From contig NC_086097.1 in NCBI RefSeq assembly GCF_963921235.1, positions 79,238,001 through 79,302,000 on the forward strand: a stretch of 64,000 bases of DNA, written 5' to 3'. The notes below the pieces were generated by a model that was not told where the DNA came from, searched no databases, and worked only from the letters and a program-made list of their open reading frames with translations. This document shows positions 1-64,000 of the stretch, in pieces. Every line of letters begins with the position of its first letter. Within the stretch, counting starts at the first letter, position 1. Source of the DNA: Mobula hypostoma. Taxonomy: Eukaryota. The position numbers and the translations under genes are program-made.

Positions 1-461
1 TGCAACTGCATATAGCTAGGGTGCCCAAGGCTTTTACACAATACTATAGTAGTTTTATGTACTGCACTATGTTGCTGCCACGAAAAAAATTCACGACATA
101 TGTAAATGATAAAACCGATTCTGATATGGGTCTCTATTGTGGACTGAGAGTGGGAAGGGGGCAAGGAGAATAGAATCATGTTTGGGAAAAAGGGAAAGGA
201 GAGGGGAGGGAGTGGGAAGCACCAGAGAGACATTCGGTAATGATCAATAAATCAGTTTTTTGGAATCAAATGACCTTGACTGGTGTCTCAGGGCTGGATA
301 TGCCCCCATCGTCCCTGGCAATCCTCTGCCATCTGTCCCCCAGCACTCCACCCTCGCCATTCCCAACATCTTTTGCTACCGCCAGATTTACAAACTTGCT
401 CTCCACTCCATATTAACAAATTTCATGACATATGCCAATGATGTTAAATCTGATCTTGATT

Positions 462-517
462 CAGTACAATGCAAAAGTCTTAGCTAGTTAGGGTGCCTAT
501 GACTTTTGCAGAGTACT
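462..517. mobile_element. Tc1-like mini inverted-repeat element (TIR pair only)
   Basis: cagtacaatgcaaaagtcttag ... ctatgacttttgcagagtact; part of a similar copy lies at 13-48. Confidence 0.5.
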
Positions 518-740
518 TAAAGTACACAAGCAACACTGATAAGGAAGAATGACTGAGTGGAATACAACTGTGTAGTTTTAGATAATTTCAGCCTGGGTGA
601 AATTAAAGGCATAGAATGAAAGTGTGTGTGTGTTCGTTCATTCATTCTGTAACTATATAGCACATAAGCTACTGCTCCAGTATCGCAACTCTTGATCACT
701 ATTTTACAGGAAAGTGAAAGTCTACTGCATGTAGACTTCA

Positions 741-2514
741 TGTAGTTCTGGCAAACTAGCAACAGAGGAGCGGAAGGCAGTGTGGACAGGGCCAATGAAC
801 TTAACCTGTTCTTTAACAGATTTGACATTGTGGCCCCTGCCCATCCCCCACATGAACCATCTGTTGTCGGCCCCCAACCAACACATATTCCACTCTCCCC
901 TCCTACCCCTCCTCACAGTCCCCCACCCTGCTCTCATGACTATACCCCTTCCCCACACGAAATCACCACAGTGGGCTTCACAGCTGAACAGGTGAGAAGA
1001 CAGCTGAAACGTCTCAACCCAAGCAAAGCTGCAGGACTGGATGGTGTCAGTACCAGGGTGCTCAAAGCCTGTGCCCCTCAGCTCTGTGGAGTACTTCGCC
1101 ATGTATTCAACCTGAGCCTGAGGCTCCGGAGGGTTCCTGTACTGTGGAAGACGTCCTGCCTCATCCCTGTGCCGAAGACGCCGCGCCCCAGCGGCCTCAA
1201 TGACTACAGACCGGTGGCATTGACCTCCCACATCATGAAGACCCTGGAGAGACTTGTTCTGTAGCTGCTCCGGCCTATGGTCAGGCCACACTTAGATCCC
1301 CTCCAGTTCACCTACCAGCCTACTAGGAGTTGAGGATGCCATCGTCTTCCTGCTGATCTGTGTCTACGCCCACCCGGACAAGCCAGAGAGCACTGTGAGG
1401 GTCATGTTTTTTGACTTCTCCAGTGCATTCAACACCATCCACCCTGCTCTGCTGGGGGAGAAGCTGACAGCGATGCAGGTGGATGCTTCCCTGGTATCAT
1501 GGATTCTTGATTACCTGACTGGCAGACTACAGTACGTGTGCTTGCAACACTGTGTCCCCGACAGAGTGATCAGCAGCACTGGGGCTCCACAGGGGACTGT
1601 CTTGTCTCCCTTTCTCTTCACCATTTACACCTCGGACTTCAACTACTGCACAGAGTCTTGTCATCTTCAGAAGTTTTCGGATGACTCTGCCATAGTTGGA
1701 TGCATCAGCAAGGGAGATGAGGCTGAGTACAGGGCTACGGTAGGAAACTTCGTGTGAGCAGAATTATCTGCAGCTTAATGTGAAAAAGACTAAGGAGCTG
1801 GTGGTAGACCCGAGGAGAGCTAAGGTACCGGTGACCCCTGTTTCCATCCAGGGGGTCAGTGTGGACATGGTGGAGGATTACAAATACCTGGGGATATGAA
1901 TTGACAATAAACTGGTCTGGTCAAAGAACACTGAGGCTGTCTACAAGAAGGGTCAGAGCCGTCTCTATTTCCTGAGGAGACTGAGGTCCTTTAACATCTG
2001 CTGGACAATGCTGAGGATGTTCTACAAGTCTGTGGTGGCCAGTGCTATCATGTTTGCTGTTGTGTGCTGGGGCAGCAGGCACCAACAGAATCAACAAATT
2101 CATTCGTAAGGCCAGTGGTGTTGTGGGGATGGAACTGGACTCTCTCACGGTGGTGTCTGAAAAGAGGATGCTGTCTAAGTTGCATGCCATCTTGGTCAAT
2201 GTCTCCCATCCACTACATAATGTTCTGGGTGGGCACAGGAGTACATTCAGCTGGAGACTCATTCCACCGAGATGCAGCACAGAGCATCATAGGAAGTCAT
2301 TCCTGCCTGTGGCCATCAACCTTTACAACTCCTCCCTTGGAGGGCCAGACACCCTGAGCCAATAGGCTGGTCCTGGACTTATTTCATAATTTACTGGCAT
2401 AAATTACACATTACTATTTAACTATTTACAGTTCTATTACTATTTATTATTTATGGTGCAACTGTAATGAAAACCAATTTCCCCCGGGATCAATGAAGTT
2501 AGACTATGACTATG
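741..2514 (+). mobile_element. Rex1/Babar-type non-LTR retrotransposon, 5'-truncated, disrupted RT
   Basis: RT fragments LNDYRPVALTS, FFDFSSAFNTI, GAPQGTVLSP and KFSDD; stops and frameshifts; (GACTAT)n tail. Confidence 0.88.
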
Positions 2515-3244
2515 TACAAAGATTTATTTGCAATTCATTTTAAAAGAAAAACATTTGTAAAACCTATTTTGGGACATGTCAAGGATAGGGGGAAAAAACC
2601 AGGGATAAGAATTCAAGGAAAAGTGTTTTTAAGTACTGTCTCCAAAATTGTATTCAGATCCTAGCCAGTTTGCAAGCACCAAACTTGTATACAGCCTGTA
2701 CTCATGAATGTGTGATTGTGAGACCAGTGGGACGGACTTATCATCAAGTTCAGGCATCTACGGCCACGTGGGACTTGGTTTGCAGCTGCATTTTCTACTT
2801 ATAAACTGTTTGGGAAATGAACAGTTCACCAGAACAGAACCTTGTCATAATCTGGGCAGTACCTACAAGGTTTCAGGGATGCCTGCAGAATAAAGGACAT
2901 CTGTATTTTTTGGAATCCATATCAGAGATTTAAGCATTGTAGGCAATGCAAATAAGTTGCAAATTTGTAAAAAACTTTGAGCACTGCATGTGTAATATGA
3001 AAAAGTTGAATAATGTGTAAAACTGAGAAACTGCAGTCATTAGCTTCTCTTGGTCAAAATCCTCTACATTGCAATTAGAAAACATGGCCAGAAAAGTTAA
3101 TTCTGGAAGAGTAAGGCATCTGTAATGATTTGCAAATGCTCAGCTATCCAACTGCAAATAAGACTAAAGATCAGCTCAGTTGTGATGGACTGTTTTCACA
3201 ATATCCACAATTTTCCAGATATGTCAATCGAAGGGTGGAGATTA

Positions 3245-4024
3245 GTCAAGATGGCGCTAAACAGCAACTCCTTTGCTTGCATCTTCAGAAACAGTTCTAT
3301 TTCCATCGTTAATATCTCTACTTTTCCCTTTCAGGGTTCCTTTGAAGACCCTGACCTGGAGTTACACACCGACTTCAGTTCTTTGCGGAAATGGGACCTG
3401 CTCTCGGGGTGTCACGACCGGCCATTATCCGACATGCCAAGGGTTCGGCTCACCTTTGGAGGCCAAGGATCTCAGGGCTCCAGGGATGGGCAGATTGAAG
3501 TTCGGTGTCCAGGACCGGTGTGTCATAGGAGCTGGAAGATCTTTGGCTGTGTGCCCAGAGACCTGAGATCTTTGGGCACAAAGCTCAGAAAAAGCAACGC
3601 AATGGGCTTTTAACATCGTAAACCACTGAGTTGTTTGTTATGTCTCCCCTCTCGCTGTGAAACGGAGACATCTTTCTCCCTTATTGGGGGGGGGGGAGAG
3701 AGAGAGTGGTATGTCAAATACCAGGTGAATGTACGGTCTTTGGAGTACTGCAAATCTGGATCTTAGCTGTTGGTTTTGTTGAATGCTTTAGTGCTTGGTG
3801 GTGGGTGGCTATTTTTTGGGGGGGATGGGGGGAGGGGGATCGTTGCTTGCTGCTGCTTATGTGCGGGGGGGGAGCTGGGGGGTACTTTGGGGTTCTAATA
3901 TTAAACTGTCATTCATTCTTCGGGGCACTCCTCTGTTTTCATGGATGATTGCGAAGAAAAAGCATTTCAGGATGTATATTGTACACATTTCTCTGACATT
4001 AAAAGTACCTTTAAAACCTTTGAA
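3245..4024 (+). repeat. Unclassified ~780-bp interspersed retroposon-like element
   Basis: Starts AAGATGGCG and ends in a LINE-like tail (ctctgacattaaaagtacctttaaaacctttgaa); no recognisable protein. Confidence 0.45.
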
Positions 4025-4954
4025 TGGCATTTTGGGAAATTCATGCATTTTACTTTGTTTCGTTCAGTGAAGAACTGAGAGCAGGAGACTGTACATATTT
4101 AAACTTCAGTGCCCTGTTTGTACTTTCATCGCTAGCATTCTTTCTGAAGGATAAGCTACATTGACATTAGAAAGAATGGTTCACATTTAACATGCAGAAT
4201 CAAAGAACTTTACAGCACTCACAGCATTTGTTTTTGCAACAGCGCCCATCACAACTTTACTTTGAACAATTGAACAGTAATCTTATTAGAATGCTTTTTT
4301 CCCAAATTGCTGTTGCTCCTCTATTTCGAGATGCCTTTTTTCTCTTTCTTTAATTTAAACTGGTTTAATCTTTTTAAATCTTACTCTCCTAGTTTTCTGT
4401 GCAAGCAGAAACACTCCCAATACTTCAGTTTATCATCTCAAATATAAGAAAACAGTGGTCTAAAGGCTGGCAATTAGTGGTAATGTTGAATGATCGCTAA
4501 ATCTTTGAGAGGTCACTAATCAGATAAGAGGATGAATCAAAACCCTCTCAGCTGATCCAGAAAAACTCAAATATTCTCTGACATTACTTTGAAGAGCTTT
4601 TCTTTTATATTTAAAATAATTTTTCCACTCAAGGTTTATTCTTCAACAAATACCTAAAGCACAGTTACACTGCTACATCTATTCTATTATATCTGCTTAC
4701 ACTTTAAAAACTACTCCAATGATTGTAAAGAGGTTCAGGACATTGCAAGGCTGTGAAAGTACTGAATAAGCATACCCTTAATGGAAAAATGTCAGCTTGG
4801 ATTCTATGACATGTGGTCAAATGTTTCTCACCAAAATACGCACGTTAAAAGTGATCTGACACTGGTCTTGCAATGGAAGCAAAGTGCCCCACATCAGCTG
4901 ACTTCAGAGCATGAACTACTTTTTTTTAACTGAAGGTAACATCAGAAGTGATGA

Positions 4955-5082
4955 TGGAGAGAGCAGCCAGAGAACTGGAAATGAATACCAATGAATTGAT
5001 CCACTTGACCCAAAACAGGAGTGTGTGGGCCATGGCAGTCAAAGCTCAAACTGGGCATGGAACCTGATGATGATGATGATGA
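4955..5082 (+). repeat. Short LINE 3' end (RTE-like) with (GAT)n tail
   Basis: ctgggcatggaacctgatgatgatgatgatg terminus. Confidence 0.4.
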
Positions 5083-6173
5083 ACATCAGAATATCTATTC
5101 GTGTCGGTTTTGCTTGTGGCCACATTGACAGGGACCTCATGAAGTGAACCACAGCAAGTAATTAAATGCACCTAATCATCACCGTATACAATTTATCACG
5201 TAATGACAACTTTCCAACGACTTAATCTACATTCATATTACTACTCCCTATCACAAAGAGCAGCAAGAACTCTGGGTGATATTATTAAGTGTTAGCCAAA
5301 TATATACATTTCATCAGATGCTCTAATGCTACAGCATCAGAATTAGGGCATCCAGAGAATGCAATACTCTAGAGCTTTTTACTTCTCAATGACATTTTTA
5401 TGGGAAATTACAAAACAGCAATTGCCCTTAAAGAAGCCATCAACCTCAAATCTGCTTTTCCCTGCATAGATGCTGCTTAACAAGCCAAGATTTCCAAGGA
5501 TTTTCATTTTTCAAAACTGAAAGTACAGCCAATCTGCTCAATCTATCCCTTGAGCAGCAGAGACCTGGATTCGATCCCGACCTATGCTCCCCATGATTGG
5601 GGACCTGCTGTTAGGTTCATTGGCTATTGCAAGGAATCAAAAGGGAAAATTGGTGTGTTGCAATAGGGAGCTGGCTGCACGACTACAGGGAATAGAACAA
5701 TGTCAAATGGGACTAATAGGATTGCTCTGCCTGAATGGCCTCCATCGGTGCCGTGATATTTATGTTTATATACAACTCACTGACAGCTAACCAGACAAGT
5801 ACATCAAGCATTCACAGATGCAACCAATCAGCGTACTTTACTGCAAGAGGATACCTTACCATAACATGAAAATTCTGTACAATTTTGGCCTCTTTATAGA
5901 AAGCAGGCTCATGTGGAGAGATTTACCATACTGAGTCTTGGGAAGATCTGAAGTCTCCCGACAGCAAAATTAATCCAAATGAGTGACAAAGGGCAAAGGC
6001 TATATAAAAAACTCACAATCACAATGGAAAGTCAGTGTCAAAATAAGGCAAAGGATATCAATAAGAAGAATTCTTCATTCAAAGGGCAATGAACCTTTGT
6101 CAGTCTTTATGCTGGAGCACTAAGCTTCAATCAATTTCAGTTGAAATAGACACACATCAGATTTCATGATATT

Positions 6174-7935
6174 AAAGTGGGAGGTAGCGGGAGTGTTTAA
6201 AAGTGAGAAGATTGTGAAGGTCAGTCATTTCTTCGGCAGTTGAATGGGGCACGACTGCACAAGCGTGTAAAAGTCGGACCGTGAGGCAGCTGGAGTGTTT
6301 AAAAGCGAGCAGATTAACTGAGTGGGTGATGGAGTAGTGGGAGACAGAGTAGGAAGGCTTTGGCTCGAGAGGCTTCGGCGAGCAGAAGCTGAGGAAGAGC
6401 TTCACTCCAAGTGAGGCAAGGCTGGGTAAGTTCCTTTAATAAATTAATTACCTTAAGAGCAGGTAATGGAGGCAGCAGTTAGGGCAGTTGAGTGCTCTGT
6501 TTGCAGTATGTGGGAAGTCAGGGCAAGCACAATTGTCCCTGATGACTACACCTGTGAAAGGTGCATCCAGCTGCAGCTCCTGACAAACCGAGTTAGGGAA
6601 CTGGAGCTGGAGCTGGATGAACTTCGGATCATTCGGGAGGCAGAGGCAGAAATAAACCGGAGTTACAGGGAGATAGTCACCCCTAAGAGTCAGCAGACAG
6701 GTAGCTGGGTGACTGTCAGGAGAGGGAAGGGGAATAGACAGAATGAGCAGAGCACCCCTGTGGCCGTTCCCACCAATAAGTACATTGTTTTGGATACTGT
6801 TGATGGGGACGACCTATCAGGACAAGTTGCAGTGGTTGCGTCTCTGGCACCGAGACGGGACCCTCAGCTCAGAAGGGAAGGAGGGAAAAGAGGAGAGCAG
6901 TAGTGAAAGGGGATTCAATAGTAAGGGGGACAGATAAGAGGTTCTGTGGAAGAGATCGAGAATCCTGGATGGTCTGTTGCCTCCCTGGTGCCAATGTCCG
7001 TGATATCTCGGATCAAGTTCTCAGTATTCTCAAGAGGGAGGGTGAGCAGCCGGATGTCGTGGTCCATGTAGGGACCAATGACATGGTTAAGAAGAGTGAG
7101 GAGGTCCTGAAAGGCGAGTTTAGGGAGTTAGGCGCCAAGTTAAAGGACAGGACCTCCAGGATAGCAATCTCAGGATTGCTAACAGTGCCATGTGCAGGCG
7201 GGTTTAGAAATAGTAAGGTAGCGCAGATCAACACATGGCTGAAGACATGGTGCAGGAGGGAGGGCTTCAGATTTACAGATAATTGGGCAGTTTTCCAGGG
7301 AAGGTGGGACCTGTTCCGGCAGGACGGTTTACATCTGAACTGGAGGGGGACAAATATTCTTGCAGGCAGGTTTGCTAGAGAGGCTCTGGTGGATTTAAAC
7401 GAGATACGAGGGGGGAGGGGAACCAGAGTACAGGAACAGATGTAGGGGAGAAGGAAGAAAAAGAAAATAGTAAAGTTGCTTGCACCGTTAGTGATAAACA
7501 GAGAGTAAAAGGCGGAAAATATCTTAAATGCATTTATTTTAATGCGAGGAGCATTATAAGAAAGGTGGATGAGTTTAAGAGCATGGATTGATACCTGGAA
7601 GTATGATGTTGTAGCTATTAGTGAAACATGGTTGCAGAAGGGGTGTGATTGGCAACTAAATATTCCTGGATTTTGTTGCTTCAGGTGTGATAGAATCGGA
7701 GGGACAAGAGGGGGAGGTGTTGCATTGCTTGTCAGAGAAAATATTACAGTGGTGCTCTGGCAGGATAGATTAGAGAGTTCGTCTAGGGAGGCTATTTGGG
7801 TGGAATTGAGGAATGGGAAATGTGTAGTAACATTTATAAGGGTGTATTATAGACCACCTAATGGAGATCGAGAAGTGGAGGAGCAAATTTGTAAGGAGAT
7901 AGCAGATATTTGTAGTAAGCACAAGGTTGTCATCT
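6174..7935 (+). mobile_element. CR1 LINE 5' portion: 5' UTR, ORF1 (CxxC zinc motif, leucine zipper, SGNH esterase; frameshifted) and start of the ORF2 endonuclease; 3'-truncated
   Basis: ORFs 6466..6903 (CSVC..CERC), 6903..7445 (GDS, HVGTND, DGLH) and 7569..7952 (ISETW, YYRPP). Confidence 0.9.
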
Positions 7936-8535
7936 TGGTCAAGGGGCTTTAATACAGACTTGGAAAGATTAAAAAGGAATATACTGCAACAAGTCTGAAA
8001 ATACTTGGTTTAGCAGCCAAACTTGAAATTTTCATCCTATTCATTGCAAATTATGAAAACGTTACAATATATATTAACTGAAGGTAATGAGAATCAATGT
8101 TAAAGTCAATTGTACTTTTTTTCCTTTAAAAAAATGACGGCAAATCCATAAAATATAAATTAAGCGCGGGGCTCAAGAGTTCAGAAAGCCAGGTTCTCCT
8201 CTCAGGATTTGACAAAGATTCCAGGCCAGAATGACGCAATCTTTCAGCCGACGCTTCAACCACACGTGGGACACACCACGAAGAGTGTGGAAAGAAATGG
8301 TGAGGACGGAAGGGCACACAGCGGTGGGGAGACCACTGTTTCTTAAATGTGAAGAAGCCGTGAGCCACCAGCGGGATCCAGCGGAGATCGCACCTGGGCC
8401 TCCCAAGTTTTCAACTCCTAGACCTTCATTTTTGTTCAATGAGCGAATCCACAAGGCAGTTTAAAAATCCAAGTAAAATATTCAGATCGATGACAGGGTT
8501 GATTTAGGCTCCGCTCGAGACTGAAGGGTAAACGT

Positions 8536-8709
8536 AAACATAAGAGATTCCACAGATGCTGGAAAAACAGCAACAAAATGATGGAGAAACTCAGCGGGTC
8601 AGGCAGCATTTATGAAAACGGATAAACAGTTGATCGGAAACACTGACTGTTCTGTTTCAATTTCATAGATGCTGTCTGACCTAACGAGTTACTCCAGCAT
8701 TTTGAGTGT
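8536..8709. mobile_element. Penelope-derived palindromic mini-insert, centre deleted
   Basis: Inverted arms caaaatgatggagaaactcagcgggtcaggcagcat / atgctgtctgacctaacgagttactccagcattttg; imperfect 10-bp flanking repeat. Confidence 0.65.
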
Positions 8710-8825
8710 GGATAAACGTGCCAGAATTAGGCCACAGCCCCAGAGTTCGGTCCTCAGAGCCTTTACCCACGGCGTGCGAGGGTACGAACGACAGATCCCC
8801 CCGGCGCACTCCAGACCTCACCTAC

Positions 8826-8960
8826 CTGCGTGTAATCTCTCAGCAGCGCAACCGCCACCGCCCGCTGCACACGAACGCACGCCGAGAGAAGTGCTGTCCA
8901 AACCCGGCCTCCTGCACACCGCTTGCGCCCGGCTCCCAGGCCCCGAAGAAGTTTCCCGAG
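8826..8960 (-). other. Candidate non-coding first exon of the divergent gene, probably EIF2S1 by synteny (5' boundary unknown)
   Basis: cag|GTAGGT donor inside the CpG island. The vertebrate gene order PALS1-ATP6V1D-EIF2S1 is known. No EIF2S1 coding sequence is in the window. Confidence 0.35.
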
Positions 8961-9191
8961 CGCGCACCGCGCAGACGCGGGCAACGGCACCGGAAACCCC
9001 AGGTCAGATCCGGTTCTGCGGATCGAAGGGTAGAAACACGGCAGTACTCCCAAATTATGCCATAATCGCTCGGTGTGTGGAATTGCCCTTCTCACTCCCC
9101 GTCCTTTATTTCCACGATCGGTGTCCCAGTTCATCGTTGCCAGGTTGCTGGAGATCAGCTGCTCGGCTGAATTGCACAACGGCAGACGGCA

Positions 9192-9203
9192 GCCGCCATC
9201 TTG
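9192..9203 (-). promoter_or_regulatory. YY1 motif CAAGATGGCGGC
   Basis: Full consensus match inside the CpG island; its ATG opens only a 14-codon frame. Confidence 0.55.
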
Positions 9204-9369
9204 GTAATGGAGGGTCGCTCGCTATCGGCATCGACACACAGAAAGTGCAGTGAGAGCCCTGAGTGTTGGAACTAATCATCTAACAGCCCATGGACGCTAT
9301 TTACCTGTTTAAAAACCTTCGATCGAAAGCGTAGGGTGGCCTTGTCGGTGGGATCAGACGCTCCCGACC

Positions 9370-9379
9370 GTCACGTGAT
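9370..9379. promoter_or_regulatory. CLEAR-like E-box GTCACGTGAT (MiT/TFE or USF site)
   Basis: 9/10 match to GTCACGTGAC, about 200 bp upstream of a V-ATPase start codon. Confidence 0.6.
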
Positions 9380-9570
9380 TTTGGAACCAGCTGACCGCCG
9401 GAGGAGCGGATGCTACTGGAGCTGAAATTTGGCTCAAAACAACGAGGCGCTGCTCGCCCGGCCGAGCTTGCACTCCGGTGTCGTGACTTGCTGAAGGTCA
9501 TCGGTATTTCTTCAGCAGCGGCCGATTTTCTTGCGATCGCTTGTAGCTAGGTTGCTGTCAGAGAGCGAAC

Positions 9571-9611
9571 ATGTCGGGGAAGGAAAGGATTGAAGTCTTT
9601 CCATCGCGAAT
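9571..9611 (+). CDS. ATP6V1D: ATP6V1D coding exon 1 ([14 protein letters not shown])
   Basis: ATG at 9571 at the edge of the CpG island; donor GTGAGT at 9612. Confidence 0.95.
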
Positions 9612-12600
9612 GTGAGTTTCTTTTAAAGATACAGCCGTTTCCCGTTACCGTTCATTTTGATTATTATTACCGTCCAAATCTGGAATCAACGAGTTTCTAA
9701 AACTTGTACTGATTTGTAAAAAATTGACATCAATATCTTTATTTTCTATTACGGCATTGGCTTGTTCTGAGAGGCCACAACGTAAAGGCCTGTTTCTCAC
9801 TGAACCATTTGTCCACTTGCAAATAAAGGAGCTATTGGCGATTACAAGCAATGAAAGTTTTAGGAGCGATTGATCGTGGGAGGTTCTTAGAATCGATTGC
9901 TGTACAAGTGCCTAATTTAAACGATTTAATAGCTTGTAATGTTGGAATTTGATTTTGCCACTGGGTTATCATAATGCTGTTTTTTGGAGAGGACATCTAG
10001 CTAAATTGAAATTGTTTTTGTAAACACGAGAACTAATTACATTTTAAACAAAAAATTATTTCCACATGGCGCAATGCTTTGACTATTTACACAGAACAAA
10101 AATTAATCGTATGTTTGGATTAGTTTCAAAATTTTCAACAATTGTGAGCTAAAAGTGAGAACGATGCAGTATGGCACATAAATGAGATAATCTTGTCATC
10201 AATGCACCACACATCTTTTTCTGTTCAATTGCTTCACCAACTCTCCAGTAAAGGTGTTATTACTGTCTATGTGAGTTCTCCCTGAGACTGCATAGTGTGA
10301 ATTCTTCCCCCCAGAGATGGGCAGGTTCATACCTTAATTTCTCGCTAAAATCTGAGGGCAGTGATGGGAATTGAGGTGGGAGGGGGATGGAATTGTTCTG
10401 TGAGCAGCATAGATTTAATGAGTAGAATCCCCTCCTTCCATAATGCAGGGAAATATAGGGATAGTATTAGATTTTAGTTGAGTTGTACACAACAAAATGA
10501 ACACTTACTATCTCTACATTGGATCAAAATGTTGTGATCAGTCTTCAAGCATCTGCACTTGACAAAAATGATTCAAAAATCTGGCTATAATACTGTCTTT
10601 TCAAAATAAGTAAGGCATGCTAATGTGACTCAGTATTGTCCTTTCCTATGAACAAATGAAAAAGTAGCTATGTATAATGGGACTTGTGAAAGAAAAGCTT
10701 TGAAGAGTGACATATTAATTCCCACAGTCTGTAATATCGCTGTGATTTTATCTGCAGTTTCTTATTCTCCCCAAGATGTATCAATTAACTGCTAGAACAG
10801 ACTGCTACTTATTATCCTTGCCAAATATAAATAGACTCATAACATATATAATTTCCAAAATAAATAATTGGCAAGTTCCTTGGGAATGTGTAAAATATTT
10901 ATGTTTAAAACCTGGTGACTCTGGTGTTGTCTGTGACCTTTTTTATAATTAAAGACAGTTTTTGAAGTAAATATTTTCATATAAACAGTGTGCAGATTAG
11001 GAACTGGTTGGAGGGGGTTATAGTACCTGATTGTATTGGCAAACTAAATCAATCTTCATAGCTGAATAAGCTCAGTCTCTGGACATTTAATTTAGTGCAT
11101 CTGGTTGCTCAGCTGACATATTTATTATCCTTGTTAATTTAACTTAATATTGTATTTTTATCATGTTTATATGGACCTTCTTTGTTCTGAACTTATTTTG
11201 AAAGCCTTTGAAAGGTAGCCTGATTTATTTTTCAGGATCTAGGCATTGCTGGAAAGGCTAGTGGTTTTTATGCTTCCACAGTGACTTCTGAAATAAATAG
11301 CTTGCCAAGGCATTTCAGAGTTAGAAACATGGAAAACTTACAGCACAATACAGGCCCTTCGGCTCACAAAGCTGTGCTGAACATGTCCTTACCTTATAAC
11401 TACCTAGGCTTACCCATAGCCCTCTATTTTTCTGAGCTCCATGTATCCATCGAGGAGTCTCTTAAAAGACCCTATTGTTTCTGCCTCCACCACTGCCACT
11501 GGCAGCCCATTCCAGGCACCCACCACTCTCCGTGTAAAAAAAACAAACCACAAACAAACATACTGCTGACATCTCCTCTATACCTACTTCCAAGCACCTT
11601 AAAACTCTGCCCTCTCATGCTAGCCACTTCAGCTGTGGGAAAAAGCCTCTGACTATCCACACGATCAATGCCTCTTATTATCTTGTACACCTCTATCAGG
11701 TCACCTCTCATCCTCCGTTGCTCCAAGGAGAAAAGGCCGCGTTCACTCAACCTATTCTCATAAGGCATGCTCCCCAATCCAGGCAACATCTTTGTAAATC
11801 TCCCCTGCACCCCTATGGTTTCCTTGTCCTTCCTGTAGTGAGGTGACCAGAATTGAGCACAGTACTCTAAGTGGGGTCTGATCAGGGTCCTATATAGCTG
11901 CAACATTACCTCTCAGCTCTTAAACTCAATCCCACGATTGGTGAAGGCCAATGCACCGTATGCTTTCCTAACCACAGAATCAACCTGCGTAGCAGCTTTG
12001 AGTGTCCTATGGACTTGGACCCCAAGATCCCTCTGATTCTCCACACTGCCAAGAGTCTTACCATTAATGCTATATTCTGACGTCATATTTGACCTACCAA
12101 AATGAACCACTTCACACTTATCTGGATTGAACGCCATCTGCCACTTCTCAGCCCAGTTTTGCATCCTATCAATATCCTGCTGTAACCTCCTCTGACAATC
12201 CTTCACACTGTCCACAACACCCCCAACCTTTGTGTCATCAGCAAATTTACTAACCCATTCCTCCACTTCTTCATTCAGGTCATTTATAAAAATCACAAAG
12301 AGTAGGGGTCCCAGAACAGATCCCTGAGGTACACCACTGGTCACTGGCCTCCATGCAGAATACGACCAGTCTACAACCACTCTTTGCCTTCTGCGGACAA
12401 GCCATTTCTGGATCCACAAAGCAGTGTCCCCTTGGATTCCATGCCTCCTTACTTTCTCAATAAATCTTGCATGGGGTATCTTATCTAATAACTTGCTAAA
12501 ATCCATGTACACTACATTTATAACTCTACCTTCATCAATGTGTTTAGTTACATCCTCAAAAACTTCATTCAGGCTCGTAAAGCACAACCTGCTTTTGACA

Positions 12601-15600
12601 AAGCCATACTGACTATTCCTGATCATATTATGCCTCTCCAAATGTTCATAAATCCTGCCTCTCAGGATCTTCTCCATCAACTTGCCAGCCACTGAAGTAA
12701 GACTCACTGGGCTATAATTTCTTGGGCTATCCCTACTCCCTTTCTTGAATAAGGGAACAGTATCCGCAACCCTCCAATCTTCCGGAACCTCTCCCGTCCT
12801 CATTGATGATGCAAAGATCATCATCAGAGGCTCAGCAATCTCCTCCCTCGCTTCCCATGGTAGCCTGGGGTACATCCTGTCCGGTCCCGGTGACTTATTC
12901 AACTTGATGCTTTCCAATAGCTCCAGCACATCCTCTTTCTTAATATCTACGTGCTCAAGCTTTTCAGTCCGCTGCAAGACATCCCTACGATCGCCAAGAT
13001 CGTTTTCCGTAGTGAATACTGAAGCAAGGTATTCATTAAGTACCTCTTCTATCTCCTCTGGTTCCGTTCACACTTTTCCACTGTCACACTTGATTGGTTC
13101 TGTTCTCTTGTGTCTTATCCTGTTGCTCTTTACATACTTGTAGAATGCTTTGGGGTTTTCCTTAATCCTGTCTGCCAAGGCCTTCTCATGACCCCTTCTG
13201 GCTCTCCTAATTTCATTCTTAAGCTCCTTCCTGCTGGCCTTATAGCCTTCTAGATCTCTATCATTATCTAGTTTTTTTTTTAGCCTTTCATAAGCTCTTC
13301 TTTTCTCCTTGACTAGATTTACAACAGCCTTTGTACGCCACGATTCCTGTACCCTACCATCCTTTTCCTGTCTTGTTGGAACGTACCTATGCAGAACCCC
13401 ACGCAAATATCCCCTGAACATTTGTCACACTTCTTCCGTACGTTTCCCTGAGAACATCTGTTTCCAATTTATGCTTCTAATTTCCTGCCTGATAGCCTCA
13501 TATTTCCAATTAAACGTTTCCCTAACTTGTCTGTTCCTTTCCCTCTCCAAAGCTATGGTAAAGGAGATAGAATTGTGATCACTATCTCCAAAATACTCTC
13601 CCACTGAGAGACCTGACACCTGACCAGGTTCATTTCCCAATACCAGATCAAGTACAGCCTCTCCTCTGGTAGGTTTATTGAGATATTGTGTCAAGAAACC
13701 TTCCTAAGCACACCAAACAAACTTCAGCCCATCTAAACCCCTCACTCTAGGGAGATGACAATCAACATTTGGGAAATTAAAATCTCCCACCACAACAACC
13801 CTATTATTGTTACTCCTTTCCAGAATCTGCCTCCCTCTCTGCTCCTCGATGTCCCTGTTACTATTGGGTGGTCTATTAAAAAAAAACACCCAGTAGAGTT
13901 ATTGACCCCCTTCCTATTCCTAACTTCCACCCACAGAGACTCCGTAGACAATCCCTCCATGTCTTCCTCCGTTTCTGCAGCTGTGACACTATCTCTGATG
14001 AACAGTGCCATGTCCCCACCTCTTTTGCCTCCCTTCCTGGAACATCTAAAGCCTGGCACTTGAAGTAGCCATTCCTGCCCCTGCACCATCCAAGTCTCAG
14101 TAATGGCCACAACATCATAGCTCCAAGTGCTGATCCACGCTCTAAGCTCATCTGCTTTATGAGTATTATTCATAATACTCCTTGCATTAAAACCATCGGT
14201 CTGAGCACGTCCTTCTCTATCACCTGCCTATCCTCCCTTTTGTACTGTCTCCAAGCTATCTCTATTTGTGAGCCAACCTCCCTTTCCTCCGTCACTTCAG
14301 TTCCCACGCCCCCCCCCCAGCAATTCTAGTTTAAACTCTCCTCAATAGCCTTAGCAAACCTTGAGGATATTGGTCCCCTTGGGATTCAAGTGCAACCTGT
14401 CTTTTTTGTACAGGTCACACCTGCTCCAGAAGTGGTCCCAATGATCCAGAAATCTGAATCCCTGCCCCCTGCTCCAATCCCTCAGCCAGGCATTTATTCT
14501 CCACCTCACTCTATTCCTATACTCACTGTCACGTGGCACAGGTGGTAATCCCAAGATGACTACCTTTGAGGTCCTGCTTCTTAACTTCCTTCCTAACTCC
14601 CTGTAGTCTGTTTTCAGGTACTCCTCCTTTTTCCTGCCTATGTCGTTGGTACCAATATGTACCATGACCTCTGGCTGTTCTCCTTCCCACTTCAAGATAT
14701 TGCGGACGTTATCAGAAACATCCCGGACCCTGGCACCTGGGAGGCAAACTACCATCTGCATTTCTTTCCTGCATCCACAGAATCCCTGTCTGACCCCCTA
14801 ACTATAGAGTCCCCTATCACAGGTGCCTTCCTCTTCCTTTCCCTACCCTTCTGAGCCACAGGGCCAGAGTCTGTGTCAGAGGCGTGGCTACTGTTGCTTC
14901 CCCCAGATAGGCTGTCCCCCCCAACAGTACTCAGTACTTATTGTTAAGGGAGACAGCCACTGGGGCACTGGGAGTGCGAAGCGCAGAATCAGATATCACT
15001 GTGATGATTGTACATTCTAGTATCAATTGTTTGATGACAATAAAGTATAAAATACTCTCTAGCATCTGCTTCTTGCCCTTCCCTCTCCTGACTGTTACCC
15101 ACTTATCTGTCTCCTGAGGCCCCGGAGTGACTACCTGCCTATAGCTCCTCTCTATCACCTCCTCACTCTCCCTGACCAGACAAAGGTCATCAAGCTGCAG
15201 CTCCAGTTTGCTAACGTGATCATTTAAGAGTCAATCATGCAGGTCTGAAGTTGCACTTGGAGTGAGGTGGCAGGTTTCCTCTGCTGAAATATATTTGCAA
15301 ACCAGAGTAACACACACAAAATGCTGGAGGAATTTGGCAGGTGGGGCAGCATCGATGGAGAGGAATAAGGAGTCGTGTTTTGGGCTGAGATGCTTCAATA
15401 GGACTGGAAAGGAAAGGGGAGGAAGATTCTCTCCTCTCCCCATCTTCCTTTCTCATCCTGATGAAGGGTCTCAGCCCAAAGTATTAACTCTTTATTCCTG
15501 TCCATAGATGTTGCCTGACCTGTTGAATTCCTCCAGCATTTTATGTGTGTGTTATCTGAATCGCAAATGAGAAAATCTGCAGATGCTGGAAATCCAAGCA

Positions 15601-18600
15601 ACACACACACGTTACAGGAGGAACTCGGCAGGCCAGGCAGCATCTATGGAAAAAAAGTACACTGGACTTTTTGGGCCGAAACCCTTTGGCAGAACTGAAG
15701 AAAAACGGCTGAGGAGAAGATTTAAAAGGTGGGGGAGGGGAGAGAGAACCACCAGGTGATGGGTGAAACCTGGAGAGGGAGGGATGAAGTAAAGAGCTGG
15801 GAAGTAGATTGGTGGAAGAGACAGAAGGCCATGGAAGAAAGCAAAAGAGGGGAGGAGCACCAGAGGGAGGCAATGGATGGGCAAGGAGATAAGGTGAGAG
15901 AGGGAAAAGAGGATGAGGAATGGAGAAGGAAGGTGTGGTTGGGGGGCATTACTGGAAGTTTGAGAAATCGATGTTCATGCCATCAGGCTAGAGGCTACCC
16001 AAATGGAATATTAGGTGGTGTTCCTCCAACCTAAGTGTGGCTTCATTATGACAGTGGAGGAGGCTATGGATGGACATATTAGAATGGAAGAAAAAGAAGA
16101 AGAAGAATAGCCCTTAACTTGGCAGTGGAGTTATCGGGGCACTGTTATGACGGTGTTTCCATAGCAAGCTATTCTTATTTTTACAAGGCTGAGTTGCTAG
16201 CTCGACGCTCAACCCGACTTGGGTTCGAATTCAGGAACCTTCGCTCCGGAGTCTGGCGCTGATATTATCGCGCCACCAAGTGGGACATATTAGAATGGGA
16301 AGTGGAATTATAATGGGTGGCCACTGGGAGATCCCGATTGTTCTGGTGGATGGAGTGTAGGTGCTCGGTGAAGCAGTCTCCCTATCTGGGTTGGGTCTCC
16401 CCAATGTACAGGAGGCCACATTGGGAGCACTGAACACAGTATATGACCCACAGACTCGAGGGTGAAGTGTCATCTCACTTGGAAGGACTGTTTAGGGTCC
16501 TGAGTGGTAGTGAGGGAAGAGGTGTAGCACTTGTTCCACTTGCAAGGATAAGTGCCTGGAGGGAGATCAGTGTGGAGGGATGAATGGACAACTGAGTCGC
16601 GTAGGAAGCGATCCCTGCGGAAAGCAGAAAGTGGGGGTGGGAGGTGGAAAGAAAGATGTGCTTGGTGATGGGATCCCGTTGGAGGTAGTGCAAGTTCTGG
16701 TGAATTATGTGCTGGATGCGGAGGCTGGTGGGGTGGTAGGTGAGGACAAGAGGAACCCTGTCCCTGGCAGAAGGATGAGGTAAGAGCAGATGTGCGTGAA
16801 ATAGAAGAGATGCGGTTGAGGGTAGCGTTGATGGTGGAGGAAGGGAAGCCCCATTCTTTGAAAAAGGGGGACATCTCCTTCGTTCTAGACTGAGAGCGGA
16901 TGTGGCGAAGATGGAGGAATTGAAAAAAGGGGATGGCGTTTTTACAAGTAGCGGGGGTGGGATGAGGTGTTGTTTAGGTAGCTGTGAGGATCTGTGGGTT
17001 TGTAGCAGAAAGGAACAGCGTGTGCGTAAATGGATTTTAGGTGAGTAGGGGGTTGCACAGGTCCAGACCCACCCTCTCGACATCCCCTCCGGGATCCAGT
17101 GGCATGGTGGGGTCCAAGACAGCTGGGGAAGTTCTGTTGCAGTGAATGGCCAGACCAAGCTTTGATGCAAGGGATGTCCTTTCCGCGCTTCACGGCACGT
17201 GTTTGCTCGATGGCTGTTGACCCTACGAGAGGGTTCATCCACCCTTTGACAGGTCTTGTTTTTCGTCCTGCAGGGTGTCTAGCCACTCTCCTCTCCAGGC
17301 AAGCCTGGTGGGGGAGCTGGTTTAGTCGCCGACCATGCGACAGGTAGCACTGGGTTACATGGTACCGGTAGCACTCAGACTAGTGACCTGACCTTATCAG
17401 TGGATAAGCTGTCTCCGAAGGTAGAGACAGTGAGATTGAGAAAGGGGAGGGAGGTGTCAGAAATAGACCAGGTGAATTTGAGGGCAGGGTGGAAGTTTGT
17501 GTGTGTGTGTGTGTACTCTAGATTTCCAGATTTCTGCAGAAATGCTTGTGTTTATCATTAGTGAACTAGATAGACTTTTACAACAAACTGATAGCCTTGT
17601 GGCCATTACAACTGATGATGTGGTTAATTCCAGATTATTAACAGAGAGAATAACTGATTTCTCAATTCCTCTGTGTATACAGTTTAATCTTGATTAAATA
17701 AATCCCTGGCCACTCTTTGTGAATAGTATCAGGAGAGTTCTTTGTACCTTGTTATGCCTGCTCTTTGGAGTCTTACACTACCTAGTCTTTTGTGTCTCAG
17801 CTTTGTGGAAAGCTTTCTTATCATCTAAATTGTGCTTCTCAAACTTTATATATTTTTCATGTACTCCCTCCACCACCTCTGTCACAGGGAAAACAAGCTA
17901 ACTGTAATATTCTGTCCCAGGCAATCTGGCAATTTTCTTCTGCACCCTCTCCAGTGTAATCCTGCCTCCTATAGCGTGGCTCCTGGAACTGCACACAGTA
18001 TTCCAGCTGTGCATAACTAATATTTTAATATTGCTCCACGGTCTCTTCGCTTGTATACTTGGTGCCCTAGCTAATGAAAGCAAGCATCCTGTATGCCTTT
18101 ATCACCACCCTATCTACCCATGCTGTAAATTTTAGAGATGTTTAAAGAATAAATTCCCTTTGTTTATCAATACTGCCCATCATTCTTGTAATACCTTAAT
18201 TAAAATTCCCAAAATGCTTAGCAGGATTTAATTCCAGCAGCCATTGCCTTGCTCGGCTGAAAAACACCATTTTAAATTAAGTGTGATTTTAGCACTTGCC
18301 ATCTGTGCTCTGGTTGAAAATGGGAAATGTGATTTTTTGTGGTATTTTAAAAAAAAGCATTATGAAGTTGTAGTGTGAGTTTTGCAATGGATTCTAATGA
18401 AATAGTAATAGCAATATTGTACTTGTGCGTTGTTCCCTTTTCCTGTTTCTACAGGGCACAAACCATAATGAAAGCCCGGTTGAAAGGTGCGCAAACTGGT
18501 CGTAACTTACTGAAGAAAAAATCTGATGCACTTACACTCCGTTTCAGGCAAATCCTGAAAAAGATCATAGAGGTGAAACTGAAAAAATACCTTTGCAAGC

Positions 18601-21600
18601 TTCAATAAATGCATATTTATTGCTATTTTAGTGAAATTATTAGTATAATACACATGTTGATCAATAAGTGGCTGGATTGTCAGTTTCAAGCAGCTCATTT
18701 TCATGTATAACTAAGCAACAGGCTGTATAATCTGAAAACACTTTCTACATTTAAAAACAAAATAGCAACAGTAAATTTAAGTAACAGCTATGAAGTCTAA
18801 GGTGGCAGTGCCGTATGTTTAATTGTGGTTTTTCTTCTTCCAGACCAAGACCTTGATGGGTGAAGTAATGAGGGAGGCAGCTTTTTCTTTAGCTGAAGCA
18901 AAATTTACTGCTGGAGATTTCAGGTGAGACCATAATGAAAAAGTATTTTGCCAGCTGACTGGTTTAATCCTCATTGTGCAAATGTTTTTGCATCTAATTT
19001 TTGCCATTAATGTTGATTGCTAACCATGAATTGTTGAGTTATTTGTATTGGCTAACTGTAGAAGGAAGTGTTCATTGAATTAAAACCTCAGTGTCTAGAT
19101 TTAACAGTGATGACGAACAACTGTGATTCAGATTTTAGTATCCTTGCAAAACTTTTTCTGTGTGTCTGATGTAATAAGACTAATATTACAATTAATTTCT
19201 TGGTTCTTTTGTATTCAGTACTACTGTGATCCAGAATGTGAACAAGGCACAGGTCAAGGTCAGGGCCAAAAAGGATAATGTAGCAGGTATGTTTTCTTGA
19301 CACTGTTGTATTATGGTTGTCTTGACTAATGTGGCATTTTATACTTGCAATATCAGGTTTACACCCAGGTCACTGTAATTTTATGAAAATTAGTTGTTTT
19401 TGTAAACCTCTGCTGCTTTAGAAGCACCCACAATATTCTGCAGACTTAGAGAGAAGCATAAATGTCATGTCAGCAATTTTTCTGCAATGTCTCTATTTTG
19501 CTGTCATCTTCAACCTTAGTGAGAAGGGAGCTCTTCTTTCTTTACTTTGTTCAGTTGTTTGTTTCAAGACCAGGTCCAGATATTTTGCTACATTTGCTCT
19601 TCCATTTCTTCTTCTTCATCCGTGCTCTGTAAGAGATTCTCATTCTGCTGATCTGAACCACTAACTTTTTATGTGATGGAATGAATTCTGGCAATACGTC
19701 CAATTAGTGTACAAACTTTTAATATAGGGTAGTTCTAATTTGTTTCCATTTTCTTTCACAATGAAATATAAACTAATTGCATTTTATTGAAGAGAGCAGT
19801 TCTCAGTCTGGTGCTTCAATCTTGGAATTATTAAGTATAAGGTTTAAAAGAATGGGCAAACTTGTGCAGAATTAAATCTGTTAATTCTGCACAGTAAGTT
19901 TGTCGAATAGTGTCAACTTTTCTGACGTGCTAATTTAATATTTCAGACCGCAATATGGATTTTGTATTCTAGATGGTGTCAGATCTGATGTATTATAATT
20001 TGATTGTGACAAGCTCTGTCTGAAGTCTGCTCAGAATATTTGACATTTTGTTCTGAGCATACCATGCCACCTTGATTTATGATAGTAACTGGGCACATAA
20101 TAACTGCTGAAAACTAGAAGAAAAAAGTTTCTTTTCCCCACACTTTTGTTTCCTGATGTTGGTGACAGCTTATTTACTGACCATCCATGGTTACTTTGAT
20201 AATGGTAGCAAAGTGCAGGGATTTTGTTTGAATAATGATGTTTGGATGAGAATTAAAAGGATGTGCCAAAAAAGTAGTGATGTAAACCGTGTAAATTGTA
20301 ATTATTTTTGCTCCTTGCACAATATGAGGGAGAGGTGGTAGAGGGATTTCCAGGTAGGCTTCAAGTTATTGCAGTGGGTCCTGTTGATAGTGAATTGGAT
20401 TAGTGTTTTTTTTAAGTGGGTTGATTTTTGCAGGGATGAAAACGTGAGATGAGTACTTGCTTTCAGTCTTGTGTACTCATTATGATGAAAACATGTGCAT
20501 GTTTTATTATATTTGGAAATTCTGGAACTCCTACTTTAATTTCTCTTTTATTTTTGAAACCTTCTCGCCAATGGAGCAGTGGTCTCCATTTTTGTAAATG
20601 GATACAGTGACATTGAAGAAAGTGTTCTTTGACGACTAATGTACAAAATCATAGAAGTGCTAATGGTGTGGTGCACAACAGTTAGTTTTACAGCTCCAGA
20701 GATCTGGGTTTAAATCTGAAGTTAGGTGCTGACTGTGTGAATTCTTCCTGTGAACACATGGATCTCTTCTGAGTGTTTCCATCTCATTCTAAAGAAAGCT
20801 GTTAATATTGCTTACTGTTAACATTTCCCTTGGTGTAGATATATGGCAGGAGAATTAAAAAGGGAGGAGTTGCTGGCATGTGAGAAAAATCAATTTCAGG
20901 ACCATTGGGGAAATAAGATGAGGTGGAAAGGAACCAAATTGCTGCTGTTGGAGCTAGTATGAATGTAATGATCTGAATGGCCCTTAGGGCATGTTTGAGA
21001 TTGTACAGTAAAACTCTCATCTTGCTGACTTGGGGTTTTGACATAAACTTCTGGTAAGATGGTGACACATGCCATCATCAGTGGCCTCTCTTGGCCAACC
21101 AAAGGTGCTTTTTTTTCCCTTTGTAAACTATTTTAACGAGCCAAAGACAATACTCCAAGAACATCAGGTATTGCGGGGCTACTCCATCAGTGTGCTGCTT
21201 GTTGATCGGAGTATCTGGACTGGTGTCGGTGGTGGAGCTGGGTGAGATGTCAAAGGGGCTGACTCTGATGGAGAGAGAGACGGCTAAGGCCGGGATGGTG
21301 GAGAAGGAGCCAGCTGAGGTGTCAAAGGAACCTGCTGGGATGTCGGAGGAGCTGGATTGGGTATAGAGGAGCTAATTTGGCTGCAGACCCCTACTCGGAA
21401 GCATCGGAGTGGGTGCAGTGTAACCATGGGAGATTTTCAGACATTTCACTTGTGATCGCAAGAATCTATTGGACAGTGATAATGTAAGTTGCTGCAAGTC
21501 TACTACCCTTGTCTGGTGGTGGAACAGATGACATAGGAGCTGTGAAACCTTGGTTGTAGCAAGGACTAGGCCTCAAGCCTTGCAGACCAGGTGAGAGGCA

Positions 21601-24600
21601 TGGAAGTGTTTACAGAGTGGCATCTGAGCTCGGCTGGGGCCCGGCTTGCTCTGTTGGTGCTGACCTAAGGTCGAGGATGTTTCTGACTGGTTGCAAAATA
21701 TTCTCAAGGGGGAGGGTGAGAAGTCAGAGCTCATTGTGCACAAAACATAGGTGGGTAAAGGGCTGAGATCCTGTGGAGTAAGCAGCAGGAATTTGGGAAA
21801 GGGTGGAAAAAGCAGGACATTGAGGATAGTAATCACTTGATTACTCACTGTGCTAGTTGTGGCTGAAGGGTTGGTGCAGGGGACAGGGATGACCTGTACA
21901 AGAGAGATAAATTGCACTTGAACTAGAGGAGATTTAATATTTTGGTGGACGGATTTGCCACCATGGAGGGTTTAAACTAGATTGGTGGCGAGTGAGATCC
22001 AAAGCAGAAGCAGGAGGCTAGAAGTTTAGACAGAATTCACGACACCGAGGTCAGTAGATAAGACAGGCAGCAGAATGGCAGGAAGTGAGTGAAGACCATT
22101 GGGTTAAATTGCATTTATTTCAGTGTGGGGACCTGATGGGCTAGGATATTATAGGAATATGGCTGAGAGAAGGTTAGAACTGACAGCTAAATGTTCCAGC
22201 ATACAGTGGGATAGGAATAGAGGAAGGAAGAAGGAGAGTTGCATTTCTGATTAAGGAGGATGTCATGGGAGTAGTCCATCACAAAATTACAGAGGGATTG
22301 TCCAGGGAGGCTTTATGGCTGGAGTTGAAAAATAAAGCGATGATCATCTTGTTGGGATTGTACTATAGACCTGTTAATAGTCGATAGGAGTCAGAGAAAC
22401 AAATATGCAATGAGAATGCAGGAACATTCAAGAAAAATAGGGTTGTCATTGTAGGGAATCTTAACTTTCCTAACAGATTGGGACTGCCATAAGTGCTAAG
22501 CACTTAGATGGGGTGGAATTTGTGATGTGTGTACAGGAAAGTTTCCTTAGGCAATGTATAGAATGGCCTAATAGGGAAGGGCAAAGCTTGACCTGCTCTT
22601 GCAAAATGAAGGAAGACAGGTAACTGAGGTGTCAGTGGGGTAGGGGCAGTGATTGTAGTTCTATTAGTTTTTAATTGGTCATGGAAAGAGATAGATCTGG
22701 TCTACAAGTTAAAGTTCTAAATTGGGGTAAGGAAATTGTTTGAATATATTTGACAGAAACTTGCAAAAGTTAATCAGAATACCTTGTTTACAGGCACAGA
22801 GACTTCTGGTAGGTGGGGGACAAATTTGAGGATCTTGGTCCTTGAGACATTTAATAGGAACAATTTGGAGATGGTCTACATTTCAGGGGGTGAGGTACTG
22901 GATGCCTTAAAACATGGAAAGGTAGATAAATCTCCAGGGCCTAATCAGGTATATTCAAGAATACTGGGTAGCTAGAGAAAAATGACAGGACACCTGGCTG
23001 AGTTATTTGTTTGAAATAGGAGAAATGCTGGAAGACTTGAAGGTGGCTCATGTAGTGTCTTTATTTAAGAAAGGCTGTAAAGGGAGCAATAGGCAAGTAA
23101 GCCTAACACCTGTGGTAGGCAAGTTGCCAGAAGAGATTCTGAGGGATAAGATTTGTATGCATTTTGAAAGTTGGGTATTGATTAGGAATAGTTAGCACAG
23201 CTTTGCATGAAGAAAGTTGCAACAAGGTTGTTGAGGGCAGGGCATTAGACATGGTCTCTTTGGACTTGAGCAATGGAAAGTTAGATCACATGGAATCCAG
23301 AAAGAGGTAACTAATTAGATATACAATTGGTGATGGTAGGAAGCAGAGGGTGATTGTGGAAGGTTGTTTTTCTGACAGAAGGCACATAATTAGAGGTGTT
23401 CCCCAAGGGTTGGTGCTAGGCCCATTATTATAGGTAATCTACACCAAAGATTTGGATGAGAATGTACAAGGCACACTTAGTAAGTTTGCAGATGGCACTA
23501 AATGAGGTAGTGTCGTTGCCAATGAAATGGTTTACATTATTTAGAGGGATCTTAATCACCTGCGTCAGTGGGCTGAGAAATGTTAAGTGGCATTTAATTT
23601 GGATAAGGGTGTGGTGTTGACAAATGAAGGTAGAATGTTCACAGAGAATGTTAGGGAGTATTGTTAAACAGAGGGACCCAGGTATACAGTAAAATGGATG
23701 TTTCAGGTTGGTAAATAAGGTTTTAGTACACTGGTTTTCATCAGTAAGGGCTCTGAGTATAGAAGCTGGGATGTTATGTTGTAGTTGTGAAGGAGTTGGT
23801 GAAGTTACTTTGGAATATTGTTTAGTTTTGGTTGTCCTGCTATAGGAAATGTGCTATTAAGCTGGAAAAAGTGCAGAGGAGATTTGTGAAGATGTAGCTG
23901 GGACCTGAGGGCTGAGTAATAGAGATAGGTAGGGACTTTTTTTTTTGGAGGGTCGGAGAATGAGGGCTGATGTTATGGAGATGTACAAAATCTTGACAGC
24001 TGAAAGAAGGGATAGGAAAGGTTTAGAGGGATACGGGCTAAATGTGGGCAGATGAGACAAGCTGAGATGGGAATCTTTGTCAGCATGGAGCAGCTGGGCC
24101 AAAGGTCCAGTTTCTGTGCTATATGACTCCAACCAGGTAAGCTTAAATTAAATGTGGGAATCCATAACCAAAAAGTCAGCAGAAAGAGTGCAGTAAACAT
24201 CACATAATGAGGCAGATTCTTAACTGTGGGGTATCCAAATAAAAGGATAGCAGATCACCGGCACCGTACTGTAACAATCATGATGAACACTACATTCTTG
24301 TTTTGCTAACAAGTCTTTAAGATCATGATAGGAAGTAGAAAATGTTTTCACTGGTCTAGATTAAAATTAGGTGACATTAAAAATTCAGTTGGGAATTTTG
24401 TGTAATTGAAGGAAGTGCAAATAGCTGAGATTCACAGACCACCAAGGAGTAATTAAATCATGCAGTTGCCTTGTGCTGTGGATATGATGTAACCAGTATG
24501 CCCAGTTTGGTGATTTGATTCACATCCCTTTTCAATAAGGTAAGTGTGCTTGAGTAGTTTTCATGTTGGATAAATAGATTTGTGATGAGGACTGATATTT

Positions 24601-27600
24601 TTAAGTATGATGTGTGGTAGCTTGAATAGACCAACAAAATAAAAGGTAAATATTGCAGCCTTTTCCTACCTGTCCCAGTTATTGAAAGAAGTTGGCATTT
24701 GTTGAAGCCTGCTTTGACTTCTAAAATGCAGGCAGGTAAATAAATATGAAAATAAGAAAAAGAGCAATGAGTAAATTGTATGCCTTATAAAATTGTTTTG
24801 TCATGATCAAGGAATAAAAAAATTTCTTTACTGTTTCCACGTTTACTGAATGTATTTTCTTAATAGGTGTTGTACTGCCAGTATTTGAACATTATCAGGA
24901 AGGAGGAGACAGTAAGTAAAATGTTGTTTTATTCTTTTTGACAAAAAATGGAAATATACTTCATAATATTGAATGATTCTTTGTAAAAGCATGGTCACTC
25001 AAGTAGTCTTCTACAAGATTCCTGAAGGATAAATCAGTTTTCTGAAAGTATTACCTTAAAGTTGGAGAGACAAACAGGTAACTTGGGACATAAATTGTAT
25101 GGATGAAGAGAGGATGTGTAAACTGTCTAGAACACCATGGCACAGGGATCCAGTTGAATGTAGACTGATAAGGGCCAACATGGTTGGGAAATGGACTCTG
25201 GTATCTGCAGCAAAGAGTCTCAAAGGCTGTGTTGCCTGCCTTGTTAAGGACATCTCTTCTGTATGAAGAAGAACTTGGGATGGAAGGTGGTGGATCTAGT
25301 TGCTGTAGTCCATGTGGGCAGTAGCAACATGACTAGTAAGAAGAAGGATTTTCTGCTGAATGTTTGAGGAGCTCGAGGCAGAATTGAAAAGTAGAAGTAC
25401 AAGGCTGGTAAACTCCACATTATTCGCTGAGTCATGTGCACCTTGGTAAAGGGTGAATAGAAAACTAACTGTATGGCTTCAAGCTTTGTGTGGGAGAAAT
25501 GGCTTCTGATCCATGGGACACTGGTGCCAGAATTGGGGAAAGAAAGAGTTTTTCTGTTGAGGTGGACCCTCGCTGAACCATGTTGGGACCAATATGCTGG
25601 TGAATTACATCACTGGGATTATAGATTGTTTCCAACTAGTGGTGGGGTGGGGGGGGTGGTATTGGTTTCAAATCAAAGTCAACTTTAGTCATATGCACAA
25701 GTGCCATGAAAAACTTATAACAGCACTATATAAGCTGCATTCATTAGAAAAACTAAGCATAAAGTATGCACAATTTTACAAAAGTACACATTTAGAATCG
25801 ATTGAAGTCCATTTTAGTGCAAAGTGACCAAAGTGCTCATCGTGATGCTAAACTGCAGTGATTAGGATTTTGTTGGCTGGGTCAATAACTCAGTGAAGGA
25901 AAGTTGCTGTCCCTGAGACTGGTGGTGTGGAACTTCAGGCTTCTGTACGTCTTGTCTGTTGGTAGCTGCAGAAGGATGGCGTGGTCTGGATGGTGAGGAT
26001 CTTTGATGGATGTTGCCCTGTTTGAGGCAGCATCTCCTATAGATCTACTAATGGTGTCACCCACAGGACAGAAATCATTTGGGGGGAGGGGGGAAAGAAA
26101 CTAGCGCAATAGCCAGGGCAGAATATGTAAGGAAAAATGCATTAAAAAATGTTGAATTGTGATAAATATTTTATTAAAAGTTATAAAAGATCATTAACAA
26201 AATTTCAAAACTGGTTTTGTCAATGAGAGAAAGTAACAGAACAGTACTGAATTGCAGTATAAAGGGAGTCAATAGTGATGTGGAATCAATTTGGATTGAA
26301 GTCATCTACAGGGAAAGGAAGACACAGGTGGGAGTAGTCTATAGACTCCCAAATTATGACCCTTCAGTAGGTCAAAGTATTAATGGGGAAATATCAGGGG
26401 TGTGTTTGAAGAAAACTCCAATTAATATGGGACGTTTTAATCTACATATTGGGAAAACCAAACTGGTAGGGTGTCACAGGGGAGTAATTGTGGAGTGCTT
26501 TAGGGATTGCTTTTCAGAGTAGGACATTACAGAGCATACCTGGAACAGGTTTTCTAGATTTGGTCATGTGTAATGAGGAAGAATTAATAACTCTAAGATC
26601 ACCTACAGATCCCCTTGGGGGTGGTAAACTCAAATGAAAGAGTTCTAAATGCAATAGTTCATCGGCAGAGGGGGTGTGGTGACTGGTGGTTTAAACAAAA
26701 ATGAAATGAAATCAAAGCTTTAGAGGTGACATGGGATTGGAAGATGAAGAATCCTTGTGACTAAAGTTAAGAAACTGCAAGGGTAAAAAGACCCTGAAGG
26801 TAGTTACATGCCGGCCTCCAAACAGTAACTAGGATGAGGGCTACGAATAACGATGGGAGATAGAAATGGTATGTCAAAAGGGCAATAGTACAATAGTCAT
26901 GAGGGATTTCAGTATGCGGGTAGACTGGGGAAAATCAGGCTGGTGCTAGGTCCCAAGACAAGAAATTTGTAGAATGGGTACAAGATGGCTTTTTAGAGCA
27001 GCTTGTGGTTAAGCCCACTAGGGGGAAGGCACCTCTGGATTGGATGTTATGTAATGAACTAGATATGATTCAGAAGCTGAAGAAGCCCTTGGGGGGCAGT
27101 GATCATAAAATGATAGCATTTACCCTGCAGTTTGAAAGGGAGAAGCTAAAATCAGTTGTATCAGTATTACAGTGGAGTAAAGGCAACTACAGAGGCTTGA
27201 AAGAGGAGCTAGAAAGGCTGATTGGAAGGGGACACTAGCAGGGATGATGGCAGAGCAGCAATGGCTGGAGATTCTGGGAACAATTTGGAAGGTGTAAGAT
27301 AGATGCAACACAAAGAAGGAGTTTTCTAAAGGTAGGATGAAGCAACTGATTCTGAAAATTCAGGAATTAGAGGTGCGAAGGGAGCTCTTGTGCAGGATTC
27401 ATTTCCTTAAAGTTAACTTGCAAGTTGAGTCAGTGGTGAGGAAGACAAATGCAATATTACCATTCATTTTGAGAGGACTAGAATATAAAAGCAAGGATGT
27501 AATGCTGAGGTTTTAGAAGACATTGGTCAGACTTCACTTAGAACATTGTGAGCAGTTTTGGGCCCCTTATCTAACAAAGGATGTGCTGGCATTGGAGAGG

Positions 27601-30600
27601 GTCCAGAGGTGGTTTATGAGAATGATCCTGGGAATGAAAGGGTTAATGTATCAGGAGTCATTGATGGCTTTGGGACTGTTCTCGATGGTGTTCAGAAGAA
27701 TGAGGGGTGATCTTATTGAAACATTTCAAATATTGAAAGACCTAGATAGAGTGGATGTAGAGAGAATGTTCCTATAGTGGGGAGCCTAGACCAGAGGGCA
27801 CAGCCTCAGAATTGAGGAGCTTGTATTTAGGACAGAGATGAGAAGGAACTTCTTTAGCCAGAGCTTAGTGAATCTGTGGAATTCATTGTCACAGATGGCT
27901 GCAGAGGCTAAGTCATTGGGTATATTTAAAGTGGAGGCTGATAGGTTCTTGATTAGTTAAGATGTCAACGGTTACAGAGAGGAGGCAAGATAATACAGTT
28001 GAGAGGGATAACAAATCAACTATAATGGAATGGTGGAGTAGACTTGATGGGGTGAATGGCCTAGTTATGCTCCTATGTCTTATGGGCTATGGTCTTCTAA
28101 CCAGATTCTTCAATTTAAATAAGGACAGTTATAACTGAGGGAGACGTTGAAGTTGGACTTGGTAGATAAACTAAGAGACAGGTCAGTATATGAGCTGTTG
28201 GGGGGAGGGGGGTTGGTACTTTGGGGCCACTGACCACAATTCTATTGGTTTTAAAATAGTTGTGGAAAAAGATAGAGCAGGTCCACAGGTTAAATTTTGA
28301 GTTTTAACCTTACGGGTTGAGACTTTTGATTGGAGAAAGGCTAACTTTGAGGAGATGTGAAAGGATTTAGAAGGAGTGGATTGGGACAATTTGTTTTATG
28401 GGAAGGATGTAATAGAGAAGTAGAGGTCATTTAAAGGTGAAATTTTGAGGGTACAGGATCTTTATGTTCCTGTTAGGTTGAAAGGAAAGCTTAAAAGTTT
28501 GAGAGAGCCATGGTTTTCAAGGGATATTGGAAACTTGGTTTGGAAAAAGAGAGAGATCTTCAATAAATATAGGCAGCTTGGAGTAAATGAGGTGCTCAAG
28601 GAATATAAAGAATGTAAAAAGAATCTTAAGAAATTAGAAAAGCTAAAAGAAGATATGAGGTTGCTTTGGCAAGTAAAGTGAAAATAAATCCAAAGGGTTT
28701 CTACAGTTATATTAATAGTAAAAGAATAGTGAGGGATAAAATTGGTCCCTTAGAGAATCAGAGTGGATGGCTATGTGCGGAGCCAAAAGAGATGGGGGAG
28801 ATGTTGAACAATTTCTTTTCTTCGGTATTCACGAAGAAGAAGGATATTGAATTGTGTAAGGTAAGGGAAACAAGTAAGGTAGTTATGGAAACTATGATGA
28901 TTAACGAAGAGGAAGTACTGGTGCTTTTAAGGAATATAAAAGTGGATAAGTCTCTGGGTCCTGACAGGATATTCCCTGGGACCTTGAGGGAAGTTAGTGT
29001 GGAAATAGCAGGGGCTCTGACAGAAATATTTCAAATGTCATTAGAAACGGGGATGGTGCCGGAGGATTGGCGTATTGCTCATGTTGTTCAATTTTTTATA
29101 AAGGGTTCTAAGAGTAAACCTAGTAATTATCAGCCTGTGAGTTTGACGTCAGTGGTGGGTAAATTGATGGAAATTATTCTTAGAGATGGTATATATAATT
29201 ATCTGGATAGACAGGGTTTGATTAGGAACAGTCAACAAGGATTTGTGCGTGGAAGGTCATGTTTGACAAATCTTATTGAATTGTTTGGAAAGGATACTAG
29301 GAAAGTTGACGAGGGTAAAGCGGTGGATGTTGTCTACATGGACTTCAGTAAGGCCTTTGACAAGGTTCCACATGAAAGGTTAGTTAGGAAGGTTCAATTG
29401 TTAGGTATTAATATTGAAGTAGTAAAATGGATTCAGCAGTGGCTGGATGGGAGACGCCAGAGAGTAGTGGTGGATAACTGTGTGTCAGATTGGAGGCCGG
29501 TGTGTAGCGGTGTGCCTCAGGGATCTGTACTGGGTCCAATGTTGTTTGTCATATATATTAATGATTTGGAGAATGGGGTGGTAAATTGGATTAGTAAGTA
29601 TGCAGATGATACTAAGATAGGTGGAGTTGTGGATAGTGAAGTAGGTTTTCAAAGCTTGCAGAGAGATTTAGGCCAGTTAGAAGAGTGGGCTGAAAGATGG
29701 CAGATGGAGTTTAATGCTGATAAATGTGAGGTGCTACATTTCGGTAGGACTAATCAAAATAGGACATACATGGTAAATGGTAGGGCATTGAAGAATGCAG
29801 TAGAACAGATGGATCTAGGAATAATGGTGCATAGTTACCTGAAGGTGGAATCTCATGTGGATAGGGTGGTGAAGAAAGCTTCGGGTATGCTGGCCTTTAT
29901 AAATAAGAGTATTGAGTATAGGAGTTGGGATGTAATGTTGAAATTGTACAAGGCATTGGTAAGGCCAAATTTGGAGTATTGTGTACAGTTCTGGTCACCG
30001 AATTATAGGAAAGATGTCAATAAAATTGAGAGAGTACAGAGAAGATTTACTGGAATGTTACCTGGATTTCATTTCCTAAGTTACAGAGAAAGGTTGAACA
30101 AGTTGGGTCTTTTTCTTTGGAGCGTAGAATGTTCAGGGGGATAGACAGAGGTGACATGGATAGGCTTTTTCCATTGAGAGTAGGGGAAATTCAAACAAGA
30201 GGACATGAGTTGAGAGTTAAAAGGCAAAAGTTTAGGGGTAACATGAGGGGGAACTTCTTTACTCAGAGAGTGGTAGCTGTGTGGAATGAGCTTCCAGCAG
30301 AAGTGGTTGAGGCGGGTTCGATGTTGTCATTTAAAGTTAAATTGGATAGCTATATGGACAGGAAAGGAATGGAGGGTATGGGCCGAGTGCAGGTCGGTCG
30401 GACTAGGTGAGAGTAAGCGTTCGGCATGGACTAGAAGGGCCGAGATGGCCTGTTTCTGTGCTGTAATTGTTACAAGGTTAAAGTCTAGAGTAGAGGTTCC
30501 CAAATTTTTTTTTATGCCATAGAACAGTACCATTAAGCACGAGGTCCGAAACCGTAGGAAAGGGGCGTTAGGCAGAATCTAGATCAACTGGGTGACTAGT

Positions 30601-33600
30601 TGAAGGGAAAGGAACGGTTGGCAAGTGGGAGGCTTTTGCAGGGGCAGCATGTTCCTTTTAGCAAGTTCATGAGACCCAGCTGGTGAGAGAGAGTGGTTCG
30701 TTCTGGTGTAGAATGAGAAGGAAACATACATTGCTTTTAGGTAGCTATGAATCCTTAATGAATATAAAAAAATTAAGAGGGAAAACAGGAGGGCAATAAG
30801 ATGGTATAAGGTGGATTTGGCAGGCAGGGCTAAAGATAATCACCAGAGGTTTTCAGTTATATTAACAGTAATAGAGTGACTAGGGGAGAGATTAGATCCT
30901 CTTAAAGACCATCATGGGTGCTTATGCGTGGAGCCACAGGAGATGGCCGAGATTTTTAATGTCTTTTTCTCCTCTATTTACAAAGGAGAATATCATAGAT
31001 GCCAGAGAAATGAGGGTAATAAACAGTGAAGTCTTGAGAAATGTAAGTATGAGGAAGGAAGTATTTGCAGCCTTTAAGTGCATTATGGTGGACTCATACC
31101 CTGGGTGTCAAGATCTCTGAAGATCGATCCTGGTCCCAACATACCAATGCAGATATAAAGAAGATGACAGCGGCTATATTTCATTAGGAGTTTGAAGAGA
31201 TTTGGTTTGTCACCTGAAACACTCAATAACTTCTGTAGATGTACCATGGAGAGCATTCTGACTGGCTGCATCACTGTCTGATATGGGGGTGGTGGGTGCT
31301 ACTGCACAGTACTGAAAGCAGCTACAGATATTTGTAGAATTAGTCAGCTCCATCTTGGGTACTAGCCTCCATAGCATCCAAGACATCTTCAAGGAGCAGT
31401 GCCTGAAAGGTGACATCCATTATTAAGGACCCCCATCACCCAGGGCATACCCTCTTATTGTTACCATCAGGAAGGAGGTACAGAAGACTGAAGGCACACA
31501 CTCACATTCAGAACCAGCTTCTTCCCCCTCTGCCATATGATTCATAAATGGACATTGAGCCCATGAACACTACCTCACTTTTTAATATATATTCTTACTG
31601 CTTTTGCACGAATTTAGATCTATTTAATATTAGATTAGATTAGATACAACTTTATTGTCATTGTGCTGAGTACAGATACAGAGCCAATGAAATGCAGTTA
31701 GCATCTAACCAGAAATGCAAAGAATAGTGTTATTTACAAAATATCTGCAAATTAAAGTTAAGTGCTACAGCACACAAATATAAAAGTACTGAGACAGTAC
31801 AATATGGGTGCATATGAGGTTCAGCAGGGTCACAGCCTCAAGGAAGAAGCTCTTCCTGTGCCTGCTGGTGCGGGAGTGGAGGCTCCTGTAGCGCCTACCG
31901 GATGGGAGGAGTGTAGAATATATACAGGTATATATTTATTTTGTTTTGTCTTTTTATGATCATGTATTGCATTGAACTACTGTTAAGTTAACATTTCGTG
32001 ACACATGCCGGTGATAATAAACCTGACTGATTCTGCCGGATCTCTATTCCTTGGAGCGTGGGAGAATGAGGAGTGACCTCACTGAAGTTTATAAAATCAT
32101 GAAGTAAATGGGTAAGGTGAGCAGTCATGATCTTTTTCCCCAGGGGCGGGGAGTCCAAAACTAGAGGGCACAGATGCAGGATAAGAGGGGAGAGATTAAA
32201 GAGACCTGAGAGCAACTTCTTTACAAAGGGTAATGAGTACCTGGAGTGAGCTGCCTGAGCAAGTGGTCATGGTAGGTACCAGTACAACATTTAAAAGGCA
32301 TTTGGATAGGTACATGGAGGGGAAGCTCTTGGAGGGTTAGGAGCCGAATGCAGCCAACTGGGATACCAGCAGGGCGATAGGGCCTGGTTCTATGGAAATA
32401 CTCAAACTGCTGCTCTGTGATGTTCTGCAAGTTTATCCCAGTCAAAAAGGGGAATTCATGAGAAAGGCATAATCCGATGGTTGATAAAAGATGATGCTGA
32501 ATTGAAAATAAGGTTAAGACATAAGACATGGGAGAATTAGGCCTTTCAGCCCAGAGTCTGCTCTACCGTTCTGTATTGCCTGATTTATTATCCCTCTCAA
32601 CCGCATTCTCCAGCTTTCTACCCAGATCCTTTGACACCCTTACTAATCAAGAACCTATCAACCTCTGCTTTTAATATGCCCATGTAATGTACCTGCAAGT
32701 GGATCACACATTCTTGGGAGGTTTGCTAATCCTAAGAGGAAGGATTTAAACTAAATTGGCAAAAGTATAGGGTACAAATAGAGTACAGTCAAATATTAAA
32801 AAGGAAGCAAAGTTGTTGCAGTAGGGAGAGTAGATATGGGTATCATAGGGCAGGATGCAATGATACAGTGCAGTCTGACTTGCAATGCAGATGAACTGAC
32901 TGTTGATTAGAACATGGAATATGATATTATTGCTATAACAGGCAAAAGAAAGCTAGTACTGGCAACCTACCACTCCAGGGTTAAACATCTTCAGGTATGA
33001 CAGTGAGGATATAATGTGGGATGGCATTGTTGATTAGAGACCATTTCTACAGTAATGTGGGATGAGATTCTAGAAGAACCTTTGAGTAAGGGGATAGAGG
33101 TGGAAATAAAAAGTGATTTTTTTGGGGGTTATCTGAAAGATATCCTAACAGTCAAGCAGGAAGTGGGTGCAGATGTGTGGGCAAATCAAAGGTGTAACGA
33201 TAATAGGCTTTTAGAAGGCATTTTGTTTCCAATATTGATTGAGATTGCCTTTATGTGAACGGGATAGTTTCTCAATGCAGCATCCCTGAAAGCCATTTGA
33301 GAGAACATGTAGATAATTCTAGTAGAGAAGAGGCAGTACTGTGCCTAATCTTACAACATGCAGCTGGGCGAGTATTAATGTGAATAGGAGAGCATTTTGG
33401 AATTTGCATATTAAGCCATAGAAGCAGGCCATTTCAGCCCATTGAGTCTGTGTTAGTTCGTGGAATTAGTGACCATCACTTTGCAAATCTCAAGGTAGGA
33501 TAAGATCTGTCTGGACAGTAAAATACTTAATTGAGTGAAAGCTGGAAGTAGGTTGTTGTGACTTTCAATGAACTGCACAGAGATTAGAATTGTAGCTGCA

Positions 33601-36600
33601 ACATCAGATCTTTATTCAGCACCCCAAGCAAACAGTAGTAGCAGATCCCCCTGAACTCAATGTTGATTGAGTTTATACACCCTTTAAGAACAAAGGTTAC
33701 AGTGGCTGATTGAACACAATTTCTATTGTTATAATTGCACAATTTACTTAAATCTTTTGGGTGTACACAAATAGTTCCACATAGAATTATTTACATTGGG
33801 AACACATGTTTAGTGACAAGATTATCAAACGTTTTTGTCTCAAAAACACAAGAAAATCTGAACACAAGAAAATCTACATACAGATTTCACACCATACTGA
33901 GTGATTATCGGGTACATAAACAATCCATGCCTATTCCCATGCTAATATGCCAAATGGTAAAAGCCAGACTGATACCACTTTGGTCTCTGGCCCAATAATG
34001 ATTAAAATAACCCTGTTGTCTGCACGTTTGGCCAGTTTACTTGAGAATGTCTCATGGTCATGTTTCCAAACCGAATCTCTTAAGAAACCTCCCAAGTTGG
34101 TAGCGTACTGTCTTCAGTGCATTCCTTGATGTAATTATCTTGTAATATCAACTGAATTGCTGCTTCTAATGGTTAGATTTGAAATAATTTAAAGATTGGT
34201 CCTCATTTATTTTGCTGACTGGTAATCTATAACTCCTGCTTATAGAAACATAGAAAATAGGTGCAGGAGTAGGCCATTCGGCCCTTCGAGCCTGCACCGC
34301 CATTTATTATGATCATGGCTGATCATCCAACTCAGAACCCCGCCCCAGCCTTCCCTCCATACCCCCCGACCCCCGTAGCCACAAGGGCCATATCTAACTC
34401 CCTCTTAAATATAGCCAATGAACTGGCCTCAACTTTCCTGTGGCAGAGAATTCCACAGATTCACCACTCTCTGTGAAGAAGTTTTTCCTAATCTCGGTCC
34501 TAAAAGGCTTCCCCTCTATCCTCAAACTGTGGCCCCTCGTTCTGGACTTCCCCAACATCAGGAACAATCTTCCTGCATCTAGCCTGTCCAATCCCTTTAG
34601 GATTTTATACGTTTCAATCAGATCCCCCCTCAATCTTCTAAATTCCAACGAGTACAAGCCCAGTTCATCCAGTCTTTCTTCATATGAAAGTCCTGCCATC
34701 CCAGGAATCAATCTGGTGAACCTTCTTTGTACTCCCTCTATGGCAAGGATGTCTTTCCTCAGATTAGGGGACCAAAACTGCACACAATACTCCAGGTGTG
34801 GTCTCACCAAGGCCTTGTACAACTGCAGTAGTACCTCCCTGCTCCTGTACTCGAATCCTCTCGCTATAAATGCCAGCATACCGTTCGCCTTTTTCACCGC
34901 CTGCTGTACCTGCATGCCCACTTTCAATGACTGGTGTATAATGACACCCAGGTCTCGTTGCACCTCCCCTTTTCCTAATCGGCCACCATTCAGATAATAA
35001 TCTATTTTCCTATTTTTGCCACCAAAGTGGATAACTTCACATTTATCCACATTAAATTGCATCTGCCATGAATTTGCCCACTCACCCAACCTATCCATGT
35101 CACCCTGCATCCTCTTAGCATCCTCCTCACTGCTAACACTGCCACCCAACTTCGTGTCATCCGCAAACTTGGAGATGCTGCATTTAATTCCTTCATCCAA
35201 GTCATTAATATATATTGTAAACATCTGGGGTCCCAGCACTGAGCCTTGCGGTACCCCACTAGTCACCGCCTGCCATTCTGAAAAGGTCCCGTTTATTCCC
35301 ACTCTTTGCTTCCTGTCTGCTAACCAATTCTCCACCCACACCAATACCTTACCCCCAATACCATGTGCTTTAAGTTTGCACACTAATCTCCTGTGTGGGA
35401 CCTTGTCAAAAGCCTTTTGAAAATCCAAATATACCACATCCACTGGTTCTCCCCTATCTACTCTACTAGTTACATCCTCAAAAAATTCTATGAGATTCGT
35501 CAGACGTGACTTTCCTTTCACAAATCCATGCTGACTTTGTCCGATGATTTCACCGCTTTCCAAATGTGCTGTTATCACATCCTTGATAACTGACTCCAGC
35601 AGTTTCCCCACCACCGACGTTAGGCTAACCGGTCTATAATTCCCCGGTTTCTCTCTCCCTCCTTTTTTAAAAAGTGGGGTTACATTAGCCACCCTCCAAT
35701 CCTCAGGAACTAGTCCAGAATCTAACGAGTTTTGAAAAATTATCACTAATGCATCCACTATTTCTTGGGCTACTTCCTTAAGCATTCTAGGATGCAGACC
35801 ATCTGGCCCTGGGGATTTATCTGCCTTCAATCCCTTCAATTTACCTAACACCACTTCCCTACTAACATGTATTTCGCTCAGTTCCTCCGTCTCACTGGAC
35901 CCTCTGTCCCTTACTATTTCTGGAAGATTATTTATGTCCTCCTTAGTGAAGACAGAACTAAAGTAATTATTCAATTGGTCTGCCATGTCCTTGCTCCCCA
36001 TAATCAATTCACCTGTTTCTGTCTGCAGGGGACCTACATTTGTCTTTACCAGTCTTTTCCTTTTTACATATCTATCAAAGCTTTTACAGTCCGTTTTTAT
36101 GTTCCCTGCCAGTTTTCTCTCATAATCTTTTTTCCCCTTCCTAATTAAGCCCTTTGTCCTCCTCTGCTGAACTCTGAATTTCTCCCAGCCCTCAGGTGAG
36201 CCACTTTCTCTGGCTAATTTGTATGCTTCTTCTTTGGAATTGATACTATCCCTAATTTCTCTTGTCAGCCACGGGTGCACTACCTTCCTTGATTTATTCT
36301 TTTGCCAAACTGGGATGAACAATTGTTGTAGTTCATCCATGCAACCTTTAAATGCTTGCCATTGCATATCCACCGTCAATCCTTTAAGTGTCATTTGCCA
36401 GTCTATCTTACCTAATTCACGTCTCATACCTTCAAAGTTACCCCTCTTTAAGTTCAGAACCTTTGTTTCTGAATTAACTATGTCACTCTCCATCTTAATG
36501 AAGAATTCCACCATATTATGGTCACTCTTACCCAAGGGGCCTCTCACGACAAGATTGCTAATTAACCCTTCCTCATTGCTCAAAACCCAGTCCAGAATAG

Positions 36601-39600
36601 CCTGCTCTCTAGTTGGTTCCTCGACATATTGGTTCAAAAAACCATCCCGCATACATTCCAAGAAATCCTCTTCCTCAGCACCTTTACCAATTTGGTTCAC
36701 CCAATCTACATGTAGATTGAAGTCACCCATTATAACTGCTGTTCCTTTATTGCACACATTTCTAATTTCCTGTTTAATACCATCTCTGACCTCACTACTA
36801 CTGTTAGGTGGCCTGTACACAACTCCCACCAGCGTCTTCAGCTCTACCCATATCGATTCCACATCTTCCCGGCTTATGTCCTTCCTTTCTATTGCATTAA
36901 TCTCTTCTTTAACCAGCAACGCCACCCCACCTCCCCTTCCTTCATGTCTATCCCTCCTGAATATTGAATATCCCTGAACGTTGAGCTTCCATCCCTGGTC
37001 ACCCTGGAGCCATGTCTCTGTGATCCCAACTATATCATAATCATTAATAACAATCTGCACTTTCAATTCATCCACCTTATTACGAATGCTCCTTGCATTG
37101 ACACACAAAGCCTTCAGGCACTCTTTTACAACTTACTTAGCCCTTATACAATTATGTTGAAAAGTGGCCCTTTTTAATGCTTGCCCTGGATTTGTCGGCC
37201 TGCCATTTTTACTTTTCTCCTTAGTACTTTTTGCTTCTACCCTCACTTTACACCCCTCTGTCTCTCTGCACTGGTTCCCATCCCCCTGTTGTGAACTAAC
37301 CTCCTCACGCCTAGCCTCTTTAATTTGATTCCCACCCCCCAACCATTCTAGTTTAGCGGGGGCTACTGAGGTGACTTTAATCTCCCTGCCAGGATATTGG
37401 TTCCCCTAGGATTCAAGTGTAACCCGTCCTTTTTGTACAGGTCACGCCTGCGCCAAAAGAGGTCCCAATGATCCAAAAACTTGAATCCCTGCCCCCTGCT
37501 CCAATCCCTCAGCCACGCATTTATCCTCCACCTCATCGCATTCCTACTCTCACTATCGCATGGCACAGGCAGTAATCCCGAGATTACTACCTTTGCGGTC
37601 CTTTTTCTCAACTCCCTTCCTAGCTCCCTATATTCTCCTTTCAGGACCTCATCCCTTTTTCTACCTATGTCATTGGTACCTATATGTACCACGACCTCTG
37701 GCTCCTCACCCTCCCACTTCAGGATATCTTGGACACGATCAGAAATATCCCGGATCCTGGCACCAGGGAGGCAAACTACCATCCGGGTCTCTGGACTGTG
37801 TCCACAGAATCGCCTATCTGACCCCCTTACTATCGAGTCCCCTATCACAACTGCCCTCCTCTTCCTTGCCCTACCCTTCTGAGCTACAGGGCCAGACTCT
37901 GTGCCGGAGGCACGGCCACTGTCGCTTCCCCCGGGTAAGCTGTCCCCCCCCAACAGTACTCAAACAGGAGTACCTGTTGTTTAGGGGCACAGCCACCGGG
38001 GTACTCCCTATTACCTGACTTTTCCCCTTCCCCCTCCTAACCGTGACCCACTTGTCTGCCTGCCGTGGCCCCGGCGTGACCACCTGCCTGCAACTCCTCT
38101 CTATCACCTCCTCACTCTCCCTGACCAGACGAAGGTCATCGACTCATAGGTGACTCATTCTTAACAATCCTTAACACTAGGTGAAGTCCATACAGGACAG
38201 TGGGAGTCATTTGAAAATTAAAGAGAAGTCAGGACCAATATATTCCTGCAAGGATGAAAGGCAGAGGTAGGAAGTCCAAGAAACCCTGAATGGCAAGAGT
38301 TTGAGGATTGATTAAAAAAAACACCAAATGCTAGGTATAGAAGACAAAGGAGGAAAGCCTGTCAGGAGTGTCAGAAGTATTCTGGGGTTCTTGAGAACTA
38401 GTGTGGCTAAACAGGTTACAAATATCATTGGCAGACAAGATTAAGTCTCAAAAGTATTTTGTATTAAGGGCAAAGGGATAGCCAGAGGGGGGAGAAAAGT
38501 ATGAGCCATGAAGAATCGTGGGGGCAAGCAGTCTGTGGAACCAGAAGGCAGATCATGTTTTCATAAATGAGGTTGTTGAGGTGGGAGAATTTGAGTTGGG
38601 TGGAAGGTGAAATTCCAGTAAAAGTGGATAAAGTTCCAAGGCAGTTACTGTTATCCAAGGGAAGAAAATGCCAGGGCCCTGCTGTATTTAAATACTTGGC
38701 CTTGGGTGAAGTGCTAAATGCCTGGAGGGCAACAAATTTGATATCTTTATTCAAAATTGTTCAGGGGGAAAAACAGAAAAATTACAGGTCAATGAGTCTG
38801 GTTAGTAAGTTATTGGGCTAAGGGGGTGATAAATTGAGGGACAGGCTTTGTATATACTGGGAGGAGGAATCAAAGATTATCGGCATTGTTTTATTAGGAG
38901 GGTAATTTTCTCTAAAAATTGTTCCTTTGGGGGGGAAAAAGAGTGTATTTATGGATGAATGGACTTCAAATGAGTCTTTAACAAGGTCCGTCATGGAAAA
39001 ATGGTCTCAAAGGTTGGATTGGTAGTAGCTTGTGATTAATGTTCTGTGGTAAGCGTGGAAGGTATGATTAGCTCCTACATCATGACATAGGAATTAAATG
39101 GAAAGTTGTGCTGCAATCCGAAGAAAAGCTAGATGGCTTGGTTTGAGTTGAAGAGGCTGAGAATTTTTTCCACACCCAGAGCGATATTGAAATTCAGAAC
39201 ACTGCCTGAGGGGATGGTGGAGGCAGAGAGACTCTCAGTAAGTATTAAGGCAGGATTTGAATTGTCAAAGCATAATAAAGTCTCCTTCACTCACCGTTGA
39301 ATTCTGATGAGCATCCCATGACAACTGTCCCCTTTCTTGTGTGGTTCCTGATCAAGCTGTTCCATCTTTAACCTAGTTCATATTTATATCTTTTCTGCTC
39401 CCTGAACATTGGTGTAACTAACACTGCTAAAGCATTTGTGTAATAGATAAAAGACCAGCAAGCCAGACTGTGGAAAAAGAAACATTGCAGAAAGAAATCA
39501 AGCAAAATAGTGATTGAAAACAACTGACTCTAAGGTGGAGAATGAAGAGGTGGATGAACACAGATCATAAATAATCCAAGGCAAAGTAGTTGCTGGGAAA

Positions 39601-42600
39601 AAAAAATCTATCTTTGAGAAATTAACATGGAGCCTGAATGTTTCGTATAACAAAATTATGGTTATAAAATACTATAGTTGTACAGTTGGAGATGCATTAG
39701 CTGTCCAGAAGTTTAGTTATAATAAATTAAGCTGATGTTATCCTGGAATTTTTTTAATTTTTAAGGTTATGAATTGACTGGCTTGGCCAGAGGTGGAGAA
39801 CAACTGGCTAAATTGAAGCGGAATTATGCCAAAGCTGTGGAACTTCTGGTTGAACTGGCATCATTGCAGGTATGAGGTTGTGTAAAGCAAGAATAGATCT
39901 AATCTTGTTTTTTAAATTTAAAATGTTTGTGGTACATAACACTAAATTAGCAAAAGTACACATTACTTAGTGCACCACAAGTGTACCAAAATCCTGTTGA
40001 TGGTTATAAACATGGAAAATTTGACGAGCTAGGTTCCTGCATCAAAGATACACTGTATATTTGGCTAGATAAACTGATTTTCCCCTATGTTTGCAGCTAT
40101 TAGCAGATTAAACTTGTACTCTTTTCATTTAGACTTCATTTGTGACATTGGATGAAGCTATTAAAATCACTAATAGACGTGTAAATGCAATTGAACATGG
40201 TAAGCTATATATTTTTGCTACTGTCTTCACTATTTAAATGTTCTTAATCATCTTGTATAGTAGTCTTCCAAATATTACAAAGTAATGTTTAATAAACATT
40301 TCATTGTTAATTACATATTTGTGAATTTAAGTTGCAAAATCTTTTCAGTACCTGTGTTTTGCTTCAGTAAGGAAATAATTGCTATGTTTTTAACCTTTTT
40401 AACATACCACAAAAGTAAATTAAGTCTTGCATAGCTTCATAAATTTAATAAAATAGGTATTTCTTTTCTTTAATCTATGAAATAAGTATTACTGCTTAGG
40501 CAGTCATTTAGGTGTGAAGGATGACTATTTCCACTTGTTTTCCCAGTTGGCTAGGGAAGCAAATGTGGGCCTCTGACTTCTACAAAGAAATGGTTCTGTG
40601 GTGGATCCTTCAAAATCAGAACTGAGTACACTGTTAGACTGCACTTTAGTCTGTTGCTAGGATACAGGCATGAGTCAGAGCAAGTAGCTCAGCTTTCTGG
40701 GCGGAGACAGCTGCTGCAAAGGAGACTTGCTCAGTTACTTCACTGTCATCACTTATTGCATAGCCAGAATATTGTTTTCCTGCTGGATCCACAAAAGAGC
40801 TTCCATCCTCATAAAATGTTGCCTCGGGCTTGAGGGGGTATTGTGGAGGGGATGGGAGAGTCTGTCCTTCTTTCACGGTGATCTGACGGGTGGGGGGGGG
40901 CTGCAGTTGGTGCGACCGACTTCATGGCCTGAAATTGCCCAGAGATGTGGTACAACGTCTTGGGTTCGGTCAATATTAAAAGAGTGTCTTACCACAGCGG
41001 TCCCCAACCACCGGGTCGCGGACCGGTACCGGGCCACAAAGCATGCGCTACTGGGCCGCAGCGAAACGATATGACTTAGCTATATGAGTCGGCTGCACCT
41101 TTCCTCATTCCCTGTCACGCCATTACGCACACGTCATCCATGTCAGCGCGGGAAGGAGATCAACTCCTCCAGCTTGCACTGAAAAGTGTGTTTGACATAA
41201 CATCTCTGCCGGCATTCTGGATCAAAGTCAAGGCTGAATATCCTGAGATAGCTTACAGAAGCACTGAAAACATTGCTTTCATTTCCAACATATCTCTGCG
41301 ATGAATGTAACAAAAACTAAATTGTGGAATAGACTGGACATAGGGAACTCCCTTCGAGTATCGCTGTCTCCCATCACCCCTCAATAGGACCGTCTTGTTG
41401 CTGGGAAACAAGTATTCAGCCCAGGGCTCCCACTGATTCAGCGATATTGGTGCGTTGCAATGATTTTATATGTTCATACGAGGAAACTATGCGCTGTATG
41501 TTTAATATCCAAATGTTACTTAAAATGTTATGATGCTATTATAAGTGACTTATATAACCATATAACAATTACAGCACGGAAATAGGCGATCTCGGCCCTT
41601 CTAGTCCATGCCGAAAGCTACTCTCACCTAGTCTCACCGACCTGCACTCAGCCCATAACCCTCCATTCCTTTCCTGTCCATATACCCATCCAATTTAACT
41701 TTAAATGATAATATCGAACCTGCCTCTACCACTTCTACTGGAAGTTCTTTCAACACATACTTCAAGCTCCCCGTCCTCTCTGATGATTGACATCAATATA
41801 CTCATGCGAGGAAAATGAGCACTGTGTGTTTAATATTAAATTCGTTAGATAAACCCTTTCAGAAAAGAAATTGAGTGTATTAGCCACTTATTACCAATAT
41901 TCCGGTCGTGATTAACACCCCGCCCCCCCCACCCCCGAACAGAATCGCCAAAAACGGTTTGCAGAGAATGATGTCGGCAGGTACACGCATGCGCAGGTCA
42001 TGCATGCGCACTGCGCAAGGCTTCATGGTCATTGTAGTCTTTCTCAGGGCAAACACTACTCTTGTCCGTTGGCAACCCTACCCGTGGCCCCCCCCCCCCC
42101 GGTCCGCAAGAATATTGGCAATCTTAAGCCGGTCCGCAGCGCAAAAAAGGTTGGGGACTCGTCTTACCAGATGTCCCATCTTCACCTTTGACTCCTTCCA
42201 GTATCGGAGTTGGCCCGCCACCAAGTCTTGCCAGTCTCCCTCGGTGCTGGAGGTTTGTTTCGTCAGGGTGTAGGTAAGGAACCCAGGGCAAAGCCTAACG
42301 GTGGTATGGGGAACCACCAGTCCTGTCTGTCGCCAAAGGAAACCCAGAACTTTGGCCAGTAATGCACTGCCCTCTCTTCCTTTAACCTCTCCAATCACCG
42401 TGAGTGGGAACTTCTGTCCCTCGAGGGGTGCATAATACTGGTTTTCCTCAGTTGAGTACGAGGGTCTGCCTCTGCCAGAAGGGGTTCAAATGTAGTGGAG
42501 TCCAAATTAAGTGTCCACCACTGGGGGGGTTGGTTGTTCGTTAGTCCCAGGGTGATGCCCTTGTCCGTGCATAGAAACTCGACTTCCAACGGACAGAGCA

Positions 42601-45600
42601 AGTCTCACTCTGCTAGATTACACCCCAGACTGATGGTGACTGTAAAGGAAACCTCACACTGGGTCCCTGGATTTCCACCTGCAGTGGCTGGGTATGTGAA
42701 TATGTACGTTCCGTGCCTTCAAACCCAGAGTGATTGTAGCGTCGCACAGCCAGTATCCCTTTTCCTATACCATCATAAATGGAATTAGAATTGCATAATC
42801 TTGCAATATTATATTGGGCTCTTCCTGAGGGGTGGTACTCACGGTAGGAAGCATCCTTGCTTGTCAATCTTTCATCAGGTTGTTGTCCCCACCTGTCCCT
42901 TGGTAGGTTTTTGTTCCCATTTCTGCTTCCCAGATATAGCCCTCTCGCATCCTTCTTCCTGCTGAACATATTCACCTTTAATGTTAGTTCCCTTCAGGGT
43001 TGATCGGAATTTGAAAGCTAGGTCCCAGTAATATGTTAAAGCTTGTCGCATTCGATTTCGGTTATTGTCAGGCTAATCCATATTATTAGTTTTAATCCTG
43101 TTAGCTAACTTAGTTGGTAAGCACTTGAGCAGTAGGGCATTAAACTGGGGGAACGGATTCCCATTATTAAAGGCTTGGTCTCCTACGAAAGTCCCAGGCT
43201 CAGGTTTGCATTCAAGTACTTTAGTGATACTTAGAGGTTGTTAGAGAGCCTTCCCCAAGGCTTGAATAATCCGGTCTGTTTGTTCATTCTCATTGTGGAT
43301 TCCCACCTGTGACTCCTGATAGGTTTGATATCTTAATTCTGCCTTCCATTTCCGCCCCTCATCAGATGAGAGAACAGTGCAGCAAAGATCAAATAAATCT
43401 TGTGGGGTCGCATTATACATTTGTATAGTACTGCGGACATACTAAACAAACTGTGCTGGTTCTTTTCTATCGGGGGCCTGATTCATGATCGTTACCATCT
43501 CTTGAGGCTTCCAGAGTTCATACAAGAGTTACGGAGGGATGTCCTCCTCGGCTGCTCGTGGACTGGGCAGCATTTGGGTAGGCAATTGTCTCTGTGGAGC
43601 CCTTAACTCTGGGGTTTTATTGGATTCTTCCCTTCCCTGCCGCTGCTGTTCTACCCGAGCGGCCACTGTATCCGAGTACTGGGAGGATTGGGGTTCGGAA
43701 GCACTGGGTGCACTCGATCTCTGGTAAGGTGGGGGATAAGGTGGGTGCCCAATCCTCATCGCGGTCACTGTCCTTAAACAGGGTCGGTATGCCAGATATG
43801 GGTTCGGGATCCCATATTGGCCCTAGATCTTCACACGCGGCATGGCCAATTTTAAACCTTCCTGTCTGTCTTTTCTGCTGTTGCCTGTGTTCTTTGTTTC
43901 TCGTTCTTGCTTTCTTCTCCCTTCTACCCATTAGCACTCTGCCTGCAGTGTCTCCCAACTCTTGGGAGTTCTTTCTGCCGTACATACCTCTATCCCTTTA
44001 TCACATGTATTATTCCTCCAGCTGGCCAGTAGGGTACCATTCCATTTAGTGTAGGCTGTACCTTTCCATTCTTTAATCAATAATTTCCACTTTTTACCGG
44101 AATTCTTTTCCCAAATTAAATTTACTGCTTGTTTCCCCTGGTGGCCACGCTGTTTTCCTAGTTTCTTTGTTGGCGCTGCACTTAACATCCGGAGGTCCTT
44201 TTCTTATCCGGTATTTGTTCACACACAGCTGTATCAAGGGCCTGTCCCATTATTTCCCTTATCAGTTGTTCTTATTTATCAAGTCAAGTGTATAGCACAT
44301 TTAAAAACAACCCACGTTGACCAAAGTGTTGTACAAAGTAAAGCAAGTAGCCAAATACACGAAACACAGACAACGAGGCAAACAGCTTATAGACACAAAA
44401 TACACAACACAAGGGCCTAGGCACAAGCCACTGGGTGAGAAATTTAGCCAGCCAGCCTGCCTCCCCCTTAATCAATTTCAACCGGCCATATTATCAGGAG
44501 GCAGCTGATGTGGTCAAATCAGTCAGGTAGCGCTGGCCGCCTCTCCTGACCGGAGTCCCCAGTCCGACTCTTTCCCTAATGTCACCCTCAGCATTTAATT
44601 CTCACAAAAACTGCTAGCCTGTTTTCAATTAATACTCGCAAAAAAAAACAACTCTCACATACTCTGGAGGCCTTTCCTCCTTTATCCTGAACTTGTCTCA
44701 TTAAATTTCAACCAGCCATATTTCTGCTGCCAAGGTGAGAATTTTACCGGGCTGCCAGTCTCGTATTTTTTTTACAAATTTCAACCGGCCATATCTTGAG
44801 ACATGTGCAACCCCTTTTCCGAATCATCAAATTTCAACTGGCCATATCCTGTCACCCGCAGCAATGTAAGAGAGACAACTGCTTACCTTAAATTCTGTAT
44901 CCAAACGGGTTGTCTGATCCTGTCAAGGTACCAGTCCCAATGGGCGAGGGGCAAAAATGTTCAGTCGGACACAAGGAGTAGCCAGAGGTAAACTATCTCA
45001 GGGCACCCAGCTACTCATTTGTGTTCGTTTCAAGCCCCCTGTCACTTACTCAGCCCAGAGAGACATTCCCTATGTTGGGATCCGAGTCACAGCACCAAAC
45101 GTAAATGTAAATTTGCTGGATCAAATAACAACAGCACAAAAAGATCATTACTTATCTCCTCACCCGGCAAGTGAACTTGGACCCAACATCTCATCTCTCC
45201 AACAGTTCAACAAGTTCACTGTCTGATGTCAGAATTGTTAGAAGTGATAAGGCCACTGATACAAAAGAACAATCAGTTTGATAGACACTCCAGGCACCTT
45301 AATTAAAGAAAGGAATGTCCTACCTGGTTTGTTGGAGCCACAACTTAATTACAAAGATAAGAACATACATCAAATTTATGCTTTAATTGATAAAGGAATG
45401 TCCTGTCTAATTTCCATCAGGTACTGCCTTTTGTCAAAGTCAAAAGGTGTGAAAAGCCAGGAGCCATGTGGATCTGGGTGAACTTTAACTCTTATCTTGC
45501 TCCAAAGAAAGCAACTGTGAGACACTATTCAAACACACTGCAGTCACAGACATAGTCAGTACTCAACTCATTGTTTACAGGAATCTGAGAATCCCTCATT

Positions 45601-47339
45601 CCCATAAACTTTATCAGGGAGGCTTGTACCATGATGGAGCTGTAATTGTCTGCAGCCTCTTGAGATCCTGTCCATTGGAACCTCCATATCAGGTGATGAT
45701 GCAACCAGTCAGAATGCTATCCGTGGTACATCTTGTAGATTAGTACTGATGTTGAATGCTGAGGTAATAAATAAACTGCAGCCTGATATGGGAATTGCTA
45801 TTGTCCATGTGATCCAAGGCAGAAGTAAAGCCAGTGAGATAATATCATCCAGCAGGCAGCGCGGCATGGCAACAGCGGCCTTTCGGATCTGGTGCTACTT
45901 TAATTTAGTTTTTAAATTTGATTTTAAGGCACAATTATGGTTTAGGGCAATGGATAACAGAGCAACTATCTACCATCGTCAGATACTGCTACAATACAGA
46001 GATCGCCCAAAAACAAACCTTCATGAAGATCTGCTGGTTAAGTTGCGTGACCTCGGCTTGTTGAGGGAATCGGGCCTGCAGTCCTCGGAGTTGCCTGATG
46101 CTGGTGGCCAGAGGTGGGGACGTTGTAAGCGGTGTGCGAGGAAGCGGAAGCAAGGTGAGCGGGTGGGAGTCCGTGTCAGGTAAAAAGTAAGCCCTAGCCG
46201 GCCGGCTCCCCCGTCCATGCTGCTCTCCAATGGACATTAAATTGGACTGCATCCGACTTCAATGAAATACTCGGCGGGAGTACAGAAACGGATGGAATCC
46301 CGGACTCAGCTATCTATTTATGTAACAGTCTTTTCCCCCAAGTCATCGGACTACCAACCTACTGCCCTCTGCTGTGCCTATTGTCTTGTTTATTATTTAT
46401 TGTAATGCCTGCACTGTTCTGTGTACTTTATGCAGTCCTGGGTAGGTCTGTAGTCTAGTGTAGTTTTTGTGTTGTTTTACGTAGTTCAGTGTAGTTTTTG
46501 ATGTTTTTGTATTGTTTCATGTAGCACCATGGTCCTGAAAAAAGTTGTCTTGTTTTTACTGTGTACTGTACCAGCAGTTATGGTCAAAATGACAATTAAA
46601 AAGTGACTTGACTTGACTTGATCTGTGGTAGATATGTTGTGGCAGTAAACAGATTGGAACAGGTCCAGGTCCTTGTTCAGGTAGGAATTAATTCTAGCTA
46701 TGACCAACTTCCTAAAGCACTTCATCACAGCAGATGTGAGTGCTACCAGGCAATAGCTGTTTAGGCAGTGACTAGAAAGAAATGGACAAGTGGAAATTGT
46801 ACAGTAATTTTTAACACACTTCTGCTATTAAGTCTGCAATAATGTTAAAGTTAAGACTGGTAGGTGTCAAAAGTGAACATAGAAAACAAGTTTGCATTCA
46901 CAGAACAATTGAACAAACAATGATCAAATACCGTCCATATACTAAACAACTACTCACTGTTCTATTTTACTTCAGTGATAATTCCTCGTATTGAACGCAC
47001 TTTGTCTTATATCATTACTGAGTTGGATGAAAGAGAAAGGGAGGAGTTCTACAGGTAAGTGGTGTGATTTTGTTCTTTGCACTACCTGTTGGTTTTGTTA
47101 CTAGGTTAAGCATCCCAGAGTGCTGTTTTGTGTATTTTAAGAAAAATCTAAGGATTGAGATATTATTGAATGCATTAAGCAATGTCCACTTTATGTGCAG
47201 ATTGAAAAAGATCCAGGAAAAGAAAAAACAGTTGAAGGAAAAGAGAGAAAAAGAACAGGAAGGTCGTAGACTAAACCATGATAATGTACCAGCCAACCTG
47301 CTTGAAGATGAAAAGGATGAGGACCTGCTCTTTGACTAA
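9571..47339 (+). CDS. ATP6V1D: V-type proton ATPase subunit D, complete spliced CDS: join(9571..9611,18455..18572,18844..18923,19219..19286,24867..24911,39766..39869,40133..40199,46976..47054,47201..47339); 741 nt, 246 aa
   Basis: The manually spliced exons give [46 protein letters not shown]...[11 protein letters not shown], recognisable as V-ATPase subunit D. All eight introns are GT-AG with compatible phases. Confidence 0.97.
11322..15217 (-). mobile_element. Near full-length CR1 LINE (partial ORF1 plus APE-RT ORF2, disrupted) in ATP6V1D intron 1
   Basis: ORF fragments from 11472 to 15158 with [21 protein letters not shown] and ITETW; CR1 3' tail at ~11322; ~86-bp nested insert at 14966-15051. 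Confidence 0.93.
15308..15553. mobile_element. Penelope-derived palindromic insert with degenerate hammerhead-like motifs
   Basis: Inverted arms acacacacaaaatgctggaggaa / ttcctccagcattttatgtgtgt; CTGATGA-agggtctcagccc at 15458. Confidence 0.7.
16088..16282 (-). mobile_element. tRNA-derived SINE with (TTC)n tail nested in the Penelope element
   Basis: A-box-like ggtggcgcgataa and B-box-like gaattcgaaccc; exact 16-bp TSD ggacatattagaatgg at 16072-16087 and 16283-16298. Confidence 0.82.
17008..17396 (+). repeat. Unclassified insert with (TGACC)n tail, nested in the Penelope RT
   Basis: Interrupts the Penelope sequence gggtttgtag(c)ag|tatcagtgga; GC-rich; ends tgacctgacct. Confidence 0.5.
17880..18250 (-). 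repeat. Old CR1 3' fragment
   Basis: [11 protein letters not shown] remnant in ORF 17898..18083. Confidence 0.55.
18455..18572 (+). CDS. ATP6V1D: ATP6V1D exon 2 ([39 protein letters not shown])
   Basis: Pyrimidine tract plus CAG acceptor, GT donor at 18573; peptide appears in ORF 18375..18608. Confidence 0.96.
18844..18923 (+). CDS. ATP6V1D: ATP6V1D exon 3 ([27 protein letters not shown])
   Basis: ttcttccag acceptor, GTGAGA donor, conserved peptide. Confidence 0.96.
19219..19286 (+). CDS. ATP6V1D: ATP6V1D exon 4 ([23 protein letters not shown])
   Basis: ttcag acceptor, GTATGT donor, conserved peptide. Confidence 0.96.
20665..20990 (+). repeat. Degenerate tRNA-derived (V-SINE-like) element
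   Basis: cagctccagagatctgggtttaaatctg head plus ctgtgtgaattcttcctgtg core; related remnants at ~5550-5750 and ~10250-10440. Confidence 0.45.
21680..24130 (+). mobile_element. Old, heavily mutated CR1 LINE (ORF1 remnant to 3' end)
   Basis: [14 protein letters not shown] and GVPQG remnants; CR1 3' end ctgtgctatatgactc. Confidence 0.8.
24867..24911 (+). CDS. ATP6V1D: ATP6V1D exon 5 ([15 protein letters not shown])
   Basis: taatag acceptor, GTAAGT donor, 45 nt, conserved peptide. Confidence 0.95.
25200..28100 (+). mobile_element. Cluster of old CR1 fragments (ORF1 remnant, APE remnants, 3' RT end)
   Basis: ORFs 26217, 27005 and 27523 ([24 protein letters not shown]); tail ctcctatgtcttatgg. Confidence 0.75.
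28313..30474 (+). mobile_element. Relatively young 5'-truncated CR1 (492-aa RT ORF 28666..30144) inserted in an older CR1
   Basis: Complete RT motifs (QQGF, DFSKAFD, GVPQGS, YADD); 8-bp flanking repeat aggttaaa at 28287 and 30475. Confidence 0.92.
30483..33400. repeat. Mosaic of old CR1 and Rex1-type fragments
   Basis: CR1 remnants at 30483-31100, 32040-32400 and 32700-33400; Rex 3' fragment (ESILTGCI) at 31120-31600; inverted tail attagattagattag at ~31630. Confidence 0.6.
34242..38141 (-). mobile_element. Young CR1 LINE (partial ORF1 esterase plus 904-aa ORF2 frameshifted near the 3' end) in ATP6V1D intron 5
   Basis: ORFs 34394..37108 and 37363..37953; 3' tail ttttctatgtttcta; near-identical to the 51145-54594 copy. 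Confidence 0.96.
38160..39280 (+). repeat. Very old CR1 ORF2 remnant
   Basis: KVDK and [12 protein letters not shown] remnants. Confidence 0.5.
39766..39869 (+). CDS. ATP6V1D: ATP6V1D exon 6 ([34 protein letters not shown])
   Basis: ttttaag acceptor, GTATGA donor, conserved peptide. Confidence 0.96.
40133..40199 (+). CDS. ATP6V1D: ATP6V1D exon 7 ([22 protein letters not shown])
   Basis: tttag acceptor, GTAAGC donor, hallmark [10 protein letters not shown] motif. Confidence 0.97.
40995..42161 (+). mobile_element. Non-autonomous hAT (Charlie-like) DNA transposon inserted in ERV pol
   Basis: TIRs cagcggtccccaacc / ggttggggac; 8-bp TSD tcttacca (40987-40994, 42162-42169); transposase C-terminal remnant [13 protein letters not shown] at ~41215; nested CR1 3' end at 41557-41750. 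Confidence 0.88.
44279..44420 (-). repeat. LINE (L2/Rex-like) 3' tail inserted in the ERV leader
   Basis: Minus strand reads tgtacaacactttggtcaacgtgggttgtttttaaatgtgctatacacttgacttga. Confidence 0.55.
45080..45097 (-). other. Retroviral primer-binding site, tRNA-His type
   Basis: TGGTGCTGTGACTCGGAT, 17/18 match to the complement of the tRNA-His 3' end (TGGTGCCGTGACTCGGAT). Confidence 0.8.
45100..45579 (-). mobile_element. Putative 5' LTR of the ERV
   Basis: Adjacent to the PBS; TGTAAA...TTTACA inverted termini (45579 and ~45106); no second LTR to confirm. Confidence 0.45.
45850..46620 (+). mobile_element. Internally deleted Rex1-like element (5' end joined to 3' tail), nested in an inverted older Rex fragment (45620-46770)
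   Basis: N-terminal [25 protein letters not shown], then a jump to the 3' region and a (GACTT)n tail. Confidence 0.65.
46976..47054 (+). CDS. ATP6V1D: ATP6V1D exon 8 ([27 protein letters not shown])
   Basis: ttcag acceptor, GTAAGT donor, hallmark LDEREREEF motif. Confidence 0.97.
47201..47339 (+). CDS. ATP6V1D: ATP6V1D exon 9, terminal coding part (LKKIQEKKK...DEDLLFD*)
   Basis: tgcag acceptor; TAA stop ending at 47339. Confidence 0.96.
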
Positions 47340-47575
47340 TCAATTGCATACCATTTATTGAAGCAGCAAGTACTGAGCTTAAAATTTAAATAGTGATGTT
47401 TATGTATGTGTTCTATTTAATAGTGTTGATTTGCAAACCTAATTGCATTAGTCAAGTGGAACCTGTTTTGCAAGTTCATAAGTTTTTATTTTATGTAAGC
47501 AAAACATCTGATTCTTGCACATTTATTGTGCTGTATGGTTATATAATTATTCACTGTTATCCTTTACAATGTGCT

Positions 47576-47581
47576 AATAAA
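47576..47581 (+). terminator. Probable ATP6V1D polyadenylation signal AATAAA
   Basis: AATAAA about 240 nt after the stop codon in an AT-rich 3' UTR. Confidence 0.55.
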
Positions 47582-48654
47582 ACACATTCCTTGCAAACTA
47601 AGTTGATTAAATGCTTTGGAAAAATCAGTGTTAAAAGGATCAAATATTTTGTATATATTTTGGTTCATGTACTTTCAAATTCTGTGAGCAATCGGCATAA
47701 AGATAATTAAAGTAATACTGAAATGTGTTTGCAGTTCTTTGAATAAGTCGTGAAATAATCACGAGGTAGATCACTTTAAAATACTACTGGTTATCTTCCT
47801 TGTTAGTAATTAAATTCTCAATTTTTAAATTATCTATGCACAGTTACTGCATACAGATAATTTCCACCCCCGAATTTGACCCAGCGTGGACACTAGAAAA
47901 GTGATGTAAAAGGAAGAGCCCACTTTTCTCTGTTGAACTACATCCATATGTTCTCATGACTATACCTCCATTAAATAACTCAAGATCCAATGCTAATCAA
48001 AAGAATGATTGTGTAGAGTAAAGGAACTAGATTCAAAGTGTTTACACATTTCAAAGTGGCCATAAACTTATAAAATTCAGTATTGGTACTTTACTTAAGA
48101 GGCAATACGGCTTTATTATCTTTACTTTGACTTGTGTCTGTTTTGTTCTTTCCAAAATGCGAATTCAATTATCACTAGGGAGGAAAACAAATTAAACATT
48201 CTGACCTTTGCACCTTTCCATATCCTCTCCGTAGAAGGAAGGAAGAGATATTATCCTGCAGTGAAGAGTTGAAAGTTAAACATCAAAACCTGTAGCACAC
48301 CAAACCAAATCTATAAATAATAAGTATTTATGCTGGTCTGAGGAAAACTGGTATCTATTTAATTGAAACGGAAGTTTGACTCCAAACTCTTACTGCTTCT
48401 TCCCTTCATCTAGCCTGTTCTCTCTCCTACTAAGCATAGCTTTCCCATAATCATATCTCCTTCCCACCTCTCTCCACTTTGAAGAAAAAAAATCGAGCAG
48501 CCATTTTCAATAGATGCTCTTATGAACAAATCTACAACATCTTAAAAAACATGATAATTGAATTGACACGAACATAGTTTGGCTATTTTAAACCAGTTAA
48601 TTCGAAATGATAAATTTGCTGTTATCTGATGATGCTCCTACTGAGTTACTGCTG

Positions 48655-49620
48655 CAGTGATAGGGAATTCCATAACTAGGAGTAAGCATGAGACTTTGTG
48701 GACACAATAGACACCCCCAGATGCTATGTTGTCTCCTACGGGCTGGGGCCATCTCAGATTGGATCTGTGACATTCTAGAGGGGGAGCGGCCAGATGTCTT
48801 GGTGCATATTGGTACCAATGACATGGGTAGGAAAAGCGAGATCCTGAAGAGGGATTTTAGGGAGCTAGGTAGAAAGATGAAGAGCAGGACCTCCAGCGTA
48901 GCAATGTCTGGATTACTGCCTGGGCCATGCACCAATGTGATTAAGAATAGGATGATTTGGCAGATGAAGGAACCCGAAGGGAGGCTGCAGAAAGTCTTGG
49001 AGAGAATAGGCAAAGAAGTAGCGGTGTCAGGACACATATGGTCATGCACTTGGCAAAAAGGAATAAAAGCAGACACTATTTTCTAAAGAGGCAGAAAATT
49101 AAAAAATCTTAGATGCAAAGGGTCTTGGGAGTCCTCATGCAGGATTCCCTAAAGATCAATTTCCAGGTTGAGTTGGTGGTGAGGAATGCAAATGCAATGT
49201 TCCCATTGATATCGAGAGGACTAGAATATAAAAGAATGTAATGCTGAGGCTTTATAAGGCGCTGGTGAGGCCTCACTTGGAGTATTGTGAGCAGTTTTAG
49301 GTCCCTTATTTAAGAAAGGATGTGCTGACATTGGGAGAGGTTCATGAGAATGATTCTGCGAATCAAAGATTTATCGTATGAGGAGTGATTGATGGCTCTG
49401 GGCCTTTACTTGCTAGAATTCAGATGAATGAGCAGATATAATTGAAACCTATCAAATGTTGAAAGGCAGCAGGTAGGGTGGATGTGGAGAGGATGTTTCC
49501 TATGCTGGGGGAGGTCTAGGACCATAGCCACAACCTCAGAATAGAGGAATGTCCATTTAGAACCGGAGTAATTTCTTTAGCCAGAGGGTAGTGAATCTGG
49601 AATCAGTTGCCACAGGCTGC
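48655..49620 (+). mobile_element. Internally deleted old CR1 (ORF1 esterase plus 3' end of ORF2)
   Basis: HIGTND in ORF 48688..49086; RPHLEYCEQF remnant. Confidence 0.75.
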
Positions 49621-49624
49621 TTAT

Positions 49625-49915
49625 TTCTCGGCAACATCAACGACAAAAAAAAAATCACTTTGAAAACACACAACTGACACTATATCAAAAACTGTTCGCT
49701 CTAAGCACTGTGTAGTGTCTAATGGCTGCACAAGTACATGTGACTGATACTAGTTAGAACCAAATCAGCAACAGTCTTGCCCCAATTAAGCGGCATAGTG
49801 TCCCAAATATGCAAAGGGAATCATGGCTGTTTTCTCAATTTGTTCTATTAAGAATTGTCAGAAATAAGTGGCTGCCCTGATTTACAAAATGCCCAATCGA
49901 TAGGAATCCACGGTA
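49625..49915. repeat. Tigger/pogo-like MITE fragment
   Basis: Terminus ggaatccacgg+TA; internal caattaagcggcatagtgtccc. Confidence 0.4.
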
Positions 49916-50739
49916 TATGATAACATTAGCAACGATGTACCAGAAATATTTGTTGCACTTAAATGATAGATTTGAGGAGGTGTGAACTCAAGAGCTGCAA
50001 AGCAAATGCTGGGTAGAGGGGATTAGGCTGGATAATTGTTTCAATTGACAAGATGGAAATGGGTGATTATTTATTCATTAAGCTGCATCCATATTGGCAT
50101 AGGTAGATTTAAGGATGTGAATAGAGAAAATCAAAACTTATTTAGACAGAAGCAGAGAACCCAACAAGTATTTATAGAAATAGGAATTTATTCAATTTAC
50201 TTAAAGCATGACCTTAAACTTAACATTAGAAAAATCAATTCAAATTTTTTCCTGATGTTAATTATTTTTCTCAATTCTTTTAATCTGTCTTAGCCTTTGT
50301 AATCATAACAGCACTTCAACGTCAACCAACAAATAAGGATTTGCAAAAGTTCAATGTGTACTTACTATGTGCTCATCTTGACACTCCCTTGGGATCAAGT
50401 ATGGCTTCTTCTCCAATTGTAAAATGGCTGATGAGGCCAGTCTGGGATCTTTGGGGTCCACCATCAATCTTAAAGGTGGTGGTGAACTATCATTTAACGA
50501 TGCACTTTTGCACCTGAAATTCTCACTGCCTTTTCAAATATTTTACTTGAATTTAGAACAGTTATGGGCCACAGAATCCCCCATGTCACTTGGTCATTTT
50601 GAAGGCTTTGAAAATTCAGTATTTTCTTGTCCTGCCACGTATTATTCTGAAATGGAGTTTATCATTTCGGGACACAGCTGCTAGACTAGCAAACAATGCA
50701 GCCCTTCAACAGAACCAACTAAGTTCATTTAAAGTTACA

Positions 50740-50985
50740 GTGCAAGGGAAATTAATTCAGGTAAAAATTCAGATGCTGGTTCACGCCTAGCCAGTAAATT
50801 TGGGAAGGTTTTACAGATACAGCATTGGTGATACTTTTCCAGTGTTTTGAGTCTCTGTAGTGGGTAGCCTATGACTTGGAACTGGAGGGCATTAAACAAT
50901 AGTATCTGGCAGAACATGAACTTCTGCATCAGTGTGAGGTCTTGATGTTCAAACACTCTACCTTCTCTCAGTCAAAGGCGCAATT
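50740..50985 (-). repeat. Ancient RTE-clade LINE remnant
   Basis: Minus strand RVFEHQDL..KFM and LKTLEKYHQCC resemble the RTE ORF C-terminal region. Confidence 0.55.
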
Positions 50986-51144
50986 TCATTTTTGCTGCGC
51001 CTGGAGATATGTGAAACCATTCATCTGTCGATCTCTCTGACTTGCTGCGCTCTATCGGTTTTTTCTTGATTGATTTTTCAAAACCTCAATCTAATTGGCT
51101 TTGTGGCTAATGAGGTCCTAGATCTCTTGTTCTCAAACCAGTGT

Positions 51145-54100
51145 TAGACATAGACATAGAAAATAGGTGCAGGAGTAGGCCATTCGGCCCTTCGAGCCTG
51201 CACCGCCATTTATTATGATCATGGCTGATCATCCAACTCAGAACCCAGCCTTCCCTCCATACCCCCTGACCCCTGTAGCCACAAGGGCCATATCTAACTT
51301 CCTTTTAAACATAGCTAATGAACTGGCCTCAACAGTTTGCTGTGGCAGAGAATTCCACAGATTCACCACTCTCTGTGTGAAGAAGTTTTTCCTAACCTCG
51401 GTCCTAAAAGGCTTCCCCTCTATCCTCAAACTGTGACCCCTCGTTCTAGACCTCCCCAACATCGGGAACAATCTTCCCGCATCTAGCCTGTCCAATCCCT
51501 TTAGGATCTTATACGTTTCAATCAGATCCCCCCTCAATCTTCTAAATTCCAACGAGTACAAGCCCAGTTCATCCAGTCTTTCTTCATATGAAAGACCTGC
51601 CATCCCAGGAATCAATCTGGTGAACCTTCTTTGTACTCCCTCTATGGCAAAGATGTCTTTCCTCAGATTAGGGGACCAAAACTGCACACAATACTCCAGG
51701 TGTGGTCTCACCAAGGCCTTGTACAACTGCAGTAGTACCTCCCTGCTCCTGTACTCGAATCCTCTCGCTATAAATGCCAGCATACCGTTCGCCTTTTTCA
51801 CCACCTGCTGTACCTGCATGCCCACTTTCAATGACTGGTGTATAATGACACCCAGGTCTCGTTGCACCTCCCCTTTTCCTAATCGGCCACCATTCAGATA
51901 ATAATCTCTTTTCCTATTTTTGCCACCAAAGTGGATAACTTCACATTTATCCACATTAAATTGCATCTGCCATGAGTTTGCCCACTCACCCAACCTATCC
52001 AAGTCACCCTGCATCCTCTTAGCATCCTCCTCACTGCTAACACTGCCACCCAGCTTCGTGTCATCCGCAAACTTGGAGATGCTGCATTTAATTCCCTCAT
52101 CCAAGTCATTAATATATATTGTAAACAACTGGGGTCCCAGCACTGAGCCTTGCGGTACCCCACTAGTCACCGCCTGCCATTCTGAAAAGGTCCCGTTTAT
52201 TCCCACTCTTTGCTTCCTGTCTGCTAACCAATTCTCCACCCACACCAATACCTTACCCCCAATACCGTGTGCTTTAAGTTTGCACACTAATCTCCTGTGT
52301 GGGACCTTGTCAAAAGCCTTTTGAAAATCCAAATATACCACATCCACTGGTTCTCCCCTATCCACTCTACTAGTTACATCCTCAAAAAATTCTATGAGAT
52401 TCGTCAGACATGATTTTCCTTTCACAAATCCATGCTGACTTTGTCCGATCATTTCACCGCTTTCCAAATGTGCTGTTATCACATCCTTGATAACTGACTC
52501 CAGCAGTTTCCCCACCACCGACGTTAGGCTAACCGGCCTATAATTCCCCGGTTTCTCTCTCCCTCCTTTTTTAAAAAGTGGGGTTACATTAGCCACCCTC
52601 CAATCCTCAGGAACTAGTCCAGAATCTAACGAGTTTTGAAAAATTATCACTAATGCATCCACTATTTCTTGGGCCACTTCCTTAAGCACTCTGGGATGCA
52701 GACCATCTGGCCCTGGGGATTTATCTGCCTTCAATCCCTTCAATTTACCTAACACCACTTCCCTACTAACATGTATTTCGCTCAGTTCCTCCATCTCACT
52801 GGACCCTCTGTCCCTTACTATTTCTGGAAGATTATTTATGTCCTCCTTAGTGAAGACAGAACCAAAGTAATTATTCAATTGGTCTGCCATGTCCTTGCTC
52901 CCCATAATCAATTCACCTGTTTCTGTTTGCAGGGGACCTACATTTGTCTTTATCAGTCTTTTCCTTTTTACATATCTATAAAAGCTTTTACAGTCCGTTT
53001 TTATGTTCTCTGCCAGTTTTCTCTCATAATCTTTTTTCCCCTTCCTAATTAAGCCCTTTGTCCTCCTCTGCTGAACTCTGAATTTCTCCCAGTCCTCAGG
53101 TGAGCCACTTTCTCTGGCTAATTTGTATGCTACTTCTTTGGAATTGATACTATCCCTAATTTCTCTTGTCAGCCACGGGTGCACTACCTTCCTTGATTTA
53201 TTCTTTTGCCAAACTGGGATGAACAATTGTTGTAGTTCATCCATGCAACCTTTAAATGCCTGCCATTGCATATCCACCGTCAATCCTTGAAGTGTCATTT
53301 GCCAGTCTATCTTAGCTAATTCACGTCTCATACCTTCAAAGTTACCCCTCTTTAAGTTCAGAACCTTTGTTTCTGAATTAACTACGTCACTCTCCATGTT
53401 AATGAAGAATTCCACCATATTATGGTCACTCTTACCCAAGGGGCCTCTCACGACAAGATCGCTAATTAATCCTTCCTCATTGCTCAAAACCCAGTCCAGA
53501 ATAGCCTGCTCTCTAGTCGGTTCCTCGACATGTTGGTTCAAAAAACCATCCCGCATACATTCCAAGAAATCCTCTTCCTCAGCACCTTTACCAATTTGGT
53601 TCACCCAGTCTACATGTAGATTGAAGTCACCCATTATAACTGCTGTTCCTTTATTGCACACATTTCTAATTTCCTGTTTAATACCATCTCCGACCTCACT
53701 ACTACTGTTAGGTGGCCTGTACACAACTCCCACCAGCGTCTTCTGCCCCTTAGTGTTACGCAGCTCTACCCATATCGATTCCACATCTTCCCGGTTTATG
53801 TCCTTCCTTTCTATTGCGTTAATCTCTTTTTTAACCAGCAACGCCACCCCACCTCCCCTTCCTTCATGTCTATCCCTCCTGAATATTGAATATCCCTGAA
53901 CGTTGAGCTCCCATCCCTGGTCACCCTGGAGCCATGTCTCTGTGATCCCAACTATATCATAATCATTAATAACAATCTGCACTTTCAATTCATCCACCTT
54001 ATTACGAATGCTCCTTGCATTGACACATAAAGCCTTCAGGCGCTCTTTTACAACTCTCTTAGCCCTTTTTAATGCTTGCCCTGGATTTGTCGGCCTGCCA

Positions 54101-54594
54101 CTTTTACTTTTCCCCTTTGTACTTTTTGCTTCTACGCTCACTTTACACCCCTCTGTCTCTCTGCACTGGTTCCCATCCCTCTGTTGTGAACTAACCTCCT
54201 CACACCTAGCCGCTTTAATTTGATTCCCACCCCCCAACCATTCTAGTTTAAAGTCACCTCAGTAGCCCCCGCTAATCTCCCTGCCAGGATATTGGTCCCC
54301 CTAGGATTTAAGTGTAACCCGTCCTTTTTGTACAGGTCACACCTGCGCCAAAAGAGGTCCCAATGATCCAAAAACTTGAATCCCTGCCCCCTGCTCCAAT
54401 CCCTCAGCCACGCATTTATCCTCCACCTCATCGCATTCCTACTCTGTCGCGTGGCACAGGCAGTAATCCCGAGATTACTACCTTTGCGGTCCTTTTTCTC
54501 AACTCCCTATATTCTTCTTTCAGGACCTCATCCCTTTTCCTACCTATGTCATTGGTACCCATATGTACCAGGACCTCTGGCTCTTCACCCTCCC
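51145..54594 (-). mobile_element. Young 5'-truncated CR1 LINE with uninterrupted ORF2
   Basis: ORF 51238..54237; damaged ORF1 3' part at 54243-54594; tail ctatgtctatgtcta. Confidence 0.97.
51238..54237 (-). CDS. CR1 ORF2: APE endonuclease plus reverse transcriptase (999 aa)
   Basis: NARSI, GITETW, GDFN and SDH (APE); QHGF, DFQKAFD, GVPQGS and FADD (RT); no internal stops. Confidence 0.9.
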   Translation of the reverse strand: MGGGNQIKAARCEEVSSQQRDGNQCRETEGCKVSVEAKSTKGKSKSGRPTNPGQALKRAKRVVKERLKALCVNARSIRNKVDELKVQIVINDYDIVGITETWLQGDQGWELNVQGYSIFRRDRHEGRGGGVALLVKKEINAIERKDINREDVESIWVELRNTKGQKTLVGVVYRPPNSSSEVGDGIKQEIRNVCNKGTAVIMGDFNLHVDWVNQIGKGAEEEDFLECMRDGFLNQHVEEPTREQAILDWVLSNEEGLISDLVVRGPLGKSDHNMVEFFINMESDVVNSETKVLNLKRGNFEGMRRELAKIDWQMTLQGLTVDMQWQAFKGCMDELQQLFIPVWQKNKSRKVVHPWLTREIRDSINSKEVAYKLARESGSPEDWEKFRVQQRRTKGLIRKGKKDYERKLAENIKTDCKSFYRYVKRKRLIKTNVGPLQTETGELIMGSKDMADQLNNYFGSVFTKEDINNLPEIVRDRGSSEMEELSEIHVSREVVLGKLKGLKADKSPGPDGLHPRVLKEVAQEIVDALVIIFQNSLDSGLVPEDWRVANVTPLFKKGGREKPGNYRPVSLTSVVGKLLESVIKDVITAHLESGEMIGQSQHGFVKGKSCLTNLIEFFEDVTSRVDRGEPVDVVYLDFQKAFDKVPHRRLVCKLKAHGIGGKVLVWVENWLADRKQRVGINGTFSEWQAVTSGVPQGSVLGPQLFTIYINDLDEGIKCSISKFADDTKLGGSVSSEEDAKRMQGDLDRLGEWANSWQMQFNVDKCEVIHFGGKNRKRDYYLNGGRLGKGEVQRDLGVIIHQSLKVGMQVQQVVKKANGMLAFIARGFEYRSREVLLQLYKALVRPHLEYCVQFWSPNLRKDIFAIEGVQRRFTRLIPGMAGLSYEERLDELGLYSLEFRRLRGDLIETYKILKGLDRLDAGRLFPMLGRSRTRGHSLRIEGKPFRTEVRKNFFTQRVVNLWNSLPQQTVEASSLAMFKRKLDMALVATGVRGYGGKAGF

Positions 54595-54902
54595 TGTTGC
54601 TGCTTTCAAATAGACAAACAGTAGTTTCTTTGCAGGTATTAATTCAGGTGGTTGGGGCTTGTCAAGGTTCCACAAAGTAAATCATGAAGAGCTGCCTTTT
54701 TGAAGTTTTTCAAATCTTCAGTGTTTTGTTTTCTTGCAGCAACACTCCTTTTCCTGCCCGTTTTGGGGTCAGGCTGAAGATAAAGGGAATTTGATCATCA
54801 AATAATTACATTGAGCGTTTTTAGTTCAAAGGCGTCATAAGGGTGTTGCAGTGAGCCTTTTCATAGTCTCTAGTTAAAAAAAAACATTAGTTATGACAAG
54901 AC

Positions 54903-55270
54903 ACACAAAATGCTGCAGGAAGACCTCAGCAGTCCAAGTAGAATCTATGGAAAGAAAAAGTACTGTTGACATTTCAGGCTGAAACCCTTCGGCAGGAATA
55001 ATACTATCTGGCAGAACATTAACTTCTGCATTGGGGCGAGGTCTTGATGTTCAAATACTCCTCCTTCTCTGAGCCAAAGGTGCAATTTCATTTTTGCTGT
55101 GCTAGAAATATGTGAAGCCATTCATCTGTCAATCTCTCTGACTTGACGTCCTGCCAAAGGGTTTCAGCCCAAAACGTTGGCTGTACTTTTTTCTCCAGAT
55201 GCTGAGTTCCTCCAGCATAAAGTGTGTGTTGCTCGGATTTCCAGCATCCGCAGATGTTCTCGTTTGTGAA
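54903..55270. mobile_element. Penelope-derived inverted-arm insert with two hammerhead-like motifs enclosing a copy of nearby DNA
   Basis: 12-bp TSD ttatgacaagac (54891-54902, 55271-55282); arms ~54903-54996 and ~55148-55270; core 54997-55145 duplicates 50895-51044. Confidence 0.82.
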
Positions 55271-55554
55271 TTATGACAAGACTATGTTCCAAGCATTTTG
55301 CTCCAAGATTACTTCCAATGAAGTTAGCCTCAACAACTCTCTCCTAACCAATCATGCCCTACCAGAGGACTGTGCCTTTTCCAACCTTGGCATTGAAGTT
55401 CTGAGGAGAGTCAGTTCATTCCAAAGTTGAGGTGTACATATTGATGACTGTAGCATACAGGTTGCATATTGGAGTGAGCTGGAAAGTGCATAAGATGAAA
55501 GAATTGCTAGAGATGTCAATGTAAATTGGCAGTGAACAGTAAGCACTGGGAATT

Positions 55555-55662
55555 CACACAAAATGCTGGAGGAACTCAGTAGGCCAGGCAGCATCTATAG
55601 AAAAGTGTACACAGTTGATGTTAGGGCCGAGACCCTTCAATGAGACACTTCCCATGTCCGTA
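55555..55662 (-). mobile_element. Single-arm Penelope-derived mini-insert
   Basis: cacacaaaatgctggaggaactcagtaggccaggcagcatc...gggccgagacccttca; 14-bp flanking repeat aagcactgggaatt (55541, 55663). Confidence 0.72.
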
Positions 55663-55769
55663 AAGCACTGGGAATTATCTTGGGAACAAGCTTGGGGTTT
55701 TTACAACAGCTTTGTTAAAACAAAAATGTACTCAAGTTAGTGCAAACTGGCTGTGTATAAAGGAAACAG

Positions 55770-57087
55770 GTATCTCATATCACTGTAAAATGCAGCATGA
55801 GGGTTGTTTGCTTGGCAGCATTTTGTTTTTCAGCATAAATTTGCTTGTATGGAAGAAGGATTGACTGCAGGGAACAACTGAAATGCTGACTCTGTTCTAA
55901 ACCTGGGTCCATGCCCATTACCATTTGTGCCAAGTGTTCCGCAGCCTTAAAAAATTCTGCCAGTTGCTTCACTGTTGCTTGACCAGTGACCTATGCTTTC
56001 TTGTTAGCTGCCCAGTGGACAGGAAGCATATTCTTACTCAAACCCTTCAGAGCATGGGGGTTTAGTGAATGGTAAACTAAGACGGGCTTCATTTTACAGT
56101 CTCCTTCGACATTGGAACACATAGACAGAGTTAACTTATCCTTTGCTGCCTTGAAACCTGACGCAGTCTTTTCATCCTTACATATTTAAGTGCGTTTCGG
56201 CATACACTTCCAAAAAAAGCCTGGTCTCGTCTGCATTAAACACCTGCTTTGGTGTGATGCCTAACTCAGCTATCATAGCCCGCAACTACAAAGGGTAGCG
56301 TTCAGCAGCTTTGTGGTCAGCACTAGCTCGCTCACCACGCACAGCTAAGTTGTGAAGCCTGTGTCGATTAACAAACTTAGAAAACCATCCCCTACTTGAA
56401 CTAAAGCTAACTATGTCACTTGACACTTCCTCACTAGCCTCTGAACAAAGGTGACCATAAATTTCCAAAGCTTTCACACGAAGATGATTGGAACTGGGTG
56501 TTGTTTTTTTCTTTGTTTCATTCTCAATGTACAAACTCAACATTTTCTCCATTTTTGTCATAATCCGGTTATGCACTTGGTAACTATCTTTGAAGACACT
56601 TGTGAGGAATCAATCACTGCACTTTTTATTTTCTCAGCATTTTTCTTTATGTTTCTGATCGTGGAAGTAGCATCCCAGAGCTGTGTTACCTTCACCCGAC
56701 GCGGCCCTGTTTATAATTTCCAGCTTATTTTTCAAGTGTTAAAGCCGTTCACTGCCACTTGGCTGATGGCCCAGGACTTGACATAGGACACTTAGGAGGC
56801 ATAGTTAAATATTTCAAGCACGAAGTCAGTGCACCGTAGGTAATAACAACAAAAGTTTAAGAGCGCAAGATCCAACATCCACACGCTGCCAAAATGCAAG
56901 ACTGGCAGGAGTGAGACTGTGAGGCGTGCGCCCTGACTTGTATTGGCGGGAAAGCGGTGCTTCTCGTCCCAACAGCCTCGCTTAACTATGAGTTTTGGAC
57001 GCACATAAGGAGAAGTTGATAGAAATAGGTTCGACGCATAACTGTGAATCCACGTTGTCTGAAGATGCATATAACGAGGATAGGGTG
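55770..57087 (-). mobile_element. Tigger/pogo DNA transposon, internally deleted transposase (CENP-B HTH plus partial DDE)
   Basis: SRGWFSKFVNRH..GERASAD, QVFNADET and KAAKDKLTL motifs; TIR-like end followed by TA at 57087-57089. Confidence 0.85.
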
Positions 57088-57208
57088 TATCAAACTTTCA
57101 AGTTCTGGATGACTTCATTCTCACCGATCCCCTTTCTGATCTTTCCAAGATTTAAAAAAAAAATGCATATCACTTTAATGAGCTCCAAATCAGGCAGGAG
57201 TGATTTGT

Positions 57209-57214
57209 TTTATT
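57209..57214 (-). terminator. Candidate PALS1 polyadenylation signal (AATAAA on - strand)
   Basis: About 1.25 kb downstream of the stop, at the end of an AT-rich stretch with no obvious repeats (57200-58450) that looks like a 3' UTR. Confidence 0.4.
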
Positions 57215-58451
57215 GAAAATCTACAAATACACTTTTACATTATTCTGTGTGGTCAAGTGTCTGGAAATAATTTCTATAATTAGAGTGTATTTATATTGCC
57301 AGCTGAGGCTGTACCCTGAATATGGATAGACTCATGTTAAAATATGCATAATTTGCACATGGCACATCCAAACATTTGCCCAAAGGATTTCAAAAGAATG
57401 AAGGGTGTACAGATAAATTGGCATGTTCTCAAACCCCGACTGCTGACCCATCAATAAAATTAAATATCCCAATTACTTATACAGCTATTAATGCTTAACC
57501 CCTTTCAAACACGCTGCTGTGCTTTATACAAACAAATAGGTATCAAATGCACCATCTCCAATGTCTCTGCTGGTTTAATACTGGAAAAATCATTTGCATA
57601 AAACAAAAACAAAACATGCATCATTCATAAATTGTTCAGCGAATTTTAGCCAGAAACAGTGTCATTAAATTCCAGTGTTTAAAAGCCATTCTCAAAAATA
57701 AGAGAAATTGCATTACTATCTAGATTTCATGTAAAAGATTCTACCAGACTCAGTCATTTTAATTAAAATATTCACATTTGACGATTGCGCTTTTTAAAAG
57801 GCAGCTGCTTAGGATGTACGCTGTGCCAATTATTAACTTTATGTACAGTAGTTACATTCAATAATTCTACTCCAGTCCATGATCAAACTTGCTGATCATT
57901 AGTGACAATGTATTAGTCTGCACAAATTAGGTTCACACATATACACTCTTTAAAAACAAATCATCAAGTCTTTCAACTGAGCAAAACTGCCCAAAACTAA
58001 AGTGTCTTTCTGTTATGACAAACCAGAATCTATTATAATGTAAAAAAATCTATGCTGTGGAATTCGTGAATTCTATTTTCCATAAAAAATATAGGCATAC
58101 TTTTCCTCACAAAAAGACCCTGAACAGTGTGTGTCAAATTATCATCGATCGAGGCTGTAACCTAAACAAAATAAAAAATACTGCACCTAAAAAGGTTAAA
58201 TCTGTAGTCTGAAGACATGTATATATACAGTGCGATTCAGAGATAGCTAATGACAGAAGAGTATCTATATTTACATTATAAATAGCTTCCATAATAGTAA
58301 TTATACAAGTATTTCTACTGCCAATTTCTGGCATAAACTGGAATGTTCAATAGTCAATCCCTGCCAACCCCCAACCCCACCCTCTACTGCTCGAGTTAAT
58401 CATCATTTTCTGATAAACTTTCATTTTAAAAAAATGTCCTGTTATTTGTTT

Positions 58452-58628
58452 TCACCGAAGCCATGAAGACGGGACCCACTGAGGTTCTGTGTCAAGTTTA
58501 TTTATGAGGCGAATTAACTCTTGATATGCCTTTTCCAAGTCCGTATTAACAATTGCTGCATCAAAATAGTGTCCATAGTTCTGCTCCATTTCCCTGGCCT
58601 TTTCTATGATATCCCGCAAATCTTCAGG
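58452..58628 (-). CDS. PALS1: PALS1/MPP5 last coding exon ([23 protein letters not shown]...[11 protein letters not shown])
   Basis: C-terminus of a MAGUK p55 guanylate-kinase domain ending WVPSSWLR; ttttgtag acceptor; TGA stop. Confidence 0.93.
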
Positions 58629-59049
58629 CTACAAAATAAAAATAAAAGATGTTTGGTATAGTTCTAGCAGCAGCATTTACATAGCAAAAGATTACCTGCT
58701 CCATATTAAATCACTAAAGGGTTAATTAAAATGTTTATAGACCCAAAGTAAAATTAAATGTATTCACTCCAGTTTCTCAGACAAACTGCGAGGCAAGTAC
58801 CTTAAAGTCCTTTCTGAACCAACACCCTGGCATCATCTGTCATGGACAGATCACATTTTCCTTTCTATCAATTATGGAAATGCATTATTTTAACCTGGAT
58901 TGCAGTATCCCAAATAATGTTCAATTTTACAATTAACTTACTTGCCTCTCTGTTTCTGATTCCCTCCAAAATCAATACATTCTTATATTTGCACACAATA
59001 TGTTGGGGGACCAGAGCTGGAGCTGCATGACCTATACATCATTTGGAAG

Positions 59050-61950
59050 AATGTGAAGTTGATAGGTAAGAGCTACAGAGAGGCAATCACACACCTAAAT
59101 TACAAGAGACAGTTAGCTGGAAAAGGAGTGGAAAAGGAAACAGGCATATAATGCAAAGTACCCCTCAGGGCCGGCTGGTGTAGTGGCATCAGCAATGGTC
59201 TTCAAGGCAAATGGTCCTGAGTTCAAACTCAGTCAGGTCCCAACCTGGGGAGCAGCAGAATCTGTGCGGAAGAAAGGCCTGGCAATCTACTTCCGTATCT
59301 TGCGCATCTACCCTATAGTCCATGAGGTCACAAAGAGTTGGACTTGACGTAACGACTGAACAACAAACCCCTAAATAATAAGTATATCAATTTGGATACT
59401 GTTGGGGGTAGAGGGTGGGGTGGAATGACCTACTAGGGAATGACCAGGTCTCTGAACAGAGTCTGGCTCCCTGGCTCAGACTGGGGTTGGTGTTAGGGGA
59501 GAAAAGGATAGTGGTGGTAATACAGGATTCAATAGTTAAAGGAACAGACAGTAGATTCTGTGGATGTGATAGACTCCCAGATGGTATGTTGTGTCCCAGG
59601 TGCCAGGTTCAGGGATGTACAGATTCAGAATCAGGTTTAATATCACTGGCATATGTTGTTTGGGATTAGGTCCACAGCATTCTTGAGGAAGGTGAGCAGA
59701 TAGAAGTTGTGATACATATTAATACCAATGACAAAGGTAGGAAAAGAGATGAGGTCCTGGAGCAGCGTACATAGGGAGCTAAAAAGCAGGACTCAAGGGT
59801 AGTAATCTCTGGATGGCTGCTTGTGCCAAACACCAGTGAGCATAAGAATAGGATGACAGGTCAGAGGCATGTGTGGCTGAAGAATTGGTGCAGGTAAATT
59901 TGTGGATGATTGGGATCTTTTCCAGGGAAGGTATGATCTGTCCAAAAAGGATGGATTACATCTGAACTCAAAGGGGACAAAAGCGCTTGCGGGCAGATTT
60001 GCAAGAGCTGTTGAAGAGGTTCGCAGAAGGATGGGAACCAGAGTGATAGGTCAGAGGATAGAGCAGGTGGATACAAAGTGTAGAGAGTTTGCGAAGAAGG
60101 TAAAGGTAGATGCAATGTGTAGACAAACTGTGAGGAAGGATAAGCAGTGGATAGGGAATAAATGCAGTCAGTTGGGTGGGTTGAAATATGCCTGATGTGA
60201 GAGTATCAAGAACAAGTGCGATAAATGTAGAGCATGGATCAGTAGGGCCAGCACTGAGTTGTACTGTTCTATACATAAAATTCGATTTTTTCTCGAAACA
60301 AGAGGTAGTGCATTTTGGGGGAAGAAAATAAGTACAGCTAAGATCAGATTCACCAGGATCTTACTGAATGGTGACATTGTTTCAAATGGCTACAAGGGTT
60401 ACTCCTCCAATTTACTGGAAAGTTCCTCAAGACTGGAAGATGTCTAATGTTGTTCAATTGTATAAGGAGGGTAGCAAGGACAAGTCAGGGAGCTATAGGT
60501 TGGTCAGCTTGACAACAATTGTGGAGAAGTTACTGGAATTTTGAGGGACAAGATTGAGGAACTTAGAGCTGTTCACCCTCTCAACCCCAGATCCATTGAC
60601 GTCAAAGGGGGTTAGCCTGTCTCCATTCCTCCTGTAGTCCACAACCAGCTCCTTTGTTTTTGCGGCATTGAGGGAGAGGTCGTTTTCTTGACACTACTGT
60701 ATCAGGGAGATGACTTCTTCCCTGTAGGCTGCCTAATTATTATTTGAGATTAGGATAATCAGTGTAGTATCGTCGATTAGCAGATTGGAGCTGTGGGTGA
60801 CGACACAGTCATAGGTATAGAGAGAGTAAAGGAGGGGGAAAATTGGAGAAAGGCTAAGTTTGATGGTATCAGAAAGGATCTGGCAAGTGTGGATTGGGAC
60901 TGGATGTTTTCTGGCAAAGGTGTACTTGGTAAGAGGGGGGCCTTGAAAAGAGAAATTTTGACAGTACAAAGCTTGTATGTGCCTGTCAGAATAAAAGTTA
61001 AAGATAACAGGCTTAGGGAACCTTGGCTTTTCACGCGATAATGAGGCCCTGGTTAAGAGATTCTATTGATATGTTAAGAGCAAAAGGATTGCAAGGGACA
61101 AAACTGGTCTTCTGGAAGATCAGAATGATAATCCACGTGTGGGGCCGAAAGAGATGGGTGAGATCATAAATGGATGACTTTGCATCTCTGTTTACTCAGG
61201 AGACAGATACAGAGTCCATCAATGTGAAACAAAGCAGCAGCATGGTCACCTAAGTAAGTAAGTAAAGGGCAGCAGGTTCATAAATATATCTCCCGATGCC
61301 GGTTCCTCTTCAAGTCACAAAACATGGATAAAACAATGGTAAATGAGTTTCTCGCAGATATCAACTTTGGAGGTTAGAATTCAAAGTTTTCTGAATAATG
61401 AAAAGCTAGAAGTTTAGGAGATTCAGAAAACTTGGTCTTGGGACTCTGTTCACTGTTCAGTAAAATTCCATGGACAGGCATAGAAAATACTTCAATAGCT
61501 AATGAAATGCTGATTTTTTATATCCAGAGAATCAGAAAGGACAGAAGTAATGCTGCATCTATACCAAACCCCAAATTTGATGACATCTAAATTTCTTGGT
61601 CCTGGAGGGAGGAAGGTACAGGTTTACTAGAATGATGTCTAGACATCAAGGCTTAAATTTAGAAGCGAGATCCTACTAGGATTGCAGATAATGGAACACG
61701 AAAGGACACACGTGTTTAATTCTACTCAAAATTTCACACAGCAAGATGGATTACCATTTCAGCTAGAGTGGGAAAATCTGAGGATATTGTCTTACAATTA
61801 AGTCTAGGGCATTCAGGAACAATTGAGAAACATTCACATACAGAGCATGCAGAAATCTGGATTTTTTTCTGCAAACAGCAGGTAATATTAAATCTAAAAT
61901 TGATGGGCTTATGATAACCAGATACTATCGGATAAGGAAACTAGACAGAT
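59050..61950 (+). repeat. Mosaic of old CR1 fragments (ORF1 and ORF2) with nested SINE and Rex fragments
   Basis: DSIVKG and KKDGLHLN (ORF1); WRKAKFDGIR (ORF2); inverted Rex piece at ~60570-60840. Confidence 0.65.
59168..59366 (+). mobile_element. tRNA-derived SINE with RTE/BovB-like 3' tail
   Basis: ggtgtagtgg A-box-like and gagttcaaact B-box-like motifs; tail ggtcacaaagagttggacttgac..gactgaacaacaa; flanking acccct repeat. Confidence 0.7.
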
Positions 61951-62361
61951 CTTTTGTTTGGCTATGATGTTACTATATGGCATTTAGCTGGATGAGCCAA
62001 TGGCTCACTCTTATTTTTACGTTCTCATGGGTGAGTGAAAAGTTAACAGGAACAAGGAGAATAAGGAGCTCAAGGTCATGCTTCATGGAATTGTAGGAGA
62101 TTTTACAGCACTCTGCCAACTTAACCGCTAAACTTGTTGATAAACGGTGATCAAGAAAAGACTAGAACGTTGGAAAACTATGCATAATGTTTAACTGGAG
62201 AAATCTAAAATACATTGCAATGAATATAAGGAATTATTATTGCTGCCGGTTCTTGACCTACGCATAATACAACTTTTTTCTGAGGAAAAAGTACACAGGA
62301 ACCCGATGAAACTGAAGTTTTAAACGAGAGGCTTTTCACGACCTATATAAAAAAATACTAC

Positions 62362-62472
62362 CTTAGGATTTTTCCCCTCTTTGGTGAGCATTGCACGCAA
62401 TCGTTCTTGGGAAGGTGGCGCAATGAAGATTATGTAAGGCTTTAAGTCAGAATTGCGCAGAATCCTCAGTGA
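62362..62472 (-). CDS. PALS1: PALS1/MPP5 penultimate coding exon ([37 protein letters not shown])
   Basis: 111-nt phase-0 exon with AG/GT borders and the GUK-domain [11 protein letters not shown] motif. Confidence 0.93.
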
Positions 62473-62613
62473 CTGCAAAATTAAAAAAAGCAGCAAGCTT
62501 AAAAATGACCAATTCTTTCTGGGTATTTTATTATATTATTTATTTATATGTCATTGAAATTCACCTTGTGGAACTATGAATTACTTGAAAGCCCTGGACC
62601 ACTTCATCTAATG

Positions 62614-62690
62614 CAGGGGCTCCAATCTGGGGTCTATAAACCCCTTGCTTGGTGGTGTTTGTACATGGCATCAAAAGGTTGGGAACCCTG
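62614..62690. mobile_element. Tiny hAT MITE
   Basis: caggggctccaa / ttgggaaccctg termini; degenerate 8-bp TSD atctaatg/atccaaag. Confidence 0.55.
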
Positions 62691-62718
62691 ATCCAAAGTA
62701 ACATTGTTTTTACTACAG

Positions 62719-62810
62719 TGTCCTGACGAAGGGTCTTGGCCTGAACCGTCGACTGCACCTCTTCCTACAGATGCTGCCTGGTGTTCATCAGCAACTTTGA
62801 TGTGTGTTGC
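62719..62810 (+). ncRNA. 92-bp Penelope-derived insert carrying a minimal type I hammerhead-ribozyme-like motif
   Basis: gtc-CTGACGA-agggtcttggcct-GAAC-c-GTC-gac; exact 15-bp TSD ttgtttttactacag (62704-62718, 62811-62825). Confidence 0.65.
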
Positions 62811-63626
62811 TTGTTTTTACTACAGATCATTTAAACAATAAGATGGTGTACAAGAAATTTCACGTGGATAGTTAAGCCTTCACTGTAAATTTGACAAAAT
62901 CTATGCCAAATCAGGTGAGCTTTAGGACAAAAAGTGATGGTTTAAAAAAACATTTTTATTGGATTTTAAAAAAATTGACCTAAAAAAGTAACATTTGATG
63001 GCAGGACTAAAATATCTTGAAAGTGCTAATATCAAAATAAATCAATAGGATATGTCTAAGCAAACTTCAAAAGAGTACAGATGAACTTGCATAGTTTTGC
63101 TCCATAATTATCTACATGAACTAATTTTGTGTAAAATACGCAAAAAGATTTTGCATTCATAATAATCAAAACACCAGGTGTTCAAGTTATTTTCAGGTTC
63201 TGGATTTACTGTTGGTAACAATTGTTTCTTTAACCACTCGACATGGCCCAATTTAAACTATTCCAGTTGTTGCTACAACATTCCCTGTATATGTTTTATT
63301 CCCAGTTGTCTCCAATGCCTGTATTATTTTTAATTCATTCAATATGAAAGTAATATTCTTTTTGTACAAAATTATCAGGATATTCAATATTAACATTTTA
63401 ATTCTTCCACCAATGGAAATCTACCAGTCATAGGTGACTAAGCATGTCCATTTTCTGGCTTTGTGGTAAATCACTGATCATGAGTTTTAAGGAACCAAGT
63501 ATTTTTTCTCTATACTGTATTGTTAACCCTATTTATGCAACAATTATCTCACTGGTATTGCTTTTCAAATTTCTTAATAAAAATACTGCATTGCTACTGG
63601 ATTAGTTCACACACTTTATTGCTTAC

Positions 63627-63829
63627 CTGTGTGTGTAAATTTAACAAGCAAATCTTCCCAGAGTTAATCACTTGTCGTACTGAATCAATACTGGTACCAT
63701 ACAAATTTTTTTCATATTCTCCATATTCGATGAATTTGTTGGTGGCAATGTCAGCTTCAAAAATCTGACGTGCCACAAAGAGGTAATCACGTCCATTCAC
63801 CTCGCTATCTCTCATGGGCCGTGTTGTAT
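63627..63829 (-). CDS. PALS1: PALS1/MPP5 exon ([19 protein letters not shown]...[11 protein letters not shown])
   Basis: GUK signature HTTR...YGTS in ORF 63594..63923; AG acceptor and GTAAGC donor. Confidence 0.94.
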
Positions 63830-63905
63830 CTACAAGTTTAAGAATACGAGTTAGAGAGTTCATAACAAACACTACAGTTAAACAAAAATAGTACATGTAA
63901 CTTAC

Positions 63906-64000
63906 GGGGCACTGCCGGAGCAAAACGATCAGCCTCTCTTTCCATCAGCTTCTGTCGCAGTTCATTCTGACCACAGTTTACTGGGCCAATTAAAACTATT
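63906..64000 (-). CDS. PALS1: PALS1/MPP5 exon, cut by the window edge ([31 protein letters not shown])
   Basis: GUK N-terminal motif [14 protein letters not shown] donor into a 76-nt intron (63830-63905). Confidence 0.92.

Follow-up and report, generated by a model that had tools for sequence, protein, structure and literature searches.

How did a short copy of neighbouring DNA come to lie at the turn between two inverted arms of a Penelope-like retroelement, inside a single target site duplication (TSD)? We examined this question in a 64,000-nucleotide stretch of Mobula hypostoma DNA (the window, whose numbering is used throughout). Its comparison with other organisms drew, in place of a whole-assembly search, on contigs of four public runs (three organisms, here A, B and E; three samples), which were aligned to positions 54540-55760 at 80% likeness. 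The features of the locus and of the related copies are collected in Table 1. We conclude that the locus holds an old, dead two-armed Penelope-type insertion without evident function, and the paragraphs below consider how its centre was filled.

Table 1. Positions of the insertion, its parts, the source of its core and the copies used for comparison.
Feature	Position	Strand	Basis or remark
TSD, left copy, 12 bp	54891-54902	+	Exact; sole repeat of at least 5 bp at both boundaries
Left arm: inverted, 5'-truncated Penelope-like terminal repeat, without tail	54903-54996	-	Alignment to the longer copy (15561 onward), at its 3' end
Minimal-hammerhead-like motif, left arm	54968-54995	-	C at core position six; 5-bp helix II; most of the helix I 5' strand absent
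Core, 149 bp: same-orientation copy of 50895-51044	54997-55145	+	87.3% identity
Two non-source bases completing the palindrome centre (the missing continuation of the left arm)	55146-55147	+	Chance ~0.07
Right arm: direct, 5'-truncated terminal repeat with a 14-bp internal deletion	55148-55225	+	Alignment; same end point as the left arm
Decayed hammerhead-like motif, right arm	55151-55178	+	CpG changes in both conserved boxes; seen by alignment to other arms
One-sided tail extension, ~45 nt	55226-55270	+	Common to the long copy (15561-15605); missing in the left arm
TSD, right copy	55271-55282	+	Exact match to the left copy
Source of the core: unique intergenic DNA without surrounding arm or TSD	50895-51044	+	BLAST, inspection
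Younger LINE	51145-54594	-	1006-aa ORF; endonuclease and RT by Pfam
Longer, decayed Penelope-like element sharing the arm subfamily, used as reference copy	15561-17000	-	Arm and tail run on into a broken ORF
Inner ends of short arms	54996, 55148, 55646, 62720		Compared with long copies at 15404, 15455 and 15696

The insert is 368 bp long (54903-55270) and is bounded by exact 12-bp direct repeats, for which the chance expectation over 11 x 11 boundary offsets is ~1e-5. The repeats enclose both arms, as expected from the original prediction of one TSD-flanked 368-bp unit, and the right flank, with tail and TSD, is also covered by contigs of organisms A, B and E. The layout of arm, core and arm that had been proposed is correct in its three parts, except that two nucleotides (55146-55147) lie outside both the source and the right arm. 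The arms are inverted with respect to each other, 54955-54997 being 81% complementary to 55149-55191 over 43 nt, and folding of the whole unit gave z = -6.3 in a comparison with 100 shuffled sequences. In the right arm 14 bp are missing between two short direct repeats (region 55198-55207), and the left arm has three extra bases at 54922-54924; these may represent either private decay after insertion or differences between the templates.

The same terminal sequence was found by BLAST and inspection at nine places in the window, comprising three inverted pairs (the unit itself, ~8536-8712 and ~15313-15553), two solo arms with TSDs of 14 and 15 bp, and one long copy. A core is present in one of the three pairs. 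The left arm has its best partner among the six other arms in the right arm (81.8% identity), the right arm is 84.4% identical to the long copy, and the identities of the other arms are 59-79%; on these values both arms and the long copy at 15561 are assigned to one subfamily. The ORF remnant of the long copy has, by eye, a Cys-rich linker and a VIY..YIG endonuclease motif. In Pfam searches of this copy GIY-YIG was the sole match, weak (E 0.05-0.09) and below the curated cut-off, and two frames of 16475-16972 gave no match to a reverse transcriptase (RT), the copy being 5'-truncated before the RT core. With no preserved RT, the case for calling the copies Penelope-like consists of the anatomy together with the weak GIY-YIG match. 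That anatomy is the one described for these elements, namely a truncated copy in inverted orientation, a tail confined to one side and one TSD (PMC8557442), all of which the unit has, and one-sided tails of 30-40 bp are described as typical of Penelope-like elements (PMC8557442; PMC11167929). The earlier identification of the arms as inverted and Penelope-like is supported by the inverted pair, the tail and the alignment to the copy at 15561-17000. A scan with the arm pattern gave 0 matches in viral contigs, and its five matches in metagenome contigs were rejected as 22-nt chance hits in GC-rich sequence without further similarity.

Several of the other copies are worth describing. The small inverted pair at 8529-8719 has no core and a 7-bp TSD, and is situated just outside a GC-rich stretch that resembles a gene start. 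The pair at 15313-15553, which has neither a core nor a clear TSD, abuts the decayed copy at 15561-17000, and the endonuclease region of the latter is broken by an insertion at ~16100-16290. The solo arm at 55541-55676 (14-bp TSD) belongs to another subfamily and lies 270 bp to the right of the unit; for a 16-nt filler at its inner end (55647-55662) the window held no source better than 4 mismatches. The second solo arm (62704-62825, 15-bp TSD) has a canonical first hammerhead box.

Both arms of the unit and both solo arms, four of the nine, end within about one base of a single site. In the longer copies the site is preceded by a pyrimidine tract, whose pyrimidine content is 88-92% in three copies, and by AG; judged by its sequence, it resembles a 3' splice site placed at the 5' border of the hammerhead motif. 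In Drosophila virilis the 3' end of an intron is reported to map to the 5' end of helix I (PMC4209133). A programmed stop would explain the symmetrical arms, an idea that is post hoc and drawn from few arms (4/9).

A hammerhead-like motif had been proposed at the inner end of each arm, with CpG decay in the right one. The motifs are indeed at those places and the right one is decayed as described, but they are not canonical: Rfam returned no hammerhead in the unit at E up to 10, and the sixth core position is C in both arms, with the helix I 5' strand mostly replaced. A weak Rfam match to a MIR399 hairpin was rejected as a product of the inverted arms. The canonical minimal hammerhead descriptor (CUGANGA and GAAA boxes, helix II) had 0 matches in the window; with the sixth position relaxed, the left arm was the only match in the window, and the right arm failed both descriptors. 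Core position 3 of the two motifs lies at 54995 (minus) and 55151 (plus). No helix I closing the cleavage site was found, the arms being truncated at its 5' strand and the left arm scoring 0 bp. Because the variant sixth position is common to three copies, we consider it ancestral in the subfamily. Both arms run through the predicted cleavage site, so the arm templates were uncleaved, and the possibility that they had been cut by the ribozyme was rejected on the same grounds. As the motifs are on opposite strands, any one transcript would carry a single motif, downstream of the core. Single minimal hammerheads are reported not to have cleaved in vitro, a same-strand partner being needed, and the same 2014 paper records Schistosoma motifs paired on opposite strands at distances of 100-700 bp (PMC4209133). 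The further suggestion of ribozyme-bounded cargo units is not upheld, given the opposite strands, the truncated helix I and the variant core.

The core aligns to its source with E 2e-48; the 150 alignment columns contain 18 substitutions and one gap, a total (19/150) that equals the one estimated for a same-orientation copy of 50895-51044 in the original prediction. This source is the sole significant match to the core in the 64-kb window. No TSD was found around it, and BLAST found no arm beside it. The distance from source to TSD is 383 bp in organism B and, by subtraction of the LINE, 392 bp in the window, and the chance of a random source falling within 400 bp in a 2.5-Gb genome is ~5e-7. 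The TSD thus contains non-element sequence with a unique parent nearby, and the local templating of the core that had been predicted is borne out.

Approximately 54,000-62,000 contig records per run were aligned, nearly all of them falling on the arms and the end of the LINE. The core was covered by one contig in organism A, which is the source, and by two in organism B, the source and the core. Among the A and B contigs at 80% likeness no further copy of the core was found beyond source and core; the arms, in contrast, are repeated on a massive scale. Depth summed across the two core-only bins came to 18.7 in A, all of it from the source contig, to 18.6 in B, with 9.49 from the source and 9.14 from the core, and to 20-33 in E, the depth elsewhere being 9-17 in the flanks and hundreds to hundreds of thousands in the arm bins. 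Since contig depth is no copy number and the filter drops records (A's own core contig is missing), these values are evidence against a dispersed core family, not proof of exactly two copies. Of the outcomes named beforehand as refuting the local origin of the core, two did not occur among contigs at 80% likeness: the core is not a multi-copy family, and no distant copy is closer to the core than its source.

Source and insertion are separated in the window by the younger LINE, which we take to be CR1-like, Pfam giving endonuclease and RT only. It is 95.3% identical to a second near full-length copy at 34248-37715, and its target duplication is apparently only 4 bp. The LINE is present at this position in organism A and absent in organism B, in which a 1738-nt contig contains the source and then, 87 bases on, the sequence from 54595. 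The 1006-aa ORF and the absence from B indicate that it is a recent insertion. It had been proposed that a younger LINE split the source from a site ~400 bp away, and organism B, with the two 383 bp apart on one contig and no LINE, confirms this.

The locus lies between two convergent gene ends, at ~47339 (plus) and 58452 (minus). The minus-strand end is that of a guanylate-kinase-domain gene with last exons at 58452-58628 and 63594-63944, which we presume to be PALS1/MPP5-like. The plus-strand last exon (~47200-47339) is, we assume, probably that of V-ATPase subunit D, for which there was no Pfam support. Broken reading frames at ~55780-56790 (minus) have what we take to be a resemblance to Tigger/pogo DNA transposase, and short-frame fragments at ~40550-45500 presumably resemble gag-like or RNase H-like proteins of retroviruses or LTR elements.

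Contigs of organism E, whose flanks are ~7.6% diverged, show the left arm at this very position, the core and right arm joined on one contig, and the tail together with the right flank; a contig of organism B spans arm, core and arm with 5 differences. Because E has the insertion at the same site, the unit predates the E split. Arms are present at this position in each of the three organisms, and neither an empty site nor an orthologue with arms and no core was found among the contigs of A, B and E. The core in E is closer to the source than is the core of the window. In the part covered by E there are 16 core-source differences; at the 14 of these that are listed, E agrees with the source at 6 and with the window core at 8. 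The source-letter fraction expected for a copy made before the split is 0.31, and the chance under independent mutation is 7e-7. Three of the six source-letter sites are on contigs running into the right arm and three are on a short contig, which we assign to the core because it overlaps those contigs and is without the source letter at six other sites. No source contig of E aligned to the core, and A's own core contig is likewise missing; we do not read this as absence. Arm-arm divergence (14/77) and core-source divergence (18/149) did not differ (Fisher p 0.23), and by this measure core and arms are indistinguishable in age. At that age the probability of an intact 12-bp TSD is 0.22.

The junctions provide a further view of the event. 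Both arms stop at the same element base, and when exactly 54997-55145 is removed, what remains is a palindrome without spacer that is centred between 55147 and 55148 and has 8 perfect pairs from the axis and 36/44 overall, no base being lost or gained. The core is offset from this axis by 2 nt, with 1 nt of microhomology at each of its ends. A spacer-free palindrome of at least 5 bp resulted from 7 of 169 trial removals, four of which had another axis and three of which were equivalent registers. The restored palindrome is weak evidence for a patch, as it hangs on two free bases (chance ~0.07). The last seven bases of the left arm match the bases just before the source at 5 of 7 positions (chance ~0.04), which fits either priming by a cDNA end or a final annealing step. 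Splice capture, in which a host exon is joined to the acceptor-like site, was rejected since there is no GT splice donor at either end of the source.

The explanation that we favour, and consider somewhat probable, starts from a head-to-head Penelope insertion of the ordinary kind. Gap filling, either while the element was integrating or shortly afterwards, would have patched the centre of this insertion with a copy of nearby DNA. The Penelope-like element would have cut both strands 12 bp apart, and both ends would have been extended into short terminal-repeat copies, yielding a head-to-head insertion with its tail on one side. The anatomy of such a product is what we observe, and the two-ended priming is carried over from in vitro work on another element: the Anolis Penelope-like protein is described as cleaving and extending both strands in vitro, with reverse transcription of the Anolis element starting at two adjacent sites and so defining the tail (PMC11167929). 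Because both arms end at the same base, the product or an integration intermediate, whether of two-ended or of fold-back synthesis, would have been a spacer-free palindrome. Its centre may then have opened ~2 nt off the axis, and a free 3' end would have copied 149-150 nt from DNA 390-540 bp away, with ~1-base microhomology at each end, before being rejoined. The copying would be DNA-templated gap filling of the synthesis-dependent strand annealing (SDSA) type, presumably by host repair, and the patch a one-off passenger that, by supplying a spacer, probably also stabilised the palindrome. Patching would have occurred once, before E split from the lineage of the window, with neutral decay since.

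The size and closeness of the patch match those of L1 templated insertions, which are described as local and <250 bp in 22 cases and are ascribed to an SDSA-like step (Zumalave et al., 10.1101/2024.08.27.596794), and those of single-copy Pack-TIRs, the parents of which are reported to be mostly within 5 kb, with gap filling at internal breaks (Tan et al., 2021, PMC8277862). Polymerase theta is a poor fit because its patches are usually <25 bp, as described in PMC12426944. The gap-filling explanation has several points against it: there is one case, the palindrome argument depends on two bases, neither a coreless orthologue nor an empty site was seen among the A, B and E contigs, L1 templates are typically within 15 bp of the site (10.1101/2024.08.27.596794) compared with 390 here, and the left junction has its 5/7 match.

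The original prediction had attributed the core to template switching by the Penelope RT. The enzyme would have finished one arm, jumped to a local template (read-through RNA or exposed DNA) and copied 149 nt, the end then being joined to the other arm with two untemplated bases; we consider such a jump possible, if doubtful. It is in keeping with the indistinguishable ages of arms and core, with the activity of the Anolis protein on both strands in vitro (PMC11167929) and with the 5/7 match at the left junction, and there is precedent in an L1 insertion co-inserted with pre-mRNA from its vicinity, which was ascribed to RT strand switching (PMC10191854), and in the template-switch junctions described for L1 (PMC11702581). 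An RNA template was plausibly available since the locus sits between convergent gene ends, and read-through RNA of either polarity from the genes flanking the source could cover it. However, the two non-source bases exactly complete the palindrome (chance ~0.07), no sign of an RNA template was seen (neither a splice donor at either source end nor poly(A)), and Pack-TIRs are described as reaching the same anatomy without any RT (PMC8277862). The local templating in the earlier proposal stands, but the RT as copier is not established and the junctions fit a repair patch at least as well. One fixed locus cannot separate host gap filling from an RT jump.

The same observations bear on the order of events. 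That the core is older than the arms, having arisen by an earlier local duplication followed by two independent arm insertions, or that copying ran from core to source, is in our estimation improbable. Consistent with such an order, no empty site was found among the A, B and E contigs and the E source was not seen; against it, the single TSD encloses both arms, neither of which has its own TSD at the core edges, and the arms are of one subfamily with the same end base. A core-to-source copy made after the E split would need at least 18/149 differences at 7.6% divergence (p 0.03), and copying in that direction would also need the exact exclusion of both arms. It is very improbable that the arms frame a cargo mobilised in trans as an arm-core-arm unit, possibly ribozyme-excised, in the way suggested for Penelope repeats of rotifers. 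In Adineta vaga, such repeats and TSDs are described as framing both host genes and non-coding DNA (PMC3846280), but here there is no second copy of the core among the A and B contigs at 80% likeness, and the source is without an adjoining arm and within 400 bp (random chance ~5e-7). The opposite-strand motifs, with their truncated helix I and variant core, also argue against excision, given the reported failure of single minimal hammerheads to cleave in vitro (PMC4209133). We regard trans mobilisation as largely refuted.

The insertion shares features with several known systems. It is like the head-to-head Penelope insertions described by Craig et al. (2021, PMC8557442), Frangieh et al. (2024, PMC11167929) and Cervera and De la Pena (2014, PMC4209133) in its inverted 5'-truncated copy, tail at one end, one TSD and hammerhead-like motif, and unlike those described there it has a non-element core from nearby DNA at the turn. 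In the Penelope captures of Adineta vaga, non-element sequence likewise lies between pLTRs inside a TSD, and the cargo is described as coding or not, including "a few" non-coding cases (Arkhipova et al., 2013, PMC3846280). In that study the cargo is taken to have reached another locus in trans, whereas here the source of the 149-bp core is 383-392 bp off and has no repeat, and movement of cargo to a distant locus was not found. L1 templated insertions (10.1101/2024.08.27.596794) and L1/pre-mRNA co-insertion (Nam et al., 2023, PMC10191854) also place a short local template inside a TSD. As described, the L1 cases concern another class of retroelement and are somatic tumour events, with templates typically within 15 bp, whereas the patch here has an element arm on either side and is a fixed germline feature of several related organisms. 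The unit resembles single-copy Pack-TIRs in having single-copy host sequence between inverted ends and a nearby parent. Microhomology, also described for Pack-TIRs, amounts here to 1 nt at each end of the core. Pack-TIRs are defined for DNA transposons with TIRs, and the word Penelope is absent from the main text of the paper (PMC8277862). The unit may work like a Pack-TIR but is not one, its inverted ends being terminal repeats of a retroelement (cDNA arms). A non-LTR retrozyme was rejected, since this is described as needing tandem same-strand repeats each with a type I hammerhead (10.64898/2026.07.22.740005), and the arms here are inverted and single.

Within the open-access literature, to which the search was confined, no account of a Penelope fold-back with a locally sourced core was found, and the available text of PMC12016303 and of 10.1101/2024.12.14.628481 (2026 version) holds nothing on locally templated patches. 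The original claim that the structure lacks precedent was nevertheless too strong, as non-coding cargo in A. vaga (PMC3846280) and L1 templated insertions (10.1101/2024.08.27.596794) are published, and it is only the combination that was not found in that literature.

How Penelope-like elements finish integration, and why inverted forms arise, is described as an open question (PMC8557442; PMC11167929). Filler traced to target-adjacent DNA reveals that, in a two-armed insertion, the centre was at one time an open end that could be extended at the target. Locally sourced filler can also be scored across genomes, which offers a way to tell an RT jump from gap filling by the host. The locus also shows that very abundant Penelope elements can seed small local duplications, as human L1 and some DNA transposons do. 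We suggest, tentatively and as a less than probable generalisation, that two-armed Penelope integration regularly leaves a centre that is not closable by pairing and that is bridged, by the element or by host repair, with 100-300 bp from within ~1 kb. The centre would resist closure by pairing because both arms stop at the same base, which here is a 3'-splice-site-like boundary at the 5' edge of the ribozyme. If true, regular bridging would continually generate short local duplications in the arm-rich genomes of cartilaginous fish, by a route not described so far, and such cores would constitute a fossil record of how Penelope integration intermediates are resolved.
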